Shown in pieces: positions 1 to 58,788 of a stretch of DNA of 58,788 bases. Numbering within the stretch: the stretch's first letter is position 1; each line of letters starts with the position of its first letter. The position numbers were made by a program, and so were the translations under genes. Under the pieces are notes generated by a model. The model saw nothing but the letters and a program-made list of their open reading frames with translations. It searched no databases and was not told the DNA's origin. The stretch lies in the NCBI GenBank assembly GCA_020025735.1, contig JAHHRP010000001.1, positions 1 through 58,788 of the forward strand, written 5' to 3'. This DNA is from Evtepia sp. GTDB taxonomy: Bacteria > Bacillota > Clostridia > Oscillospirales > Oscillospiraceae.

Positions 1-1
1 A

Positions 2-30
2 TGGACATTCCAGATGGTTATAGGTACAAT
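2..30 (+). promoter_or_regulatory. sigma-A type promoter of the lipoprotein gene
   Basis: TGGACA(2-7)-17 bp-TACAAT(25-30) upstream of ATG 69. Confidence 0.6.
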
Positions 31-68
31 AAAAACAGTAATATTCCAATTTATGAAAAGGCGATATC

Positions 69-887
69 ATGAAAAAATTTCCACTACTTTGTTTGACACT
101 CGTATGGTCTCTCAGCTTGACCGCCTGTGGGACATCGCACGGGCAGCCCCACACAGAAAGTGATGCCGCTGCGAACTACTTGGGGAAATATCTCTGTACC
201 AGCATCACTATGGATAACCTGACGATGAACCCTGCTGGCAAGTGGCTGACACTAAAAGATGACGGCACAGCGTCAACTTTCCTGACAGAAGAGGAAAGCG
301 AAGCTGAGTGGAAGCTATCAGGGGATCAGCTCACGATGACTGTGGCTGGGAAAACCATCGGCACAGGGAAGCTCCAGGGCAGCACGCTCACACTGGAGAT
401 GATGGGGATGGAATACACCTTTTCCCAGGAAGGCGTACTAGCCCAGGAGCAGGCTGACGGGACCGCATTTGCGACCTTTACTTGCTATGGCAATTTGTAT
501 GCGGTGCGCTATCCTACGGCACTCTTCCGCCAGGACCCAGCTGGGCTGTCTGATCTGTACAGTGAGGATGGGACGCAGGGTTGGATCACCAAACTGGACA
601 CTTCGGAACGCGTGAACGAGTGGTTAGCTGGGTTTGACGAGAAGAGAACCAAGGAAGGAACAGAAGATTATCAGCGTTTAGAACTCACGGTATCAGGTTA
701 TCCTGCCAGTGCTATTATCTACCGAGATGAGACAAGTTGGCGTAGTGAGGTAATCGTAAACTTTGGTTCAAATGTGGGCAATGAGCGCTATCCGATGTAT
801 GCGGCGTATCTCTACTTTACAGGAGACACCTATATGTCTGTCTGGAGTGAGGAAATACAAGGGATTGTAAACAGCTTAACACTATAA
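69..887 (+). CDS. Lipoprotein of unknown function (272 aa)
   Basis: Signal peptide MKKFPLLCLTLVWSLSLTA-C with lipobox; AAAGG RBS; downstream hairpin. Confidence 0.8.
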   Translation: MKKFPLLCLTLVWSLSLTACGTSHGQPHTESDAAANYLGKYLCTSITMDNLTMNPAGKWLTLKDDGTASTFLTEEESEAEWKLSGDQLTMTVAGKTIGTGKLQGSTLTLEMMGMEYTFSQEGVLAQEQADGTAFATFTCYGNLYAVRYPTALFRQDPAGLSDLYSEDGTQGWITKLDTSERVNEWLAGFDEKRTKEGTEDYQRLELTVSGYPASAIIYRDETSWRSEVIVNFGSNVGNERYPMYAAYLYFTGDTYMSVWSEEIQGIVNSLTL

Positions 888-910
888 GCTGGACTTTTTC
901 GTCTGTATAG

Positions 911-945
911 GCGCGAGGCCAACCCTTTACGGGTTGGCCTCGCGC
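911..945. terminator. Bidirectional terminator hairpin between convergent genes
   Basis: Perfect 15-bp stem GCGCGAGGCCAACCC/GGGTTGGCCTCGCGC with 5-nt loop. Confidence 0.8.
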
Positions 946-1000
946 TACGTATTTAGAGACGGTTTTCCTGTCTCTTCGTATTGTTGTTAGAGATTCTCAA

Positions 1001-4000
1001 TTAGGTGGAGGCAATAATCTTATCTACAACAAACTTGCCAGTACCATCATCCTTGAGTGTAACCTTATCTGCAGCTTTATTGCTAATCTCTTGACCATAT
1101 TTTGCGGCCTTGAGACCAGAAACTGTCAGAGTAACATCCGCTGCCAGTGCATTGGTTTTGGTTGTCAAGATGATTGCCATACCATCATCCTCATAAAGTG
1201 CAGCATCAAACACAGGAGCAGAGCCTCCACCAAATGCAAAACTGCCAGCAACCAGAGCGGTCTTCGTATCCAGCTTCTGGTTGAAAGTAAGCTTGATTGT
1301 AGCCGTCTTTGCAGAGGCATCCTGTGCAATAACCTCTGCCTTAGCAATCTGAACAGACGGAATCTCAGTAACAGTTACCATAGCTTTCTTCAGATCGATG
1401 CTCTGCGTCGGCTGGAAAGTAGCGACAGTCGTAGCCGTTGCCTGAGTATCCACTATAATAGTCTTGCTTTCACCGGGGAGAGCAACTGTCACCTTATACT
1501 TAGAGCCAGCATCAATCTGATTGATTGTTGCGGTCAGTTTGACGATGTCATTCGCAGTTGCATTAACCTTATCCCAGGCAAAAGTCAAGGTGGAATCCTT
1601 GTCTTTTGTCAAAATATTATAGTCTTTCAGAGTCTTGGCATTTGCGTCAGCACTGACAGTAAAGCTATATTTTGTGCCAGAGTTCTTAATATTAGTGAAC
1701 TTAACATCGACAAAGCCAGTGCCAAGTGCCTTGGTGTCTGCACCACCAATATTGGCAGCTTGAGCAACGCCATTGCCATTGGTCAGGGTAATTTCTTTGC
1801 CCTCCAGGGTCCCCCCAGTTGCGCCAGTGATGGTGAAATCAGCCTTGGCGGAAACCTGGCCAGCCAGCCAAGTGCCAGTGGTTACCGCCAGCTGAGCACC
1901 GGTAGTGTCGAGAGTAGTAGTAGTCGCAGCGGCCAGGGCTTGATCATCGCCAACGGTCAGCTTGGTCTCGCCGTTGAAGTAACGAACCAGGACCTTGGAG
2001 GCCGTCAGGGATTCCGGCTTAACGGTTACGCCGTCGTATGCACCGAAGTCAACATCCGAATTGGTACTCTTCTGTGCCTTTGCGTCGAGGTCATTCATAG
2101 TGAAGGCACCAATTTCCTTGCCGTTTTTATCAAGTACCTTGTAGGTGACAGTATATTTAGCATCATCTGTGGCCCACTCAGGCTTCGTCACAGTGATGTT
2201 GAATACCAGGTCACCAGTGGGGGTCACGCGACTGCCGGAAACGGTCACATTGTCGATTCCATTGACCTTGTCACCCGTATTGGAGGTCGTCCCATCTTCA
2301 TTGCCACCGTAAATCAGATTATCATTATTAGCGCTGACCAAATCGTCCTTGTGTGCGTCGCTCTTGAACCAACGGCCCTGCTCGATAACGACCAGGTCGG
2401 GCTCATCACCGCTCAGACCAGCGTACAGAACGTTAGCCAGGTACTTCTTGCCATCGGCAGTCTTGTCAGCTTCGTTGATGCTGCCGTCCTTCTGGCCGGT
2501 CTTATCGTCGGAATTGACATACAAGATGGTAGCGTTGCTGATATCCAGATCGCCGACACCAATGACGGAGATGGTCTTCTTGTCAGTGGAAACCTTGGTG
2601 ATTGCGCTCAGCGCTGCGTCCTTATCCTTGACCATAGCATCCACGTCATCAATCCAGTTGACGTTGTCCTTAGCATTCAGGGTGTTGTAGCCAATCACAG
2701 TGCGTGCGGTACGGTCGCTCAGGGTGTTGTGATCCTCCTGAACGGTGATCTCCTCGGTGCCGTTCCACATCTTGAAGGTGAGAGTCTTGTTTCTGGTGAT
2801 CCACTTTGCGTCCTCGGTGATGAAGCCGTAGTGGTTCCAGCTCTGGTTGCTCACCTTATCCAACTCAGCATTGACTTGTACAGCCAGAGCGCCAATGCGG
2901 TCCAGACCGTTCATGTCGCCGGAGAAGCCGTAGACAATGCTGCCATCCACAACAGTGCCACCCTTGCCCTTACCATTAATATTATCCAGATCCAGAGCGT
3001 TGAACTGCTTGCCAGTCAGGTCAGCAACCTTTTTGCTGCCTGGATTGTACAACAGAACTTGTGCGTTGTCATCAATCTTGAGACCATCAAACTTATCGCC
3101 AGCCAAATCAGACTTGTTCAGAGTCTTATCACCACGGAAGGTCAGGTCGCCGTAATACTCTTCGTACTTCGTATCTGCAACACCGTTCTGCAGCTTTTCA
3201 AAGCTGTACTTATCACCGGACACAGTGTACTCGTACACAGTACCAAGGTTGCCCTTCAGGTCAGCGAACTTCACGGTGCTGTCCTTGTCAACGGTAACGG
3301 TCTTTTCAGTGCCGTCGAAGAGAGCAATTTTCACACGGTCCTCAACACCAGTGGTGTCGGCAGCCATGATGAGGGCAACGTTGTCCACGCGGCCAGTGTT
3401 GGTCCCGGTGGACTTCTTCATGTAGAAGGTGATGCCGTTGACGGCAACATACTCTACGTTGTCGCCAGCCTTCACGGTGTTCAGGTCAGCCTTGGAGCGG
3501 TCGCCCTGGACAGCTGCTGCACTATTGTACCAGGTCTCACCGATCTGATACTGGTCATACTTAATCTTACCTTTGACAGTGCCATTGTCGAAGAAGGACT
3601 CGCTTTCCTTGTTGTTGCGCAGAGCAGCCAGGGTATCCTTCTGCACTTCTGCCTTGACGACGTCAAACTTGTCCTGGAACAGGTTTCTGGTGATGACTAC
3701 CCAGTCGTCCTTTTTCAGGCCCTCGGCAATGTTCTCGTCAGCGTTCTTATAGGTCTTGCCAGCAGCGATGATCTTGTCAGAACCAACATAAGTGACCTTA
3801 GCCACATTATAGGTCTTGACGATCAGGGCATCCAGCTTGCCGTTGCCGTTAGAGTCAACAAAGGTATAGACGTTGGGGTTAAAGGTGTTGGCGTCCAACT
3901 CATCGAGGGTGGTGCCGTTGGCCAGCACGCCGTCAACATAAGTGGTGATCTCACCCTTGCTGTTGGTCTCGACAGAGTAAGACTTGCCGTCGAACTTCAC

Positions 4001-4969
4001 CTTGTTGTCGTCCTTGGAGGTCTCGTTGGCAACGGTAGTGTAGATCTTGTTGTCGTTGATAGCAAAGACACCCAGAACCTGGTCGCTGTGGTTTCTGTTG
4101 TAAACGACCTTGACCTTCTGACCCATCAAAGCAGAGTAGTCCTCGTCCAGCTTGGAGAAGCTGCTCACGTAGGGCTTGTCGCTGGCCAGCTGATCGGCGG
4201 CAGGACTCATGGTGATGGAGAGATCTGTCTTGTCAACGCCGGTCAGGGTACCTACGCTGATCAGCGCGTTGTAGCGGTCGCGCAGCAGGGTGATCTTGTC
4301 GTCGGTCTGGCCCACGACCTTGTCCTGCACCACACCGTCCTTGTACTCGACCTCGTAAGCCTGCATGGCGTTCCAGACCATCTGGGCAGCCTGGTCACGG
4401 GTCACAGCAGCAGAAGTGTCCATCTTCTCCAGGCCGTCATACAAGTGCTTCTGAGCAGCACGGACGTTGACGTTGGTCTCCCAAGCGTTGCCGGTGAACT
4501 TCTCATTGGTAGCATTGTAGCCCAGGGACACCAGCAGCATCTTAGCCAGCTGAGCGCCGGTCACGTTGCCTGCGGGAGCAAAACGGCCACCGCCGACACC
4601 GTCCACGATGCCCTGTGCCACACAGGACTCAATGTAGCCCTCGGCCCAAGCGTGAATGGTCCCGCGCACATCTTTGAAGGTGGGCTTAGCATTGGTGCTC
4701 ACATTGGGCTCCTTGCCACCGTTCAGGGCCACGCAGATCATCTTTGTGACCTCGGACCGCTTGATGTTGCGCTCAGGATGGAACGATCCATCCTCGTACC
4801 CGACGAGGATGTTCAGTGCAGAGCACGCATCCACCGCCTCAGTGTTCTCGATCTTGTCCTGATCTGAGAACGCTGCCCCGGCGCCCATGACCATGACTGA
4901 CAGCATCACAGCAACACAGAGCACCAGGCTCAGAACCTTCTTCTGGCGATGCCCCTTGATTTTAAACAC
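1001..4969 (-). CDS. S-layer homology (SLH) domain surface-layer protein (~1322 aa)
   Basis: Signal peptide KKVLSLVLCVAVMLSVMVMGAGA; SLH motifs (LVGYEDGSFHPERNIKRSEV, GIVDGVGGGRFAPAGNVTGAQ, AVTRDQAAQM); GTG start at 4969 after GAGAGG RBS; strong codon bias. Confidence 0.9.
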   Translation of the reverse strand: MFKIKGHRQKKVLSLVLCVAVMLSVMVMGAGAAFSDQDKIENTEAVDACSALNILVGYEDGSFHPERNIKRSEVTKMICVALNGGKEPNVSTNAKPTFKDVRGTIHAWAEGYIESCVAQGIVDGVGGGRFAPAGNVTGAQLAKMLLVSLGYNATNEKFTGNAWETNVNVRAAQKHLYDGLEKMDTSAAVTRDQAAQMVWNAMQAYEVEYKDGVVQDKVVGQTDDKITLLRDRYNALISVGTLTGVDKTDLSITMSPAADQLASDKPYVSSFSKLDEDYSALMGQKVKVVYNRNHSDQVLGVFAINDNKIYTTVANETSKDDNKVKFDGKSYSVETNSKGEITTYVDGVLANGTTLDELDANTFNPNVYTFVDSNGNGKLDALIVKTYNVAKVTYVGSDKIIAAGKTYKNADENIAEGLKKDDWVVITRNLFQDKFDVVKAEVQKDTLAALRNNKESESFFDNGTVKGKIKYDQYQIGETWYNSAAAVQGDRSKADLNTVKAGDNVEYVAVNGITFYMKKSTGTNTGRVDNVALIMAADTTGVEDRVKIALFDGTEKTVTVDKDSTVKFADLKGNLGTVYEYTVSGDKYSFEKLQNGVADTKYEEYYGDLTFRGDKTLNKSDLAGDKFDGLKIDDNAQVLLYNPGSKKVADLTGKQFNALDLDNINGKGKGGTVVDGSIVYGFSGDMNGLDRIGALAVQVNAELDKVSNQSWNHYGFITEDAKWITRNKTLTFKMWNGTEEITVQEDHNTLSDRTARTVIGYNTLNAKDNVNWIDDVDAMVKDKDAALSAITKVSTDKKTISVIGVGDLDISNATILYVNSDDKTGQKDGSINEADKTADGKKYLANVLYAGLSGDEPDLVVIEQGRWFKSDAHKDDLVSANNDNLIYGGNEDGTTSNTGDKVNGIDNVTVSGSRVTPTGDLVFNITVTKPEWATDDAKYTVTYKVLDKNGKEIGAFTMNDLDAKAQKSTNSDVDFGAYDGVTVKPESLTASKVLVRYFNGETKLTVGDDQALAAATTTTLDTTGAQLAVTTGTWLAGQVSAKADFTITGATGGTLEGKEITLTNGNGVAQAANIGGADTKALGTGFVDVKFTNIKNSGTKYSFTVSADANAKTLKDYNILTKDKDSTLTFAWDKVNATANDIVKLTATINQIDAGSKYKVTVALPGESKTIIVDTQATATTVATFQPTQSIDLKKAMVTVTEIPSVQIAKAEVIAQDASAKTATIKLTFNQKLDTKTALVAGSFAFGGGSAPVFDAALYEDDGMAIILTTKTNALAADVTLTVSGLKAAKYGQEISNKAADKVTLKDDGTGKFVVDKIIAST

Positions 4970-4980
4970 TTTTTCCTCTC

Positions 4981-5013
4981 TTTTCCCACCGTTTTCCCAC
5001 AGCATTCCCACAG
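4981..5013. repeat. Three tandem 11-bp direct repeats immediately upstream of the S-layer RBS
   Basis: ttttcccaccg / ttttcccacag / cattcccacag. Confidence 0.8.
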
Positions 5014-5042
5014 AAAAAGGCCTGTTTTCTCCGATATAAGCC

Positions 5043-5088
5043 AGACAAATTCCCCGGTGTCTGCTAGCAGACACCGGGGAATTTGTCT
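5043..5088. terminator. Perfect 46-bp palindrome, probable terminator of the oxidoreductase operon
   Basis: AGACAAATTCCCCGGTGTCTGCT|AGCAGACACCGGGGAATTTGTCT is its own reverse complement; lies just downstream of stop 5106. Confidence 0.75.
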
Positions 5089-5105
5089 TTGTAAGACGGA
5101 CAGAA

Positions 5106-7172
5106 TTAACCGTCTATTTCATTTTCCAAAATACGCAAAGCACCAGTAGGACAGGCCTCAGCGCACTTGAGACAATCTACACATTCTCGAACCACATCAC
5201 TGTGCTGGAACTCTGGAGAAATGGAAGTTTCAAAGCCTCGGTTCACCAGACCTAAAATTCCCTTTCCAACCACTTCACTGCATAGACGCACGCACTGGTT
5301 ACACAAGATACATTTGCCTTGGTCCCGTTCAATGACTACCAAACGCTTCTCTTTATAGCTAGGATGAAGTTTGCCACTCCCGTTGCCCCGCAGACGCTCA
5401 ATGCGTTCAGGCTGTAGTTCATAGAGATTTGCACAACGAATGAGCCTACACTCATCAAAGTCATGGCAGCCACAGTCCAGACAGCGTGCGGCCTCAGCCC
5501 GGGCCTGGGCCTCAGAGAAGCCCAGATTGATCTCCTCAAAGTCGTGTTTCCGTTCCTCAGGATCCCGAGTCGGCATTTTAGCACGGGGAAGCTTAATATA
5601 GTCTGCATAATAATCAGGCGAAACATTCTTGACAGACAGGTATGTTTTCTGATATGGTACCTGAATACCGTTGAGGTATAAGTCTACCACCTTAGCACAG
5701 CGGCGCGCCTCGCCAATGGCCTCAATCGCAATGGATGCTCCCTGGTTCGTCGCATCACCCACAGCAAAAACACCAGGCATAGAGGTGCGATAGCTCGTCT
5801 CATCAGCAGAGATAATCCCCTTCCGGTTAAGCTCAATCCCCTCAAACCCCGCCACATTGGCCTTCTGTCCGATGGCACTGATGACACATGTAAGCGGAAG
5901 CACCTCAAACTTACCCTCCACAGGAACAGGCCGACGGCGGCCACTCTCATCGGGTTCTCCCAGTTCCATGACTTGGAGCCTCATTTCTTTGACTTTCCCA
6001 TTCTCTCCGACAATCTCAGCAGGATTTGTAAGGAATTTATAGATCACGCCCTCTTCTCGGGCCTCGTCGATCTCCAACTGTTCCGCAGGCATCTCTGCCT
6101 CGGTACGGCGGTAAACCACATAGACTTCCTTCGCGCCCAAACGAACAGCTGTGCGACAGGCATCCATGGCGGTGTTGCCGCCGCCTACCACAGCCACCTT
6201 ATCCCCGATGACAGGCTTTTCGCCCAATGCTACCCGCTGTAAGAAATCGATGCCGCCCATGACGCCCTCCAAGTCCTCTCCGGGGCAGCCGATAGGCATA
6301 CTTTCCCAGGCACCAATCGCTAAGACCACCGCATCGTAGTGGTTCTTAAACTCCTCAAAAGTCGCATCTGTCCCGATGCGATAGTTGTTTTTCATTTCTA
6401 CGCCCAAAGAAGCGATCTCCGCAATCTCCTCGTCCAGCACCCGTTTGGGCAAGCGGTACTCAGGAATGCCGTAGCGGAGCATCCCCCCCATCTGGGGCAT
6501 TGCGTCCACAATGGTCACACGGTGTCCTTTAAGCGACAGATAATACGCTGCGGTAAGTCCACCAGGTCCGCCGCCGATAATACCCACACGCTTACCGGTA
6601 GCAGCTGCCTTGGCAGGCAAATAACCTCCTGCTTGAATGACTCGGTCAGCTGCAAAATATTTCAGATAAGAGATGGAGATTGGCTCCTCCACCATTTGCC
6701 GACGGCAGCCACCCTCACAAGGATGAGGACAGACCCGGCCAATGGAAGCGGGAATCGGCAGACGCTCCTTCAGGATTCGTACAGCCTCTTTATCATCGCC
6801 TCGGGCAATGGCCTGAATATACCCCTGCGCGTTAACACTGGCAGGACACTTGAGTACACATGGGCCTCTACAATCTCCATCGTGGTCACTCATGAGCAGC
6901 TCAATGCTGGTCTTGCGGGTGCGAACTACCCGTTCAGACTCCGTATAAATCACTTGTCCATCCTGGGCCTCAGTAGCACAGGCCCGCAGGAGCTTAGGGT
7001 TGCCCTCTGCTTCCACTACGCAGAGGCTGCAGCCACCGTAATGGTTTAGCTCTCCGTTATGGCAGAGGTTTGGAATCGCGATCCCATTGCTTTCCGCGAT
7101 CTCCAGGAGGGTCTGACCGGCCTTACCAACACAGGTCTTACCGTTGATCGTAATCTTAATTCTCGATTTCAT
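5106..7172 (-). CDS. FAD/Fe-S oxidoreductase: NuoG/HydA-like 2Fe-2S N-terminus + GltD/NfnB-like NADP(H) domain + 2x[4Fe-4S] (StnC/BfuA-like)
   Basis: IPNLCH...GGCSLCVVE 2Fe-2S motif; GRVCPHPCEGGC; GGGPGG; GGMLRYGIPEYRLP; GGGNTAMD; VYRRT; C-terminal CILCNQC and CVDCLKC. Confidence 0.85.
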   Translation of the reverse strand: MKSRIKITINGKTCVGKAGQTLLEIAESNGIAIPNLCHNGELNHYGGCSLCVVEAEGNPKLLRACATEAQDGQVIYTESERVVRTRKTSIELLMSDHDGDCRGPCVLKCPASVNAQGYIQAIARGDDKEAVRILKERLPIPASIGRVCPHPCEGGCRRQMVEEPISISYLKYFAADRVIQAGGYLPAKAAATGKRVGIIGGGPGGLTAAYYLSLKGHRVTIVDAMPQMGGMLRYGIPEYRLPKRVLDEEIAEIASLGVEMKNNYRIGTDATFEEFKNHYDAVVLAIGAWESMPIGCPGEDLEGVMGGIDFLQRVALGEKPVIGDKVAVVGGGNTAMDACRTAVRLGAKEVYVVYRRTEAEMPAEQLEIDEAREEGVIYKFLTNPAEIVGENGKVKEMRLQVMELGEPDESGRRRPVPVEGKFEVLPLTCVISAIGQKANVAGFEGIELNRKGIISADETSYRTSMPGVFAVGDATNQGASIAIEAIGEARRCAKVVDLYLNGIQVPYQKTYLSVKNVSPDYYADYIKLPRAKMPTRDPEERKHDFEEINLGFSEAQARAEAARCLDCGCHDFDECRLIRCANLYELQPERIERLRGNGSGKLHPSYKEKRLVVIERDQGKCILCNQCVRLCSEVVGKGILGLVNRGFETSISPEFQHSDVVRECVDCLKCAEACPTGALRILENEIDG

Positions 7173-7189
7173 AACATACCCCTCCTTCC

Positions 7190-9430
7190 TTACTCTACAA
7201 CAATGGCGCCAAACTTACAGGAAGTAACGCATTGTTTACATTTGATACAAGCGGACTGATTAATAACATGGGTCTCTTTCCGCGCCCCACTGATACATTC
7301 GACAGGACACTTCCGAGCACAAACGGTGCATCCAACGCATTTCGCTGGATCAATCGAGATGGTCAGCAAGGCAGAACATTCACACGCCGGGCATTTCTTA
7401 TCCCGGATGTGGGCTTCATATTCATCCCGGAAATAGCGGATGGTTGTCAACACAGGGTTGGGCGCTGTCTGGCCTAGACCACACAAGGAACCGTCCTTGA
7501 TACTCAGGCACAGTTCTTCCAGCATCTCAATGTCCCCTTCTTGACCTTGCCCTTCACAGATCCGGTTGAGAATTTCCATCATACGTGTGGTGCCGATTCG
7601 ACATGGGACACATTTGCCACAGGATTCTCGGGCAGTGAAATCCAGGAAAAAGCGGGCGATATTCACCATACAGGTGCTGTCATCCATGACCACCATACCG
7701 CCAGAGCCCATAATGGCTCCCGTTGCCGAAAGGGCTTTATAGTCGATGGGGGTCTCCACCAAAGCCGCTGGGATACAACCGCCAGAAGGTCCACCCATCT
7801 GCACCGCCTTGTAGGCACGATCATTCTTGATCCCACCAGCAATATCAAAGATAACATCCTTCAGAGATTTTCCCATAGGCACTTCCACCAGGCCGCCACG
7901 CTGCACCTTACCAGTCAGGGCAAAGACCTTGGTCCCCTTGGAATTCTCCGTTCCCATCGCAGAGAAAGCCTCGCCGCCATTATGAATGATCCAGGCCACG
8001 TTGGCAAAAGTTTCTACGTTATTAATATTGGATGGCTCATTCAAATAGCCGCTCTGTGCGGGGAAGGGAGGTTTCAGACGAGGCATCCCTCGCTTTCCTT
8101 CCATGGATTCGATGAGCGCTGTCTCCTCACCGCAGACAAACGCGCCTGCACCGATTTTGATGTGTAAATTACAGGAAAACCCACTACCCAGAATATTTTC
8201 ACCGAGGAGTCCACGGCTGGTCGCCTGTTCAATGGCTTGACTCAGACGCTCCACTGCCAGGGGATACTCTGCCCGGATATAAACAAACATATCTCTGGCA
8301 CCAATGGCGTACGCACCAATGAGCATCCCCTCAATAAGGGTGTGCGGATCAGACTCGATGAGGGCGCGGTCCATAAACGCACCGGGGTCCCCTTCGTCTG
8401 CGTTACAGATCAGGTGTTTATGTTCCCCTGCTGCTTTCCGGGCTGCATCCCACTTGAACCAGGTGGGGAAGCCCGCACCGCCGCGACCAGCCAGACCAGA
8501 GATCTTGATTTCTTCAATCACTTCCTCTGGTTCCATCTGTAAGGCTTTGTCTAGGGCCTTGTATCCGTCGTGATTGATGTAGTCATCAATGCTCGTGGGG
8601 TTCACCATACCACAGTTTCGCAAGGCAACCCGTTTCTGTTTTTTCAGGAAACGGCTGTCCTCATTGCTAATAAACATCGCCTCCAACTTGGAGAAATCGT
8701 TTTTCCGCACGGCTTCCACGATGCCCAAGGCATCGGTCTCGGTGACACGAACCAGACGATGGAGGAGTTGGTCTCCCTCATAAATGTCCACAATTGGCTC
8801 CAAATAGCACATCCCAATACAGCCGGTGGTTTCCACGGTAAATCTGTCCGTAGCCGTCTTGTGTCCAGATAGGACCTTTGCTACACGGGAGGCACCAGCA
8901 GAGATGCCGCAACTACCCTGACCCACCAAAATGCGGATTCCTTGCCCGGATTCTCGCTGGCGCAGCTGACGAAGAATGGTAATTGTTTTTTCTGGGGTAA
9001 GGTTTCCATAAGTGTCGCCGTTAATCATCATTACAGGGGCCAGTGAGCAGCACCCCAGACAAGCCACCTCGTTGAGGGTAAACATTCCATCTTCTGTGGT
9101 CTCGCCGTCTCCGATCCCCAACTCCTTCGTAATCGCGGTGCGAATGCGCTCAGAACCGTTGACGTGGCACGCGGTTCCGTCACATAGCATGATCTGGTAG
9201 GTACCCATAGGCTTAAGACGGAAGTAGCTGTAAAAGGTTGCTACACCCATCACCTTGGCAGGGCTGTTCCCTGTCCGCTCTGCTACATGGTAAATCACTT
9301 CTTGGGGAAGATAGCCATAGATCGACTGGGCTTGCTGCAAGATCATAATCAGGCTGGTGGTATCGTCCTGGTACTGCCGCAGGACGCCTTCCATCAGGCT
9401 TAGATCGACGCCCGACTTAAACTCGGTCAT
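7190..9430 (-). CDS. Fused NuoE-like + thioredoxin-like 2Fe-2S + NuoF-like diaphorase subunit (HydC-HydB / StnA-StnB fusion)
   Basis: CDGTACHVNG...ACLGCCSLAP (NuoE); GQGSCG...TGCIGMCYLEP; GRGGAGFP, CNADEGDPGAFMDR, GAFVCGEETAL, ESCGKCVPCR; two C-terminal [4Fe-4S] motifs; ATG 9430 after AAAGGAG. Confidence 0.9.
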   Translation of the reverse strand: MTEFKSGVDLSLMEGVLRQYQDDTTSLIMILQQAQSIYGYLPQEVIYHVAERTGNSPAKVMGVATFYSYFRLKPMGTYQIMLCDGTACHVNGSERIRTAITKELGIGDGETTEDGMFTLNEVACLGCCSLAPVMMINGDTYGNLTPEKTITILRQLRQRESGQGIRILVGQGSCGISAGASRVAKVLSGHKTATDRFTVETTGCIGMCYLEPIVDIYEGDQLLHRLVRVTETDALGIVEAVRKNDFSKLEAMFISNEDSRFLKKQKRVALRNCGMVNPTSIDDYINHDGYKALDKALQMEPEEVIEEIKISGLAGRGGAGFPTWFKWDAARKAAGEHKHLICNADEGDPGAFMDRALIESDPHTLIEGMLIGAYAIGARDMFVYIRAEYPLAVERLSQAIEQATSRGLLGENILGSGFSCNLHIKIGAGAFVCGEETALIESMEGKRGMPRLKPPFPAQSGYLNEPSNINNVETFANVAWIIHNGGEAFSAMGTENSKGTKVFALTGKVQRGGLVEVPMGKSLKDVIFDIAGGIKNDRAYKAVQMGGPSGGCIPAALVETPIDYKALSATGAIMGSGGMVVMDDSTCMVNIARFFLDFTARESCGKCVPCRIGTTRMMEILNRICEGQGQEGDIEMLEELCLSIKDGSLCGLGQTAPNPVLTTIRYFRDEYEAHIRDKKCPACECSALLTISIDPAKCVGCTVCARKCPVECISGARKETHVINQSACIKCKQCVTSCKFGAIVVE

Positions 9431-9535
9431 TGTCTTCACTCCTTTAATTTTGTGGGGACTTCATTTATCATTTTTACAGTTTTTTTATCTTATCTTTCAT
9501 TTTCCCCATCTCAAACTAAAAATACTATCGAACAA

Positions 9536-9564
9536 ATTATAACGTCCTGACATCCATTTTGCAA
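9536..9564 (-). promoter_or_regulatory. sigma-A promoter of the oxidoreductase operon
   Basis: Minus strand TTGCAA-17 bp-TATAAT. Confidence 0.7.
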
Positions 9565-9678
9565 GTGCATTTCCTTCCTCGGGCAGATTTATTTGTGGGA
9601 TTTCCCGCGATATTTTTGATGGATATCTAAAAAAATCCTGATTTTCTTCCCTTATACATGCAAGCTTTTCTGCAAATA

Positions 9679-9711
9679 AAAAAGAGACTTGAAAATTTCA
9701 AGTCTCTTTTT
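9679..9711 (-). terminator. Intrinsic terminator after nrdD
   Basis: AAAAAGAGACTTGAAA / TTTCAAGTCTCTTTTT inverted repeat with A/T tails. Confidence 0.8.
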
Positions 9712-9750
9712 GCAATATTTTATTCATTTTTTGATTCAAAGCCACAGTAA

Positions 9751-12078
9751 TTACACATTGTGCTTCACTCGGTCATGTTCTTCTGCCCGTTTGGCATTAT
9801 TGAAACGGTCCAAAGTACCTACCAGATAACCAGTAATGCGGCGGATGCGTTCAAAAGGTACGTCCTCCTCCCGCCGGCCACAACCTGGACACTGGTCCCC
9901 AATAATCCCAGAGAAACCACATACCGGGTCCCGATCCACCGGGTGATTCACCGACCCATAGCCAATCCCTTTCTCCTTCATGCAGCGGATGATCCGCTCG
10001 AAGGCATCCAGATTCTTGGTGGGGTCTCCATCCATCTCAATATAGCTAATGTGTCCAGCGTTTGTCAACGCATGGTAGGGGGCCTCAATGGCGATCTTAT
10101 CGTAGGCAGAAATGGGATAATACACCGGCACATGGAAGGAATTGGTATAGTAATCTCGGTCAGTAACCCCTTCAATCACACCATATTTTTCCTTATCGAT
10201 CTTCACAAACCGCCCAGAAAGCCCCTCAGCAGGGGTAGCCAGCAGAGAGAAGTTCAAGTTGTGTTTGGCGCTCTCCTGATCCATCCTGGCCCGCATATGG
10301 CCAATAATCTCCAACCCGAGGACTCTAGCCCGTTCGCTCTCTCCATGGTGTTCCCCGACAAGAGCCTTAAGTGTCTCAGCCAGGCCAATAAACCCAACAG
10401 AGAGCGTGCCATGGCGCAAAACTTCCCGCACCTCATCGTCCCATTCCAGTTTATCAGAGTCAATCCACACACCCTGTCCCATGAGGAAGGGGGCGTTCTT
10501 TACCTTTTTCCGGCACTGGAACTCAAACCGTTCCAACAGTTGGTCCACGCACAGATCCAGCATATAATCCAGGCTCTCAAAGAATGTGTTGATATCTCCC
10601 TTCGCCTTAATGCCCAAACGGGGCAAGTTAATGGTCGTAAAAGAGAGATTTCCTCGTCCATTGCAGATCTGGCGATCTGGGTCTACTACGTTACCGATGA
10701 CCCGGGTGCGGCAACCCATATAGGCGATCTCCGTCTCTGGGTGGCCCTCTTTGTAGTATTGCAAATTAAAGGGAGCATCAATAAAGGAGAAGTTCGGAAA
10801 CAGTCGTTTGGCAGAACAACGGATTGCCAGTTGGAACAAATCGTAGTTTGGTTCACCCGGATTGTAGTTGATCCCTTCTTTTACCCGAAAGATTTGAATG
10901 GGGAAGATGGGCGTTTCTCCGTTACCCAATCCGACCTCAGTAGATAGCAGGATATTCTTCATGACCATCCGCCCCTCTGGGGTAGTATCCATCCCGTAAT
11001 TGATGGAGGAGAAGGGGGTCTGCGCACCGGCCCGAGAATGCATGGTGTTCAAATTATGAATGAGGGCTTCCATCGCCTGATACGTGGCGCGGTCTGTCTC
11101 TTTGACTGCCCGATAGTGGGCAAACTCTTGGCACTTACGCATTTCCTGCTCATCCTGGCTGAAGTTCTCCAGGAGGAAAGGCATCTCTGCTTGGAAATAT
11201 GCTTCGCAATCCTCCAGTTTTGGACACAAACCGGTTGCCTTCTCAATTTTTTGAATGTTTTCTTTTATCTGGTTCTCTGGATCCTGCTGGTTTTCCAAAA
11301 GCATCAGCGCTCTGGCCAAGTTTTGGCGATAGATCCGTTTAAATGTCTTCCGTACCCCAATGGCCATGGCATAGTCAAAGTTTACGATAGCCTGTCCGCC
11401 ATGTTGATCATTCTGGTTTGACTGGATCGCAATGCAGGCCAAGGCGGCATAGGAAGCGATATCGTTGGGTTCCCGCAGGGTACCATGGCCGGTAGAAAAG
11501 CCGCCATCAAAAAGCTTTATCAGGTCGATCTGGGTGCAAGTTGTCGTCCCCATTGGGGCAAAATCCATATCATGGATGTGGATATCCCCACTCGTGTGAG
11601 CGCGGGCATGTTCAGGCTTCATAACAAACATTTGATAAAACTGCTTAGACCCTTCGCTACCGTATTTCAGCATGGTCCCCATGGCAGTATCGCCATCGAT
11701 ATTGGCGTTTTCCCGTTTGATATCACTCTCTTTGGCAGAAGAAAAGGTAATGTCCTCATAGATTTTCATGAGCCGGGTATTCATTTCCCGTGCTCGGCTG
11801 CGCTCGGAGCGATAGAGGATATATGCTTTGGCCGTCTGGACATACCCATTGTCCATCAGTACCCGCTCCACGATATCCTGGATATGTTCTACCTCAGGGC
11901 AACTCCCCCCCTCCACTTCCAGTACAGAGGCAACTTCGTGGGCCAGTTTCGCTGCCGTTTCATCATAGCCAGGTTTATAGGTTGCTGCGAAGGCTTTGTT
12001 GATCGCATCTGCAATCTTATTTTCGTGAAAAGGGACCACTCGCCCGTCCCGCTTTCGAATCTGTTGCACCGTAGTCAT
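9751..12078 (-). CDS. nrdD: Anaerobic (class III) ribonucleoside-triphosphate reductase
   Basis: N-terminal ATP cone (IRKRDGRVVPF), HIHDMDF, YMGCRT, ATPAEGLSGRF, CPVC/CPGC-like Zn site, glycyl-radical motif RRITGYL. Confidence 0.97.
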   Translation of the reverse strand: MTTVQQIRKRDGRVVPFHENKIADAINKAFAATYKPGYDETAAKLAHEVASVLEVEGGSCPEVEHIQDIVERVLMDNGYVQTAKAYILYRSERSRAREMNTRLMKIYEDITFSSAKESDIKRENANIDGDTAMGTMLKYGSEGSKQFYQMFVMKPEHARAHTSGDIHIHDMDFAPMGTTTCTQIDLIKLFDGGFSTGHGTLREPNDIASYAALACIAIQSNQNDQHGGQAIVNFDYAMAIGVRKTFKRIYRQNLARALMLLENQQDPENQIKENIQKIEKATGLCPKLEDCEAYFQAEMPFLLENFSQDEQEMRKCQEFAHYRAVKETDRATYQAMEALIHNLNTMHSRAGAQTPFSSINYGMDTTPEGRMVMKNILLSTEVGLGNGETPIFPIQIFRVKEGINYNPGEPNYDLFQLAIRCSAKRLFPNFSFIDAPFNLQYYKEGHPETEIAYMGCRTRVIGNVVDPDRQICNGRGNLSFTTINLPRLGIKAKGDINTFFESLDYMLDLCVDQLLERFEFQCRKKVKNAPFLMGQGVWIDSDKLEWDDEVREVLRHGTLSVGFIGLAETLKALVGEHHGESERARVLGLEIIGHMRARMDQESAKHNLNFSLLATPAEGLSGRFVKIDKEKYGVIEGVTDRDYYTNSFHVPVYYPISAYDKIAIEAPYHALTNAGHISYIEMDGDPTKNLDAFERIIRCMKEKGIGYGSVNHPVDRDPVCGFSGIIGDQCPGCGRREEDVPFERIRRITGYLVGTLDRFNNAKRAEEHDRVKHNV

Positions 12079-12134
12079 GGAGCCTCTCTCCTTCTATTTT
12101 TTGTGTCTGGGTGCTTCTTGATCTTCCGAACCAC

Positions 12135-12181
12135 CCATGTCATCTTGTGTTTTATATACACCACGCACACACTATATTGTG
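12135..12181 (-). promoter_or_regulatory. Tandem NrdR boxes upstream of nrdD
   Basis: CACAATATAGTGTGTG (minus, 12166-12181) plus a weaker box at 12135-12150, ~31-32 bp apart, typical of NrdR; a third match ACACAATACATAGTAC at ~12287-12302. Confidence 0.65.
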
Positions 12182-12203
12182 CTTTTTCTGTATTTCATTC
12201 CCA

Positions 12204-12233
12204 ATGATAGCACTGGGAATATCCTCCCGTCAA
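12204..12233 (-). promoter_or_regulatory. sigma-A promoter of nrdD
   Basis: Minus strand TTGACG-18 bp-TATCAT with extended TG. Confidence 0.6.
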
Positions 12234-12408
12234 TAGCCGTTTTAAAAATTATTGCACAAAATTCAGGGGCAGGTCTGTAACTTGGGTACTATGTATTGTG
12301 TTCTGCGTTCTGCCTTCTCTTCTAAAGCCCTTGCAGGGCAAGGCATTCTCCTCACGCAAGGTCTTTTCTGCCCTGTTCCACCGGCCATATTCCTCCCTCT
12401 CTGCACTG

Positions 12409-12891
12409 TCATGGCATGTCCGGAAAATAGTACTGCACATGCAAATGGCAAGGCAAGATGGCTTCGATCAGTTCTTGGATCTGAATGATATCCGCAGGCG
12501 GTGTCACAATCCCCGGAAAGATGACTTTCACTTGCAACGGATCACCCGTTTCTTCTACCTGTGCAGGGATTCCACACCCGCGCAGAGTATCATTCATGGC
12601 AGCCAGTGTCGCATTGTTGTTTCGAATCCGAAGCAGCGCAGCCGCAGTCTGGCGCAGGCTTTCTGGGTCTTCCTGGCCCACCTGTCGTCCCAACAGATCC
12701 AGCACCTCCTGCAATCCTTCCTCTTGTGCCGTCCAAAGGTTCATCTCCCGCTGGATATGCGTTAGTTCCTGTTCCACCTGATCCATGGCTGCCCCTTCGC
12801 TTTTAAGCTCTCCCCACTGAAAACTTCCCTCCCAACGGTAAACTCCCAGCGGGGTCAAAAGGTCTCTTAAACTCTGTCCATGCCCCATCAC
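12409..12891 (-). CDS. Baseplate wedge protein (XkdU/YmfQ/DUF2313-like)
   Basis: Position after baseplate J; C-terminal IEAILPCHL motif typical of this family. Confidence 0.7.
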   Translation of the reverse strand: MMGHGQSLRDLLTPLGVYRWEGSFQWGELKSEGAAMDQVEQELTHIQREMNLWTAQEEGLQEVLDLLGRQVGQEDPESLRQTAAALLRIRNNNATLAAMNDTLRGCGIPAQVEETGDPLQVKVIFPGIVTPPADIIQIQELIEAILPCHLHVQYYFPDMP

Positions 12892-13943
12892 ATTTCCTCC
12901 ACTGACACGCCCCCCAACACAGGCAGCTGGTTTTCCTTTACGATCACATCGTTCACTGGCCCATCAATGCGGTAATTTGCCACACCAGGGACCTGATGAA
13001 TGCGCTGCGCGATTTCCACCAGCAGCAGATTTCTGCCCAGCATCGTCCCATCAAACCAAGTTTCCATCGCCTGCTTCACTCGTTCGATGACCACTGCCGG
13101 CAGCACTCCTGGCTCAGCCTGCACCGACAAGATTAGCTGAACTGCCACAGGTTCCGGTCCCTTAACAGATAAATCCACCGCAATCTCCCGCTTGGTTTCC
13201 AAATCCTCTAGTACCGTATTCACCAACGTCCGATTGGGCAGACCAGTAGCACTGGCAATGATCACATCTACCGTACCCATCCCACGTGGTTTTGGTATCA
13301 CTTTCACTGCCGCCACTCCTGGTATTGCCAGCGCCTCTTGTGCATAGTAGGCTTTGTTGGTTCCATTGGGAATGTTCCGGTATGTGTCCAGGATTCGCAG
13401 CCGCAGTTCTTCATCCTCTTCTCTTCCCCGTCCCCCAGTAAAGGGGACCGGATTGGTGCAGTCAGACACTCCTGCTGGTGCTACGGCCATGGTCCGCACA
13501 ACCCCCGCTGGGACATTGCCGCCTAGCCCTGGTTCCACTGCTTGGGCTGGGACATCCACGGACAGTTCACCTGCCAGAATGATCGCTTCCCTAGTTGTCT
13601 CAAAGGCTCCACCGCCTGCTGTCATACATACGCTTCCCACAGGTATGGGCAGATTCTCGTTCGCCGCAGATCGGAGAGAGAACCGAAGTTTTCCCTCTGC
13701 CCGTCGACCTGCTATCCGAGTCACCCCTCGTAAGAAGCCATGTTTCTCTAGTTCTTCCCCGGTAGCTGTTTGTGGAAAACACTGCCGCCGGGTCCAGGCA
13801 TTCTCCTCATACAGGCCATAGATCTGCGCTGCCAACGCATATAACCGCACTGCCATCTCACTAGATTCATCTGGGGCAATGCCAGTCTCCAGCACGACCC
13901 GATCCATCATTTCCCGATAAATTTCCTCTACCGTTTTTTTCAT
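12888..13943 (-). CDS. Baseplate J/gp47 family protein (XkdT-like)
   Basis: FPQTATGEELEKHG..RGVTR, AVEPGLGGN, GGRGREEDEELRLRI, PRGMGTVDV; ATG 13943 after GGAG. Confidence 0.9.
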   Translation of the reverse strand: MKKTVEEIYREMMDRVVLETGIAPDESSEMAVRLYALAAQIYGLYEENAWTRRQCFPQTATGEELEKHGFLRGVTRIAGRRAEGKLRFSLRSAANENLPIPVGSVCMTAGGGAFETTREAIILAGELSVDVPAQAVEPGLGGNVPAGVVRTMAVAPAGVSDCTNPVPFTGGRGREEDEELRLRILDTYRNIPNGTNKAYYAQEALAIPGVAAVKVIPKPRGMGTVDVIIASATGLPNRTLVNTVLEDLETKREIAVDLSVKGPEPVAVQLILSVQAEPGVLPAVVIERVKQAMETWFDGTMLGRNLLLVEIAQRIHQVPGVANYRIDGPVNDVIVKENQLPVLGGVSVEEM

Positions 13944-13959
13944 CTTCACCGCTCCCTTC

Positions 13960-14301
13960 TCACAGAGGGACAGACGCCACCAGGCTCTCTCCCCGCCAAC
14001 GCAAGGCAACATCTAACCGCTCAGCCGCCTCATTCCAGACGGCCCCTTCTACCTGCAACTCTTTCTCGCCGGCCAATGCCTCCGCAGCGTAGCTGGCTCC
14101 CATCGCTCCTCGGCTGGAGGGTTTTTCACGCATCAGAAGATGTAATCTGCTGCCTAATTGGGGCAGCAGCGGAAAACTGCCCCGCCGGACTGAAAGGAGA
14201 AAGAGGACCCGCTCCAGGACCCCCTCCACTCCATCACTGGAAGCAAAGCCTCCTTTTCCATCGAGGCAGTAATCCCCCTCTCGCAGATGGGTTACACTCA
14301 T
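13960..14301 (-). CDS. Baseplate/sheath initiator protein (gp25/gp46/XkdS-like)
   Basis: LSVRRGSFPLLPQLGSRL motif; ATGA overlap with spike gene; position. Confidence 0.75.
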   Translation of the reverse strand: MSVTHLREGDYCLDGKGGFASSDGVEGVLERVLFLLSVRRGSFPLLPQLGSRLHLLMREKPSSRGAMGASYAAEALAGEKELQVEGAVWNEAAERLDVALRWRGESLVASVPL

Positions 14302-14666
14302 TTCCCCACCTCCAGTCCATTCACGTTCAGGCTCCCGGTGATCTCCACGGGTCCTTTCAAATGGATCTTTCCGTCTCTGCTCAAGCGCAGTTCCACATCT
14401 GGAGATACGGACAGCCACACCTCATTGGTGGAAGACGCCATTGGCGCCCCCACCACACAGGGTGTTCCCTCTGGGCCACTCTTCACCACCAACACCGTCT
14501 CTCCCCGTGCAGGGGTCCAATGATAGCCTCCCGGCAGGCAAACGGTCACATTTCGCCGTTCCCCTGCCAGCGCAACTCCCATATCCACTCCAGACAAAGT
14601 AACCTGACCCAGCTCTGCTGGAGGTTCCTTTAGAATCTCTTCTCCTTTACCTCTTGCCATCCACAT
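14298..14666 (-). CDS. Short baseplate spike protein (gp45/gpV/XkdR-like)
   Basis: PGGYHWTP..GETVLV OB-fold-like segment and C-terminal beta-strand repeats (IHLKGPVEITGSLNVNG). Confidence 0.7.
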   Translation of the reverse strand: MWMARGKGEEILKEPPAELGQVTLSGVDMGVALAGERRNVTVCLPGGYHWTPARGETVLVVKSGPEGTPCVVGAPMASSTNEVWLSVSPDVELRLSRDGKIHLKGPVEITGSLNVNGLEVGK

Positions 14667-14682
14667 AACAAAAAACGCTCCT

Positions 14683-15636
14683 TCACAGAACTGCCTGAGG
14701 CGTACCCAGGATCAATCTTGTCTCATAACCGCTTTCCCCCAAGGTCACCCGACTCTCCCGAACGCGATACAGACCATTGCCGCTCCATCCTGCCCTGGTC
14801 AGCCGCACGAGATCCCCTGGCCAAGCAGCAAAGGGCAGTGCTACGGTCACTTCCACTTCCAGCAGATCTGCTGCCGAACGATCCAACTGGAACCTAGCCT
14901 GATACCGTCTTGCCTGAAACCCAGTGTTTTTTGGCAGCAGGATCACCCGGCTGCACTGACCTCCCCGGCGCTGGAAGTCGCTGTTCACTTCTGTCTGGCG
15001 TGTCCATCCGGTTACATCTTTCACTGTCACCTGCGACAAGACCCCATAGCGTTTATCTCGCCGAACCACCCGTGTCACAGGTGCATCCATGTCCAGTTCT
15101 ATTGGGTCTGCTGTGGGCCAGGGATGCAGCGCCAGTTTACCTTCTCTGGTGAAGCGGGGGGTTACGCCACCGTGGTACCGTGCAAAATCGTACAGCACCT
15201 TCCAGCAGCTGCTTCCTGAGGACACAGAAAATCCCCATACCGCTGGCAGAAAAACCCGCCGTTCCAGACCAATCCCAAAGGGTGTGACATACCGCCGCAA
15301 GATTTCCTCTAATGTGGCCTGACCATAATCTGCTGCCTCAGCCTGGTTGTCCAAGAGCAGTGCCTGAAGGCCCCGGCCGGTGATTTCTGCCATACATCCT
15401 TCCTGGGACCACTGGCACTGGCACTCATCTATCACGCCAAGAAACTGCAATTTTCCTTTCTGTTTTACCTGTACACGCACACCATTGGCCAGTTGATCCT
15501 CTTTGCCTGCCGACCAGAGGAATTTGACCCAAAAGCAGTCACAAGGGGAGCCAAGGCCATAGTCCAGCTGCCAGGCCACAGGTGTTGGAAGGAAGTATTC
15601 CCTTCCGTCATAACAAATGAGTTTCCACTCTATCAT
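14683..15636 (-). CDS. Baseplate hub protein (XkdQ/gp44-like)
   Basis: FLGVIDE...ITGRGLQALLLDNQA; C-terminal PGDLVRL...YRVRESRVTL; position after the LysM gene. Confidence 0.75.
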   Translation of the reverse strand: MIEWKLICYDGREYFLPTPVAWQLDYGLGSPCDCFWVKFLWSAGKEDQLANGVRVQVKQKGKLQFLGVIDECQCQWSQEGCMAEITGRGLQALLLDNQAEAADYGQATLEEILRRYVTPFGIGLERRVFLPAVWGFSVSSGSSCWKVLYDFARYHGGVTPRFTREGKLALHPWPTADPIELDMDAPVTRVVRRDKRYGVLSQVTVKDVTGWTRQTEVNSDFQRRGGQCSRVILLPKNTGFQARRYQARFQLDRSAADLLEVEVTVALPFAAWPGDLVRLTRAGWSGNGLYRVRESRVTLGESGYETRLILGTPQAVL

Positions 15637-15640
15637 TTTC

Positions 15641-16231
15641 TCACCCCACTCTCAGCCGCAGTCCTGCCTGGATCACATTCGGATTTTTGATCTGGGGATT
15701 CCATACCAGAAGTTCTCCCAATGTGGTTCCATATTTCTGGGCGATTCCCCACAAGGTTTCTCCTGTCACCACTGTGTGGTATACCGCTCCTGCTGGAGGC
15801 TTTGGCAAGGCAGGGGCTGGGCCACTTCCTCCCCCTGTATTGGTCTGTTTCTTTCTGGTTGTCAGCGTATCCTGATACTTATCATAGTCCTCCCAAAAGG
15901 TAAAGGTATAGCGCACATAGTCCTTCCGTGGCTCTTGGGCCAGGGATAATGCCACGAAATACACGCTAGCGCTCTGCCACACTGGATGGAACAATGCACC
16001 TGGTCCGTCGTCATAAAAGACCGTAGCCAGTTTCTTAAAATCCTCATAGGCTGATGGGCCAAAGAACTCACCTTCCCCTCGCATGACGCGCCGTCCCAGG
16101 CCCAAGTCCTGCATAGCGTATCGGCCGAAAGGCACTTTATGTACTGCCACTTTCCGCTCATATTCGATGGAGTAGGTCCTGGGATTATGGGGCCAGATAA
16201 AGCTCTTATACCGCATGGGACTCAGTTCCAC
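15641..16231 (-). CDS. Tail tube initiator with C-terminal LysM (XkdP-like)
   Basis: LysM HTVVTGETLWGIAQKYGTTLGELLVWNPQIKNPNVIQAG; N-terminal phage tail domain; GGAGG RBS. Confidence 0.85.
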   Translation of the reverse strand: MELSPMRYKSFIWPHNPRTYSIEYERKVAVHKVPFGRYAMQDLGLGRRVMRGEGEFFGPSAYEDFKKLATVFYDDGPGALFHPVWQSASVYFVALSLAQEPRKDYVRYTFTFWEDYDKYQDTLTTRKKQTNTGGGSGPAPALPKPPAGAVYHTVVTGETLWGIAQKYGTTLGELLVWNPQIKNPNVIQAGLRLRVG

Positions 16232-16251
16232 CGCGACACCTCCTTCGTTCC

Positions 16252-16755
16252 TCAGTAGAGGGAAAACCCTCCGTCGTACCGGCGGGCATCCCGCTGTACT
16301 GCGCGATCCAGCGCTTCCCAGTCCTGATTTTTTTCTCCTGTTGTTGACTCCACAGTCAGCACAGTGGGAAGCGGCGTACCGCTGTGTAACGCTGTGCGGG
16401 ACAAACGGGTTGCGTGACCTAAGGCTTCATATAGCTGACTTGGCGTCATGTTGCTGGCTTGTCCAGCTGTCCAGTCCAGGGGGACAGGAGAGAATTTTTG
16501 CTGTGCTTTCATTCCTAGTCCATGGGGGGCAGCCATCCTATCATCTGTGCCAGCTACTTCCTGGTCCATTTCTCCTTGCGCTGCAACTGTCGTTCCATCT
16601 AGCGCCACAGATCTAGCAGAAGCGGCATCTGTGGCGAGAGGCATCTTTTCCTCTGCCCGTTTTTTCCGGCCAAATACAAACCCCCGCCGTCCTTTTTGGC
16701 GAGGCAGGGATTCCTCCGTTTCTTCGTCCAGGATCGCTTCCAAATAGTCGATCAC
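16252..16755 (-). CDS. Putative very short tape-measure protein (167 aa)
   Basis: Occupies the TMP slot between chaperone and LysM genes; Ala/Thr-rich; GTGA coupling; positional call only. Confidence 0.45.
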   Translation of the reverse strand: MIDYLEAILDEETEESLPRQKGRRGFVFGRKKRAEEKMPLATDAASARSVALDGTTVAAQGEMDQEVAGTDDRMAAPHGLGMKAQQKFSPVPLDWTAGQASNMTPSQLYEALGHATRLSRTALHSGTPLPTVLTVESTTGEKNQDWEALDRAVQRDARRYDGGFSLY

Positions 16756-17381
16756 GGTTTCTCCCCCTTCTTCATCCGCTCAAAGCGCGACCAGTCAAAG
16801 GCAGGGTTTTCTTCCTGGGTGATTGTTCCGGTTTCCTGACCACATACTGGGCACCGCTCTTTCTCTGCCTCTGCTCGACAGACAGGGCACAGTCTGTCAA
16901 GCTCTTCTTCCTCATCCAGCAGCAGGTTTACCGCGCACCACAGGTAGTCCTCCTCCGTCATATTTCTGGCTCTTTTTTCCGTGGGCAAAGCGCCAAATTC
17001 CCGCAGGACCCGCCAGCGCAAGCGTTGCCAGGGCAGTTTTTTCAACCGTTCCTTCAGCTGGGAGATCTGCACAGGCTGTCTCTCCTGCCGATATTTCGCG
17101 GTCCACTGTCGGGCCATCTGCTCTACTTTGGGTCCTGATAGCTGTTTCAGCGCAGCTTCTCCTGAAGGGTATACTCGTTTGCCTCGTCGCCGCAAGGCGC
17201 GAGCTGTTAGGCAGGCGTTGTCCCAGAGGGCATGTGTTTCCTCATCGGCATCGCCTGCCAACGCGCGGGCCTCCTCCCGAGCCAGCAGCAGTTCCCAGGG
17301 CGGAAGGTTTTCCAACTGGCCTTTTGGTCTTTGCCATGGGGGACAGATTTGCCACCATTTTCCCAATTTTCTCACTCTCAT
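16752..17381 (-). CDS. Putative tail assembly chaperone with C-terminal CPVC-x8-CPVC motif
   Basis: Follows the tube gene with ATGA overlap; helical composition; GALPTE...MTEEDYLW resembles the T-chaperone segment. Confidence 0.55.
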   Translation of the reverse strand: MRVRKLGKWWQICPPWQRPKGQLENLPPWELLLAREEARALAGDADEETHALWDNACLTARALRRRGKRVYPSGEAALKQLSGPKVEQMARQWTAKYRQERQPVQISQLKERLKKLPWQRLRWRVLREFGALPTEKRARNMTEEDYLWCAVNLLLDEEEELDRLCPVCRAEAEKERCPVCGQETGTITQEENPAFDWSRFERMKKGEKP

Positions 17382-17767
17382 GCTGCGGTTTCAATCCGTC
17401 TGCTTGCCACCACTGTGACCTTTTCCATCACCGACGCGCCCAAGGTTCCACTCTCCCCGATTTTACTCCACTGGCAGCCGCTGTAAATCACCCGTCGGTC
17501 AGGTTTACAGATGACCAGGCTGAAATTTTCCAGGCTATAGAAGTCGATTCCATCGGCAAGGGCCTCATCGGTCGCATAGATTCTGGTCAGTTCCAGCACA
17601 TGTTTACTTTGTCCTGGGAGCGTTGCCACGGGTTCTTTTTCTCCAAAGGCTTCGATGGTGGTGCTGCTCTTTGTGCTTTGGACAGTATAGCTCTGTACCA
17701 CTGCCACTTTTTTCCCGTTCACTTCCAGATAGATGTCACTACTGGTTGGGATTAAAATTGCTGCCAT
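17378..17767 (-). CDS. Tail tube protein (129 aa)
   Basis: Directly after the sheath gene; beta-rich; DIYLEVNGKKVAVVQS...IYSGCQW; ATG 17767 after AAGGAG. Confidence 0.75.
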   Translation of the reverse strand: MAAILIPTSSDIYLEVNGKKVAVVQSYTVQSTKSSTTIEAFGEKEPVATLPGQSKHVLELTRIYATDEALADGIDFYSLENFSLVICKPDRRVIYSGCQWSKIGESGTLGASVMEKVTVVASRRIETAA

Positions 17768-17780
17768 TGTCACACTCCTT

Positions 17781-18827
17781 TTACACGGTGATCTGGGCAC
17801 TCAGCCAGATCTGATTGAGACCCTGCGCTACGTTGAAGGAAAAGGTCACCAGACAGACGGTGGGTCTGTCCTCCAATCCCTGAACAACCACATCTCCATA
17901 GCCGGTAATGATTTCTGCGGCCAATTTTCTTTCCAACTCCAAAATCACCTGGGAGCGCACAGCACCTCTGGTCTGTGCTGTGTTTTTGGCCCGTGGGAAT
18001 CGTGCCCGCAGGGCATCTCGAATACTGGGGATGACATCGTCCACCACCAGGATCGTTTCCAACTCCCGCCATGTGCTGTCGGGGGCCGATCCCGTTTTGG
18101 TTCTGGTTGTCACACCTCGAATGACGATACACCGTCCACCTGATAATTCCATTGGTGTCACACCGCCCTGAATCAGGGCATCCAGTTCTTCTTCGGTGTA
18201 TCGTGCGGTCAAGGCAGATATCCCCATCAGAGCCACGCCGCCCAGTGGGAGCGCGGGATCTGCCTGCCCACAGATAGCGCCTGCCACCGCCGCTGCAACC
18301 AGCGCGCCGCCCTCCTCAGAGGATACACTGGGCGCTGTCAAAACCATCCGCTCGCTGTTGAGTCCTTCCGCGTGGGTCACCAGTTGGGTAACCGTCTCAT
18401 TCCGGCCACCGGGAACCACGGCGATGCGTTCTCTTCTTGCCAAGGCGTCGGCAGCGACCTGATCTCTCAGCGCCTGCTGGGTCTGCAAATCCTCACTGTC
18501 GCAGACAATCACCCGCACATTTTCCTGCTGCCCCAGCAGAGCAAAGGCGCCAGCATAATTTCCATTTTCCCCCACAGGCACAGCCAGCACCCTGGCAGCG
18601 CCGTTGGCCAAGAGAACCTTTACCATTTTTGCCATTGTGTCGTCCTGCCCAAATATCTCGACAGCTTCCCGCCAATTCCCCAGGGAATAGAGGGTATCCG
18701 CTGTCCCAGTCTTACTTTTTGCAGCCACTGCCGCCCATCCCCTCCGACCAGCGGAGGTCACCACAGCGGAGGCTTCGTAAACCGAATATACTCCTGGCCG
18801 CTCATGGCTGGTCACCACATTACTCAC
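17781..18827 (-). CDS. Contractile tail sheath protein (short, 348 aa)
   Basis: N-terminal RPGVY; LIQGGVTP...IRGVTT; ILVVDDV..IR sheath C-terminal motifs. Confidence 0.9.
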   Translation of the reverse strand: MSNVVTSHERPGVYSVYEASAVVTSAGRRGWAAVAAKSKTGTADTLYSLGNWREAVEIFGQDDTMAKMVKVLLANGAARVLAVPVGENGNYAGAFALLGQQENVRVIVCDSEDLQTQQALRDQVAADALARRERIAVVPGGRNETVTQLVTHAEGLNSERMVLTAPSVSSEEGGALVAAAVAGAICGQADPALPLGGVALMGISALTARYTEEELDALIQGGVTPMELSGGRCIVIRGVTTRTKTGSAPDSTWRELETILVVDDVIPSIRDALRARFPRAKNTAQTRGAVRSQVILELERKLAAEIITGYGDVVVQGLEDRPTVCLVTFSFNVAQGLNQIWLSAQITV

Positions 18828-19324
18828 AGTACGATCTCTCCTTTCACCTCAAAGCCCAGGATCTCTCCTGATTCCTCTGTCACAGCTACCAGCGTTCCCC
18901 GGCAGACCGCCTGGAGTTTCCCGCGGAACATTCCGCAGTTCCGGTCAAAGTCCGTCTCTCCCATGGCCCATTTCTCTACGGCGAATCCAGCAGGTCCTGC
19001 CTGAAGCAAAGCCGCAGCCACCTTATCCAGCAGGAGGCGACAGCCCTCCTCCCCTGCGGATCTTGGGCTGTACAGGGTCAGAAGGAACTTAACGGTCACC
19101 CGCTGCCCGTAGCGTTCGGTCCATTTTCTGGCGATATCGTCGTAGCTTTGTCCCAAGTAGTTTTGAAATCCTGCTGCGCTGGCTTCGACTTCTTTGATTT
19201 GAACCACAGCCACAGGTCCTTTCTGTTCCTGCCGATGTTCCATAGGCCAAGCTGTCATGGCGGGGATTCCTGCTGCTGTCAAATAATCTGTCATAGCCTG
19301 TCGGAGTGTTGTGAGGGTTGTCAC
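18824..19324 (-). CDS. Tail terminator / head-tail joining protein (166 aa)
   Basis: GTG at 19324 overlapping the previous stop, GAGGAGG RBS; position before the sheath. Confidence 0.6.
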   Translation of the reverse strand: MTTLTTLRQAMTDYLTAAGIPAMTAWPMEHRQEQKGPVAVVQIKEVEASAAGFQNYLGQSYDDIARKWTERYGQRVTVKFLLTLYSPRSAGEEGCRLLLDKVAAALLQAGPAGFAVEKWAMGETDFDRNCGMFRGKLQAVCRGTLVAVTEESGEILGFEVKGEIVL

Positions 19325-19659
19325 AAAGCATCCTCCTCTCTTCTCTGGAGCACGACTCGCCAATAGATTCTTTCCTGTCCTGCCTCTACGGGGCGGACAT
19401 TGATGACATTGTATTGTTCTTTTCCGGCCTTTACGGTCTGTTCTTCCGGTCCTGTAAGGAAAGGAATTGCGCTCTGAGCGAGACACAGGACCTGATCCCA
19501 GCGCTGATTTCCTATTTGCGAAGGCAGCCACTGGCACTGTCGATTCAGGACTGGGCGGAGTATCGCTCTACCCCGTCCGATCTCTGTTTCATTTCGGCAC
19601 AGGATCACCTCCTGGCCATACCTGGCGGCAATGGCCTCAAAACTGCTGGCAAAGCTCAT
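19321..19659 (-). CDS. Head closure (stopper) protein
   Basis: Second neck gene; RYGQEVIL N-terminus and beta-rich C-terminus; ATGA overlap. Confidence 0.55.
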   Translation of the reverse strand: MSFASSFEAIAARYGQEVILCRNETEIGRGRAILRPVLNRQCQWLPSQIGNQRWDQVLCLAQSAIPFLTGPEEQTVKAGKEQYNVINVRPVEAGQERIYWRVVLQRREEDAL

Positions 19660-20048
19660 CCCTGCACCTCCAAGAAAGCGAAGGCACCATCCTGCACATA
19701 GGGAGCCATCAAGGTCTCTGCCTGACTCTGGAGGCTTTTGGCGCAGGCATCACCTCCCTGATTTTGCTGGGCATGTACCGTGAGATCTCCGGCAGAAAAG
19801 GAGAGGGGGGAAGGGCTGCTTTGTTCCATGGCTCCGGTCATTCCTGCCAAAGCACTCCAAGCGCTGGCTACTACCATCAGGTCCCTGATATTCTCTTCCA
19901 GTACATCCTCCCGCAGGCGCTGACGCCAGCTGGTCAGGGCAGCAGCGCACAGGATGGAGAGGACTTCTGCCTCTCCATCTGTCAGCTGCCGACCAGCAAA
20001 ACACAGGGCGACCTCCACGATCTCCTGTTCCTGAATCATGCTGCTCAC
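19656..20048 (-). CDS. Head-tail adaptor protein
   Basis: Follows MCP; SFSAGDLTV and LMAPY motifs typical of gp6/gp15-like adaptors. Confidence 0.65.
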   Translation of the reverse strand: MSSMIQEQEIVEVALCFAGRQLTDGEAEVLSILCAAALTSWRQRLREDVLEENIRDLMVVASAWSALAGMTGAMEQSSPSPLSFSAGDLTVHAQQNQGGDACAKSLQSQAETLMAPYVQDGAFAFLEVQG

Positions 20049-21088
20049 CCCTTGACGGTGCCGATTTCCAGGACCTTGGATGCCTCCTGGAAGATTTTTG
20101 CAAAGCCGGAAATGGAGGTAATGGCAGCCCGCTCCAACTGGCGATCAATGAGCTTATCGTACTCTACCAGCACGTCGCTGCCGCGTACCATTTCCAGGGC
20201 ATAATTTTTGTCAAGCCCGATAATGGTCCCGGAGGGGACAGCGCTGCTTCTGAGCAGTGTTGCACCCATCGGTGTGACCAACTTCCCGGTACCCTGGAAG
20301 GTCAAGCCTGCGGTACCGTCCTGCATTTCCTTTAGTTTAAGGACCTGTGCCATTGCATCTCCTACCAGCAGGGTGTTCATGGCATAGGGGTCAAACTGGC
20401 TCCAAAAATCCACCAGTGCGTCATAGGTCAGGGTACCGGCGGTCCCAGTGATGGGGCTTGTACCCACGGTGTAAACCTTGGCTGCATTGCTGTTTCCGTC
20501 GCCATGCAAGAGGACATCAATGGCATCACTCACATGCATACGGTTAATGTAGGCACCGATCTGCCGCAGGGTAACGGAGAAGAGGTCCAAGCGCTGGAAT
20601 TGAATGGCTTCGTACGAAGCCACGAGCATCCGGCCGCGTTTGTGCAGCTGGACGAGATTTTCCTGGGCTTTGACTTGGGTTTCAGGGATAAGCGCACCTT
20701 CTGCCACCATTTTGAGGGATTTTTCATCTTCTGTGGGGGTAGAGGCGATGGAGCGGTAATCCATGCCTGAGATTCTAGTTTCTGCTGCGGTCATCATGGG
20801 CAGGATATTGCTTTCCTCCATCCCCTGGCGGACCGCTCTTGCGACATATTCTGGGAAGAGGACTGCCGACTCCCAGGTTGCGAAGAACTTAGAGACGACG
20901 TCAGAATCTGCGCCTTTCACTTTGATGTCAAAGCGCTTGAGCTGGCGCTGGAATGCGTCGAGGTTCTCCATTGGGGTCCCCTTGTATTGTTCCGAGGGGT
21001 CACACTGCTCCAGCACCTTAGTAAAGGAGCGACCAGACTCCCGATACATCCCCTTGTCGAGCTTCACCGTTTCAAACTGATATGCCAT
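20045..21088 (-). CDS. Major capsid protein (HK97-like fold, 347 aa)
   Basis: LFPEYV..AV, VAEGALIPE, LHKRGRMLVASYEAI, LLHGDG motifs; ATG 21088 after AAGGAG. Confidence 0.9.
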   Translation of the reverse strand: MAYQFETVKLDKGMYRESGRSFTKVLEQCDPSEQYKGTPMENLDAFQRQLKRFDIKVKGADSDVVSKFFATWESAVLFPEYVARAVRQGMEESNILPMMTAAETRISGMDYRSIASTPTEDEKSLKMVAEGALIPETQVKAQENLVQLHKRGRMLVASYEAIQFQRLDLFSVTLRQIGAYINRMHVSDAIDVLLHGDGNSNAAKVYTVGTSPITGTAGTLTYDALVDFWSQFDPYAMNTLLVGDAMAQVLKLKEMQDGTAGLTFQGTGKLVTPMGATLLRSSAVPSGTIIGLDKNYALEMVRGSDVLVEYDKLIDRQLERAAITSISGFAKIFQEASKVLEIGTVKG

Positions 21089-21114
21089 AGTTTCTGACTC
21101 CTTTCTTTCTGTTC

Positions 21115-21465
21115 TCAAAGGAACAGGCCCATGGTTTTGCTGTTGGTGTCCATCTGAACCACCAAGCAGACCCTACCTGTCTCACCGCTGCCGGCCAGAC
21201 GCAGGCCGCCGGTTCCGTCGGCCACCATCTGGTTCCAGCCCAGAGTGGGTGCGGTACCGCCAGTGTAGTTACACTTGACATATCCGCGAATCTGGACAGC
21301 AGCATGCTCCCCTCGTTTGTTAAGTACAAGTCCCACCGGAGCCGTACTAGCGGGTGCGTCTTTCACCGTGTCGTTTTCGCTCATTGCGGCAAAATTTCCT
21401 GCTGTGACTGCTCCTGCCTGGAATGTAACCACCAGGCTTTCCATTCCGTTAAATGCAACTGCCAT
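21115..21465 (-). CDS. Capsid decoration/cement protein (DUF2190-like)
   Basis: 116 aa, Gly/Ala/Val-rich, between protease and MCP; strong AGGAGG RBS. Confidence 0.65.
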   Translation of the reverse strand: MAVAFNGMESLVVTFQAGAVTAGNFAAMSENDTVKDAPASTAPVGLVLNKRGEHAAVQIRGYVKCNYTGGTAPTLGWNQMVADGTGGLRLAGSGETGRVCLVVQMDTNSKTMGLFL

Positions 21466-21497
21466 TGTTGAAGTTCCTCCTTTTTTATTCCTGTGGT

Positions 21498-22457
21498 TTA
21501 GATCACAAAGGATTTGTCATCCTCTGTCTGTCTATCTTCCTTCCCGCCATAGCGCAGCTGCACGGGCAATGCCATCCGCTTTTCCAGCTGCTTTTGGTAG
21601 CAGGCTTTCAGTTCTTCCAGTTCTTCTTCCTCCAGCTTATCGGCGATGGTTTGGAGGGTTTTTTCTTGTAATCCTGCCTGTGCCATCAAGCCCAAGCGCA
21701 CCGTTTCCTGGCGCAGATTGTCCAGGTATCGGCGGCCTGCGGCAGCTTGACGCTGTAACAGGCGCAGTTCATCCTGCCAGCTTCCTTCTCTATCCAGGCC
21801 AGCCAGGACCTGTGCCAGGTTTCCGTCCTTTCTTAGGCCTTTGACCACACCGGCTCTAGGCTGTGCAGGCACGGCAACGAAAGACCACTCAAAGGCATCG
21901 GTTGGCTCTGCCAGGCGAACGATGCAGCGTTTTCCTTCATAGAGTCTCCCCTTAACGTGGCTGCATGTAGAGCGATCGTGAATATCGTTGCCGCAGATAG
22001 AGCATACACAACCTTCCACCGCGCAGCTGACACTGACCTCTTTTTTGATTCCTCCTTGGATTTCTGCAATGAGTCCGGCGTTTTCCTCCGTCCGAAGCAT
22101 ATAGGCATATCCTTTTAGGTAACACCCCGGCTCACCGGCCTCACTCACCATTCCCTGCTCGTCCACAATCTCAGTGCGATAGATCCGCGCAGTCTGGTCC
22201 TTTGCGCTCCAACTGTGGTCAAAGATCCCGGTCTTTCCCACGAAAAGTTCGGCCAGTTTTTCCAGATCTTGTCGGCTGAAATATTCCTGATCTCGGTCTG
22301 TCTGGTTGTCACACAGCCGCACGGCGAAGGTATAGATCTCCTCTTCGGTCAAGCTGGTGCCGTTGAGACTGTTGATGGCTTCTAGTTCTCCTGCCACTGC
22401 TCCTGCCACCGGGTCATTCTGTCCCTGGGTCTGGGCTTCTTTGGTCACTGTCTGCAT
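21498..22457 (-). CDS. Prohead protease fused to a scaffold-like coiled coil
   Basis: DRD.EYF, GKTGIFDH, KKEVSVSC, EWSFVAVPAQPRA protease-like motifs; CSICG..C.H insert; charged helical C-terminus. Confidence 0.75.
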   Translation of the reverse strand: MQTVTKEAQTQGQNDPVAGAVAGELEAINSLNGTSLTEEEIYTFAVRLCDNQTDRDQEYFSRQDLEKLAELFVGKTGIFDHSWSAKDQTARIYRTEIVDEQGMVSEAGEPGCYLKGYAYMLRTEENAGLIAEIQGGIKKEVSVSCAVEGCVCSICGNDIHDRSTCSHVKGRLYEGKRCIVRLAEPTDAFEWSFVAVPAQPRAGVVKGLRKDGNLAQVLAGLDREGSWQDELRLLQRQAAAGRRYLDNLRQETVRLGLMAQAGLQEKTLQTIADKLEEEELEELKACYQKQLEKRMALPVQLRYGGKEDRQTEDDKSFVI

Positions 22458-23655
22458 GGCTTTCCTCCTTTTCTTCCTGGGTTTTTTTCTTATCTTCCTT
22501 TTTCAGGCTATCATTTGCCAACTGCTCTGCCTGTTGCCGGTAGAGGACCGCGCGGGCTTTTTCGACCTGATCCTGGAGATTAATTTCCTGCCAATCGACT
22601 TGAAAATCACAACTTTTCCCGTGCATTCTCAGCCACATCCTGCAAATTTTTTCCATCATAGGGGTTAGTGTCCGGCGCAATGCAGTAAGCTCACTGGTCA
22701 TGATATCTGCCTGCTGGCTGCTCATGCGTTCTGTGGAGGACCAATTAAGCCCCAGCAGGAAGGGTGGGATTCCGGTCTGGGAGATGAGCTGTTCCAAGAT
22801 CAGGCGTACAGGGGTTTGGCAGTCTGGAATGTCACATTCTGCTCCGATGACCTTAATTTCCACATCACCGACTGTAACGAAGTCTCTCACGGAGCCGTTT
22901 CTGGTGTTTTCCATGGCTTGGGACCAGCGTTTTGCGAGCAAGTTTCCTCGTTCCTGTACGCGGCGCTGATCCAGGCCATCTTCTGGTTTGTAGACAACAG
23001 CGAATCGGACATTGCCGGCGCGTTCCCAGTTATCCCCTAGGGTCTGATAAATTTTAAGCAGGATACTCGATAAGAAGGGCATCCCATGCAGGAGGGACTG
23101 GCCGTAGGGGTTCTCTGGGCTGGCGTGATAGGGGGTAAATAACAGCAGGTCCTGTCGAGGCAGGATCTCTGTGTGTCCATCTGGCTGTCGCAGGGCCAGG
23201 TGGAGTTCTAAGGGGGAGTCCCCTTCTTTCACTTCGATATCAGAGATATTTCCGCACAGGACGGCGGCGATTTCTCGTCCATCCCTGCTTGGCACAATTT
23301 CCCCCACAGCTCTGCCACAGGTGAGCAGGCAGTCCAGGTAGCTGTCCAAAAAGGATTGAATTCCTCTTTGATTCCAGCCGGTTGGAACGGTGCGCAGGAA
23401 GTGGTTGAGTTCTTCCTCCACGGCTTTGTCCTCGCACACAGCGGCTACCCCTCCAGCCAGACGCACCAATTTTAAGATTGCAGCGTCCACCACAGGAATC
23501 GCCTCCCGGATTGCGCGATACAGCGAGAACTCGGGCTGATGCAAGGGCACATACCCGTCGATCATTTGAAAGGGGTGTCGCTGTGCAGGTCTCATCTGGA
23601 TAGCGCCTGGTACTGTTTCTGTTGGTTGATGTTTTCTACCTTTCCAAAGTCCCAT
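22414..23655 (-). CDS. Phage portal protein
   Basis: Follows TerL; IPVVDAAI, PYGQSLL, TGIPPFLLG motifs. Confidence 0.85.
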   Translation of the reverse strand: MGLWKGRKHQPTETVPGAIQMRPAQRHPFQMIDGYVPLHQPEFSLYRAIREAIPVVDAAILKLVRLAGGVAAVCEDKAVEEELNHFLRTVPTGWNQRGIQSFLDSYLDCLLTCGRAVGEIVPSRDGREIAAVLCGNISDIEVKEGDSPLELHLALRQPDGHTEILPRQDLLLFTPYHASPENPYGQSLLHGMPFLSSILLKIYQTLGDNWERAGNVRFAVVYKPEDGLDQRRVQERGNLLAKRWSQAMENTRNGSVRDFVTVGDVEIKVIGAECDIPDCQTPVRLILEQLISQTGIPPFLLGLNWSSTERMSSQQADIMTSELTALRRTLTPMMEKICRMWLRMHGKSCDFQVDWQEINLQDQVEKARAVLYRQQAEQLANDSLKKEDKKKTQEEKEESHADSDQRSPDPGTE

Positions 23656-23676
23656 CTCATCCTCCTTCTGGTTGAT

Positions 23677-24933
23677 TTAGAGCCGCCTCTCCACATAGCC
23701 AGCAAAGAAGGGATCGTCCCCTTCTTCTGGTGCTGCCACCGTGGCCACGAAGTAGCGAATCTCGTCCATAGCGTGGTCAAACTCTTTTCGCACTTTATCC
23801 TTGTCGCCGGCGTTCAGGTCCCAGCAGTAGGCGCTGAATTCCCGAATGGCATCCTGGCATGGGGTGCAAATCACGATTTTCCCCGTTTTCAAGGCATCTG
23901 CCGTCAGCCGGATTCCTGAGAGCACGTCATTGTTTGCCTTTCTCACGTTCCATCCTTCTCGGCGCAGCACTTCCAGGAAGGAAGCCGCTGAGGGGTCTGC
24001 CACTACCGCCTCGATCTCATGACCTCCCGCCAGTTCCCGCAGCCGCTGGGCGTATTCCTGATCGGTCTGCTGCTGCCGGGCGAGTCTGGCATCGTAGTAA
24101 TACTCCCGCACCCGGTACCAGATGCCGTTGTATTTCCCCCAAAGCCCCATAGAGGTGGGGTTCAGGGTTCCGTAGTCGCAGGAGATAACCCATCGCTCTG
24201 CCTCTCCTACTGGGGGTGGTCTGACCATATTTTCGTCGAAAAAATCGTATACCAACCCTTCGGCTGCCGTCCATTCTCCCAAAACGAAGCGGCGATAGAA
24301 CGCCCCCTGAAAGGCTCTCTCGTAGCGCTGTCTAGTCTCTGGGGCCAGGGTGGGGTTATCCTCCATAAAGAAGCGCAGGTGCAGCAGATTTCTCTCTTCT
24401 GCTTTACAGATCCACTCTCTGTAAAACCAGTGGGCAGGTCCAGCTGGGTTGCAGGAGAACCAGAACTTAGCTCCTGTCACGGAGCACCGGGCACAGGCCT
24501 GTTCCACAAAGGATCTTGGCATCAGTGCCACCTCATCCAGCAGCACGCCAGCCAGGGTAATGCCTTGGATGAGTGCGGCACTGCCTTCGTCCTTACCGCC
24601 GAAGAGGAAGTAGGTGTTTTCCACGCCGGCATAGCGGACCTTGAGCCAATTTTTTGAAATTTTCTCTTCCCAGTCAAAGCCCAGCATCTCCAGCACAGGC
24701 AGCACACTATAAAGGAGGTTCCTCCGTACAGATTGTGTTGTTTTGCCGCATAATGCGAATTGTTGATGGCGGAAGCGCGTCATACTCCAAAGGATGAAGG
24801 ACAGGCCCAGGCACATGGTCTTTCCGCTTCTCACGGCGCCATCACAGACGATGGCATCTTTCTCCTTGTAAGGGGAGCCTCTGGTCCACCATCCAAGGAC
24901 CTGTTTTTGCTTGTCTGAAAAGCGCAGGCTCAT
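23677..24933 (-). CDS. Terminase large subunit (PBSX family)
   Basis: Walker A GAVRSGKT, Walker B VLLDEV, SCNP, nuclease DYG, DPSA, DHAMDEIRY. Confidence 0.95.
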   Translation of the reverse strand: MSLRFSDKQKQVLGWWTRGSPYKEKDAIVCDGAVRSGKTMCLGLSFILWSMTRFRHQQFALCGKTTQSVRRNLLYSVLPVLEMLGFDWEEKISKNWLKVRYAGVENTYFLFGGKDEGSAALIQGITLAGVLLDEVALMPRSFVEQACARCSVTGAKFWFSCNPAGPAHWFYREWICKAEERNLLHLRFFMEDNPTLAPETRQRYERAFQGAFYRRFVLGEWTAAEGLVYDFFDENMVRPPPVGEAERWVISCDYGTLNPTSMGLWGKYNGIWYRVREYYYDARLARQQQTDQEYAQRLRELAGGHEIEAVVADPSAASFLEVLRREGWNVRKANNDVLSGIRLTADALKTGKIVICTPCQDAIREFSAYCWDLNAGDKDKVRKEFDHAMDEIRYFVATVAAPEEGDDPFFAGYVERRL

Positions 24934-25244
24934 CGCTGACTGGTCATCTCCTGTTGGGTGGGAGGGCGATCCAGAGCCTCCAAGAAGGCGGCGGCGCCCT
25001 TTCCATCCTCCTTCATCTGATCCAATAGTTTTTCCAGCACAGCAGCTCGATCTGTGAGTTTCACTTCCACAGCACCGTTGCTGCTGCGTTTGAATTCTGT
25101 AAGGCAGCCTAAGTTTAGCTTATCAATCTCCTCCATTCTTTCTTCGCTGAGGTAGGCCAGTTTTACAGCGTCGTTGGCCGCGCCTGCGGCCAGGGACATC
25201 ATTTGTTCCAGCACACCTCGTCGGTCTACTTTTTTCTTTCCCAT
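24930..25244 (-). CDS. Putative terminase small subunit (104 aa)
   Basis: Upstream of terL with ATGA overlap; VEVKLTDRAAVLEKL resembles the TerS oligomerisation motif; GGAGG RBS. Confidence 0.7.
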   Translation of the reverse strand: MGKKKVDRRGVLEQMMSLAAGAANDAVKLAYLSEERMEEIDKLNLGCLTEFKRSSNGAVEVKLTDRAAVLEKLLDQMKEDGKGAAAFLEALDRPPTQQEMTSQR

Positions 25245-25369
25245 AAAAATCCCTCCTCACCCTACCTGGTAACACCCCTTCTACGGGGACGTTTTCGTAC
25301 ACGTTTTTAAAAAATTTTTTTATTTTTTTGAAAAATACGGAAAAAATCCTGTCTACGCACTTTTTTCTG

Positions 25370-25399
25370 GCATAAGGCAGCCAAGTTCTGTCCACACTA
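25370..25399 (+). promoter_or_regulatory. sigma-G (forespore) type promoter
   Basis: GCATA-18 bp-CACACTA matches the sigma-G consensus, upstream of the CBS-domain gene. Confidence 0.7.
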
Positions 25400-25439
25400 T
25401 GTGGTGCAAACTCCCGTCTTTTTCGGGGAGGGAAATGAG

Positions 25440-25880
25440 GTGATCGATCTGCAAATACAGCAGCTGATGAATCCCTGTGTGGTCTCAATTGATCCTGGGG
25501 AAAGTGCCGCTCTGGCAGCCCGTCTTCTTGCCCGGCACAATGTGGGGGCACTGCCGGTGTGTGATGCTTCGGGGACGCTTTTGGGTGTGGTAACCGACCG
25601 GGACATCATCCTTCGGTGTGTTGCTGCTGGGGAGGACCCTTCTCAGATTTCGGTCCGAGCCATCATGTCCCGGCATCCATCCGTGGTCTCTCCTGGGGAT
25701 GATCCACGGCAGGCAGTCCGACTGATGTCGGGGCAGCAGATCCGGCGGCTTCCAGTGGTGGATGATGAGGGCAAAGTCGTGGGGATGCTCTCTCTGGGGG
25801 ATCTGGCCAAGTGTGGCCGATGGGAGATGGAGGTCTCCCGGGCTTTGACTGACATTTCAGAAACCATCCGTCAGCCATAA
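25440..25880 (+). CDS. CBS-domain pair protein (YhcV-like)
   Basis: VGALPV..GVVTDRDI, IRRLPVV..GMLSLGDL; GTG 25440 after GGAGG (CTG 25449 is an alternative start). Confidence 0.9.
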   Translation: MIDLQIQQLMNPCVVSIDPGESAALAARLLARHNVGALPVCDASGTLLGVVTDRDIILRCVAAGEDPSQISVRAIMSRHPSVVSPGDDPRQAVRLMSGQQIRRLPVVDDEGKVVGMLSLGDLAKCGRWEMEVSRALTDISETIRQP

Positions 25881-25885
25881 ACAAG

Positions 25886-25930
25886 CCGCAAGGGGGCGGG
25901 AGGACGCACTGTCCTCCCGCCCCCTTGCGG
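25886..25930. terminator. Bidirectional terminator hairpin
   Basis: Perfect 20-bp stem CCGCAAGGGGGCGGGAGGAC with 5-nt loop between convergent genes. Confidence 0.8.
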
Positions 25931-25957
25931 TTGTATTCTAGCTGCTTGCCAGGAGAT

Positions 25958-26605
25958 TCATATATTTTCCACGAGGCTGCGGATTCGGCAAGCCTGTTCC
26001 CAACCTTCTCTGGCGTGTTCCCAGAACAGTTGCTGCAAGCAAGGATCAGAGGTACTTTCCGTGCCGGTGAGATAGGCAGCCATGGTAGCCTGTTCCTGGG
26101 CAAAGCGGCGGCGCAGGGTGCCTAAGTATGAGGTGATTGGGGGCAGCTTTTCGCTTTCCGGCCAATATCTTATTCCAGAGATAAGGAAGTAAGCTGCAGA
26201 GAGTTTTTTTGCCCGGCGCTTTTTTTCTCCAGCCAATCCTGCCAGCACTCTCCCGGGGGTCCCTCCTGCTCTGCGAGCCAGGGCCTGATATTCCCGGCAA
26301 TCCGTCAACTCTCTGCAAATGAGTTCTTGCAGCAGCGGCCCACACTCTAGGCAAGACTCTCCCAGCACGCCTGATGTTTGTGGAAAATCTCCGTGTGGAC
26401 GATGTTGTTTTTGTGCTGTTTTTTGGGCGGGCAGCAGCATCTGCTTGTCATCTTCACCGTCGAGATCCGTCTGTTCTTGGTTCTCCTCCCAGGTAATGGG
26501 ACAGCTGTCTGCATTTTCTGCCATTACTCGCTTCCACACCCGGGCAAAGATTTCTTTTTTGTCTTGTTCCTGTTGAGGAAGGGAATGTGTCAAGTGTTCT
26601 TCCAC
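25958..26605 (-). CDS. Ferritin-like/four-helix protein, probably spore-associated (215 aa)
   Basis: FARVWKRVM N-terminus; helical C-terminal domain with LSAAYFLISG; AGGAGG RBS; sigma-K-like promoter. Confidence 0.6.
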   Translation of the reverse strand: MEEHLTHSLPQQEQDKKEIFARVWKRVMAENADSCPITWEENQEQTDLDGEDDKQMLLPAQKTAQKQHRPHGDFPQTSGVLGESCLECGPLLQELICRELTDCREYQALARRAGGTPGRVLAGLAGEKKRRAKKLSAAYFLISGIRYWPESEKLPPITSYLGTLRRRFAQEQATMAAYLTGTESTSDPCLQQLFWEHAREGWEQACRIRSLVENI

Positions 26606-26631
26606 GGCAATTCCTCCTTTTGTTGTTTCTC

Positions 26632-26660
26632 TATTCTATGTTCTTACCTTTGTTTCTGTC
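26632..26660 (-). promoter_or_regulatory. sigma-K (mother cell) type promoter
   Basis: Minus strand GACA-16 bp-CATAGAATA matches AC-N16/17-CATANNNTA. Confidence 0.6.
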
Positions 26661-26712
26661 CTAGTGTGTGCGAGGTTCCCGGAAGTTTTTTCCACTGGAA
26701 GACGGAAGTATC

Positions 26713-26741
26713 TTGACAGACAGGGCTTTGCCTATTAAAAT
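26713..26741 (+). promoter_or_regulatory. sigma-A promoter of rny
   Basis: TTGACA-17 bp-TAAAAT. Confidence 0.75.
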
Positions 26742-26900
26742 AAAATCAGTATAAATGTGCGAACAAGTCCACGATCTCCCTGCCAGGGAGGGCGCAAGAA
26801 TTTTGGTTCGTTTTCTGCTGCGTCGAATTCCTGTCATTCGGGAGTCGGCGTGGGCAATTTTATGCGAAATCTTACAGAAACGGAGGTGTGTCCCGACAAT

Positions 26901-28448
26901 ATGCTGTCCTACATTCTAACTGGCGTGATTGCATTTCTTGTCGCGCTTGTCATAGGGATTCCTTTGGGCATCCTATATCGTAAAAAGGTTGCGGAAAAGG
27001 AGATCATCAGTGCAGAAGAAGAGGCCAAGCGCATCATCAACGAGGCCATTAAGAGCGCTGAGAGCAAAAAGCGGGAAGCTCTGGTAGAAGCCAAAGAGAA
27101 GATTCTGGCTGAGAAAACCAATTATGAGAGAGAAATCAAAGAACGCCGCTCCGAATTACAGGAGCAGGAGCGACGGCTCCAGCAAAAGGAAGAGACCCTG
27201 GAGCGCAAACTGGAAAACGTAGAGCGCAAGGAGGAGTCCTACGCCGCACGACTGGCGAATCTGGAAGAATCCCGTGCGAAAGTGGCCAAGCTCCAAGCAG
27301 AGCAAATGGAAACCTTGGAGCGAATTTCCGGGTACACAGCAGAGGAAGCCAAGGCTTACCTCATCGCGAAGCTGGAAACTGAGGTTACCCACGAGGCTGC
27401 CATGAAGATCAAGGAGGCAGAAGCCCGGTTCAAAGAAGAGGCCGACGCCAAGGCCAAAGAAATCGTTGGGCTTGCCATTCAGCGATGTGCAGCGGACCAT
27501 GTTTCAGAAGTTACCGTATCGGTTGTCCCTCTTCCCAACGATGAGATGAAGGGGCGGATCATTGGTCGCGAGGGCCGAAACATCCGCACGTTGGAAACTC
27601 TGACAGGGGTAGACCTTATCATCGACGATACGCCGGAGGCCATCACCGTCTCCTGCTTCGATCCAGTCCGCCGTGAGATTGCCCGTCTGGCATTGGAGAA
27701 GTTAATTTTGGATGGTCGTATTCATCCGGCCCGGATTGAAGAAATGGTGGAAATCGCCAAGCGTGAGGTAGATGCTACAATCAAGGCTGAGGGTGAGCGT
27801 GCTGTTTTGGAAACCAATGTGATGGGGCTGCATCCTGAGCTGATTAAGCTCATCGGTCGAATGAAATACCGTACCAGTTATGGTCAGAATGTGTACAATC
27901 ATTCTATTGAGGTTGCACAGCTGGCAGGACTTATGGCCGCTGAGATTGGTGAAGATGTTGCCACAGCCAAGCGAGCTGGCCTATTGCACGACTTGGGCAA
28001 AGCGGTAGACCACGAGGTAGAAGGTTCCCACGTCACCATTGGTGTAGAGCTTGCCCGGAAATATAAGGAGAGTAAGGAGGTCATCCATGCCATCCATGCT
28101 CATCACAACGATGTAGAACCCCAGACTGTGATCGCCTGTCTGGTTCAGGCTGCGGATGCAATTTCTGCTGCCCGTCCTGGTGCTCGGCGTGAGAATCTGG
28201 AAAACTATATCAAGCGTCTGGAAAAATTGGAGGAAGTCACCTCTTCCTTCCGTGGTGTCGAAAAATCGTATGCCATTCAGGCAGGCCGTGAAGTGCGTAT
28301 CATTGTCAAACCCGAGGTCGTCAGCGAAGACGAAATGGTTCTTCTGGCCCGAGAAATTGCCCAGCGAATTGAGAACGAGCTTGAGTATCCTGGGCAGATC
28401 AAAGTGCATCTTTTGCGCGAAGTCAAGATTGTGGAATACGCCAAATAA
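26901..28448 (+). CDS. rny: Ribonuclease Y
   Basis: N-terminal TM helix, coiled coil, KH ([12 protein letters not shown]), HD (LLHDLGK), SAARPGAR. Confidence 0.97.
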
Positions 28449-28468
28449 AATTTTTAAACAGACAAACC

Positions 28469-28503
28469 GTCCTCTGTCCGGTCTCTTCGGACAGGGGACT
28501 TTT
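28469..28503 (+). terminator. Intrinsic terminator after rny
   Basis: GTCCTCTGTCCG/CGGACAGGGGAC stem followed by T tract. Confidence 0.75.
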
Positions 28504-28611
28504 ATTGATCAAAAAATTTGTCATTTTTTCTCTTTGGCTCTTTTGGTTTCTCTGGAAAGAGCATATAATAAGGAAAACTATTTTCATGCCATGCCGAAGG
28601 GAGCCAATATC

Positions 28612-29397
28612 ATGTTTCTTCATATTCTTGCCGTGGGCGACGTTGTCGGCCAGGGAGGGGTAACCTGTCTGAGCCGTCATCTGCGGACTCTGCAAAGAGA
28701 ACACAACATCCATTTCACCGTAGTGAATGGCGAAAATGCAGCTGGTCTAGGTCTTCTTCCCCATCATGCGGAAGAAATTTTTGATGCAGGAGCCGATGTC
28801 ATCACGCTGGGCAACCACACCTGGGGAAAGCTCCAGATCAAGGACTATCTGGAAGACAATCCCTATATTCTCCGGCCAGCAAACTTTGCCCCCAATCTTC
28901 CAGGGCGTGGCTTTGGGATTTATGAAGGTCCCCATGGTCTTCGTCTGGGTGTGATGAATCTCATGGGCCGCTTTGAGCTGGATTCCAATCTATCCTCTCC
29001 CTTCCTCATGGCAGATCAGATTCTGGCAGAGGAAGGCGCGCAAGCGGATCTTGTTTTCTTGGATTTCCATGCAGAGGCAACCAGTGAAAAGGGGGCCATG
29101 GGCTGGTATCTGGATGGTCGTGTCCAAGCCATCTGGGGCACACATACCCATGTTCCCACTGCTGACGGGCAGATTCTCCCCAAAGGCACTGGCTTCATCA
29201 CGGATCTTGGAATGACAGGTCCATCCCGCTCGGTGCTGGGGGTAAAGCCAGAAAACTCTGTGGCCCGTTTTTTAGGACAGCTTCCCCGGCGATATGAGGC
29301 AGCGGATGGGCCAAACAAACTGGGCGCAGTGCTATTTGTCATCGACACAGAGCGCAAGTGCTGTTGTCAGGTCACTCGTTTGGACCTGAGTGAGTGA
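28612..29397 (+). CDS. ymdB: YmdB-like metallophosphoesterase (TIGR00282)
   Basis: GDVVG, NGENAA, TLGNH, DFHAEATSEK, GTHTHVPTAD; conserved position after rny. Confidence 0.92.
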   Translation: MFLHILAVGDVVGQGGVTCLSRHLRTLQREHNIHFTVVNGENAAGLGLLPHHAEEIFDAGADVITLGNHTWGKLQIKDYLEDNPYILRPANFAPNLPGRGFGIYEGPHGLRLGVMNLMGRFELDSNLSSPFLMADQILAEEGAQADLVFLDFHAEATSEKGAMGWYLDGRVQAIWGTHTHVPTADGQILPKGTGFITDLGMTGPSRSVLGVKPENSVARFLGQLPRRYEAADGPNKLGAVLFVIDTERKCCCQVTRLDLSE

Positions 29398-29409
29398 CGG
29401 AGTCTTACT

Positions 29410-30510
29410 ATGCTAACCTTTCTTCATGCTGCTGACCTGCACTTAGACTCCCCCTTTCATTCCCTACCCCCAGATCGTGCTGCTGAGCGGCGTCAGGAGC
29501 AGCGCCAACTGCTCACCCGTTTGGCAGACACTGCCCGGCAGGTCCAAGCAGACCTTATCTTCCTCTCTGGGGATCTTTTCGACAGTCAACGTGCCAGACC
29601 AGAAACCCTTCAGCTTCTCCAGCAAGGGCTGGAGGAGATCGAAGCGCCAGTCTTTCTTTCCCCTGGCAACCACGATCCTTATACCAGTACTTCTCCATAT
29701 CGCCGTCTGACCTGGCCCAGTCATGTTCATCTCTTTACCACCCCCACGCCGACCCGCGTGGCTTTGCCCCACTTGGGTGTGGTCGTCTATGGCAGTGCAT
29801 TCACTTCTCCCTATCGAACGGACGGACCATTGTCCGGTTTTTGCGCACAGGAGGCAAAAGACAGCATGGTCTTTGGTTGTTTTCATGGGGAAGTCACCTC
29901 CTCTCACAGCCGGTATGGACCAATCAGCACACAGGAGATCGCTGCTTCCGGGCTGACTTATCTGGCACTGGGGCATATCCATGCAGCCAGCGGCTTACAG
30001 CGTGCGGGGAATACCTATTATGCCTGGCCTGGTTGCCCTGAGGGGCGTGGGTTTGATGAAACAGGGGACAAAGGGATCTACATCGGGCATCTGGAGTCAG
30101 GTGTCGTCACTTTGGAGTTTGTTCCTCTTGCTCGGCGTCGGTATCTCACCCCCACCTTGGACATCACGGACCGCGATCCTGTTCAGGCTTTGGAGTCCTT
30201 CATCCGCACAGCTCGTTCGGAGGATATTCTTCACCTGCATTTAACGGGCACCCGCGACCCAGAGAACGCGCCCAATTTAACTGCTCTGACCGCGTTGGCC
30301 TCAGGATACTTTTATAGTGCCATCCTTTCTGATGATACAACGCTAAGCCGCTCTCTCTGGGCGCGGATGGAAGAGGAAACGCTCACTGGTTTGTTTTTAC
30401 GGAACATGGCACAGCGCATTGAGGCTGCCTCCCCTGAGGAACGACCTTTGTTAGAGCGGGCTGTCCGGTTTGGCTTGGCTGCGCTGGAAGGGAGGGAGGA
30501 ACCCACATGA
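29410..30510 (+). CDS. SbcD/Mre11-like exonuclease (YhaO-like)
   Basis: HAADLHLD, GDLFD, PGNHD, YLALGHIH, PEGRGFDE. Confidence 0.9.
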   Translation: MLTFLHAADLHLDSPFHSLPPDRAAERRQEQRQLLTRLADTARQVQADLIFLSGDLFDSQRARPETLQLLQQGLEEIEAPVFLSPGNHDPYTSTSPYRRLTWPSHVHLFTTPTPTRVALPHLGVVVYGSAFTSPYRTDGPLSGFCAQEAKDSMVFGCFHGEVTSSHSRYGPISTQEIAASGLTYLALGHIHAASGLQRAGNTYYAWPGCPEGRGFDETGDKGIYIGHLESGVVTLEFVPLARRRYLTPTLDITDRDPVQALESFIRTARSEDILHLHLTGTRDPENAPNLTALTALASGYFYSAILSDDTTLSRSLWARMEEETLTGLFLRNMAQRIEAASPEERPLLERAVRFGLAALEGREEPT

Positions 30511-32363
30511 AGCTACTGCGTCTAACGGCCACCTTTGGTTGTCTGAATGGTGACACCTTGACATTTGGGCCAGGGCTAACGCTGATCGGTGCGCCCAACG
30601 GCGGTGGGAAATCCACTTGGTGTGCGTTTCTTCGGACCATGCTCTATGGTCTGGACACCCGTCAGCGAGATCGGAAAGGGGCTCCAGCTGATAAAAACCG
30701 CTATCGTCCCTGGAGTGGTGCGCCTATGGAGGGCCTGCTGGTCTGTGAATATGAAGGCCAGGTTTTAGAGCTTCGCCGCACCTCTGCTGACGGGATTCCT
30801 ATGGGGACTTTCTGTGCCCGCTACCAAGACAGTAACCTTCCCGTTCCTGGTCTGACAGGGGAGAATGTTGGAGAAATCCTCACAGGCATCAACCAAGAGG
30901 TCTTTGACCGTTCTGTTTTTCTCCGTCAGACGGGACTTGCTGTCAGCCAGAGTCAGGAGCTGGAAAAGCGCATTGCCTCTCTGGTCTCCTCTGGAGAGGA
31001 GGAGATCTCCTTCACGGAGGCACACAATCAATTAAAGGCGTGGCTGCATCGCCGACGCTTCCACAAAAGCGGTCTGCTTCCCCAGTTGGAGAAGGAATCG
31101 GAGGATCTGCGCCAACAACTTTCCCAAACGGCATCTCTGCGCCAGGACCTCGATCAGTGCCAAGCCCGTGCTGCGTCTTTGCGGAAAGAAAAGGCCCAGT
31201 GGGAGACGCACTTTGCCTTAGCGCATGATAAGGTACAGCGTGCAAATGAGGAACGCTGTGCTGCGGCGGCCGCCCAGCTGGAGGCCGCTGAACAGCAGTT
31301 GCAAACACTGTTGTCTCGCCAGGAGGCATTCACCAGGGACTCCTCTGACCATCTATCGGAGCCGCTCCGGGCGCACCAACAAAATCTCGTCCGTCGCCGC
31401 CGGAAGAGATCCGTTGCTTTTGCCGTTGTGCTGCTGCTCTCCTTCTGTGCGGCTGTTCTCTTTGGGGTATCTTTTGTTCCTTCCTCTCCTGTTCGTCTTT
31501 CCCCATTCTTGTTGGTCCTGCCTGTTGTGGTTCTCTGGCTCCTGTTTCTTTTGGCTGTCCTATTCACAGTGTCCTGTGACCGACGGGACCGGCAAGCGAT
31601 ACAGACTCTGCGAGCGCACTTAGAGACCCGCCGGCAGGAGGAAGTGGTGTTATCTCAAGAGATTGCCCAGCAGCAGCTTCAGCGGAGCCACCTCAAAGAA
31701 TACTATGCTGCAATGCTTCAGCAGACTGACACTCCAACTCACCCTCCAGAAGCCGAGCGTTGTCTTGCCTCCCTCCATCATACAGAGCAGGAAATTGCCC
31801 GGCTGCAAGGCCAGCTCACAGCTCTGGGTGATCCAGTGCTTCTGGATGCCCGTCTGGATGAACTGCAAGAGGCTGCTGCAAAGCTCCAAGGGGACTATCA
31901 TGCTCTGGAGATTGCCATGGATGTCTTACAGGAGGCAAACAACCATCTTCACGCTCGATTCTCGCCACAGTTGAGCCAGCGGGCAGGCACCTATTTCCAC
32001 CGTCTGACGCTTGGTCGTTTCTCTCAACTTTCGCTGGATCGCACATTCCAGGCCACCGTTCGGGAAGGTGCTTCTTTGGCGGATCGTCCCTTGGCTTTAC
32101 TCAGCCAGGGCACAGCAGATCAACTGTATCTTTCTCTTCGGCTGGCAGTAGCCGATCTGGTTTTACCTGATCCTCAGGGCTGTCCACTGGTCTTGGATGA
32201 CGCTCTATTGGCTTTTGACGACTCACGTCTGGCAGTGGCCTTGGATGTTCTGACCCAACTGGCGCAAACCAGGCAGGTTTTTCTTTTCACCTGCCAGCAC
32301 CGGGAGTTTTCCTTTCTGCAAGGGCATTCTGATGTTCGCATGGTCACACTGCCCGGCTTCTAA
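30507..32363 (+). CDS. SbcC/SMC-like ATPase (YhaN-like) with internal transmembrane hairpin
   Basis: Walker A APNGGGKST, signature LSQGT, Walker B LVLDD, TCQ; coiled coils flank two hydrophobic helices. Confidence 0.85.
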   Translation: MKLLRLTATFGCLNGDTLTFGPGLTLIGAPNGGGKSTWCAFLRTMLYGLDTRQRDRKGAPADKNRYRPWSGAPMEGLLVCEYEGQVLELRRTSADGIPMGTFCARYQDSNLPVPGLTGENVGEILTGINQEVFDRSVFLRQTGLAVSQSQELEKRIASLVSSGEEEISFTEAHNQLKAWLHRRRFHKSGLLPQLEKESEDLRQQLSQTASLRQDLDQCQARAASLRKEKAQWETHFALAHDKVQRANEERCAAAAAQLEAAEQQLQTLLSRQEAFTRDSSDHLSEPLRAHQQNLVRRRRKRSVAFAVVLLLSFCAAVLFGVSFVPSSPVRLSPFLLVLPVVVLWLLFLLAVLFTVSCDRRDRQAIQTLRAHLETRRQEEVVLSQEIAQQQLQRSHLKEYYAAMLQQTDTPTHPPEAERCLASLHHTEQEIARLQGQLTALGDPVLLDARLDELQEAAAKLQGDYHALEIAMDVLQEANNHLHARFSPQLSQRAGTYFHRLTLGRFSQLSLDRTFQATVREGASLADRPLALLSQGTADQLYLSLRLAVADLVLPDPQGCPLVLDDALLAFDDSRLAVALDVLTQLAQTRQVFLFTCQHREFSFLQGHSDVRMVTLPGF

Positions 32364-32383
32364 TTTTGTCGTACAATCCATGG

Positions 32384-32412
32384 TTGCCAACAGGAACAAA
32401 GGGGGGTATAAT
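32384..32412 (+). promoter_or_regulatory. sigma-A promoter of lepB
   Basis: TTGCCA-17 bp-TATAAT. Confidence 0.7.
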
Positions 32413-32454
32413 AGAAAAATCAACCCATTCAGTTGCAAAGGAGGTCCCCCCCTT

Positions 32455-33114
32455 ATGTCCCACTTTCTTCCGCCGGATGCGCCGAACAGAGCATCGTTGT
32501 CCTCGGACGAGGCCGTCTCTTCTCAACCTTCCGACACGGCCCAGGCAGGACAGACTCCCCCGAAAGAAAAACGACCTGGCGCATTCGGTGCTGACATAAA
32601 CGGCTGGCTTCAGGCCCTAGCTTTTGCTTTGGTTTTCCTGCTGATTCTGTTCACTTTTGTTGGCCGTGTCATTGGTGTCGATGGACACTCCATGGACCCT
32701 ACCCTCAATGACAAGGATATGCTCTTTCTCCAAAATTTTGCCTACCAGCCCCAGCAAGGGGACATTGTTGTCCTGCACAAAGATTTTGGTGACATCACAA
32801 CGCCCATTGTTAAGCGCGTGATTGCCACGGGCGGCCAGACGGTAGAGATCGACTACGACCGTAGTACCGTGTATGTCGATGGGCAGCCACTGGAGGAGGA
32901 CTATATTTTGGAACCAATGCTCCCTCCTTCTACGCCTTATGCACAAGGCACCTATTGGGAGGTTCCCGAAGGCTGTGTGTTCGTCATGGGGGACAACCGT
33001 AATAATTCTTCCGACAGTCGAGATGAGCGTCTTGGGCCTATCGACGAGCGCTATATTCTTGGGAATGCTGTCGCCACACTGCTTCCTTTCCAGCACGCTG
33101 GGCTGATTGGTTAA
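32455..33114 (+). CDS. lepB: Signal peptidase I
   Basis: GHSMDPTL, IVKRVIA, MGDNRNNSSDSR; AGGAGG RBS before ATG 32455. Confidence 0.95.
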   Translation: MSHFLPPDAPNRASLSSDEAVSSQPSDTAQAGQTPPKEKRPGAFGADINGWLQALAFALVFLLILFTFVGRVIGVDGHSMDPTLNDKDMLFLQNFAYQPQQGDIVVLHKDFGDITTPIVKRVIATGGQTVEIDYDRSTVYVDGQPLEEDYILEPMLPPSTPYAQGTYWEVPEGCVFVMGDNRNNSSDSRDERLGPIDERYILGNAVATLLPFQHAGLIG

Positions 33115-33126
33115 GGGGGTGAGCGT

Positions 33127-33366
33127 GTGCGATTGGACAAATGGCTCAAGGTTTCCCGTCTCATCAAGCGGCGCACCGTAGCCAACGATGCCTGTGACAA
33201 TGAGCGTATCTCTGTCAACGGTCGGGTGGTCAAGGCTTCCTATGATGTAAAGGTCGGTGATCGTCTGGAGATCCGCTTTGGTGCTCGGACTGTTTCTGTG
33301 GAAGTTCTCTCGGTGGTTGAGCAAAAGGGCAAAGAAAACGCTGTTTTCATGTACAAAGAACTGTAA
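33127..33366 (+). CDS. yabO: S4-domain RNA-binding protein (YabO/RqcP)
   Basis: MRLDKWLKVSRLIKRRTVA. Confidence 0.9.
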   Translation: MRLDKWLKVSRLIKRRTVANDACDNERISVNGRVVKASYDVKVGDRLEIRFGARTVSVEVLSVVEQKGKENAVFMYKEL

Positions 33367-33413
33367 TTAAAAAGGATGGGTGCTGTACCGAGTACAGCAC
33401 CCATCCTTTTTAA
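33367..33413. terminator. Bidirectional terminator
   Basis: 22-bp inverted repeat TTAAAAAGGATGGGTGCTGTAC with A/T tails between convergent genes. Confidence 0.85.
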
Positions 33414-34741
33414 TATCCATACTGTTTTCTCTTTCCCTTGAGGAAGGCGGCTGAGACCAGCAAGGCAGGCACTTCTGCCACAGCCACGGCCAGCCACACG
33501 CCATCCAAGGCAAGCACTTGCGGCAGCAGCAAAACCGCTGCCACCTGAAAGACTAAGGTTCGCAGGAATGCGATGACGGCTGAAACCACGCCATTGTTCA
33601 GGGCAGTAAAGAACGCAGAACTCCACAGATTCAAACCCATGGCTAAAAACGCCAGAGCATACAGCCGGAAGCCCCGTAGGGTGAGGGCATACAGGCTAGG
33701 ATCATACTTGGTAAAGGCCCCCACAAGCAGGGCAGCCAAAGCCTCTGCCATCAGAGTCAGCAGCACCCCAGCCACAGCCACTAGGCGTCTGCTCATCTGA
33801 AACAAGTTGTGCAATTCCTCCCGGTTCCCGGCTCCATAGTGGTAACTGACCAGGGGCGCGCTCCCCAGGGCAAAGCCCAGATAGGTTCCTGTAAAGACAA
33901 AGTTGACATACATGAGCACGCTGTAAGCGGCCACGCCGTCTTCCCCCACCAGCGCCATGAGCTGGAAGTTATATAGGATGTTCACCAACGAAGCCGACAG
34001 ATTGGCAACCATTTCTGACGATCCATTGACACAGGCTTGTCCCAAGATTTTTCCATAAAATCGTCGAGGCCTACGCAAACGGAGCAGGCTGTTGTTCTTC
34101 CTGGCAAAATAGACCAGAGGGATTCCGCTTCCCACCAGCTGGCCGGCCACGGTAGCAGCTGCTGCACCTGCCAGACCCCAGTGAAAGCCGACGATAAACA
34201 CCGCATCCAGCACCATATTGGTCACACCTGAGGCAATGTTAATTTTCAGACTCAGCCCAGGTTTCTCCGCAGCCACAAAGAAGCACTGGAAGGCGGACTG
34301 AAGCATAAAAGCTGTCTGTCCACCAAACAATATTCTGCCATATAGGATGGTGTCCTTCAGCAGATCTCCTTCCGCTCCTAGTGCTGCGGCGATCTGAGGC
34401 GTAAAGGCCACGCCCAACACAGACAGGAGCAAGCCGACTGCTAACGTCAGGTAGATGAGTTGGGAGAAGTATTCCTGGGCCAGTGTTTCCTTTTCTTCCC
34501 CCAAGGTACGGGCCACCACAGCACTGCCGCCGGTACCCACCATGAAGGCGATTGTGCACAAGGCCATGCACACAGGGAAGATGAGGTTTACTGCTGCCAG
34601 GGCTGTTTTGCCCACGAAATTAGACACAAACACGCCATCGACAATGCTGTATAGGGACATAAAGATCATCATCACGATGGTAGGCATCGTAAAGCGGAGC
34701 AGGCGGAAGTAAGTAAAGTGGCTGGAAAGTGAAATGTGCAC
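33410..34741 (-). CDS. MATE family efflux transporter
   Basis: SLYSIVDGVFVS, NMVLDAVF..GLAGAAAAT; ~12 TM segments; GTG 34741 after AAAGGAG. Confidence 0.92.
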   Translation of the reverse strand: MHISLSSHFTYFRLLRFTMPTIVMMIFMSLYSIVDGVFVSNFVGKTALAAVNLIFPVCMALCTIAFMVGTGGSAVVARTLGEEKETLAQEYFSQLIYLTLAVGLLLSVLGVAFTPQIAAALGAEGDLLKDTILYGRILFGGQTAFMLQSAFQCFFVAAEKPGLSLKINIASGVTNMVLDAVFIVGFHWGLAGAAAATVAGQLVGSGIPLVYFARKNNSLLRLRRPRRFYGKILGQACVNGSSEMVANLSASLVNILYNFQLMALVGEDGVAAYSVLMYVNFVFTGTYLGFALGSAPLVSYHYGAGNREELHNLFQMSRRLVAVAGVLLTLMAEALAALLVGAFTKYDPSLYALTLRGFRLYALAFLAMGLNLWSSAFFTALNNGVVSAVIAFLRTLVFQVAAVLLLPQVLALDGVWLAVAVAEVPALLVSAAFLKGKRKQYGY

Positions 34742-34743
34742 GT

Positions 34744-35190
34744 CTATTCTCCTTTTCTGCATCCCAGCACCCGCTGGTGGATTGTCACATACTTTCGGTT
34801 CAAGTCCAACAGGGTTTGCATCTCCTCCTGTGTCATCTCTGCAATGACCTGGTTTTCCTGTTGAAATACGGGGTCTAAGACGTCCTCTATCTTCTGTCGC
34901 CCTGCTGGGGTGAGGTGGATTTGTCGCTCTCGTCTTGCCCCATGCTCTACTGTCAGGTAGCCCTTTTTCTCCAACGCCTTGATGGAGGAATGAATGGTCT
35001 GCTTGCTGGCGTAGAAATGCTGGGCGATGTCCCTCTGAGCGCATCCGTCTCCCAGTTCTGCTAAGGCGTACAAGATCAAAAAGCCACTGTCAGACAGTCC
35101 TGCCCGGACTGCTATGGCGTGATAGGTTTCATCCATTGCCTTATACATTCGATTTAGTTCCTGAACTTCTGGTCTCAGCTGGATCATCAC
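34744..35190 (-). CDS. MarR family transcriptional regulator
   Basis: QRDIA...SKQTIHSSIKALEKKGYL...IHLTPAG winged HTH. Confidence 0.9.
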   Translation of the reverse strand: MMIQLRPEVQELNRMYKAMDETYHAIAVRAGLSDSGFLILYALAELGDGCAQRDIAQHFYASKQTIHSSIKALEKKGYLTVEHGARRERQIHLTPAGRQKIEDVLDPVFQQENQVIAEMTQEEMQTLLDLNRKYVTIHQRVLGCRKGE

Positions 35191-35203
35191 ACTGCCTCCT
35201 CTG

Positions 35204-35255
35204 GTCCGATTTCGGACTATAAGATAGTATATCGTCCGAACTCGGACTTTGTCAA
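35204..35255 (-). promoter_or_regulatory. marR-MATE promoter with two palindromic operators
   Basis: TTGACA-18 bp-TATACT on minus strand; GTCCGA-NN-TCGGAC at 35204-35217 and 35234-35247. Confidence 0.8.
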
Positions 35256-35271
35256 TCTTTTTTACAAATAG

Positions 35272-35304
35272 AAACAGCCCCAGCGCAAATTCGCTGGAGC
35301 TGTT
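35272..35304 (-). terminator. Terminator after hup
   Basis: AACAGCCCCAGCG / CGCTGGAGCTGTT near-perfect stem downstream of the hup stop. Confidence 0.65.
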
Positions 35305-35322
35305 GAGGGTTCTGTATTAAAA

Positions 35323-35598
35323 TTACTGATCCACTGCATCCTTGAGTGCCTTTCCGGCTTTAAAGGTCGGCACTTTGGTGGCGGGGATGGGAATGTCCTC
35401 GCCAGTTTTAGGGTTTCGGCCCATGCGCTCGGCACGCACCTTTGTTTCAAAGGCGCCAAAGCCAACGATCTGGACCTTCTCTTCCTCGGTTAGAGCCTTT
35501 GTAATCAGGTTGATGGCAGCGTTCAGGCCGATCTCCACGTTTTTCCGGGAGAATCCGGTCTCCTCGGCAACGCTCAGGATCAGTTCAGTTTTGTTCAT
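35323..35598 (-). CDS. hup: HU DNA-binding protein
   Basis: MNKTELI...VQIVGFGAF...GRNPKTGE...PTFKAGKALKDAV. Confidence 0.95.
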   Translation of the reverse strand: MNKTELILSVAEETGFSRKNVEIGLNAAINLITKALTEEEKVQIVGFGAFETKVRAERMGRNPKTGEDIPIPATKVPTFKAGKALKDAVDQ

Positions 35599-36394
35599 TG
35601 TCATTACCCTTTCTCTCTTGGTTTTCCGGGTGTTTTTCCCGGTTCCACAATGCCATAAGGGCGGACACATCCAGGTCTTTCATGTCTTTTCCCTGGGCCG
35701 TGACCGCCGCTTCCACCCCAGCAAAGCGGCGCACGAATTTTTCGCACGTCCCTGCCAGGGCATCCTCGGCATCTATTTGAAAGAACCGGGCGATCTTCAC
35801 CGCCGCAAACAGGACATCTCCCAGTTCTTCCTCTACGTTGGTGTCATCCGCCACAGCGGATTTCAGCTCATCCATCTCTTCCTCCAGCTTCTCCATCGCA
35901 GCCTGAACATTTGGCCACTCGAAACCGGCCTTGGCCGCCTTGATCTGGAGTTTTTCTGCCCGCCACAGACCGGGCAGGCTCTTTGCCACCCCTTGAAGGG
36001 TCTCGGTATAGGTCGCCTGCCCCTTCTCCTGGCGTTTCAGATCCTCCCAGCTTGCAGTCTCTTCCCCGCCGCCAAAGACATGGGGATGCCGGAAGATGAG
36101 TTTTTTGCAGATCCCATCTGCCACATCGTCCAGCGTGAAGCGTCCGGCATCCTCCTCAATGGAGGCGTGGAAGAGGACTTGCAGCAGAACATCTCCCAGT
36201 TCCTCTTTCAGGTGAACGGGATCCCCTTCGTCGATGGCCTCGGCCACCTCATAGGCTTCCTCGATAAAGTTTCGGCGGATACTCTCATGGCTCTGTGCGG
36301 CATCCCAAGGGCACCCCCCTGGCCCGCGCAGCAATGCCACCAACTGGCGCAGATCTTCGACCTTATAAGCTTCTTTTCGTTCAAAGTTTATCAT
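35585..36394 (-). CDS. mazG: Nucleoside triphosphate pyrophosphohydrolase MazG
   Basis: LRGPGGCPWD, EEAYEV, EELGDVLLQV, RHPHVF. Confidence 0.95.
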   Translation of the reverse strand: MINFERKEAYKVEDLRQLVALLRGPGGCPWDAAQSHESIRRNFIEEAYEVAEAIDEGDPVHLKEELGDVLLQVLFHASIEEDAGRFTLDDVADGICKKLIFRHPHVFGGGEETASWEDLKRQEKGQATYTETLQGVAKSLPGLWRAEKLQIKAAKAGFEWPNVQAAMEKLEEEMDELKSAVADDTNVEEELGDVLFAAVKIARFFQIDAEDALAGTCEKFVRRFAGVEAAVTAQGKDMKDLDVSALMALWNREKHPENQERKGNDNEQN

Positions 36395-36464
36395 AATCTA
36401 TCGTACCAATTCTGTTGTCTCAATTCCTTCTGGCTATTGATTGCCGCAGCATGGCTTTGCATTT

Positions 36465-38057
36465 TTATTTAATCCGCAGCAGCTTTGCAAGCTTATCGCC
36501 TTTTGGCATTAAGGAGAGGTCATCTCTGGAAACAATCCGCAGCAGCAGGACCAGCACGCCATAGATCACAGCCCCGGCCACAATGGCCCCGGCCACGGAA
36601 AGGGTGTTGCCAAGATGATCCACCAGCAATCCATAGGCAGCCCAGGCAGCAGCTCCCATCACAATTGCTGCAATGGTTGGCTTCACAAACACGCGCAGAT
36701 ATTGTGGGGGATAGGGGGTCACTTTTTTGATGGCTGTCAGTTCCAGCACTGCCACCAGCACAAAGCACACCAAGGTTCCCAGAGGGGCGCCTTTGATCCC
36801 TATGGAGGGCATTTGGACCAACAGGAAATTCACCAGCAGCTTCACAGCGCTGCCGATGGCGATGAACCAGATGGGCAGCCCAGCCCGGCCATTGGCCTGA
36901 AGGATGGCATTGCACAGGAGCATAATACATACAAAAACGGAAGCAATTCCTAGGACAAACAGGCAGTGACTGGCCACTTCTTGGTTGGTCTCAGGATAGA
37001 GCATCTGGATGATTGGTCCAGACAGCACAGCCAGGCCAATCCCTGCTGGCATAGCCAGTAGGGCTCCCACCCGCAGGGTAGACTCCGCAATTTTTCCAGC
37101 TCCCAGGGCATCTTTCTTAGTAAGGGCCGCAGAGACCGCAGGAACGATACAAGCGGTCAGGGACACCATGAATGCTGCGGGCAGGTTATAAATGGTCACT
37201 GCTTTCTGATAGCAGCCATACAAGCTCACCGCCAGCTGTTCTGTGTAGCCCAGAGCGCTTTGCAGGAGATTCTGCACCTGGACAGTATCCAGATAGGTTG
37301 TGATGGGGACTACGGAAGAACTAAGGGTAATTGGGACCGCAATCGCCATGAGGGTTTTTAAGATATGACCTGGGCGATCGGGCGGATCCTCCGTTGCCAC
37401 TGCGTTCTTTTTTCCGTGGTGTCTGTGGTGGTGGATGATGAGGTAGACGAGGGAGACAAATCCACTGACTGTCACCCCGCCGATGGCTCCGGCAGCAGAG
37501 AACTCACTGCCGAACCCCAGATAGAGGATGTACCAAGCCAGCGCCAATCCCACGCCCAATTTGGTGAGGGCCTCCAGCACCTGGGAAACCGCTGTAGGCA
37601 CCATGTCTGAGTGTCCCTGGGCATAACCTCGGTAGGCAGACATCGCACATACAAAGAAGCAGGACAGCGCCATAGCCCGCACCGCTGGAGCCGCGAGACT
37701 ATCTCCCTGCAAATCGGCCAGCGATTGGGCAAAGGCGAACATGACCAAGCTGCTGATGGTTCCTAAGATCACGAAGGTTACCCAAGCCACTCGAAAGACT
37801 CGGTTGACTTGGTTCCCTCGGTTGAGGGCATTGGCTTCAGAGATTGTTTTGGACATGGCCACAGGCAGGCCGGCGGTCGAGACCATGAGGAGCAGGTTGT
37901 AGATGGCATAGGCGTTATTGAAGTGACCGAAACCCACATCGCCCAAGATTCTCCCCAAGGGGATCTTATAGAGTGCGCCGATGATCTTTACGATTGCGAT
38001 ACTGGCGGCCAAGATGGCCGCACCGCCGAAAAATGTGTTGGTTTTTTGCTCTTTCAA
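36465..38057 (-). CDS. Polysaccharide biosynthesis/flippase protein (YabM/SpoVB, MOP family)
   Basis: KIIGALYKIPL, AGLPVAMSK, PTAVSQVLE; many TM helices; TTG 38057 after GGAGG; adjacent to mazG as in yabM-yabN. Confidence 0.85.
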   Translation of the reverse strand: MKEQKTNTFFGGAAILAASIAIVKIIGALYKIPLGRILGDVGFGHFNNAYAIYNLLLMVSTAGLPVAMSKTISEANALNRGNQVNRVFRVAWVTFVILGTISSLVMFAFAQSLADLQGDSLAAPAVRAMALSCFFVCAMSAYRGYAQGHSDMVPTAVSQVLEALTKLGVGLALAWYILYLGFGSEFSAAGAIGGVTVSGFVSLVYLIIHHHRHHGKKNAVATEDPPDRPGHILKTLMAIAVPITLSSSVVPITTYLDTVQVQNLLQSALGYTEQLAVSLYGCYQKAVTIYNLPAAFMVSLTACIVPAVSAALTKKDALGAGKIAESTLRVGALLAMPAGIGLAVLSGPIIQMLYPETNQEVASHCLFVLGIASVFVCIMLLCNAILQANGRAGLPIWFIAIGSAVKLLVNFLLVQMPSIGIKGAPLGTLVCFVLVAVLELTAIKKVTPYPPQYLRVFVKPTIAAIVMGAAAWAAYGLLVDHLGNTLSVAGAIVAGAVIYGVLVLLLRIVSRDDLSLMPKGDKLAKLLRIK

Positions 38058-38076
38058 AACAGCTGATCCCTCCGAT

Positions 38077-39396
38077 TTACAGGGCTTTGTCTGCCCCGAA
38101 GAGCAGGGGCAAGGCATAATTTTTCACCTCGTCCTTGATTTTTTCCAGGTCCAAGGTTAAGAAGGTTCCATCCTTGTATATGATTTTCCCTCTGGCCATA
38201 TTCATCACCACATCGTTTCCTCTTGCAGTATACACCAGGTTATCTGCCACACTGTGACAGGGTGTAAGACTAGGCCGATCGAAGTCTACCAAGATAAGGT
38301 CTGCGGTGTATCCTGGGGCAATCTGACCTGTTTTACGGCCCAAGGCAGTGGCACCGTCTCGGGTCGCCATAGCCAGCGCATCCTGGGGCAGCAGGGCCAA
38401 GGGGTCATGGGTGACGCCGTTGTGAAGGATGGCAGCAAATTTCATCTCCTCGAACATATCCAGGTTGTTGTTGGAGGAAACGCCGTCGGTGCCCAGGGCG
38501 ATGTTCACCCCAGCCTTTTTCATGGCGGGGATCCAAGCCACCCCGGAACCCAGTTTTAGGTTAGAGACAGGGTTGTGGACGCAGGACACGCCTTTTTCTA
38601 CCATAGTAGCCCAGTCCTCCTCGGTGGTCCAAACACAGTGCGCTGCGATGGCCCGGGTATCCCACACGCCATAGCGGTCCAGGATCTGGATAGGGGTCTT
38701 TCCCCATCGCTGCTTGGATGCCTCATGCTCTGCCTGCGTCTCGGAGACGTGGACGTGCATTCCCAGCCCTTTTTTCTGGGCATAGTCTGCCATCCACTTC
38801 CACAGGGGCACGTTTGAGGTATACTCCCCATGGATAGACGCATCCACTAAGATCTGTCCTGCGCCAGCACCGTGCCATTCTTCGGTCAGCTGACGCTGGT
38901 TCTCGCAGTCTTTACAGGTTTCTGGACCAAATGCGTCTGATGCACCAAAGTACACCCCGCCGCAGGAGAGGTTGGCACTGATGCCCGCCTCCAGCACAGT
39001 TTGCGCGATGGCTGGGGTAAACATATACATATCGGCGATGGTGGTCACACCACCGGCGATGAGTTCTGCCAAGGCCAGTCCCGCGCCTGCTTGGACCGCA
39101 CGGCTGTCTAACTTAGCCTCAGCAGGAAAGATCCACTGATTGAGCCAAGTCTGCAAGTCACAGCCTCCGCCATACCCCCGCAAGAGCGTCATGGGGATGT
39201 GGGTGTGGGCATTCACCAGTCCAGGCATAAGGACATTATTTTTCCCATCGATTTCCTGGTCAAAGGGTCCCTGCGGTCTCTGGTTTCCTACTGAGAGGAT
39301 CGTATCTCCTTCCACTACCACATAGGCCCCTTCCAACAGGGTATTCTCCTGATCCATCAACAGCGCCCGGCAGTGATGCAGCAAAATTCGTTTCAT
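38077..39396 (-). CDS. mtaD: Amidohydrolase, 5'-methylthioadenosine/SAH deaminase-like
   Basis: PGLVNAHTH, HVHVSET, AAHCV, HNPVSNLKLGSG, LGTDG. Confidence 0.75.
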   Translation of the reverse strand: MKRILLHHCRALLMDQENTLLEGAYVVVEGDTILSVGNQRPQGPFDQEIDGKNNVLMPGLVNAHTHIPMTLLRGYGGGCDLQTWLNQWIFPAEAKLDSRAVQAGAGLALAELIAGGVTTIADMYMFTPAIAQTVLEAGISANLSCGGVYFGASDAFGPETCKDCENQRQLTEEWHGAGAGQILVDASIHGEYTSNVPLWKWMADYAQKKGLGMHVHVSETQAEHEASKQRWGKTPIQILDRYGVWDTRAIAAHCVWTTEEDWATMVEKGVSCVHNPVSNLKLGSGVAWIPAMKKAGVNIALGTDGVSSNNNLDMFEEMKFAAILHNGVTHDPLALLPQDALAMATRDGATALGRKTGQIAPGYTADLILVDFDRPSLTPCHSVADNLVYTARGNDVVMNMARGKIIYKDGTFLTLDLEKIKDEVKNYALPLLFGADKAL

Positions 39397-39405
39397 ACCG
39401 TCTCC

Positions 39406-40233
39406 TCAGTTCAAGTGTTCCAAGCAGGCCAGCAATAGGCCGGAGAACTTCTCTCGAGCTGCGGCCGCGGCCTCCAGGACTTCTTCTTCGCTCAATTTTT
39501 TTGGCAGCACGCCAGCGGCCATGTTGGATACCAGCGTAAAGCCGAGCACTTCCATGCCGCAGTGCCCAGCGGTGATGACCTCTGGGGCGGTAGACATCCC
39601 CACAGCATCCGCGCCCAAGATACGCGCCATCCGCACTTCCGCTGGGGTTTCATACTGTGGGCCGGGGAAGTACATATAGACGCCTTCTTTCAGGTCCAGG
39701 TCCAAGCGCCGTGCCTGCTGGCGTGCAAGGTCCTGAAGGCGGGGGGTATAGAGGAAGCTGGCATCGGGGAAGCGCGGGCCGAACTGGGGCAAGTTTTCGC
39801 CCCACAGGGGGGATTCCATGAAAATTTTAATCTGGTCGGTAATGAGCATGAGGTCCCCGGCCTTAAAATTCCAGTTGACCCCGCCGGCGGCATTGGTGAC
39901 GAAGAGGGTGTCGCAGCCCAGCAGGCGCAGCACCCGCACGCCGTAGCTGACCTCCTCATAAGAGTAACCTTCATAGTGGTGGACGCGGCCCTGCATCACG
40001 GCCACATCTTTCCCGGCCAGTTTGCCAAAGACCATTTGCCCCTTATGTCCTGGTGCCGTAGAGTGTTTAAAGTGTGGGATCTGACCATAGGGCACCACGA
40101 TAGGATTCTCTACCAAGTCCCCCAGATAGCCCAGACCGGAACCCAAGACCATTGCAACCTTGGGACGGAAGCCACCTAATTTACTCAAGAGGAAATCTGC
40201 ACTTTCCTGGTAGTGGTCAAAGGTATAATTCAT
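39406..40233 (-). CDS. punA: Purine-nucleoside phosphorylase (trimeric type)
   Basis: LGSGLG, GRVHHYEGY, TNAAGG, GPQYETPAE, DAVGMST. Confidence 0.93.
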   Translation of the reverse strand: MNYTFDHYQESADFLLSKLGGFRPKVAMVLGSGLGYLGDLVENPIVVPYGQIPHFKHSTAPGHKGQMVFGKLAGKDVAVMQGRVHHYEGYSYEEVSYGVRVLRLLGCDTLFVTNAAGGVNWNFKAGDLMLITDQIKIFMESPLWGENLPQFGPRFPDASFLYTPRLQDLARQQARRLDLDLKEGVYMYFPGPQYETPAEVRMARILGADAVGMSTAPEVITAGHCGMEVLGFTLVSNMAAGVLPKKLSEEEVLEAAAAAREKFSGLLLACLEHLN

Positions 40234-40472
40234 CTTACAACCTCCATCATGGGGGGAGTCCCCCGGTTTCTGCCCATATAGCGGGTGTGTCTAAGGATAC
40301 TCGGTTATCTTACACCTCTGGCGCGGAAAAAGCAAATAAAATCCCTGCTTTTTCACGGTTTTTTCTCATTTTTACCCCCTGCGCGGTACTGGCATGAAAA
40401 ATGAAGCAGAAAAGCCCCCTGTGCTTCCCTGCGGTTTTCTTCTTCCGTTTTCTATTTTCCCACAAAACAATT

Positions 40473-40505
40473 CCCTGATGCAGTTTTGTTTTTCCTGCAT
40501 CAGGG
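40473..40505 (-). terminator. Terminator after ftsH
   Basis: CCCTGATGCAG / CTGCATCAGGG stem with T-rich tail on the minus strand. Confidence 0.65.
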
Positions 40506-40581
40506 GGAGTTGTTTTCCATTTATTTTGTGGGGTCTGGTTGTGTACACACAGCGCCGTTTTGTTGGATCAGGTACAGACAG

Positions 40582-42606
40582 TCAGAAGGGATCAGGGTCC
40601 TTTGGTTTCTCTTCCTCCTCCTGCGCAGCTCTAAGCGCTTCTGTTGCTTCCTGAAGGCGTCGTGCGATCTCGGCCTCCCGTTCTGCCTGAAGGCGGGCCT
40701 GCTCTGCGGCCTGTTTTTCCGCGGCTTTCAACCGATTGGCCCGTTCCTCCTCCTTCCGCCGTTCCAAGGCTTCTGGATCCTGGAAGACCAGTTGGAAGTC
40801 CTCCGCAGACATGGTTTCAAATTCCAGCAGATACTGGGCAGTACGTTCCAGTTCCTCACGATGTTGGGAGAGGATTTCCTGGCAGCGGGCATAAGCGCTG
40901 TCCAGCAGCACCTTGACCTCCTCGTCGATCCGCCCAGCCACCTCTTCTGAGTAAGCTCTGGCTTGCGACATACTCCGGCCGATGAACACCTCCTGGTCAC
41001 TGTCGTAGGAAATCGCGCCCAGCCGGTCACTCATCCCATACTTCATTACCATGCTTCTCGCAATGGAGGTTGCCGTCTGCAAGTCGCTAGAGGCTCCGGT
41101 GGAGATATCCCCCAGCACCAGTTCCTCAGCCACTCGGCCACCCAAGCAGGTGCAGATCCGTTCCTGGAGTTCCCTGCGGGACTGATACATCCGATCTTCT
41201 TCTGGCAGAGAGATGGTCAATCCACCCGCAGGTCCTCGTGGGATGATGGTAATTTGATGAACAGGGTCCTGGGTTTTGAGCTGGTGGATCACCACTGCGT
41301 GCCCAGCCTCATGATATGCCGTCAGTTTTTTGGCATGGGGCGGGACCACCCGGCTCTTTTTCTCTGGTCCGGCGATCACCTTCAGCATGGCCTCATGGAG
41401 CAGATCCATGCTGATAAAGGGGCGTTTCTCCCGTGCAGAGAGAAGGGCTGCTTCATTGAGCAGGTTTTCCAGATCGGCGCCGGTAAAGCCAGCGGTTGCC
41501 TGTGCTACGGTGTGCAGATCCACATCATCTGCCAGAGGTTTGTTTCTGGCATGAACCTGCAAGATCTCTTCACGCCCTTTGATGTCTGGCAGACCCACAT
41601 AGATCTGTCGGTCGAATCGCCCTGGACGAAGCAAGGCAGGGTCCAGGATATCTGCCCGGTTTGTGGCCGCCAGGACAATAACCCCCTCATTGGACGCAAA
41701 CCCATCCATTTCCACCAGCAGTTGGTTCAGGGTCTGCTCCCGCTCATCGTGGCCGCCGCCTAACCCGGTGCCTCTCTGCCGGCCCACGGCATCAATCTCA
41801 TCAATAAAGACGATGGCAGGTGCGTTCTTTTTGGCTTCTTCAAAGAGGTCCCGCACCCGGGAGGCACCCACGCCGACGTAAAGTTCCACAAAGTCTGAGC
41901 CAGAGATGGAGAGATACTCACAGCCGGCCTCTCCTGCCACGGCCCTAGCCAGCAAGGTCTTACCAGTCCCTGGCGGGCCAACCAACAGCACGCCTTTGGG
42001 AATGCGGGCGCCCAACTGCGTATACCGCGCAGGCTGACGGAGAAAGTCTACGACCTCTTCCAGTTCTTCCTTTTCCTCGTCAGCTCCTGCCACATCTCCA
42101 AAGGTCACTGTTCTTCCCGTCTCCGCCAGGGTCTTGGCCCGGATCTTGCCAAACTGCGTGGCTGAAGGGCCACTGCTGTTCTGGCTGCGTCGGAGGAAGA
42201 GGAAATACCACAGCAAAGCCATCACTGCCAGCACCACCAGCCAGGTCAATATGGTACTCATCCAAGCAGGGGATGGGCTTTCAGGGTAGTCGTAATCAGA
42301 GATAACGCCATCGTGGAGCTGCTGAACGACCAGGTCATTGAAGTCCTCATAGAAGAGCTGGAAACTGTAAATGGAATAGGTAATCACTTGTTTGCCATCC
42401 TGCGGCTCTTTCAAGGTAAGGGTTAGTGTGTCATCTTCCACCAACACCTTATCCACTTTTCTCTCTTCAAACAACACCCGGATATCTGCATACGAGTATT
42501 CACCATGGTGATCCCCAGTACGAAGGACCCCAGTCACAAGAAAGATGACGATCAGGACACCGAGTACCATCAGCAAGCTGCGCATGAGGTTTGCGTTCTG
42601 TTTCAA
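40582..42606 (-). CDS. ftsH: ATP-dependent zinc metalloprotease FtsH
   Basis: Two TM helices, [31 protein letters not shown]. Confidence 0.97.
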
Positions 42607-42657
42607 ATGGATCTCACTCCTTTTCGCGGCATATTATCTGCCGCAAGATACCTGGGT

Positions 42658-43203
42658 TCAATCATTTCCATACACGCTAGGCTTTAAGATACCGATATAA
42701 GGAAGCTGGCGATATTTTTGGTCGTAGTCCAGGCCACAGCCTACCACGAACGCATCAGGAATGGTAAAGCCAACATAGTCTGCCTCGATTGGTTTGGTGC
42801 GCCGCTCTGGTTTATCCAGCAGAACGCACAGCTTCAAGGAAGCAGGGCCTCTGTTTTTCAGTTCCTGCACCAGTTTAGACAGGGTGTTTCCTGTGTCCAG
42901 GATATCCTCTACCAGCAGCACATCTCGCCCAGCGATGTCATCGTGAAGATCCAAGCGGATCTTCACCAACCCAGAGCTGGTGGTTCCTGCGCCATAGGAG
43001 GAGGCAGACATAAAGTCCAAGGTCAAAGGGAGTTCCAGCCCACGGACCAAGTCGGCCATAAAAACAAAGCAGCCCCGCAGAACGCCAACGACCAGGGGGG
43101 ATTTCCCCTGGTAATCTCTGGTAATCTCAGCTGCCATTTCCCGAATACGGGCGGACACCTGCTCCTGTGTAAAGAGGATCTGCTGCATATCCTGTTCCAT
43201 CAT
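42658..43203 (-). CDS. hpt: Hypoxanthine phosphoribosyltransferase
   Basis: VLLVEDILDTGNTL PRPP motif; tilS-hpt-ftsH synteny. Confidence 0.95.
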   Translation of the reverse strand: MMEQDMQQILFTQEQVSARIREMAAEITRDYQGKSPLVVGVLRGCFVFMADLVRGLELPLTLDFMSASSYGAGTTSSGLVKIRLDLHDDIAGRDVLLVEDILDTGNTLSKLVQELKNRGPASLKLCVLLDKPERRTKPIEADYVGFTIPDAFVVGCGLDYDQKYRQLPYIGILKPSVYGND

Positions 43204-44603
43204 CGTGTTTCGTTCCTTTCCTCTGGTTTATTTTTGGGGATCAAACGAATGAACAGCGCGGGCTGACCTGGGGTAGCCAACCTGGGATAGTTTGGTCCCA
43301 GCCCTGCTGCGGCCAACAAGCCGGCCTCATCTGCCAGCACGGGCAGGTTTTCCCGCCGCTGCCGGGGGATTTTTTCATCAATATACCATTTTTTCAGTGT
43401 TTTGGCCCGTCTGCCTGGCAAGCGAAGCTGATCACCGGCCTGTCTAGCGCGCAGGACCAGCGGAAATGTGACTGTCTCTTGGTCGATGTGCCACTCATAG
43501 TCCCCTTGTGCAGGGATTTCGGGACAGAGGGTTTCCTTGACCTCAATCGCCCACCCGTTGTCCAGGGCAAAGACACCTGGTCCTGTGAGCAATCGCAGAG
43601 AGAACCCATTGGGCATGGCTGTTGAGGGGCACAGCACCAGTTTATCATACTCTCGCCAGGCGAACAGACCGTCTGGCAGGTTTATGGTGGCGGAGGGGGA
43701 GGAGCCAGCAGCCAAGGCTAAGATCTGCTCCAAATGCACAGAGGCAATTTCAAAGCGATCAATTTTGGCCAGCATCTGTTTCACCACCCGCACAGCCACA
43801 GGGTGGGCAAGGCCCACCAAAGTTCTGACAGGAATGATTACCCTTCCCTCGGCCACCTGGGCTTGTTTGGTGATTTTTTCTGCCATGTTGTGCAGCAGAT
43901 CTCGGTCCTCCCGCAGGTGGCTTAGATTGGCAGAGAGGGTAGACACGAAGGCAGGGTTCAGCTCACGCATCACTGGCATGACTTCCTGTCGCAGGCGGTT
44001 TCGGGCATAGATATTGTTCTGGTTAGAACTATCCTCCACATGGGGAATCCCAGACTGCGTCAGACATTCTTCAATGTCAACGCGTGGCGTATCCAGTAGC
44101 GGTCGGATAAGGATACCCCGCACAGGAGGGATGCCGGTTAGCCCATCTAGTCCGGTTCCCCGTGCCAGATGGAGCAGAATGGTCTCCGCGTTGTCATCGG
44201 CGTTGTGTGCAGTGGCAATCTTGTCGATTTCCAACGCACGGGCGGTTTCCGTGAGGAACGCATAGCGCATAATGCGAGCGGTTTCCTCCACGCCTTTTCC
44301 CTGTTCCTGGGCTTCCTTGGCCACATCGCCTCTGCCTACGACCAGGTTGATGCCCCGCTTTTGACACCAGTCTGTGACGAAGTTCTCATCTCGCTGGGAT
44401 TCTTCCCCTCGAAGCTGGTGGTTAAAGTGGGCTGCATGAAGGGTAAATTCTCGTTCTTTGGCCAGCACTTCCAACACCGCCAGCAGCGCCATGGAGTCGG
44501 TTCCACCGGACAGGGCGCATAAAACGCTGCCCCCTTGGGGCAGCATGGAATACTTGTCAGCAAAAGCCGCCGCCTGGGCGGTCAATTCAATCAGGTTCTT
44601 CAT
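43200..44603 (-). CDS. tilS: tRNA(Ile)-lysidine synthetase
   Basis: ALSGGTDS, ATAHNADD.AET, RPLL, RNRLR; start at ATG 44603. Confidence 0.95.
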   Translation of the reverse strand: MKNLIELTAQAAAFADKYSMLPQGGSVLCALSGGTDSMALLAVLEVLAKEREFTLHAAHFNHQLRGEESQRDENFVTDWCQKRGINLVVGRGDVAKEAQEQGKGVEETARIMRYAFLTETARALEIDKIATAHNADDNAETILLHLARGTGLDGLTGIPPVRGILIRPLLDTPRVDIEECLTQSGIPHVEDSSNQNNIYARNRLRQEVMPVMRELNPAFVSTLSANLSHLREDRDLLHNMAEKITKQAQVAEGRVIIPVRTLVGLAHPVAVRVVKQMLAKIDRFEIASVHLEQILALAAGSSPSATINLPDGLFAWREYDKLVLCPSTAMPNGFSLRLLTGPGVFALDNGWAIEVKETLCPEIPAQGDYEWHIDQETVTFPLVLRARQAGDQLRLPGRRAKTLKKWYIDEKIPRQRRENLPVLADEAGLLAAAGLGPNYPRLATPGQPALFIRLIPKNKPEERNETR

Positions 44604-45945
44604 AATTACGCTCCACAGAGGAGAAGGCAGTGAATTCCGGCAGCCACTGGAGGGGGATGGTGGTGGTTTCCCCCCGGCGATTCTTGGCGATAATGCACTC
44701 GGCCTGGTTGCGCTTATCACTGTCCTTGTTATAGTAGTCGTCTCGGTACAGAAACATGACCACATCAGCGTCCTGCTCAATAGCCCCTGACTCCCGCAAG
44801 TCGGAAAGCATGGGGCGCTTATCTGCCCGGCTCTCGTTGGCGCGGGAGAGCTGAGACAGACACAGCACAGGGACATGGAGTTCCTTGGCCATGATTTTCA
44901 AGGCGCGGCTGATGTCTGCCACCACCTGCTGGCGGTTCTCCCCGGCGTAGCGGGTCGTGCTGCCAGAGGACTGCATCAGCTGTAAGTAGTCGATGACCAC
45001 CATTCCCAAGTTGTCAATGCGTCGGCACTTAGCATTCATGTCGGCCACTGAGAGGGAGGGGTTGTCATCGATGTAGATTTTTGTGTGTCCCAAGGCCGCA
45101 GCGGCCAGGGTGACTTTGTCCCAGTCATCGGGGGAGAGTTTTCCTGTCATCAGCTTTTTATTGTCCAAAAAAGCCTCACTGGAAATGAGGCGTGTTGCCA
45201 GTTGTTCTCGGCTCATTTCCAGTGAAAAGAACACCACACTCTTGCCGGAAAATTTTCCAGCATGCAGCAGTACATTCAGGGCAAAAGAGGTCTTGCCCAT
45301 TCCTGGCCGTGCCGCCAGCAAGATGAGTTCAGAGCCATGAAAGCCCGTTAGCGTCCGGTCTAGGTCAGCAAAGCCGGTAGCCATACCTGGCACTTCTGCC
45401 CCGCTCACTGACAGCTCCTGCAACCGCTCGAACACATCCACCAGGATCTTAGACAGCGGCTCTAGGCCCTGGCTGCTGCGGCCCTGACGGATCGCATAGA
45501 TCCGCTGTTCCGCCAAGTCCAGCACAGTCTGGGCTGTTTCTCCCTCCTTCTGCACCAGGGCCGTAAGATCCCCGGCAGTCTCTGCGATGCGCCGCAGCAG
45601 GCCCTTATCTTTGACGATGCGGACATACTCCTTGACGTTGGCAGCGGTGGGGGTAATCTCCATGAGCTGGAGCAGATAACTGCGAGAGGTATTTTCGTCG
45701 TAAACCCCTGTCAACTTCATTTGATCCAGGACAGTTACCGGGTCAATGGTAGCTGAGAAGTTGAACATGGTATAGATAGTCTCATAGATGTCCCGGTTGG
45801 CTTTTAAGTAGAAATCCTCACCGGTCAAGTTCTCCACCACATCTGGGATGCACCGGGCGTCAATGAGCATGGCACCCAAGACAGCCTGTTCGGCCTCCAC
45901 ACTATGGGGGATCTGGCGCAGCAAGAGGGATTCATCCACGGACAC
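44587..45945 (-). CDS. dnaB: Replicative DNA helicase
   Basis: AEQAVLG, AARPGMGKT, IDYLQL, SDLRESGAIEQDAD. Confidence 0.97.
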   Translation of the reverse strand: MSVDESLLLRQIPHSVEAEQAVLGAMLIDARCIPDVVENLTGEDFYLKANRDIYETIYTMFNFSATIDPVTVLDQMKLTGVYDENTSRSYLLQLMEITPTAANVKEYVRIVKDKGLLRRIAETAGDLTALVQKEGETAQTVLDLAEQRIYAIRQGRSSQGLEPLSKILVDVFERLQELSVSGAEVPGMATGFADLDRTLTGFHGSELILLAARPGMGKTSFALNVLLHAGKFSGKSVVFFSLEMSREQLATRLISSEAFLDNKKLMTGKLSPDDWDKVTLAAAALGHTKIYIDDNPSLSVADMNAKCRRIDNLGMVVIDYLQLMQSSGSTTRYAGENRQQVVADISRALKIMAKELHVPVLCLSQLSRANESRADKRPMLSDLRESGAIEQDADVVMFLYRDDYYNKDSDKRNQAECIIAKNRRGETTTIPLQWLPEFTAFSSVERNYEEPD

Positions 45946-46001
45946 ACACCACCTTTACACAGGGAATTCCCACCCACCATTTCTGGCAGACGGGAGGGGG
46001 C

Positions 46002-46451
46002 TTACTTCTCCTCGCTGACTACAACGTTGAGTTTTCCTACGACCTCATAGCCCAACTTGCACTTGAGCTGATAGGTCCCAAAACTCTTGATGGGTTCTTC
46101 CTGAACGATCTTGCTTTTTGCAACTGCCAGCCCGAACTGGCTTTGAAGGGCCTCTGCAATTTCCTTGCTGGTTACAGCCCCGAATAGACGTCCACCAGTG
46201 CCTGCTTTGGCAGGGATTTTCACCACGATTCCCTTCAGTTTCTCTGCCACAGCTTCCGCTTCGGCCTTTTCCGCTGCCATCTGGGCCTTTACAGCCTTGT
46301 CGTGCATAACCATCTTGTTCATGTTGTCAGCGTTAGCAGGCACGGCAAGATTTTTGGGGAAGAGGAAGTTCCTGGCATAGCCGTCGGAGACGGTTACCAG
46401 CTGGCCTCGTTTCCCCTGGCCCTTCACATCCTGCTGTAAGATTACTTTCAT
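46002..46451 (-). CDS. rplI: 50S ribosomal protein L9
   Basis: [14 protein letters not shown]...GYARNFLFP. Confidence 0.97.
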
Positions 46452-46505
46452 TGGTTTTACCTCCAAAATCGTTCAATAAACTTGCCTTTGCAAAGGCATC
46501 ATTGG

Positions 46506-48506
46506 CTACACTTCATCATCAAAATAGGTGTCGATGGTCTCCTGCAGCATGGGCAGGACTTCGGTGGGGGTTTTTCCTGGGAACTGTGCCCCCGCAGTGG
46601 CGGCATTGCCGCCGCCGCCGAGCATTTCACTGATTACTTGCACATTAACATTGCTGTTGGAACGTGCTGAAAGATAGGCCTGCCCAGCCTCTGGGAAGAG
46701 GACAAAGGATGCCTCCACACCTGCAATATTCAGCAGCTCATCCGCAGCTTGCCCAGCGATGGCGCGGCCCACTGGCCGATCGGTCAATGCGATGGCCATG
46801 GTGCCATGATAGGTGCTGGCCCCTTGGATAATTTGGAACTTGGTTACTGTATCCCGCAGGTCATTCTGGAAGAACTTATTGACCTGCGCGGTATCTGCCC
46901 CGGATTTTCGCAGGAATGCCGCCGTCTCAAAGGTCCGGCTGCCAGTACGCGCAGTAAATCCCTTGGTGTCCAGCACAATACCAGCCAGCATAGCCTCCGC
47001 CTCTGCCCGTTTCAGGTCACCGGTGTCCAAAATATACTGGACCAGTTCTGTCACCAGTTCGCTGGCGGAGGATGCGTAGGGATCATGAAAACTCAAAGCT
47101 GGTTTTTCAATGTAGGAAGCTGCCCGACGATGGTGGTCAATGACCACAATTCTAGCCCCTGAGGTCAGCAATTCCGGCACCTGGGTTTGCTCAGGCCGAT
47201 TGGTGTCTACCACAACTACGATAGAATTGAGTCTTGCTAGATGGATCACCTCATCAGGAGGGACAAAAACGCCTTGGTACTCAGGCAGCAAAGACAGTTG
47301 CTTTGTCTGCTCCTCTGCTGGGTAAGGGGACGGCGCACGCACAGCGCGAATGGAAACCCCCATTTTTCGGGCAATGGCACACACACCCGCCACAGCGCCC
47401 AGCACATCCAGATCAGGGTATTTGTGGCCCATAACGATCACCTGATCGGTACTGGCCAGCAGTTCTGAGAAGGCAGAAGCTACCACACGGCTTTTCACTT
47501 TTGTCCGTCGTTCGATCTCCTTGGATCGCCCACCGAAGAAGGAAAATTCTGCTCCATCCCTCACCACCACCTGATCTCCCCCTCGGCTCAGGGCCATATC
47601 CAGAGCTAGGGAAGCAAACTGGTAGAGCTGTTTGGGGGATTCCCCATTGCGCCCGAAGCCCACAGAGAGGGTTGCGGCTACGCCGTTGGGACTCTGTACC
47701 TGCCGAACCTCGTCCAAAACAGAAAATTTCCGCCGGCAGAATTTCTGGAACTGTCCTGCCTCCACCAGCAGCAGGTAGTGATCCCGGTCATAACGGCAAA
47801 GCATTCCCTGGGATGGTTCCAGCCACTCTGTGAGGCGGCGATTAATTTCAGCCCGGATGGTAGAACGCTCACTCTCCTCCAGGCCGCGGCCCAGATCCTC
47901 GTAGTTATCCACCTGGACGATGCCCAAGACAGGCCGGGTGGTCTCAAAGCGTTCTGCTGCCTGTGCATACGGGGTCACATCCACCCAGTAGGTTGTAGCC
48001 AAGAACTCATCCTCGCCTCCGGTGCAGACCAAATTGCCAAACACCAGATATAGACTTTCTCCTACTGGGACGAGTTCAGGGCTGAGCGTCTCTCCATCCA
48101 GCAGCCACTGGGCCTGGAAGGAGGGGACAAGGGCAGAGAGTTTGGTCTCAAACAGGTGATCTGGGTCTCCGGTCAGATGGAGGAACCGTTCATTGCTCCA
48201 GATGATATCATCCGTGTCGGGACGAAAGATAACAATGGGCATAGGGGAAGAGATCATGGTCCTTCGGGAGGCCACATCAACGCCACTGGTCATGTGGTCC
48301 AGATATGCCATCACTTCTTTCCGACGACGGTTGATTCCCGTCTGAAAGTACAAATAAAGGACAAAAATCAGGATGAGTTCTGCCAGGCACAACCAAGGGT
48401 TATACAAGGCTGTTAGGCCAGCAAAAAGCAAGCTGGCCACGAAAAACAGCCGAAAGCCCGCTTCCGTCATTCTGGAAAGGGCTTTTTGAAAGGTTTGCTG
48501 ACGCAT
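46506..48506 (-). CDS. gdpP: c-di-AMP phosphodiesterase GdpP (TM-PAS-GGDEF-like-DHH/DHHA1)
   Basis: SRGGDQVV, MGHKYPDLD, IDHHRR, GGGG; gdpP-rplI-dnaB synteny. Confidence 0.9.
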   Translation of the reverse strand: MRQQTFQKALSRMTEAGFRLFFVASLLFAGLTALYNPWLCLAELILIFVLYLYFQTGINRRRKEVMAYLDHMTSGVDVASRRTMISSPMPIVIFRPDTDDIIWSNERFLHLTGDPDHLFETKLSALVPSFQAQWLLDGETLSPELVPVGESLYLVFGNLVCTGGEDEFLATTYWVDVTPYAQAAERFETTRPVLGIVQVDNYEDLGRGLEESERSTIRAEINRRLTEWLEPSQGMLCRYDRDHYLLLVEAGQFQKFCRRKFSVLDEVRQVQSPNGVAATLSVGFGRNGESPKQLYQFASLALDMALSRGGDQVVVRDGAEFSFFGGRSKEIERRTKVKSRVVASAFSELLASTDQVIVMGHKYPDLDVLGAVAGVCAIARKMGVSIRAVRAPSPYPAEEQTKQLSLLPEYQGVFVPPDEVIHLARLNSIVVVVDTNRPEQTQVPELLTSGARIVVIDHHRRAASYIEKPALSFHDPYASSASELVTELVQYILDTGDLKRAEAEAMLAGIVLDTKGFTARTGSRTFETAAFLRKSGADTAQVNKFFQNDLRDTVTKFQIIQGASTYHGTMAIALTDRPVGRAIAGQAADELLNIAGVEASFVLFPEAGQAYLSARSNSNVNVQVISEMLGGGGNAATAGAQFPGKTPTEVLPMLQETIDTYFDDEV

Positions 48507-48585
48507 AGGGATACCCTCCAGGCAGGAAACGTCCTGCCAAACGATTCAGGATCGCACGCCAAGGGCAGTGCTAAAGTGATGATAT

Positions 48586-48614
48586 ATTATAGCACAATCC
48601 CCCCGCAGTGACAA
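48586..48614 (-). promoter_or_regulatory. sigma-A promoter of the gdpP-rplI-dnaB operon
   Basis: Minus strand TTGTCA-17 bp-TATAAT with extended TG. Confidence 0.7.
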
Positions 48615-48952
48615 GAGTCACAAAGGTCGCAGGTCCTTGGAAAAAGGTTAATTTTTGGAACCGGGAGATCACTCTCAAGGATTTTTTGAGGATTAGAACG
48701 CACTTGCTTTTGTTAGAACAAAGCCACACAGGTTTTGCAAGACAAGTCTGCCTCCTCCTCTTCGGCCGCAAGAACAAGGACTCCTCATGACAAAGCAGCC
48801 GCTGCAGGAAGCTTGCTTCCCACAGCGGCTGGTTCTGTTTTCTCCTGGATCGGAAGTTCGTTCTTCCTGACTGCAAGGGGCACACTGCTCCGTAGAGCAC
48901 AGCAATTCGCGTCAATTGCCTCTCCATGACTTTTCTTGCCGTTCCTCATGGG

Positions 48953-49795
48953 TCACTCCTGTCTTCCCGGCCGCCAATGTCTGTACCACACGCTGGTAAA
49001 TACAATGCCAATAAAGAGGATTTGTCCGCAAAGATACAGCCACAGCAGCAAGATAATCAGGGAGACCAGGGACCCATATACCAGGGAATACCGGGAGGAG
49101 AGTCCGATAAACCACGAGAACACACCCGAAGCCACCACCAATGCTAAGGAGGAAACCAAACTACTCACCATCACTGGCAGTCTGGGGGTCCCAATGGGGG
49201 AGGCTAGATTCAGTACCGCCAGAATGAACAGGAAGAACAGGCAAAACAGCAACACATATCTGGTCCAAGACCACAAGCCCACCAGACCATTCAAAAATGG
49301 AACGCGCTGGGCCACAGCATCCAGCGTCCTCTGGCTGGTGACCACTACGATGACCGACAGATCCACTGTGATGAGCAGGGCAAATGGGAGCAGGATACTC
49401 ACCACCAAGCCTTTCACCATAGATTGTGAGACGTTTTCATACATATCAACAATGACCCGTGTAATGGTACGAAACGCCGCAGCAGCAGAGAACCAGCACC
49501 CGAACAACCCTGCCAAAAAAAGCCCTGGGGTCTGATGGCTGGAAATATAGTGCAAGTATCCCTCCAGCATATCCAACGCAGCCTTGGGGAGGATATTCTG
49601 CATTTGGGTCATAAGGGCCACCACGTCAATGTTCACCAAGCCCAGGATATAAGAAACGCAGATCAGCATGGGAAAGACCGTGAGCAGGACGAAATACGCC
49701 AGGCAAGCGGCTGCCTGCGGAACTCTTCTGCTGAAATAGAGCATGATCCCTTCCCGAAGCAAAAGCGCAGGGGCAGAGTTCCAAACTTTTTTCAT
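48953..49795 (-). CDS. YihY/BrkB family membrane protein
   Basis: AACLAYFVLLTVFP; YSLVYGSLVSLIILLLWLY. Confidence 0.9.
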   Translation of the reverse strand: MKKVWNSAPALLLREGIMLYFSRRVPQAAACLAYFVLLTVFPMLICVSYILGLVNIDVVALMTQMQNILPKAALDMLEGYLHYISSHQTPGLFLAGLFGCWFSAAAAFRTITRVIVDMYENVSQSMVKGLVVSILLPFALLITVDLSVIVVVTSQRTLDAVAQRVPFLNGLVGLWSWTRYVLLFCLFFLFILAVLNLASPIGTPRLPVMVSSLVSSLALVVASGVFSWFIGLSSRYSLVYGSLVSLIILLLWLYLCGQILFIGIVFTSVWYRHWRPGRQE

Positions 49796-49828
49796 GGGAA
49801 TCGCCTCCTTTGGAGATGGACGAGCAAG

Positions 49829-49858
49829 TTCTAACCTCCATCCTACGCTGCATAAGCT
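49829..49858 (+). promoter_or_regulatory. Possible sigma-E type promoter of spoIIP
   Basis: TTCTAA-16 bp-CATAAGCT upstream of GGAGG RBS. Confidence 0.45.
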
Positions 49859-49879
49859 GAAGGCATACGGGAGGAGGAT

Positions 49880-51004
49880 ATGAGAATGAAATCACGAAAA
49901 TCTGTGGGACAGGTCCGCCGTTTTCTGCGCCGCAGTCTGGCTGGCCTGCTGGCCGTGGGAGGACTGACCATGGTAATAGGAACCACCAGTCTGCCCCAAC
50001 CCCTTGCTCTTCTGACAGGGTCCTGGGGCGCAGCCCCCCCTTTCTCTGCGGAAGAAAAGGACGGGCCTGTGCCCTTTCTCTATCGGCTGCTTCTGGGAGA
50101 ATCTGCTATGCTGGCCCAGTGGGCCGCAGCCGCTGCCGGCGATGGCGAGGCAGAAGCTGTTCCCCCAGCGGAGGCAGAGGCGGAGCCGAAACTGGAAGCT
50201 GTGACCCCAGATAAGATCCAGGAAAAAACCATTTCTGGCGGCGGTACTGGCTATCTCAATGCCCAAGGAATCTCTTTGTTCAACCGCACAGAGAAAACCG
50301 TAGATCTGAATGCGGTAGCGCAAGGCGGCTCTTCCCTGGCCTTCCAGCCAGCTGAAACGGGTCCACAGGTCCTCATTATGCACACCCACGCCACAGAGTC
50401 CTTCGCCCGGGATGGCACAGAGCCTTACACCGAAACAGGGGTGGCTCGAACTACTGACACTTCGTATAACATCGTCAAGGTGGGCGATGAAATTGCCCGG
50501 ATCTTTGAAGAAATGGGGCTTAATGTTTTACACGACCAGACACTCTATGACTATCCCTCCTACAACGATGCATACAGCAACTCCCGCGCAGGCGTTGAAC
50601 AATACTTAGCCCAATACCCCACCATTCAGATGGTCCTCGACATCCATCGAGATGCTCTAATCGGCAGTGATGGCACCATCTATAAACCTGTCCTCCAGAT
50701 TGACGGGGTCAAGACCGCCCAAGTTATGCTGGTAGTAGGTTCAGACGATGCTGGTGCCTACTTCCCTGACTGGACAGAGCATTTGGCTTTGGCCATGGAA
50801 CTCCAGCAGCAGATGAACTCTCTCTGGCCTGGGTTGGCGCGCCCTATCACCTTGCGTACCGCCCGTTTCAACCAGCAGCTGACCAAAGGCTCTCTGTTGG
50901 TGGAAGTTGGCAGCCATGGCAATTCTCTGGAAGAAGCCCTCGCCGGTGCCCGTCTCTTTGCGCGTTCTGCTGGTAAAGTCTTGCTGGAGCGCGCGGCAGG
51001 GTAG
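49880..51004 (+). CDS. spoIIP: Stage II sporulation protein P
   Basis: IMHTHATES, LDIHRDA, FNQQL, LLVEVG..GN. Confidence 0.93.
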   Translation: MRMKSRKSVGQVRRFLRRSLAGLLAVGGLTMVIGTTSLPQPLALLTGSWGAAPPFSAEEKDGPVPFLYRLLLGESAMLAQWAAAAAGDGEAEAVPPAEAEAEPKLEAVTPDKIQEKTISGGGTGYLNAQGISLFNRTEKTVDLNAVAQGGSSLAFQPAETGPQVLIMHTHATESFARDGTEPYTETGVARTTDTSYNIVKVGDEIARIFEEMGLNVLHDQTLYDYPSYNDAYSNSRAGVEQYLAQYPTIQMVLDIHRDALIGSDGTIYKPVLQIDGVKTAQVMLVVGSDDAGAYFPDWTEHLALAMELQQQMNSLWPGLARPITLRTARFNQQLTKGSLLVEVGSHGNSLEEALAGARLFARSAGKVLLERAAG

Positions 51005-51013
51005 AGGTAAAAG

Positions 51014-51043
51014 AGGACCGAACCCGCTGGGGTTCGGTCCTTT
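51014..51043. terminator. Bidirectional terminator
   Basis: AGGACCGAACCC / GGGTTCGGTCCT stem between convergent genes. Confidence 0.75.
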
Positions 51044-51047
51044 GTCT

Positions 51048-52898
51048 CTATGGGACGATCTCTGCTCCCTCTTGGGTGGGGATACTCTCTCCGTTTCCGG
51101 GCGTTTCCTCTTCGTTGGGTTGCTTGGGCGGTTCCGGCAACGCAGGCTCCTCTGGCTTCATTGGCTCCTCTGGCACAGGGGGCTGCTGCGGAGGCTGCTC
51201 TGACGGGGGTTGCTCAACAGGAGGCTGTTCCTCTTGCTCTGGCGGCACTTCCTGCTCTTCCTTCTCTGGTTCCTCCAGGCGGGCAGGTGCATTATTCTCC
51301 CCTGGCAGATAGAATAAGGGATCAATGAGTTCATTCTGATATCGCACCTCAAAATGGCAATGGGGGCCAGTGGAGCGTCCTGTGGAACCCACAGCAGCGA
51401 TGGGCTGACCCTGGGCAACCGTATCTCCAGCCTGCACCAGGAGTTTGGAGCAGTGGGCATAATAGGTTAAAAAGCCGTTGCCGTGGGAAAGGATAACCAG
51501 GTTGCCGTAAGACCCTCTTTCTCCGGCAAAAACCACCGTACCATCGGCACCGGCGTTGATGGCGGTGCCACTAGGTGCTGCGATATCAATGCCCCGATGG
51601 AAATTGGTTTCTCCGAAAATGAACCGATAACCAAAGTCCGAGGTAATCGGCCCCTGCACAGGCCACAAGAAGAGGCATCCTTCAGGAAGCTCTGGCAGGT
51701 GTTTTACTCCTGTGCCAACGATCAATGCCGTAGGCGCAGATCGCACCATTGTATTCAAGTCATTGCTGGCCACTGGCACACCGCAGCGCTTGACTACCCG
51801 AGCCAAGACCTCCATCTGTCCGGCTTCTCCTTCCTGCACCACGCGCTGTTGGCCCACAAACATCGTTGGGTCCTCCTGGGTTTCCAGGGCGGGGGCGATC
51901 TCACGGGTGAGATTCATCTCCTCTACCGTAGAGATCAAAAGCAGGGGGCACGCCTGCTCTATGGTAACCTGTACTCCTTCTGGCAGGGGAATCCAGATCT
52001 GATCCCCGAGCAGTTTTTCCAAATCCGGTTCTTCCGGCTGAGGGGTTTTTGCCGCTTGGGGTTTCTCAGGGGTGCCATCGGCAGGGATCTGCGTACTTTC
52101 TGCCGTCAGTTCTTCGTCCTCCTCAGGATATTCGTCCATAGGACCAGCAGAGAGTGGAACTTGAATCTCCAAAGGCAAGTCGGGGTTTAATGCCCGAAAT
52201 CGCTCCTCCGTCATGGCAAACAGCTCGGTCACGGACGCCAGGGTATCCCCAGGCTGTACGGTATAGTCAAAGGTTCGGGGCGTAGTCTTCATCAAGGTGG
52301 CAGCCAGTTCCTCTGCGGTCGCTTTTCCAGTCCCTGCAGGGAGATATTCATAGCGAATATCCACCTGGCTGTCAATGTGCAGCGAACGGGTCTCAGGGGT
52401 AGTGTACCGCTCCTTGACCAAATTCAGCGCCTGGGTAATCACTGCTGCATCTGCCGCTGCTCCCACACGTACGCCATCCACCGACAGCGTGTATACATGC
52501 TCTAGTTCCGGGATGCTTTCCAGCAGCGAACCTGCAACTCCAGATACCGCCGCCACCTGGTCTTTGGGGGCTACGGTCGTGCTCACGGACAGATCCTGCT
52601 CCATGGAGTATGGACTCTGTAAGATCTTGGACGCCCGATCCTCTGCCTGCGTTAGGGCTGCGTTATAAACGGTTTCATCTTGAAAGAACGCCAGCGAACG
52701 TCCTTGTGCCTCCACCTGATAGCAAACCGTCAAGGTGGCTGCACTTACGGTTCCTGTCATCACTATCCCTGCCACACAAAGGAAGGGGATGCACGCACGC
52801 AGAGGATGCTTAACGCTTTCCTCCTGGCGTTTTTCGCGGAAACGCTCCAGCGTCCGCCGGAGTTGTCCGTTGTTTTCGGGTCGGGATAATTTGTGCAT
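51048..52898 (-). CDS. Peptidoglycan DD-endopeptidase (M23) with LysM and G5 domains and Pro/Glu-rich tail
   Basis: YTVQPGDTL (LysM), G5-like VVQEGEAG..IVGTG, HRGIDI, YAHC, STGPHCHFEV. Confidence 0.9.
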   Translation of the reverse strand: MHKLSRPENNGQLRRTLERFREKRQEESVKHPLRACIPFLCVAGIVMTGTVSAATLTVCYQVEAQGRSLAFFQDETVYNAALTQAEDRASKILQSPYSMEQDLSVSTTVAPKDQVAAVSGVAGSLLESIPELEHVYTLSVDGVRVGAAADAAVITQALNLVKERYTTPETRSLHIDSQVDIRYEYLPAGTGKATAEELAATLMKTTPRTFDYTVQPGDTLASVTELFAMTEERFRALNPDLPLEIQVPLSAGPMDEYPEEDEELTAESTQIPADGTPEKPQAAKTPQPEEPDLEKLLGDQIWIPLPEGVQVTIEQACPLLLISTVEEMNLTREIAPALETQEDPTMFVGQQRVVQEGEAGQMEVLARVVKRCGVPVASNDLNTMVRSAPTALIVGTGVKHLPELPEGCLFLWPVQGPITSDFGYRFIFGETNFHRGIDIAAPSGTAINAGADGTVVFAGERGSYGNLVILSHGNGFLTYYAHCSKLLVQAGDTVAQGQPIAAVGSTGRSTGPHCHFEVRYQNELIDPLFYLPGENNAPARLEEPEKEEQEVPPEQEEQPPVEQPPSEQPPQQPPVPEEPMKPEEPALPEPPKQPNEEETPGNGESIPTQEGAEIVP

Positions 52899-52942
52899 GG
52901 AAGATCGACTCCTTTATAACTACAACGGGATGACAGGCCCCA

Positions 52943-53758
52943 TTAAGGCAACAGCTGCAACATAGCTGCCTGGTTTCCTCTCTGGTCACCCATTTTCCGG
53001 TGGGACCAGTATAACTCTGGGTGGCAGGCAGTACACAGAGACAACGTATCTATATTTTCCCCCCGCAGTCCTGCTCGAATCAGCTGCCAGCGAACAATTT
53101 CCTTCAAATCCACGGCGAATTTATCGTTTTCCAGCCGTTGGCAAAAGGCCAAAACTTCTTCTCCCAGCCTTTCTGCCATAGCAGCAGGGACATCCTCGTG
53201 GGTCTCAAAGCAACAGGGGCCGATTCCAGGTCCGATGGCAGCCAGGATCTCTTCCGGGTCACTGTCATACAGGTCCGACAATTTCTTCGCTGCTTTTGGT
53301 GCAATCCCCAGGCTGGTGCCGCGCCATCCAGAGTGAACCGCTGCAATGGCCCTTTTTTGGGGGTCATACAACAGCACCGGCAGGCAGTCGGCGTAATAGA
53401 TCGTCAAGCACAGGCCAGGCTGATTGGTAACAAGGCCATCCACCCGATAGTCGATGGGGTCCAGCAGATCCGGCAGGACATCGGCCTTCGTTGCCTCTCG
53501 GATGGCAGCCTCATGGACCTGATGGGTCATCACAAGGCACGCTGCATCGGCGCCAATGGCAGCACAAAAACGGTGGTAATTCTCTCGCACCGCCTCCCGC
53601 TCATCCGGCCGTGTGATGCCCAAATTCAGTTCCGCATAAGGCCCGGTACTCACCCCGCCCAATCTGGTGGCAAAGCCATGGGCTACGCCGCCGGCAGCAG
53701 TAAATGCGTCGGCGGTGTGAAAGACCACACCATGTTTGGTTTGCTTTGTAAATGACAT
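52943..53758 (-). CDS. pgeF: Peptidoglycan editing factor PgeF (YlmD/YfiH family)
   Basis: TRLGGVS, QVH, DGLVT, ADCLPV, HSGWRG, IGPCCF, SHR. Confidence 0.93.
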   Translation of the reverse strand: MSFTKQTKHGVVFHTADAFTAAGGVAHGFATRLGGVSTGPYAELNLGITRPDEREAVRENYHRFCAAIGADAACLVMTHQVHEAAIREATKADVLPDLLDPIDYRVDGLVTNQPGLCLTIYYADCLPVLLYDPQKRAIAAVHSGWRGTSLGIAPKAAKKLSDLYDSDPEEILAAIGPGIGPCCFETHEDVPAAMAERLGEEVLAFCQRLENDKFAVDLKEIVRWQLIRAGLRGENIDTLSLCTACHPELYWSHRKMGDQRGNQAAMLQLLP

Positions 53759-53803
53759 CGGCAGACCTCCTCTTCCTCAGGGCGCGGCCCGGCCCGCAGC
53801 AGC

Positions 53804-56554
53804 TTACTGGGCGGCTTTATCCTTCAGATAGCAGCACTTCTTATACTTTTTGCCACTGCCGCAGGGGCAGGGGTCATTGGGACCGATCTTAACCGTCTTT
53901 CGGATGGGCGTTTTCTTCTGTGGTTCCTCGCTGCCACCAGACTCTCCGGTGACCTTCGCAACCCGCTCCCGGCGCACTTCATTGGTCTGCACGCGGGCAG
54001 CCACAATCCGGCGGATGGTCTCCTCCTGGATCGCCTGGATCATGGCCTCAAACATCTCAAAGCCTTCTTTTTTATAGGCGTCCACAGGGTTTGTCTGCGC
54101 GTAGGCCCGCAGCTGGATTCCCTTCTTCAGCTCTTCCATAGCATCGATATGGTCCATCCAGTACTCATCCACGACTCGGAGCATCATCACCCGCTCCAGT
54201 TCCCGCATGAGTTCTTCGCCTAGGGATTCCTCTTTCGCATTATATACAGTCTGTGCCGCCTGATCCAATTCTTCGATCAGCTGCTGCACATTCTTCTGGG
54301 ACAGTTCTTTGCTGGTGTACTGGAACTGCTCCGGCTGGAAGAACAGGCCCTGGAACGGCTCGACGGCCATCTGATAGGCTTCTGCCGTAAGATGCTTATT
54401 CTCACCCAAGTGCCCCCGGAGCGAAGATTCAATCCACCGACTAATCATAGACCGGATGAACTGACCCATGTTCTCTCCATCCAGCACCTGACGCCGCTGC
54501 TTATAAATGACCTCACGCTGGACATTCATAACGTCGTCATACTCCAGGGTGTTCTTTCGTGCCTGGAAGTTTTTCGACTCCACCTTTTTCTGTGCATTTT
54601 CGATGGCCCCGGAGAGGATTTTTGCATCAATGGGCGTATCATCATCAATTTTCAAGGTTTCCATCATATTTTGCATCCGCTCGGTGCCGAACAGACGCAT
54701 GATGTCATCTTCCATGGAGAGATAGAATCGGCTCTCACCGGGGTCTCCCTGTCGGCCAGACCGACCACGGAGCTGGTTATCAATCCGGCGGGACTCGTGG
54801 CGCTCGGTGCCCAGGATAAACAGTCCGCCGGCATCCCGAACCTTTTCGGCCTCAGGTGCCAATTCTTCTTTATGCTTTGCCTCCGCCTCAGAGAACATCT
54901 TTCTGGCTTTAAGGATCTCTTCGTTGTCTGTCTCGGCAAACCCGGTAGCTTCCGCGATCATCTCGTCAGACAGCCCGGACTTCCGCAGGTCTTTTTTGGC
55001 CAAAAATTCTGCGTTGCCCCCCAGCATGATGTCGGTACCACGGCCCGCCATGTTGGTGGCCACGGTGACGGCGCCGAATTTACCTGCCTGGGCAATGATC
55101 TCCGCTTCCTTCTCGTGGTTCTTGGCGTTGAGGACATTGTGCTTGATTCCCTGCTTGGTCAAGAGTTTTGACAATACCTCAGATTTTTCAATGGAGGTGG
55201 TACCAGCCAGGACAGGCTGTCCTTTTTCGTGGCAGGCAGCAATTTGCCGGACGATGGCATGGTATTTGCCCGTGGTGTTTTTGTATACCTCATCTGGGTG
55301 ATCCTTCCGAACGAGGGGCTTATTGGTGGGCACCTCTACGATATCCAGTTCATATGTGGCGCTGAACTCCTCCTCTTCGGTCAAGGCAGTACCTGTCATA
55401 CCGGAGAGTTTTTTATACAGGCGGAAGTAGTTCTGGAAGGTAATTGTCGCCAAGGTTTTGGACTCCCGGGCCACAGTAACCTTTTCTTTGGCTTCGATGG
55501 CTTGGTGCAGACCGTCGTTGTAGCGGCGGCCATACATGAGGCGGCCAGTAAACTCATCCACGATGATGACCTCGCCATCCTTAACCACATAGTCGATATC
55601 CCGTTTCATAAGACCTCTTGCTCGGATGGCTTGATTGATGTGGTGAGAGAGGGTGGTGTTTTCGGGATCAGAAAGGTTTTGGATATTAAAGGCTTTTTCA
55701 GCCTTGGTGATTCCTCGAGCGGTGAGGGTGACAGCCCGGGCCTTTTCGTTGACCACATAATCGGCGTCAATATTCTCGTCTTCTTCCTCTTTGTCATCTA
55801 CGTTGGCCTTCACCAAGCCTTCCAAACCGGCAGCGAAGTTGTCTGCCAGGGTGTAGAGCTGAGTGGACTGCTCACCCATACCAGAAATAATAAGGGGCGT
55901 ACGAGCCTCGTCAATCAGGATGGAGTCCACCTCGTCCACGATAGCAAACGTGTGGCCTCGCTGCATAAGTTCCGCCTTATAAATGGCCATATTATCCCGG
56001 AGGTAATCGAACCCGAATTCGTTGTTGGTGCCGTAAGTGATATCGGCGTTGTAGGCTGCTCTTTTTCCCGCCGGGTCCACACCATGGATCACCAAACCAA
56101 CGGTCAGGCCTAAGAATCGGTAGACTTTTCCCATCCAGTCGCTGTCGCGCTTGGCCAAGTAGTCATTAACGGTAACGATATGTACACCCAGACCTGTCAG
56201 CGCATTCAGGTAAGCAGGCAGCGTCGCAACCAGCGTCTTGCCTTCTCCGGTCTTCATTTCTGCGATCCGCCCCTGGTGGAGGATAATGCCGCCGATCAAC
56301 TGCACCCGGTAGGGGCGCAGGCCCAAGACGCGGTCAGCCGCCTCCCGACAAGTTGCAAACGCCTCCGGCAGCAGATCATCCAAGGTTTCACCTTTCTGGT
56401 ATCTCTCCCGAAACTCCTTTGTCTTGGCCTGGAGTTGGGCATCTGTAAGCCCTCTATATTCCTCTTCTAATGCTTCAATTTTCCGAACGATGGGGTCCAG
56501 ACGTTTGATTTCCTTTGCCATGTTCGTCCCAAATAATTTCGTCAAAAAACCCAT
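53804..56554 (-). CDS. secA: Preprotein translocase subunit SecA
   Basis: [36 protein letters not shown]-terminal [13 protein letters not shown]. Confidence 0.98.
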
Positions 56555-56795
56555 AACGGTATAGATCCTTTCAAAAGTGGAATCCACTGTGTTTTCACAA
56601 AAATCAGGCCTCTTTCCCCGTGCAAATCAGGATTCCGGCCCCAATAGCTACGGTATTATACCACATTTACCAAGCAGAAAAAAGAGGAAACTGTAAACAA
56701 GTCGTAGAAAATCCAACGAAAAATCACGGTTGCTCCCGGAACTTCTCCTATGGTATACTAAAATGAAACAATCCAAGTCAAAAGGAGAGGCGTCC

Positions 56796-58160
56796 ATGGC
56801 GGCAAAAAAGAACGAAATCCATTCTCTTCGGATAGAAACCTTTGGCAGTGCTGGGGAAGGGGTTGCCCGTCTATCCGGCCAGGCAGTCTTTGTCAAGGGA
56901 GCGCTGCCTGGGGAGGTATGCCAGGTTCAGCTGCTAAAGGTCGGCAAGCGCGCCGCCTGGGGCCGTGTCGTCCAAGTGACGGAATCCTCCCCAGCACGTC
57001 AGGCTCCCGACTGCCCCCAATATCCAAAATGTGGTGGCTGTCAGCTGCGGCACATGACCTATGAAGAAGAACTGATCTTCAAGCGTCAAAAAGTTCAGGA
57101 CGCGCTCCAGCGCATCGGCGGTTGGAAGGGGACGGTCTCCGTCATCCACGGTGCCAAAGACCCCTTCCGGTACCGCAACAAAATCCAATTCCCCGTGGCT
57201 GAGGGGCCTCGGGTGGGATTTTTTCGCGCCAGGAGCCACGAGGTCATTGATGCCCCAGACTGCCTCCTCCAACCCGTACCGGCCACTCGTCTGCGGGCGG
57301 CTTTTCAGGCCTGGATGGCAGAGCACAAGATTCCTGCTTATGACGAACGCACCCACACGGGTCTGATTCGTCATTTTTATGTGCGGGTGAACCGTTTGGG
57401 GCAGACCCTTTGCGCAGTGGTTGCCAACGGAAGACAGCTCCCATTCCAAGATGCCCTTCTCCAAGCCCTTCGGCAAGCAGAACCAGCTCTGGTGGGCGTG
57501 GTCCTGTCCGTCAATCAAGAACAAACGAATGTGATTCTTGGCAAAACGCACCACCTTCTCTGGGGGCAGGATTTTTTAGAAGACGCCCTTTGTGGTCTGA
57601 CGTTTCGCCTCTCCGTCCCCTCCTTTTATCAGGTCAACCGGGCGCAGACAGAAGTTCTCTATGGCCGCGCTCTGGCCTTCGCAGGGCTGACGGGGACAGA
57701 AACCGTCCTGGATCTCTATTGCGGCATTGGAACCATCACCCTTGCCATGGCCCGTCAGGCCCGACAGGTCATTGGGGCAGAGGTGGTTTCCACTGCCGTA
57801 GAGGATGCCCGTGCCAACGCCCAGCGCAACGGCATTTCCAACGCAGAGTTTCTCTGTGCAGATGCTGGACAGGCCGCTCAGGAACTGGCACGCCGGGGGC
57901 TGCACCCTGATGTCATTTGTGTGGACCCGCCCCGGAAGGGACTGGCGCTGCCTGTCATTGATGCCATCGTTCAAATGTCCCCCCGCCGCCTGGTCTATGT
58001 TTCCTGTGACCCAGCCACGCTGGCCCGGGATGTAAACCTCCTATCCGAGCGGGGGTATATCCTCCAAACTGCCGAAGCGGCGGATCTCTTCCCCCGCACC
58101 GCTCATGTGGAGACCGCCGCCCTTCTCATGCCGGAATCATCCTTGCCTGCCCAGCGCTGA
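56796..58160 (+). CDS. rlmD: 23S rRNA (uracil-1939-C5)-methyltransferase
   Basis: TRAM domain, CPQYPKCGGC, SFYQVN, LDLYCGIG, DPPRKG, YVSCDP, DLFPRTAHVE. Confidence 0.95.
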   Translation: MAAKKNEIHSLRIETFGSAGEGVARLSGQAVFVKGALPGEVCQVQLLKVGKRAAWGRVVQVTESSPARQAPDCPQYPKCGGCQLRHMTYEEELIFKRQKVQDALQRIGGWKGTVSVIHGAKDPFRYRNKIQFPVAEGPRVGFFRARSHEVIDAPDCLLQPVPATRLRAAFQAWMAEHKIPAYDERTHTGLIRHFYVRVNRLGQTLCAVVANGRQLPFQDALLQALRQAEPALVGVVLSVNQEQTNVILGKTHHLLWGQDFLEDALCGLTFRLSVPSFYQVNRAQTEVLYGRALAFAGLTGTETVLDLYCGIGTITLAMARQARQVIGAEVVSTAVEDARANAQRNGISNAEFLCADAGQAAQELARRGLHPDVICVDPPRKGLALPVIDAIVQMSPRRLVYVSCDPATLARDVNLLSERGYILQTAEAADLFPRTAHVETAALLMPESSLPAQR

Positions 58161-58372
58161 AGGGATAGCACAGAATTACTATGTCTCTTTTATGTTCATA
58201 AAGCAATCGGCAAATTATGCCATTGGTATATACTCATGGTAATACGAGTAAACAAGTTAAGTTTACCTTTAATGGTTCCTCTCCTCTTCTTGAACGTCAT
58301 ATTAAGCCTGTATTTACACGATTTGGACGATATCCTCCAATATAAAAACATAAAAACAGGAGTACGGTATCC

Positions 58373-58788
58373 ATGAAAAATCTTTTAAATTTGATTTTCT
58401 CCTGCGTTCTAATGTTCGCTTTATTTTCCTTTCCTTGCCATGCTGCAGCGACCTTATATCAAGGCTATAGTGAACCAATCTCCTTCAATGGCATAGAGAA
58501 AAACATCGGCATTCGCATCAAGGACGGAAAAGGTGCGGATGGAAAAGACAATATTGCTTATTGTTATGATCTAAAAAAAGATCCTCCCACAGAAGAAAAC
58601 GCAACTCATATCGGTGAAGATGATCGGTGTTTCTATTCGCGCATAGAAAATTATTTGGAGGCAAATGATCCCTATATAACTGTGTACGGTGAACAGAAAA
58701 AACAAAAAATTGCTCTTTCTTTATACGTTGGCTATCCCAACGATGCTTATGGTGACTATGCAAACAATTTTCAAGATCGCATCACATC
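58373..58788 (+). CDS. Secreted thioester-domain (TED) surface protein, 5' part only (runs off the window)
   Basis: Manual translation MKNLLNLIFSCVLMFALFSFPCHAA...IAYCYDLKKDPP...LYVGYPNDAYG; AGGAG RBS; open to the window end. Confidence 0.75.
   Translation, partial: MKNLLNLIFSCVLMFALFSFPCHAAATLYQGYSEPISFNGIEKNIGIRIKDGKGADGKDNIAYCYDLKKDPPTEENATHIGEDDRCFYSRIENYLEANDPYITVYGEQKKQKIALSLYVGYPNDAYGDYANNFQDRIT

What the first reader, a model, noticed from the sequence alone, without database searches (positions are those of the whole stretch)
12409..25244. Stand-alone head + contractile-tail gene cluster: candidate gene transfer agent of gut Clostridia
Seen: 19 uninterrupted, co-oriented genes with strong RBSs and many ATGA/GTGA stop-start overlaps. 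They encode the core parts of a DNA-filled myovirus-like particle (TerS, TerL, portal, protease/scaffold, decoration, MCP, three neck proteins, sheath, tube, chaperone, TMP slot, LysM initiator, hub, spike, wedge, baseplate J, YmfQ-like). The cluster starts ~195 bp from a host sporulation-type gene and ends ~330 bp from nrdD. There is no integrase, repressor, replication, holin/endolysin or fibre gene and no pseudogene debris, and base composition looks host-like by eye. Known: RcGTA and PBSX are host-domesticated particles that package host DNA; the RcGTA structural cluster is of similar size, with lysis, fibre and activator genes elsewhere. Tailocins lack capsid and terminase, so this is not one. 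Inference: a vertically inherited GTA-like or PBSX-like particle. GTA-like packaging has been reported in gut Oscillospiraceae, but I cannot tell whether this family has been described.
Basis: partly seen in the sequence, partly recalled or inferred. Interest (0 to 1): 0.93.

Follow-up and report, generated by a model that had tools for sequence, protein, structure and literature searches.

The report
Domesticated phage-particle gene cluster in Oscillospiraceae
A compact set of 19 phage head and contractile-tail genes with no mobility genes has been inherited with the host across a large family of gut bacteria, making it a strong candidate for the unidentified gene-transfer particles reported in that family.

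Summary
Window 12409-25244 (minus strand) holds 19 co-oriented head, neck, contractile-tail and baseplate genes between host nrdD and a CBS-domain gene. No integrase, repressor, replication, lysis or fibre gene is present.

Comparative tests favour a host-maintained, vertically inherited particle locus:
- The portal is single-copy in 19 of 24 species of the genus. All 10 species examined show the same synteny next to nrdD. One further species keeps a deletion scar at that site.
- In the closest species pair, cluster dS (median about 0.36) equals host dS (0.33-0.35), and dN/dS is 0.00-0.28 for all 19 genes.
- The cluster tree agrees with the nrdD tree at all well-supported nodes.
- Relatives occur in 184 of 396 high-quality species genomes of the family, as 12.1-13.3 kb stand-alone units among host genes.
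- The small terminase lacks the N-terminal DNA-binding domain that 7 of 64 relatives retain.
- There is no room for a long tape measure protein.
- A conserved 16-bp palindrome sits upstream of TerS, yet the cluster encodes no regulator.

DNA packaging, particle release and gene transfer are untested. I found no description of this cluster in print. GTA-like packaging in Oscillospiraceae has been reported without a locus.

The parts
25286..25301 (-). Degenerate copy (TGTACGAAAACGTCCC) of a 16-bp palindrome, TG[CT]A[CT]-N6-[AG]T[AG]CA, 57 nt upstream of the TerS ATG. Probable operator or promoter element. An A/T tract precedes it at 25304-25330.
   Evidence: Sequence read. A perfect palindrome sits at the same position in 8 of 11 species of the genus and 30 of 57 short-TerS family loci. 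With at most 1 mismatch the count is 47 of 57, and 7 of 7 long-TerS loci. Background is 51 of 5000 (perfect) and 240 of 5000 (at most 1 mismatch). The window copy matches 8 of 10 defined positions.
24930..25244 (-). g1, small terminase (104 aa) lacking the N-terminal DNA-binding domain
   Evidence: Pfam Terminase_2 positions 59-129 of 141 only, 23.2 bits. Window residue 5 aligns with residue 58 of a 155-aa orthologue, which matches Terminase_2 positions 5-128 at 44.7 bits.
23677..24933 (-). g2, large terminase (418 aa), PBSX-family type
   Evidence: TIGR01547 176.4 bits (cut-off 105). Terminase_6N and Terminase_6C. phrog_2 2e-43.
22414..23655 (-). g3, portal (413 aa)
   Evidence: phrog_30703 7.6e-152. 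No Pfam or NCBIfam hit.
21498..22457 (-). g4, prohead protease with a C-terminal helical (scaffold-like) region (319 aa)
   Evidence: phrog_16951 (function unknown). AF2 model pLDDT 77. Best PDB fold match is T4 gp21 protease 5jbl, prob 0.99, E 1.6e-3, TM(target) 0.50. H81 and S142 are invariant in 15 orthologues.
21115..21465 (-). g5, small virion or head protein (116 aa). The decoration role is inferred.
   Evidence: phrog_4588 'virion structural protein' 3.5e-25.
20045..21118 (-). g6, HK97-type major capsid protein (maximal ORF 357 aa; likely start is the MAYQFE methionine)
   Evidence: PF25209 8.6e-16. phrog_3922 2e-121.
19656..20048 (-). g7, neck or head-completion protein, assigned by position (130 aa)
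   Evidence: No family hit. Conserved in position in 10 of 10 species of the genus.
19321..19659 (-). g8, neck protein, weak head-closure similarity (112 aa)
   Evidence: phrog_161 Hc1 at E 0.0027 only.
18824..19537 (-). g9, neck or tail-terminator slot (maximal ORF 237 aa; conserved part is residues 73-237)
   Evidence: phrog_25177 (function unknown) 1.9e-60.
17781..18827 (-). g10, contractile tail sheath (348 aa)
   Evidence: Phage_sheath_1 5.6e-13 and Phage_sheath_1C 2.1e-10. phrog_279 6.8e-41.
17378..17800 (-). g11, tail tube, assigned by position (140 aa)
   Evidence: phrog_27038 (function unknown) 7.5e-65. It lies directly after the sheath gene.
16752..17381 (-). g12, tail-chaperone slot, with a C-terminal CxxC...CxxC (209 aa)
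   Evidence: Only weak hits: phrog_25000 at 0.0053 and a rubredoxin-like motif. The ESM Atlas gave nothing usable.
16252..16755 (-). g13, tape-measure slot (167 aa). Only the last 20-60 residues are conserved.
   Evidence: No hit in Pfam, PHROGs, NCBIfam or the Atlas. Orthologue matches are limited to the C-terminus.
15641..16231 (-). g14, baseplate or tube-initiator protein with a C-terminal LysM domain (196 aa)
   Evidence: LysM 3.8e-14 and DNA_circ_N 1.8e-6. phrog_184 baseplate hub 3.2e-10.
14683..15636 (-). g15, baseplate hub, Mu gp44-like (317 aa)
   Evidence: phrog_177 3.6e-45. Gp44-like_2nd at 0.0015.
14298..14666 (-). g16, spike slot (122 aa)
   Evidence: phrog_25991 (function unknown) 1.3e-34. 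Assigned by position only.
13960..14418 (-). g17, gp25/GP46-like wedge slot (maximal ORF 152 aa; likely start MSVTH)
   Evidence: Weak: PF07409 at 0.0045, phrog_180 at 0.0013.
12888..14012 (-). g18, Baseplate J-like wedge protein (maximal ORF 374 aa)
   Evidence: PF04865 6.4e-49. phrog_6 1.4e-69.
12409..12891 (-). g19, Mu Gp48-like tail protein and last gene of the cluster (160 aa)
   Evidence: PF10076 1.3e-4, below the cut-off. phrog_521 4.7e-10. It is the last cluster gene in all 10 other genera examined.

Best explanation
The cluster is a domesticated phage structural operon, a 'viriform' of the GTA/PBSX kind. The host lineage has kept it by vertical descent.

Inferred mechanism:
1. A regulator encoded elsewhere acts on the conserved palindrome upstream of TerS and switches on one 19-gene operon.
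2. Portal, protease-scaffold, MCP and a small head protein build a prohead.
3. A PBSX-family (headful-type) large terminase, with a small terminase that has lost its DNA-binding domain, fills heads with DNA with little or no sequence preference.
4. Neck proteins join the heads to an unusually short contractile tail with a Mu/PBSX-type baseplate. The LysM protein of that baseplate binds peptidoglycan.
5. Release and receptor binding depend on genes outside the cluster.

Shown here: gene content, stand-alone state, vertical inheritance, purifying selection, TerS truncation, absence of a long tape measure, and the conserved cis element.

Inferred, not shown: particle production, non-specific packaging, and DNA delivery.
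For: Gene content.

No mobility genes nearby:
- Host genes flank the cluster in the window.
- The genome's only two tyrosine recombinases lie on other contigs.

Within the genus:
- The portal was found in 19 of 24 other species genomes, one match each.
- In all 10 species fetched, 17-19 of the 19 genes were found in the same order next to nrdD. The TerS-side flank differs and holds host genes.
- Only 5 of 225 matched stretches contain a stop codon, each at the very edge of the match.
- G016 keeps TerS, a truncated TerL and g19 at the same site, which is a deletion scar.

Selection and descent:
- Closest pair G002-G014: cluster dS is 0.08-0.50 (median about 0.36) against nrdD 0.33 and the NuoF-like gene 0.35. 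dN/dS is 0.00-0.28 in all 19 genes.
- The cluster tree shares every node that has at least 98 support in the nrdD tree.

Across the family:
- 184 of 396 high-quality species genomes and 58 of 101 genera have a portal match. Five listed genomes have two matches and the rest one.
- On a tree of 71 portals from 14 genera the genus label changes 13 times, the minimum possible. Shuffled labels give 49-59 changes.
- The TerS-to-g19 span is 12.1-13.3 kb in 41 loci.
- In 10 other genera the 8 kb on each side holds host genes such as MreB, SmpB, Hsp90 and EPSP synthase.

Phage databases:
- Only 6 of 50,697 phage records hold a portal relative. The best isolated phage is 27% identical.
- Many IMG/VR proviruses with a relative are trimmed to about 12-14 kb.

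TerS: short forms match Terminase_2 only from about position 58, whereas 4 of 4 long forms scanned match positions 2-129.

Tape measure: the gap from tube to the LysM gene is 182-1520 bp in 57 loci.

Palindrome.

Literature: GTA-like packaging has been reported for Oscillospiraceae with no locus found (PMC12946183 section 9; bioRxiv 10.64898/2026.07.08.737213 passages).
Against: - There is no direct evidence of particles, packaging or transfer. No sequencing run could be listed.
- The locus is dispensable. It was not found in 5 of 24 species of the genus, two of them 99% complete genomes, or in 212 of 396 family genomes.
- In more distant species pairs, dN/dS reaches 0.6-0.8 for g5, g7, g8 and g13. 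Constraint on some small proteins is therefore weak.
- The window's own copy of the palindrome has a degenerate right half.
- No holin (PF05105) and no fibre gene were found in this genome, so the particle may be incomplete.
- Clustering of portals by host genus is also expected of narrow-host-range temperate phages.
- The site next to nrdD is not conserved in 10 of 10 other genera.
- Seven of 64 relatives keep a full-length TerS, so loss of the DNA-binding domain is not universal in the family.
Confidence: 0.62

Rival explanations
1. PBSX-type killer particle. The locus makes DNA-filled myovirus-like particles that adsorb to related cells and kill them by tail contraction. They do not deliver DNA productively, so the selected function would be competition rather than gene transfer.
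For: - Contractile tail and Mu/PBSX-type baseplate order: sheath, tube, chaperone slot, TMP slot, LysM, hub, Baseplate_J, Gp48-like.
- TerL falls in the NCBIfam PBSX family.
- PBSX is the only characterised myovirus-type GTA-like element of Bacillota. It is cited as not injecting DNA in PMC12946183 (passages).
Against: - The portal gave no NCBIfam hit at all.
- No in-cluster regulator or lysis genes are present.
- The tape-measure slot is 167 aa, so the tail cannot resemble the long PBSX tail.
- No fibre gene is present.
- Nothing found here speaks against killing as such.
Confidence: 0.2
2. Inert defective-prophage remnant. The cluster would be a leftover structural module with no present function, drifting towards loss.
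For: - One species shows an internal deletion.
- The cluster was not found in about half of the family genomes.
- dN/dS is high in some small genes at larger divergence.
- The operator is degenerate in the window's subclade.
Against: - Of the 19 genes, all 19 were found in 8 of the 10 other species fetched, 18 in G001 and 17 in G008, with no internal stop in any match.
- dN/dS is 0.00-0.28 in the closest pair while dS equals host dS.
- The 12-13 kb architecture is kept across genera whose portals are only 52-64% identical.
Confidence: 0.06
3. Helper-dependent mobile element, or the structural half of a split phage. The cluster would still move horizontally, using integration and replication functions supplied in trans.
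For: - Two IMG/VR records place a complete prophage directly beside a relative of the cluster.
- The chromosomal site differs between genera.
- Some relatives keep a full-length TerS.
Against: - The site and synteny are the same in 10 of 10 species of the genus, and dS equals host dS.
- No genus mixing is seen on the portal tree.
- It is single-copy in nearly all genomes.
- The neighbouring prophages have their own TerL, capsid and tape measure genes, or at least their own TerL, and are unrelated to the cluster.
- No repeats or att-like features were sought, so this point is untested.
Confidence: 0.07

Closest known systems
PBSX of Bacillus subtilis (defective prophage; myovirus-like, GTA-like particle)
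   Same: - It belongs to Bacillota.
- It has a head plus a contractile tail.
- TerL is of the PBSX family (TIGR01547).
- The tail and baseplate gene order matches: sheath, tube, chaperone, TMP slot, LysM protein, hub, Baseplate_J, Gp48/XkdU-like. The PBSX gene order is recalled, not fetched.
   Different: - No xre/xpf-type regulators and no holin-lysin genes lie in the cluster.
- No fibre gene is present.
- The portal matches no NCBIfam family.
- The tape-measure slot is 167 aa, against a protein of more than 1000 aa in PBSX (recalled).
- The locus is 12.8 kb, against about 28 kb for PBSX (recalled).
FpGTA of Faecalibacterium (PMC12946183)
   Same: - It is a gut member of Oscillospirales.
- It is a stand-alone TerS-TerL-portal-scaffold-MCP operon.
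- TerS has no obvious DNA-binding domain.
- It is near-ubiquitous within its genus.
- Further functions sit at a second locus (section 9).
   Different: - FpGTA is described as podovirus-like: 10 ORFs, no sheath, with lysis and fibre genes at locus II.
- This cluster has 19 ORFs with sheath, tube and a full baseplate, and no second locus was found.
- Sequence homology to FpGTA proteins could not be tested.
- Sheath-less relatives of about 8-10 kb do exist and look closer to that layout.
RcGTA of Rhodobacter capsulatus
   Same: Shared logic, all recalled from the literature: a structural cluster of about 14-15 kb without replication or integration genes, vertical inheritance over a large clade, a TerS with lost DNA specificity, and regulators, lysis and fibre genes elsewhere in the genome.
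   Different: - RcGTA is siphovirus-like and belongs to Alphaproteobacteria.
- No sequence relationship was seen or sought here.
- This cluster has a contractile tail.

Membership tests
Gene transfer agent (functional class) | Phage-derived structural cluster without integration, lysogeny or replication genes | tested here: met
   All 19 genes are structural or packaging genes. Host genes flank the cluster. No recombinase lies on the window contig. The same holds in 10 other genera.
Gene transfer agent (functional class) | Vertical inheritance with the host under purifying selection | tested here: met
   The site is the same in 10 of 10 species. Cluster dS equals host dS and dN/dS is 0.00-0.28 in the closest pair. 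The trees are congruent. Genus-label changes on the portal tree are at the minimum.
Gene transfer agent (functional class) | Packages random host DNA with no preference for its own locus | not testable with these tools
   Only indirect evidence exists: TerS lacks the N-terminal DNA-binding domain. No sequencing run could be listed.
Gene transfer agent (functional class) | Head capacity smaller than the DNA that encodes the particle | not testable with these tools
   Capsid size cannot be read from the sequence. The locus is 12.8 kb.
Gene transfer agent (functional class) | Expression under host control, with regulators encoded elsewhere | tested here: inconclusive
   A conserved 16-bp palindrome lies upstream of TerS across the family, and the cluster holds no DNA-binding regulator. 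The regulator itself was not identified.
Gene transfer agent (functional class) | Delivery of the packaged DNA to recipient cells | not testable with these tools
   This needs a marker-transfer experiment.
PBSX-like defective prophage | PBSX-family large terminase | tested here: met
   TIGR01547 at 176.4 bits against a cut-off of 105.05.
PBSX-like defective prophage | PBSX-family portal | tested here: not met
   The portal gave no NCBIfam hit at E <= 0.01. That NCBIfam holds a PBSX portal model is recalled, not checked.
PBSX-like defective prophage | Long tape measure protein and long contractile tail | tested here: not met
   The slot holds 167 aa. The gap from tube to the LysM gene is at most 1520 bp in 57 relatives.
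PBSX-like defective prophage | Own repressor, late sigma-like factor and holin-lysin genes in the element | tested here: not met
   None is present among the 19 genes or in the flanks. No PF05105 holin is found in the genome.
FpGTA (Faecalibacterium) | Sequence homology to FpGTA I proteins (portal RCH50851.1, MCP RCH50849.1) | not tested
   Those sequences could not be fetched with the tools. Two protein searches from relatives in other families gave no Faecalibacterium name.
FpGTA (Faecalibacterium) | Podovirus-like, with no sheath or tube | tested here: not met
   A sheath gene (Pfam) and a tube-slot gene are present.
R-type tailocin | Tail only, with no capsid, portal or terminase genes | tested here: not met
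   TerS, TerL, portal, protease and MCP are all present.
Intact temperate prophage | Integrase, repressor, replication and lysis modules contiguous with the structural genes | tested here: not met
   They are absent in the window and in 10 of 10 species of the genus. Where an integrase lies next to a relative (G784), it belongs to a separate prophage with its own TerL, capsid and tape measure genes.

The most novel reading that the evidence does not exclude
This is the window's copy of an ancient GTA lineage of Oscillospirales. It would be the missing genetic basis of the GTA-like packaging of chromosomal DNA reported for gut Oscillospiraceae. The particle would be a miniature myovirus with a tail a few sheath rings long. 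Its DBD-less small terminase would make packaging non-specific. A conserved host transcription factor, acting on a CRP/FNR-type 16-bp palindrome, would switch it on. Sheath-less 8-10 kb derivatives in sister lineages would link it to podovirus-like gut GTAs.
Probability: 0.4. Interest if true: 0.9.

Novelty: new variant of a known kind. Interest (0 to 1): 0.8.

Why it matters
Two recent studies report GTA-like packaging of bacterial chromosomes in gut Oscillospiraceae but could not find the responsible genes (PMC12946183; bioRxiv 10.64898/2026.07.08.737213).

This cluster family fits the expected signature. It is present in about half of the species genomes of the family that were searched. 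It also occurs in named isolates, among them Oscillibacter valericigenes, Pseudoflavonifractor phocaeensis, Vermiculatibacterium agrestimuris DSM 112226 and Hominicoprocola fusiformis.

It therefore gives a concrete locus that can be tested in culture. If it is active, it would be a major route of gene flow among abundant gut anaerobes. It would also be only the second myovirus-type GTA-like element of Bacillota, with an unusually reduced tail and a traceable loss of the TerS DNA-binding domain.

Tried and rejected
- Earlier findings of this scan: nothing to show.
- TerS profile against PDB sequences: no match.
- TerS AF2 model (pLDDT 65) against PDB folds: no credible match. The claim about the missing domain therefore rests on Pfam coordinates and on alignment with longer orthologues.
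- g4 profile against PDB sequences: only spurious matches.
- ESM Atlas for g13 and g12: nothing usable.
- Sigma-70 promoter and terminator scan of the cluster: counts were near the shuffled expectation (10 against 6.5, sd 2.0; 17 against 13.5, sd 3.6).
- Homologues in the own genome of the holins and other genes that follow g19 in other genera: none found.
- Naming the other families through protein searches. One search names Thermocaproicibacter and Caproiciproducens-type organisms for one family. One search gave no name. No link to Faecalibacterium FpGTA could be made or excluded.
- Paper searches: 'gene transfer agent' with Oscillibacter or with Flavonifractor, and 'PBSX-like' with Clostridia, each found 0 papers.
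- Rejected readings: tailocin, because capsid and terminase genes are present; a complete prophage; a capsid-forming satellite, because tail genes are present and there is no integrase or replication gene.

Full report
**What is there.** On the minus strand, from 25244 down to 12409, lie 19 co-oriented ORFs. Ten of the 18 junctions are 4-nt stop-start overlaps.

Family scans identify these with good scores:
- a PBSX-family large terminase (TIGR01547, 176 bits against a cut-off of 105);
- a portal (phrog_30703, 7.6e-152);
- an HK97-type capsid protein (PF25209; phrog_3922, 2e-121);
- a tail sheath;
- a LysM/DNA_circ_N baseplate protein;
- a Mu gp44-like hub;
- a Baseplate_J protein.

A Mu Gp48-like last gene scores more weakly: PF10076 at 1.3e-4, below the curated cut-off, and phrog_521 at 4.7e-10.

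The predicted fold of g4 (pLDDT 77) is closest to the T4 gp21 prohead protease (prob 0.99, E 1.6e-3). H81 and S142 are invariant in 15 orthologues, and helices follow the protease domain. This fits a protease-scaffold fusion.

The neck genes g7-g9, the tube g11, and the g12, g13, g16 and g17 slots are assigned mainly by position.

The flanks are host genes. nrdD lies 330 bp beyond g19. A divergent CBS-domain gene lies 156 bp before TerS, followed by RNase Y and YmdB.

The window has no tRNA. The genome's two tyrosine recombinases are on other contigs. The cluster genes are single-copy in the genome. Cluster GC is 54.8% against 52.7% for the genome, within the host range.

**Within the genus.**
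- The portal was found once each in 19 of 24 other species genomes, at 64-80% identity. Two of the five without it are 99% complete.
- I fetched 10 of the 19 carriers. In all 10 the genes lie in the same order directly beside nrdD. All 19 genes were detected in 8 of them, 18 in G001 and 17 in G008.
- The TerS-side flank differs between species and holds host regulators. No integrase is there.
- Only 5 of 225 matched stretches contain a stop codon, each within the first 10 or the last 18 residues of the match.
- G016 has no portal or capsid gene. It keeps TerS, the first 179 residues or so of TerL, a 1.4-kb AT-rich insert and g19 at the same place. This is a deletion scar.
- For G023 and G006 the contigs end just past nrdD, so they say nothing.

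**Selection and descent.**
- In the closest pair (G002-G014), cluster dS is 0.08-0.50 (median about 0.36). That matches nrdD (0.33) and the NuoF-like gene (0.35). dN/dS is 0.00-0.28 for all 19 genes.
- In more distant pairs dN/dS rises to 0.1-0.8, highest in g5, g7, g8 and g13. Host genes stay at 0.08-0.15. The cluster therefore evolves several-fold faster in protein sequence than the host genes, and some small proteins are weakly constrained.
- A tree of 16 concatenated cluster proteins shares every node that has at least 98 support in the nrdD tree. One weakly supported host node (support 82) conflicts.

**Across the family and order.**
The best 80 (54-77% identity) carry titles such as Flavonifractor, Pseudoflavonifractor, Oscillibacter, Dysosmobacter, Intestinimonas, Lawsonibacter, Vermiculatibacterium and Hominicoprocola, plus many 'Oscillospiraceae bacterium' MAGs from human and animal guts.
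- Most of these loci hold the same gene set in the same order.
- The TerS-to-g19 span is 12.1-13.3 kb in 41 loci.
- In the family draw, 184 of 396 high-quality genomes and 58 of 101 genera have a match. Five listed genomes have two matches and the rest one.
- In the order draw, three families carry relatives often (16/36, 20/36 and 13/36), three rarely, and 20 not at all. Identity outside the family is 40-49%, with one exception at 54%.
- On a tree of 71 portals from 14 genera the genus label changes 13 times, the minimum possible. Shuffled labels give 49-59. Narrow-host-range phages would give the same pattern, so this counts only together with the other evidence.
- In 10 other genera nrdD is not adjacent.
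- The 8 kb on each side in those genera holds host genes such as MreB, SmpB, Hsp90 and EPSP synthase. Only the 25 most frequent of 141 families were displayed, so a single integrase could have been hidden there.
- In 2 of the 10, a Phage_holin_4_1 gene follows g19 directly. In one, a NAGPA-domain gene does.

**Relatives in phages.**
- Only 6 of 50,697 phage records hold a portal relative. Five are unverified 'Bacteriophage sp.' faecal contigs (42-57% identity). The only isolated phage is 27% identical.
- One of those contigs holds the same cluster, running off its end within the hub gene (matches from TerS to hub). Another holds the head module beside nrdD-like and NuoF-like genes.
- IMG/VR holds at least 484 relatives. 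Many of the top 80 are proviruses trimmed to about 12-14 kb.
- Five of the top 80 are longer than 20 kb.
  - The two rated 100% complete are the cluster plus a neighbouring prophage. G784 has its own integrase, repressors, primase, helicase, TerL, capsid, tape measure and amidase. G783 has a second TerL.
  - Of the other three, G785 has an integrase about 15 kb beyond g19, which I did not examine further. All three have only the cluster's own TerL and are rated 16-19% complete.

**Small terminase.**
- The window TerS (104 aa, a maximal ORF) matches Pfam Terminase_2 only from profile position 59.
- Maximal TerS ORFs in 68 relatives have a median length of 112 aa.
- Seven of 64 loci carry an extra N-terminal segment of about 50 residues. 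The four of these that I scanned match Terminase_2 positions 2-129 above the cut-off. Three of the four short ones scanned match only from about position 58, and one gave no match.
- Window residue 5 aligns with residue 58 of a long form.
- In this Pfam family the N-terminal part is the helix-turn-helix DNA-binding domain. That is recalled from the SF6 and SPP1 structures, not checked here. The RcGTA TerS is likewise reported to lack it (recalled), and the FpGTA TerS is described the same way (PMC12946183, section 9).

**Tail length.** g13 (167 aa) has no family hit, and only its last 20-60 residues are conserved. The whole gap from tube to the LysM gene is 182-1520 bp in 57 loci (median 1154 bp). 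No member of the family can therefore encode a long tape measure at this position. At about 1.5 Å per residue (recalled rule of thumb) the tail would be about 25 nm.

**A conserved cis element.**
- A 16-bp palindrome, TG[CT]A[CT]-N6-[AG]T[AG]CA, lies 44-108 nt upstream of the TerS start. An A/T tract precedes it.
- It is perfect in 8 of 11 species of the genus, in 30 of 57 short-TerS loci and in 6 of 7 long-TerS loci.
- Allowing one mismatch, it is found in 47 of 57 and 7 of 7.
- Background is 51 and 240 of 5000 windows.
- The window's copy (25286-25301) and those of its two nearest species have a degenerate right half.
- The cluster encodes no recognisable DNA-binding regulator, so the factor must be encoded elsewhere.
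- The TGTA-N8-TACA layout resembles CRP/FNR-NtcA-type sites. That is recalled only and is a lead, not a test.

**Literature.**
- PMC12946183 (passages and all of section 9) describes the podovirus-like FpGTA of Faecalibacterium. It reports GTA-like packaging in an Oscillospiraceae MAG (Onthomonas) without a locus.
- bioRxiv 10.64898/2026.07.08.737213 (passages) reports GTA-like coverage in Oscillospiraceae Pelethomonas and no convincing gene cluster.
- For PMC7667829 I saw only the search listing and the start of the abstract.
- Searches pairing 'gene transfer agent' with Oscillibacter or Flavonifractor, and 'PBSX-like' with Clostridia, found no paper.
- Supplements were closed and may bear on novelty.

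**Verdict.** The genomic predictions of a domesticated, vertically inherited particle locus are met. Whether the particles transfer genes, kill, or both, and whether the window's own copy is active, remains open. The window copy has a degenerate operator, and no lysis or fibre gene was found in its genome.

Noticed in passing
L076:8418-16656; also L052, L089, L092, L103; and G761, G706, G662, G680 (L203-L212): Reduced relatives of about 8-10 kb exist. They have the same head module, a small tube-like gene, and the LysM and hub genes, but no sheath hit. L076 also has no wedge or Baseplate_J gene. This looks like a non-contractile or podovirus-like derivative of the same family.
   Followed up: partly
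L034:14627-17692 (G016): A deletion remnant sits at the orthologous site. TerS is intact and TerL is cut after about 189 aa. A 1.4-kb AT-rich insert with small unrelated ORFs follows, then an intact g19 and nrdD.
   Followed up: yes
L122:5097-5651 (G110); L125:15493-15936 (G184); L136:4984-5670 (G114): In two other genera a Phage_holin_4_1 gene follows g19 directly on the same strand. In a third genus a NAGPA (phosphodiester glycosidase) domain gene does. The window's genome has no match to that holin family.
   Followed up: partly
L138:36-3008 (G220); L252:1-5121 (G785): The head-gene order is rearranged in one lineage to TerS, TerL, small head protein, MCP, portal, protease, instead of TerS, TerL, portal, protease, small head protein, MCP.
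   Followed up: no
IMG/VR records behind L231 (G784) and L220 (G783): Two proviruses rated 100% complete are composites. Each is the cluster plus an unrelated complete prophage integrated right beside it. Automated prophage callers can therefore misreport this element as part of a full phage.
   Followed up: yes
L032 (MT835769.1) and L033 (MT835508.1): GenBank 'UNVERIFIED: Bacteriophage sp.' faecal contigs carry this cluster or its head module. One also holds nrdD-like and NuoF-like genes. They look like bacterial chromosome fragments rather than phage genomes.
   Followed up: partly
L015:6753-8973 (G017); L018:3884-5332 (G001); L034:13505-14194 (G016); L085, L072, L094 at about 5480-7300: A response-regulator and histidine-kinase pair, or part of one, lies just upstream of TerS in several species of the genus and in Oscillibacter- and Dysosmobacter-type loci. 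This may be coincidence or a clue to regulation.
   Followed up: no
window 25275-25288: A short hairpin (CCCC-GTAGAA-GGGG) lies between the degenerate palindrome and the ribosome-binding site. It is shared with the two nearest species, G009 and G022.
   Followed up: no
window 1001-5074 (-): A 1357-aa protein with S-layer homology domains lies in the window. It is unrelated to the cluster.
   Followed up: no

Follow-up and report, generated by a model that had tools for sequence, protein, structure and literature searches.

A 167-residue candidate tape measure in a GTA-like head and contractile-tail element of Oscillospiraceae-type Clostridia

A long sheath is generally considered necessary in contractile tails, both for energy storage and for reach across the cell envelope, and the smallest myovirus tails described, to our knowledge, are ~100 nm long. 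Tails of the P2/PBSX type measure about 135–200 nm, with tape measures of ~800 residues in P2 and ~1300 in PBSX. Classical tape-measure rulers are long helices, and a channel-forming role has been proposed for some of them. A chaperone with a -1 frameshift signature normally precedes the tape-measure gene, frameshifted chaperones being known for tape-measure-dependent assembly, and the tape-measure gene of RcGTA also follows chaperone genes. PBSX is ~28 kb in size and has a long tape measure, a ~200-nm tail, and fibre and lysis genes; its tail genes run in the order xkdK, M, N, O, P, Q, R, S, T, U, the same as in the element described here. In P2, the tape measure, gpT, has been modelled with its C-terminal helices at the spike, and its gene precedes those of the initiator and hub; candidate transmembrane helices in gpT are reported (P2 preprint). 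The tape measure of RcGTA, with ~216 residues (g11, 113+83+20), is a trimer that fills the channel of five tube rings and one distal-tail ring (PMC7296036). FpGTA is described as podovirus-like, with no visible tail (PMC12946183), and GTA-like DNA packaging has been reported in Oscillospiraceae, in passages that name no cluster (PMC12946183; bioRxiv 10.64898/2026.07.08.737213). Neither an element of the present kind nor a miniature tape measure in a contractile tail was found in the literature searched; the unknown Pelethomonas element of bioRxiv 10.64898/2026.07.08.737213 (Fig. S18) and the Onthomonas genome of PMC12946183 (supplementary data) may bear on whether the cluster has been noticed before.

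The DNA analysed here, referred to as the window, is a stretch of 58,788 nt from Evtepia sp. (GCA_020025735.1, contig JAHHRP010000001.1, positions 1–58,788). Between nrdD and an unrelated 215-aa ORF with rny, it carries a cluster of head and tail genes (12409–25244) with the following features.

24930-25244, minus strand: small terminase of the head module, weak match
18824..25244, minus strand: head and neck module (PF03237, phrog_30703, phrog_3922, phrog_25177)
17781..18827, minus strand: contractile tail sheath, 348 aa (PF04984 49.5 bits, PF17482 41 bits; phrog_279, E 6.8e-41)
17378..17800, minus strand: tail tube protein (phrog_27038, E 7.5e-65, aligned from residue 12)
16752..17381, minus strand: p209, tail assembly chaperone (AlphaFold2 fold, VIA-align, weak phrog_25000 match)
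16252..16755, minus strand: p167, miniature protein of the tape-measure slot, 167 aa, GTG start (ORF list and translation)
15641..16231, minus strand: tube initiator with C-terminal LysM domain, XkdP-like (PF01476 E 3.8e-14; phrog_184 and phrog_16855, GpU-like)
14683..15636, minus strand: baseplate hub, XkdQ / Mu gp44-like (phrog_177 E 3.6e-45; PF22255 18.9 bits, below cut-off)
14298..14666, minus strand: small spike-position protein, XkdR-like (phrog_25991 E 1.3e-34, function unknown; role from gene order alone; alignment A2)
12409..14418, minus strand: baseplate wedge genes (gp25/gp46-like, Baseplate_J, Mu gp48-like)
inside ORF 13960-14418, start over-called, minus strand: gp25/gp46-like gene (wedge-gene domain scans)
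12888-14012, minus strand: Baseplate_J (PF04865 167 bits)
12409-12891, minus strand: Mu gp48-like gene (wedge-gene domain scans)
9751-12078: nrdD-like ORF adjoining the cluster end (translation)

The head module comprises a large terminase (PF03237, at the N-terminus), a portal (phrog_30703, E 7.6e-152) and a major head protein (phrog_3922, E 2e-121). The same module encodes a 116-aa virion protein, three small neck proteins and, at the scaffold/protease position, a protein of 319 aa. It is followed by sheath, tube, chaperone, p167, LysM tube initiator, hub, spike-position gene and wedge genes, in that order. The sheath gene is the only sheath match in the genome. The tube protein, which is 52–90% identical in 137 fetched loci, probably starts at the ATG at residue 12 of the listed frame, giving about 129 aa. 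The tube initiator has an additional match to PF07157 (DNA_circ_N; 28.8 bits, cut-off 21) and resembles Mu gp43 at the N-terminus, and comparison of the hub with Mu gp44 (1wru; E 0.44) gives a hint only. The wedge genes match phrog_6 and phrog_521, with PF10076 (22.2 bits) and PF07409 (17.3 bits) both below cut-off. The genes make up a simple contractile tail module of the Mu/P2/PBSX type: PF04984, PF17482, PF04865, PF01476 and PF07157 are above cut-off, the second gp44-like domain, GP46 and Mu Gp48 are below it, the matches to phrog_279, 177, 6 and 521 are strong, and the spike is placed by gene order alone. As judged from domain scans of its 20 products, the arrangement is GTA-like: the head and tail genes sit together on the chromosome, and none for replication, integration or lysis is among them. 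The same scans found no fibre gene, and with neither fibre nor lysis genes in the cluster, a working particle would need genes from elsewhere.

Like the tape measures of P2 (gpT), PBSX (XkdO), Mu (gp42) and the R2 pyocin, p167 is encoded after a chaperone and before the tube initiator and hub, and the baseplate partners are common to all of them (LysM/initiator, gp44/gpD-like hub, spike, gp25-like, J-like and I-like). Unlike P2 gpT, it has no transmembrane helices. It is 167 aa long, and no Pfam tape-measure family includes it. Chromosomal head-plus-tail clusters without replication genes are also seen in PBSX (Bacillus subtilis) and FpGTA (Faecalibacterium); the present element is ~13 kb in size and has a sheath and a miniature tape-measure slot. 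The first-pass annotation had pointed to the similarly short tape measure of RcGTA, and the likeness holds, since both proteins are very short, with a C-terminal helix (a predicted one in p167), and the RcGTA protein belongs to a domesticated, streamlined phage-like particle (PMC7296036). However, the tail of RcGTA, a proteobacterial particle, is non-contractile and of the siphovirus type, and the tape measure there has a 113-residue helix, whereas p167 goes with a sheath-bearing tail of Clostridia, is mostly disordered by prediction, and has no detectable similarity to any solved chain.

The GTG start of p167 (16755–16753) overlaps the TGA (16754–16752) that ends the 209-aa ORF, giving GTGA, and the p167 stop is a TGA (16254–16252). 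The GTG start of the LysM gene lies 20 bases past this stop, with AAGGAGG, its ribosome-binding site, ahead of it. From tube end to LysM start, the window has 1147 nt, which are taken up by the 209-aa and 167-aa genes and no others. The ORF is thus intact, translationally coupled and ends in RRYDGGFSLY, in agreement with the first-pass annotation. The protein is acidic and of low complexity. A conserved acidic helix (MIDYLEAILDEE) lies at its N-terminus and a further helix in the middle; the C-terminal helix, with the RRYDGGFSLY tail, is invariant.

The short slot is a family trait. The tube-to-LysM interval is 483–1532 nt in 115 of 115 related loci, and there is room in none of them for the long tape measure that would have marked p167 as a deletion remnant. 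The corrected length of the slot protein is 80–403 aa, with a median of 193, and 110 of the 113 proteins have at most 300 aa; three more distant relatives have ORFs of 80–95 aa in the tape-measure slot. The place between chaperone and LysM gene, from which a tape measure had initially been proposed, recurs in the same gene order in 115 loci, and the order is collinear in all ten loci from other genera that were inspected in full. The genome, which is 92.66% complete, has no conventional tape measure elsewhere in scans with PF10145 and PF20155: PF20155 has no match, and the best PF10145 match (16.2 bits, contig C112) is a methyl-accepting chemoreceptor. When 50,697 phage records were searched by tblastn, the portal matched six and the hub five, mostly unannotated faecal 'Bacteriophage sp.' contigs, and these offered no phage from culture whose long tape measure could be set beside the slot protein. 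The closest 80 of 184 relatives were covered by a second IMG/VR scan, made with a tube alignment, with no distant ones among them.

The protein is conserved at its two ends. The motif RDARRYDGGFxLY stands at the very C-terminal end of the slot protein in 113 of 113 loci; Arg158 and Arg159 are invariant, and Arg155, Asp156, Tyr160 and Asp161 are at least 90% conserved. The N-terminus is conserved as Met-(Ile/Thr)-Asp-Tyr-Leu (alignment A1). Conserved ends are as expected for attachment sites. Residues 1–120, used alone, found no relatives among the related loci. A word-indexed search returned 127 homologues at E≤0.001, and an exhaustive profile search over all lengths returned 1624 cluster representatives, the best 150 of which are 73–314 aa long and nearly all matched end to end. 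The word-indexed search found no longer homologues of 507–2000 aa, which is weak evidence, the range of 293–507 aa lying outside it.

The gene ahead of p167, which had been called chaperone-like, encodes a G-like N-terminal domain and a C-terminal zinc-ribbon domain ('T'-like, CxxC...CxxC), in one frame in the window. Its AlphaFold2 model (pLDDT 85.7) best matches the HK97 tail assembly chaperone (2ob9_B; Z 6.9, rmsd 3.2 over 78 residues, model residues 13–103), the only one of 48,161 chains with Z≥5, although this Z, which comes from VIA-align only, is under the level where helical folds stand safely alone. By the same method, p209 has Z 4.0 to yqbN (3klu); it weakly matches phrog_25000 'tail assembly chaperone' (E 0.0053), and Foldseek of the model against the PDB gave nothing at E≤0.001. 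In having this N-domain fold, directly upstream of the tape-measure slot, p209 is like the lambda gpG/gpGT and HK97 gp10-type chaperones. The junction of its two domains is marked by one further feature.

17037..17042, minus strand: A6 run (TTG AAA AAA CTG) at the junction of the two chaperone domains, matching the slippery CTA AAA AAA GCC of relatives

In relatives, the chaperone occupies two frames, the zinc-ribbon domain lying in the -1 one. An A-run is present at 14 of 14 inspected junctions (CTA AAA AAA G in nine, variants in five), and all 42 two-frame loci have a run of at least six between the domains, as against 2 of 27 one-frame loci. In the window, the downstream domain continues in frame past the A6 run, and a -1 slip would add 41 residues before a stop. 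This pattern suggests that the relatives express the chaperone pair by programmed -1 frameshifting, as lambda gpG/gpGT does in adding a second domain on an A-rich slippery run, and that the frames have been fused in the window. Together with the 2ob9 fold match, the A-runs of the two-frame relatives uphold the original call. Two differences are apparent. Unlike in lambda gpG/gpGT, the window and 27 related loci have fused frames, with only the long form in frame, and unlike in the lambda and HK97 chaperones, the added domain is a zinc ribbon. In addition, the chaperone is retained in 75 of 114 loci and no separate one was detected in the other 39, in 33 of which a single ORF carries the motif FDxxRF; where a chaperone is present, this motif lies ~15 residues from its C-terminal end in 54 of 70 loci.

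On this evidence, we consider it fairly probable that p167 is the minimal tape measure of a ~13-kb GTA-like element, with a head and a contractile tail, that is widespread in Oscillospiraceae-type Clostridia. For the anchoring, the ruler function and the tail length, we infer the following course. The hub, spike and LysM tube initiator would assemble first, and p167, probably a trimer, would be fastened inside the hub or to the spike by its invariant C-terminal helix and RRYDGGFxLY tail. The chaperone would hold p167 and recruit tube subunits, and tube and sheath would then polymerise up to the acidic N-terminal helix of p167, where the tail would be capped. Because p167 has 167 residues, in three short helices with flexible linkers, the tube should be only a few rings long. 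The tail would measure ~15–25 nm at 0.1–0.15 nm per residue, and at most about 55 nm with the chain fully stretched; the 20–25 nm first put forward is an extrapolation from 0.15 nm per residue and assumes a mostly helical ruler. The way in which the length of the slot protein changes appears to be tape-measure-like as well: the longest member (L055, 403 aa) contains a 39-nt (13-codon) tandem repeat in 6.4 copies and another (L084) has 2.4 copies, and tape measures often vary through tandem repeats (PMC3271669).

The AlphaFold2 model of p167 (46 sequences; mean pLDDT 60.8, pTM 0.26) has helices at residues 4–13, 105–124 and 146–161. In this weak model, ~46 of the 167 residues are helical and the remainder is without fixed structure; a long, mainly alpha-helical (coiled-coil) chain is not seen, which, for a weak model of a flexible protein, is no proof. 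No hydrophobic segment is present in any of 46 aligned members (largest 19-residue hydropathy window, 1.02), and a channel-forming role is therefore unlikely. A complex prediction of three copies of the spike-position protein with three copies of p167 residues 120–167 scored 0.00 without controls and speaks neither for nor against binding. The length of the slot protein varies about fivefold among relatives, and this wide range means either that tail length varies a lot or that the linker is slack and p167 no strict ruler.

An unlikely alternative is that p167 plugs the hub or acts in tube initiation or ejection, having kept only the two attachment ends of an ancestral tape measure and no longer setting length; tail length would then be fixed otherwise (e.g., by terminator kinetics) or only loosely. 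The predicted disorder of most of the chain would fit such a protein, as would a dN/dS of 0.30–0.72 in the middle region and the twofold spread in slot-protein length (211, 225, 298 and 403 aa) among four loci, close relatives with nearly identical sheaths. The loci without a separate chaperone, mostly with FDxxRF in a single ORF, point the same way, as parts there seem to have been reshuffled freely. However, most loci have kept the chaperone with its frameshift signature, the conserved N-terminal and C-terminal helices are what a ruler with two defined ends needs, and length change by 13-codon tandem repeats is typical of rulers. We also know of no ruler-independent length control in phage-type contractile tails.

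A role away from the tail lumen altogether, whether in regulation, as an assembly scaffold or in binding DNA ends, with p167 merely occupying this position, is improbable. It draws on the acidic, low-complexity composition of p167 and on a lack of family or fold matches of any kind: there are none in Pfam at E≤0.01, in PHROGs or in NCBIfam, a solved-structure profile search with the family alignment gave no hits at E≤10, and the ESM Atlas gave no usable hit. Without a match to PF10145 (PhageMin_Tail), PF20155 (TMP_3) or their relatives, p167 is not filed in any named tape-measure family. Against such a role stand the position between chaperone and tube initiator, strictly conserved in every locus examined, the coupling of the p167 start to the chaperone stop, and the invariant aromatic C-terminal tail, which is typical of a docking peptide.

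Recoding at the GTGA could, in principle, join the chaperone sequence to p167, the functional ruler then having an effective length of about 250–380 residues. The cluster family already uses recoding, FDxxRF lies near the chaperone C-terminus, and the class without a separate chaperone mostly has FDxxRF and the tape-measure C-terminus in one ORF. We nevertheless regard the joining as very improbable, since a start codon with a ribosome-binding site and the conserved Met-(Ile/Thr)-Asp-Tyr-Leu indicate independent initiation of p167, and even the fused forms (186–403 aa) are still very short.

Selection on the element also bears on whether it is streamlined or decaying. The dN/dS of p167 is 0.29–0.62, below 1 in 17 of 17 ortholog pairs, and p167 evolves faster than the neighbouring structural genes (omega 0.29–0.62 vs 0.01–0.26, the latter with a few higher pairs). 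The ratio is 0.02–0.07 in nine of ten pairs for the tube (0.31 in the tenth), 0.01–0.09 in all seven computable pairs for the capsid protein, and 0.08–0.26 in nine computable pairs for the sheath, the tenth pair being identical and hence without a ratio. By these ratios, purifying selection on the sheath, tube and capsid genes is strong and the element is maintained. The closest relative by tube sequence, L005, carries a decayed copy at the same site beside nrdD, with large deletions and a chimeric portal-sheath ORF, and looks quite different. With the conserved p167 termini, these observations favour streamlining over decay, as first supposed. That p167 is what a deletion has left of a long tape measure, in a prophage that is decaying and non-functional, is hardly credible: the missing fibre, lysis, integration and replication genes, the patchy distribution and the decayed sister copy would suit it, but the short slot is common to all related loci, in several genera, and to the three distant relatives, the ORF is intact and coupled, both of its ends are conserved, p167 and, more strongly, its structural neighbours are constrained, and real decay, in L005, takes the form of multi-gene deletions, not of one neat in-frame shortening.

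The element is present in 15 of 301 genomes of the order and 7 of 18 of the same family, with one copy per carrier; the carriers include Evtepia, Intestinimonas, Flavonifractor, Pseudoflavonifractor, Oscillibacter, Lawsonibacter and Pelethomonas. Among cultured carriers, the slot protein has 156 aa in Evtepia gabavorous KLE1738, 246 aa in an Intestinimonas strain, 265 aa in Flavonifractor sp. An306 and 289 aa in Pseudoflavonifractor phocaeensis An507. It adjoins nrdD in 16 of the 72 loci with enough flank, mostly in the closest clade. With p167 read as a minimal tape measure, a bolder proposal can be made, which we put forward tentatively and with some doubt. The element may be the shortest contractile injection machine known, with a DNA-filled head and a sheathed tail of ~3–6 rings, the length of which would be set by a mostly flexible ruler of 80–400 residues that evolves by 13-residue repeats, and the clusters may be the missing genes behind the GTA-like packaging of Oscillospiraceae in gut virus-like-particle sequencing.

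A maintained, sheath-bearing family with a ruler of 80–400 residues would test the minimum working size of a contractile machine, and its members form a natural length series (about 85, 160, 190, 265 and 400 residues) in which the ruler rule for contractile tails could be tested. As the element is common in abundant gut Clostridia, and the genes for GTA-like packaging were not found by two 2026 studies, it is a candidate for a major route of gene exchange in the gut.

p167, the 167-aa protein in the tape-measure slot, is encoded in a compact phage-like cluster on the minus strand of the window, running from 25244 down to 12409:

Minus strand, first head genes in order: small terminase (weak match), large terminase, portal
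Minus strand, next head genes: 319-aa protein in the scaffold/protease position, small virion protein, major capsid protein
Minus strand, between the major capsid protein and the sheath: three small neck proteins
17781–18827, minus strand: sheath
17378–17800, minus strand: tube
16752–17381, minus strand: 209-aa protein (p209)
16252–16755, minus strand: p167
15641–16231, minus strand: LysM protein, whose N-terminus matches the Mu gp43/GpU-like tube-initiator domain
Minus strand, after the LysM gene, in order: gp44-like hub, small spike-position protein
Minus strand, last cluster genes in order: gp25/gp46-like, Baseplate_J, Mu gp48-like

An anaerobic ribonucleotide reductase gene lies after one end of the cluster, and the other end borders an unrelated 215-aa ORF and rny. 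Domain scans of the cluster products detected no fibre, lysis, integrase or replication domains, and genes recognisable as tail fibre, holin/endolysin, integrase, repressor or replication genes are missing from the cluster (window flanks 12079–12408 and 25245–26757). The gp48-like last gene encodes 160 aa in the window, compared with ~190 aa in other genera, and is followed in some relatives by ORFs of 130–240 aa. Two starts are over-called in the mechanical ORF list: the 152-aa gp25/gp46-like ORF (13960–14418) overlaps its upstream neighbour by ~120 nt, and the 237-aa ORF (18824–19537) has a PHROG alignment starting only at residue 73, so that its product would be ~164 aa.

As the first-pass annotation had it, the p167 ORF is intact, with the C-terminal end RRYDGGFSLY confirmed by translation, and is translationally coupled, its GTG start overlapping the TGA stop of the p209 gene (GTGA). 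Downstream, AAGGAGG comes after the ORF's own TGA stop, and the LysM gene starts (GTG) 20 bases past that stop; the tube-to-LysM interval of 1147 nt is wholly taken up by the p209 and p167 genes. A word-indexed search returned 127 homologues of 99–194 aa, and an exhaustive profile search of 1.84 billion cluster representatives returned 1624 at E ≤ 0.001, of which 553 reach E ≤ 1e-10; the top 150 of the 1624 span 73–314 aa, and nearly all are aligned from the first to the last residue. Judged by this conservation, p167 is a real, conserved gene.

The alignment contains three conserved pieces, namely an acidic N-terminal helix (M-(I/T)-D-Y-L-E-x-L-L-x-E-E), a middle helix and a C-terminal L-D-R-A-V-Q-R-D-A-R-R-Y-D-G-G-F-x-L-Y, separated by variable linkers rich in Ala, Gly, Glu, Arg and Pro. 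No substitution occurs at R158 or R159, and conservation is 90% or higher at R155, D156, Y160 and D161. The AlphaFold2 model (pLDDT 60.8) has helices at residues 4–13, 105–124 and 146–161, which are the three conserved pieces, and nothing is predicted with confidence in the rest. The first 120 residues used as the sole query detected no relatives among the loci, and a hydrophobic segment is absent from all 46 aligned family members.

The model of the upstream neighbour p209 is confident (pLDDT 85.7), and its N-domain (residues 13–103) best matches the HK97 tail assembly chaperone 2ob9 (Z 6.9, rmsd 3.2 Å, 78 residues), the only match with Z ≥ 5 among 48,161 representative solved chains; Bacillus yqbN scored Z 4.0, and Foldseek alone found nothing significant. 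By this modelled fold, p209 is a predicted tail assembly chaperone. In many relatives the chaperone occupies two overlapping frames, with the N-domain in an ORF of ~140 aa and a zinc-ribbon domain in the −1 frame. At every one of the 14 junctions inspected, the frames switch on an A-run (CTA AAA AAA G in nine, variants in five), and a run of at least six A separates the two domains in 42/42 two-frame loci versus 2/27 one-frame loci. A G/GT-type programmed frameshift precedes tape-measure genes in tailed phages, and the two-frame layout has the sequence pattern of such a frameshift. In the window the run at 17037–17042 reads TTG AAA AAA CTG and the second domain is in frame; therefore, only the long form is directly encoded. 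A −1 slip at the remaining A6 would yield a short form with a 41-residue tail.

Among 114 loci with the C-terminal motif, the chaperone is two-frame in 36, one-frame (the window's type) in 27, N-domain only in 12 and undetectable in 39. The one-frame state occurs in the window and 27 related loci and the two-frame state, at a slippery A-run, in 36–42 others (L006, L008, L009 and L027 among the loci concerned); the two states are interleaved inside the window's own clade on the sheath tree. Because of this interleaving, hard-wiring or re-creation of the frameshift seems to have occurred repeatedly. The 39 loci without a detectable chaperone (L042, L046–L050, L057, L060, L063–L065 and others), a large Oscillibacter/Pelethomonas-type clade, have a single ORF of ~186–403 aa that extends from the tube stop to the LysM gene. 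In 33 of these loci the ORF has the motif F-(D/E/N)-x-x-(R/K)-F, ~50 residues from its N-end. The motif otherwise occurs ~15 residues before the end of the chaperone zinc-ribbon ORF (54/70), and none of the 75 slot proteins (the counterparts of p167) of chaperone-bearing loci has it. The single ORF resembles a tape measure fused to the chaperone's tail.

Related loci were fetched with the tube protein as query, 80 of 176 relatives in species-representative genomes and 57 from IMG/VR; part of the latter duplicate genome loci, and the 98 motif-bearing slot proteins represent 88 distinct sequences. Carriers are labelled Evtepia, Intestinimonas, Flavonifractor, Pseudoflavonifractor, Oscillibacter, Lawsonibacter, Pelethomonas, 'Ruminiclostridium' and unnamed Oscillospiraceae. 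The tube-to-LysM interval is 483–1532 nt (median 1073) in all 115 loci holding both genes. The slot protein, taken as the one just upstream of the LysM gene after correction of over-called starts, measures 160 aa at the lower quartile, 193 at the median and 255 at the upper quartile in 113 loci; the longest is 403 aa, and 110 are at or below 300 aa. A few very small lengths are artefacts of truncation or of the boundary rule. The conserved motif is at the very C-terminus in 113/113 (profile of the last 45 residues). Because the slot is short in every locus compared, the view that orthologous clusters carry a long tape measure at this position is dismissed. Three more distant genomes (tube identity 36–54%) have a tube, a chaperone-like ORF of ~100–120 aa, an ORF of 80–95 aa and a hub, with a tube-initiator gene between the last two in two of them. 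In L209 (G008:C4, 7925–8396), from a distant AT-rich relative (31% G+C, 1.3-Mb genome), the expected tube-initiator site is 472 nt without an ORF of at least 70 aa (table 11); loss or breakage of the gene, or use of another genetic code, may explain this.

Slot-protein length is clade-specific on a quick sheath tree (93 rows; SH-aLRT support only).

Slot-protein length by clade of the sheath tree
Window's Evtepia/'Ruminiclostridium' clade: 132–186 aa
Lawsonibacter-type clade: 153–180 aa
Intestinimonas clade: 200–246 aa
Flavonifractor/Pseudoflavonifractor clade: 255–289 aa
Large Oscillibacter/Pelethomonas clade: mostly 186–299 aa
Basal pair: 85–90 aa

Four loci with nearly identical sheaths have slot proteins of 211, 225, 298 and 403 aa, and an in-frame 39-nt (13-codon) tandem repeat is present in L055 (403 aa; 3647–3944, 6.4 copies) and L084 (298 aa; 7770–7873, 2.4 copies). 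Tape measures are known to vary in the copy number of tandem repeats (PMC3271669). By arithmetic, two 13-residue units (26 residues) would approximate one tube ring at 0.15 nm per residue.

The best-supported reading of these sequences is that p167 is a minimal tape measure. Its invariant C-terminus would be anchored in the hub or on the spike, the G/GT-type chaperone would handle it, and tube growth would end at its conserved N-terminal helix. An alternative, in which p167 is only a hub plug or initiation factor and tail length is set otherwise, keeps some weight from the predicted disorder of p167, its failure to match any family and the twofold differences in length among close relatives. 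As a minimal tape measure, p167 would set a tail of ~25 nm at 0.15 nm per residue, or roughly six rings (a tube ring is ~4 nm high); ~17 nm at the ~0.1 nm per residue implied by RcGTA; and ~55 nm with a fully stretched chain. All three would be far below the smallest described myovirus tails, roughly 100 nm to our knowledge, and the 'extremely short contractile tail' of the first-pass annotation is a reasonable prediction.

RcGTA, cited there as having a similarly short tape measure, is a sound analogue (PMC7296036): its tape measure has 113 + 83 + 20 residues and, as a trimer, fills the channel of five tube hexamers and one distal-tail hexamer in a 49-nm tail. The RcGTA tail is not contractile, whereas the window's cluster has a sheath gene. 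The preprint bioRxiv 10.64898/2026.09.14.750843 models the C-terminal helices of the P2 tape measure at the spike as a three-helix bundle, and describes in extracellular contractile injection systems an initiator with a C-terminal LysM domain, as in the window's cluster. GTA-like packaging in Oscillospiraceae (Onthomonas, Pelethomonas), with genes not identified, is reported in two 2026 studies, PMC12946183 and bioRxiv 10.64898/2026.07.08.737213. For Pelethomonas, the latter, a preprint, suspects GTA activity and reports no strong GTA cluster and only an unknown element resembling a capsid-forming satellite. Two loci labelled (Candidatus) Pelethomonas, L057 and L073, carry the cluster. The literature searched, in the portions accessible, described neither the cluster nor a contractile tail with a miniature tape measure.

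Of 301 genomes sampled from the order, 15 have the tube protein, with one match per carrier; by family it is present in 7/18, 2/18, 2/13 and 3/18 genomes of four families and in none of the other 26 families. In 16 of the 72 loci with sufficient flank, the gene after the cluster is nrdD. On these carrier and flank counts, the element is widespread but patchy. It may be a gene transfer agent, a defective prophage or something like a satellite. In the genome that the window comes from (1.73 Mb in 161 contigs, 92.66% complete) there is one sheath gene and one p167 gene, and no long ruler was found elsewhere in it with the two tape-measure families tried (PF10145 and PF20155); PF20155 had no match, and the best PF10145 match (16.2 bits) is a chemoreceptor, not a tape measure. 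The tube gene of a same-family genome (G174:C28:86677-87069) has one in-frame TGA. L012 (CAVCXN010000195.1), labelled 'uncultured Mycoplasmatota bacterium', has the cluster, and its tube protein shares 86% identity with that of the window; on the sheath tree this locus falls among Clostridia loci, and its label or binning is probably wrong.

In L005, the closest relative by tube sequence (88%), the cluster stands at the same site next to nrdD but in decayed form (5422–9087). This copy consists of a 530-aa chimeric ORF (portal N-terminus and sheath C-terminus) followed by the tube, Baseplate_J and gp48-like genes, and the capsid, chaperone, p167, LysM, hub and spike-position genes are absent. 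By gene content, real decay looks different from the p167-bearing clusters. Pairwise dN/dS (Nei–Gojobori method, own script) is 0.29–0.62 for p167 in 17/17 orthologue pairs, and 0.30–0.72 for its variable middle. In ten of these pairs, dN/dS is 0.02–0.07 for the tube in nine (0.31 in one with an over-called start), 0.01–0.09 for the capsid protein in 7/7 computable pairs, and 0.08–0.26 for the sheath in nine computable pairs (the tenth is identical and gives no ratio); the LysM protein has 0.06–0.25, the hub 0.05–0.34 and Baseplate_J 0.04–0.34. These ratios indicate a machine under maintenance, of which p167 is the fastest-evolving part, yet still constrained. The comparative evidence gives good support to streamlining rather than decay, that is, to a p167 that is short by design.
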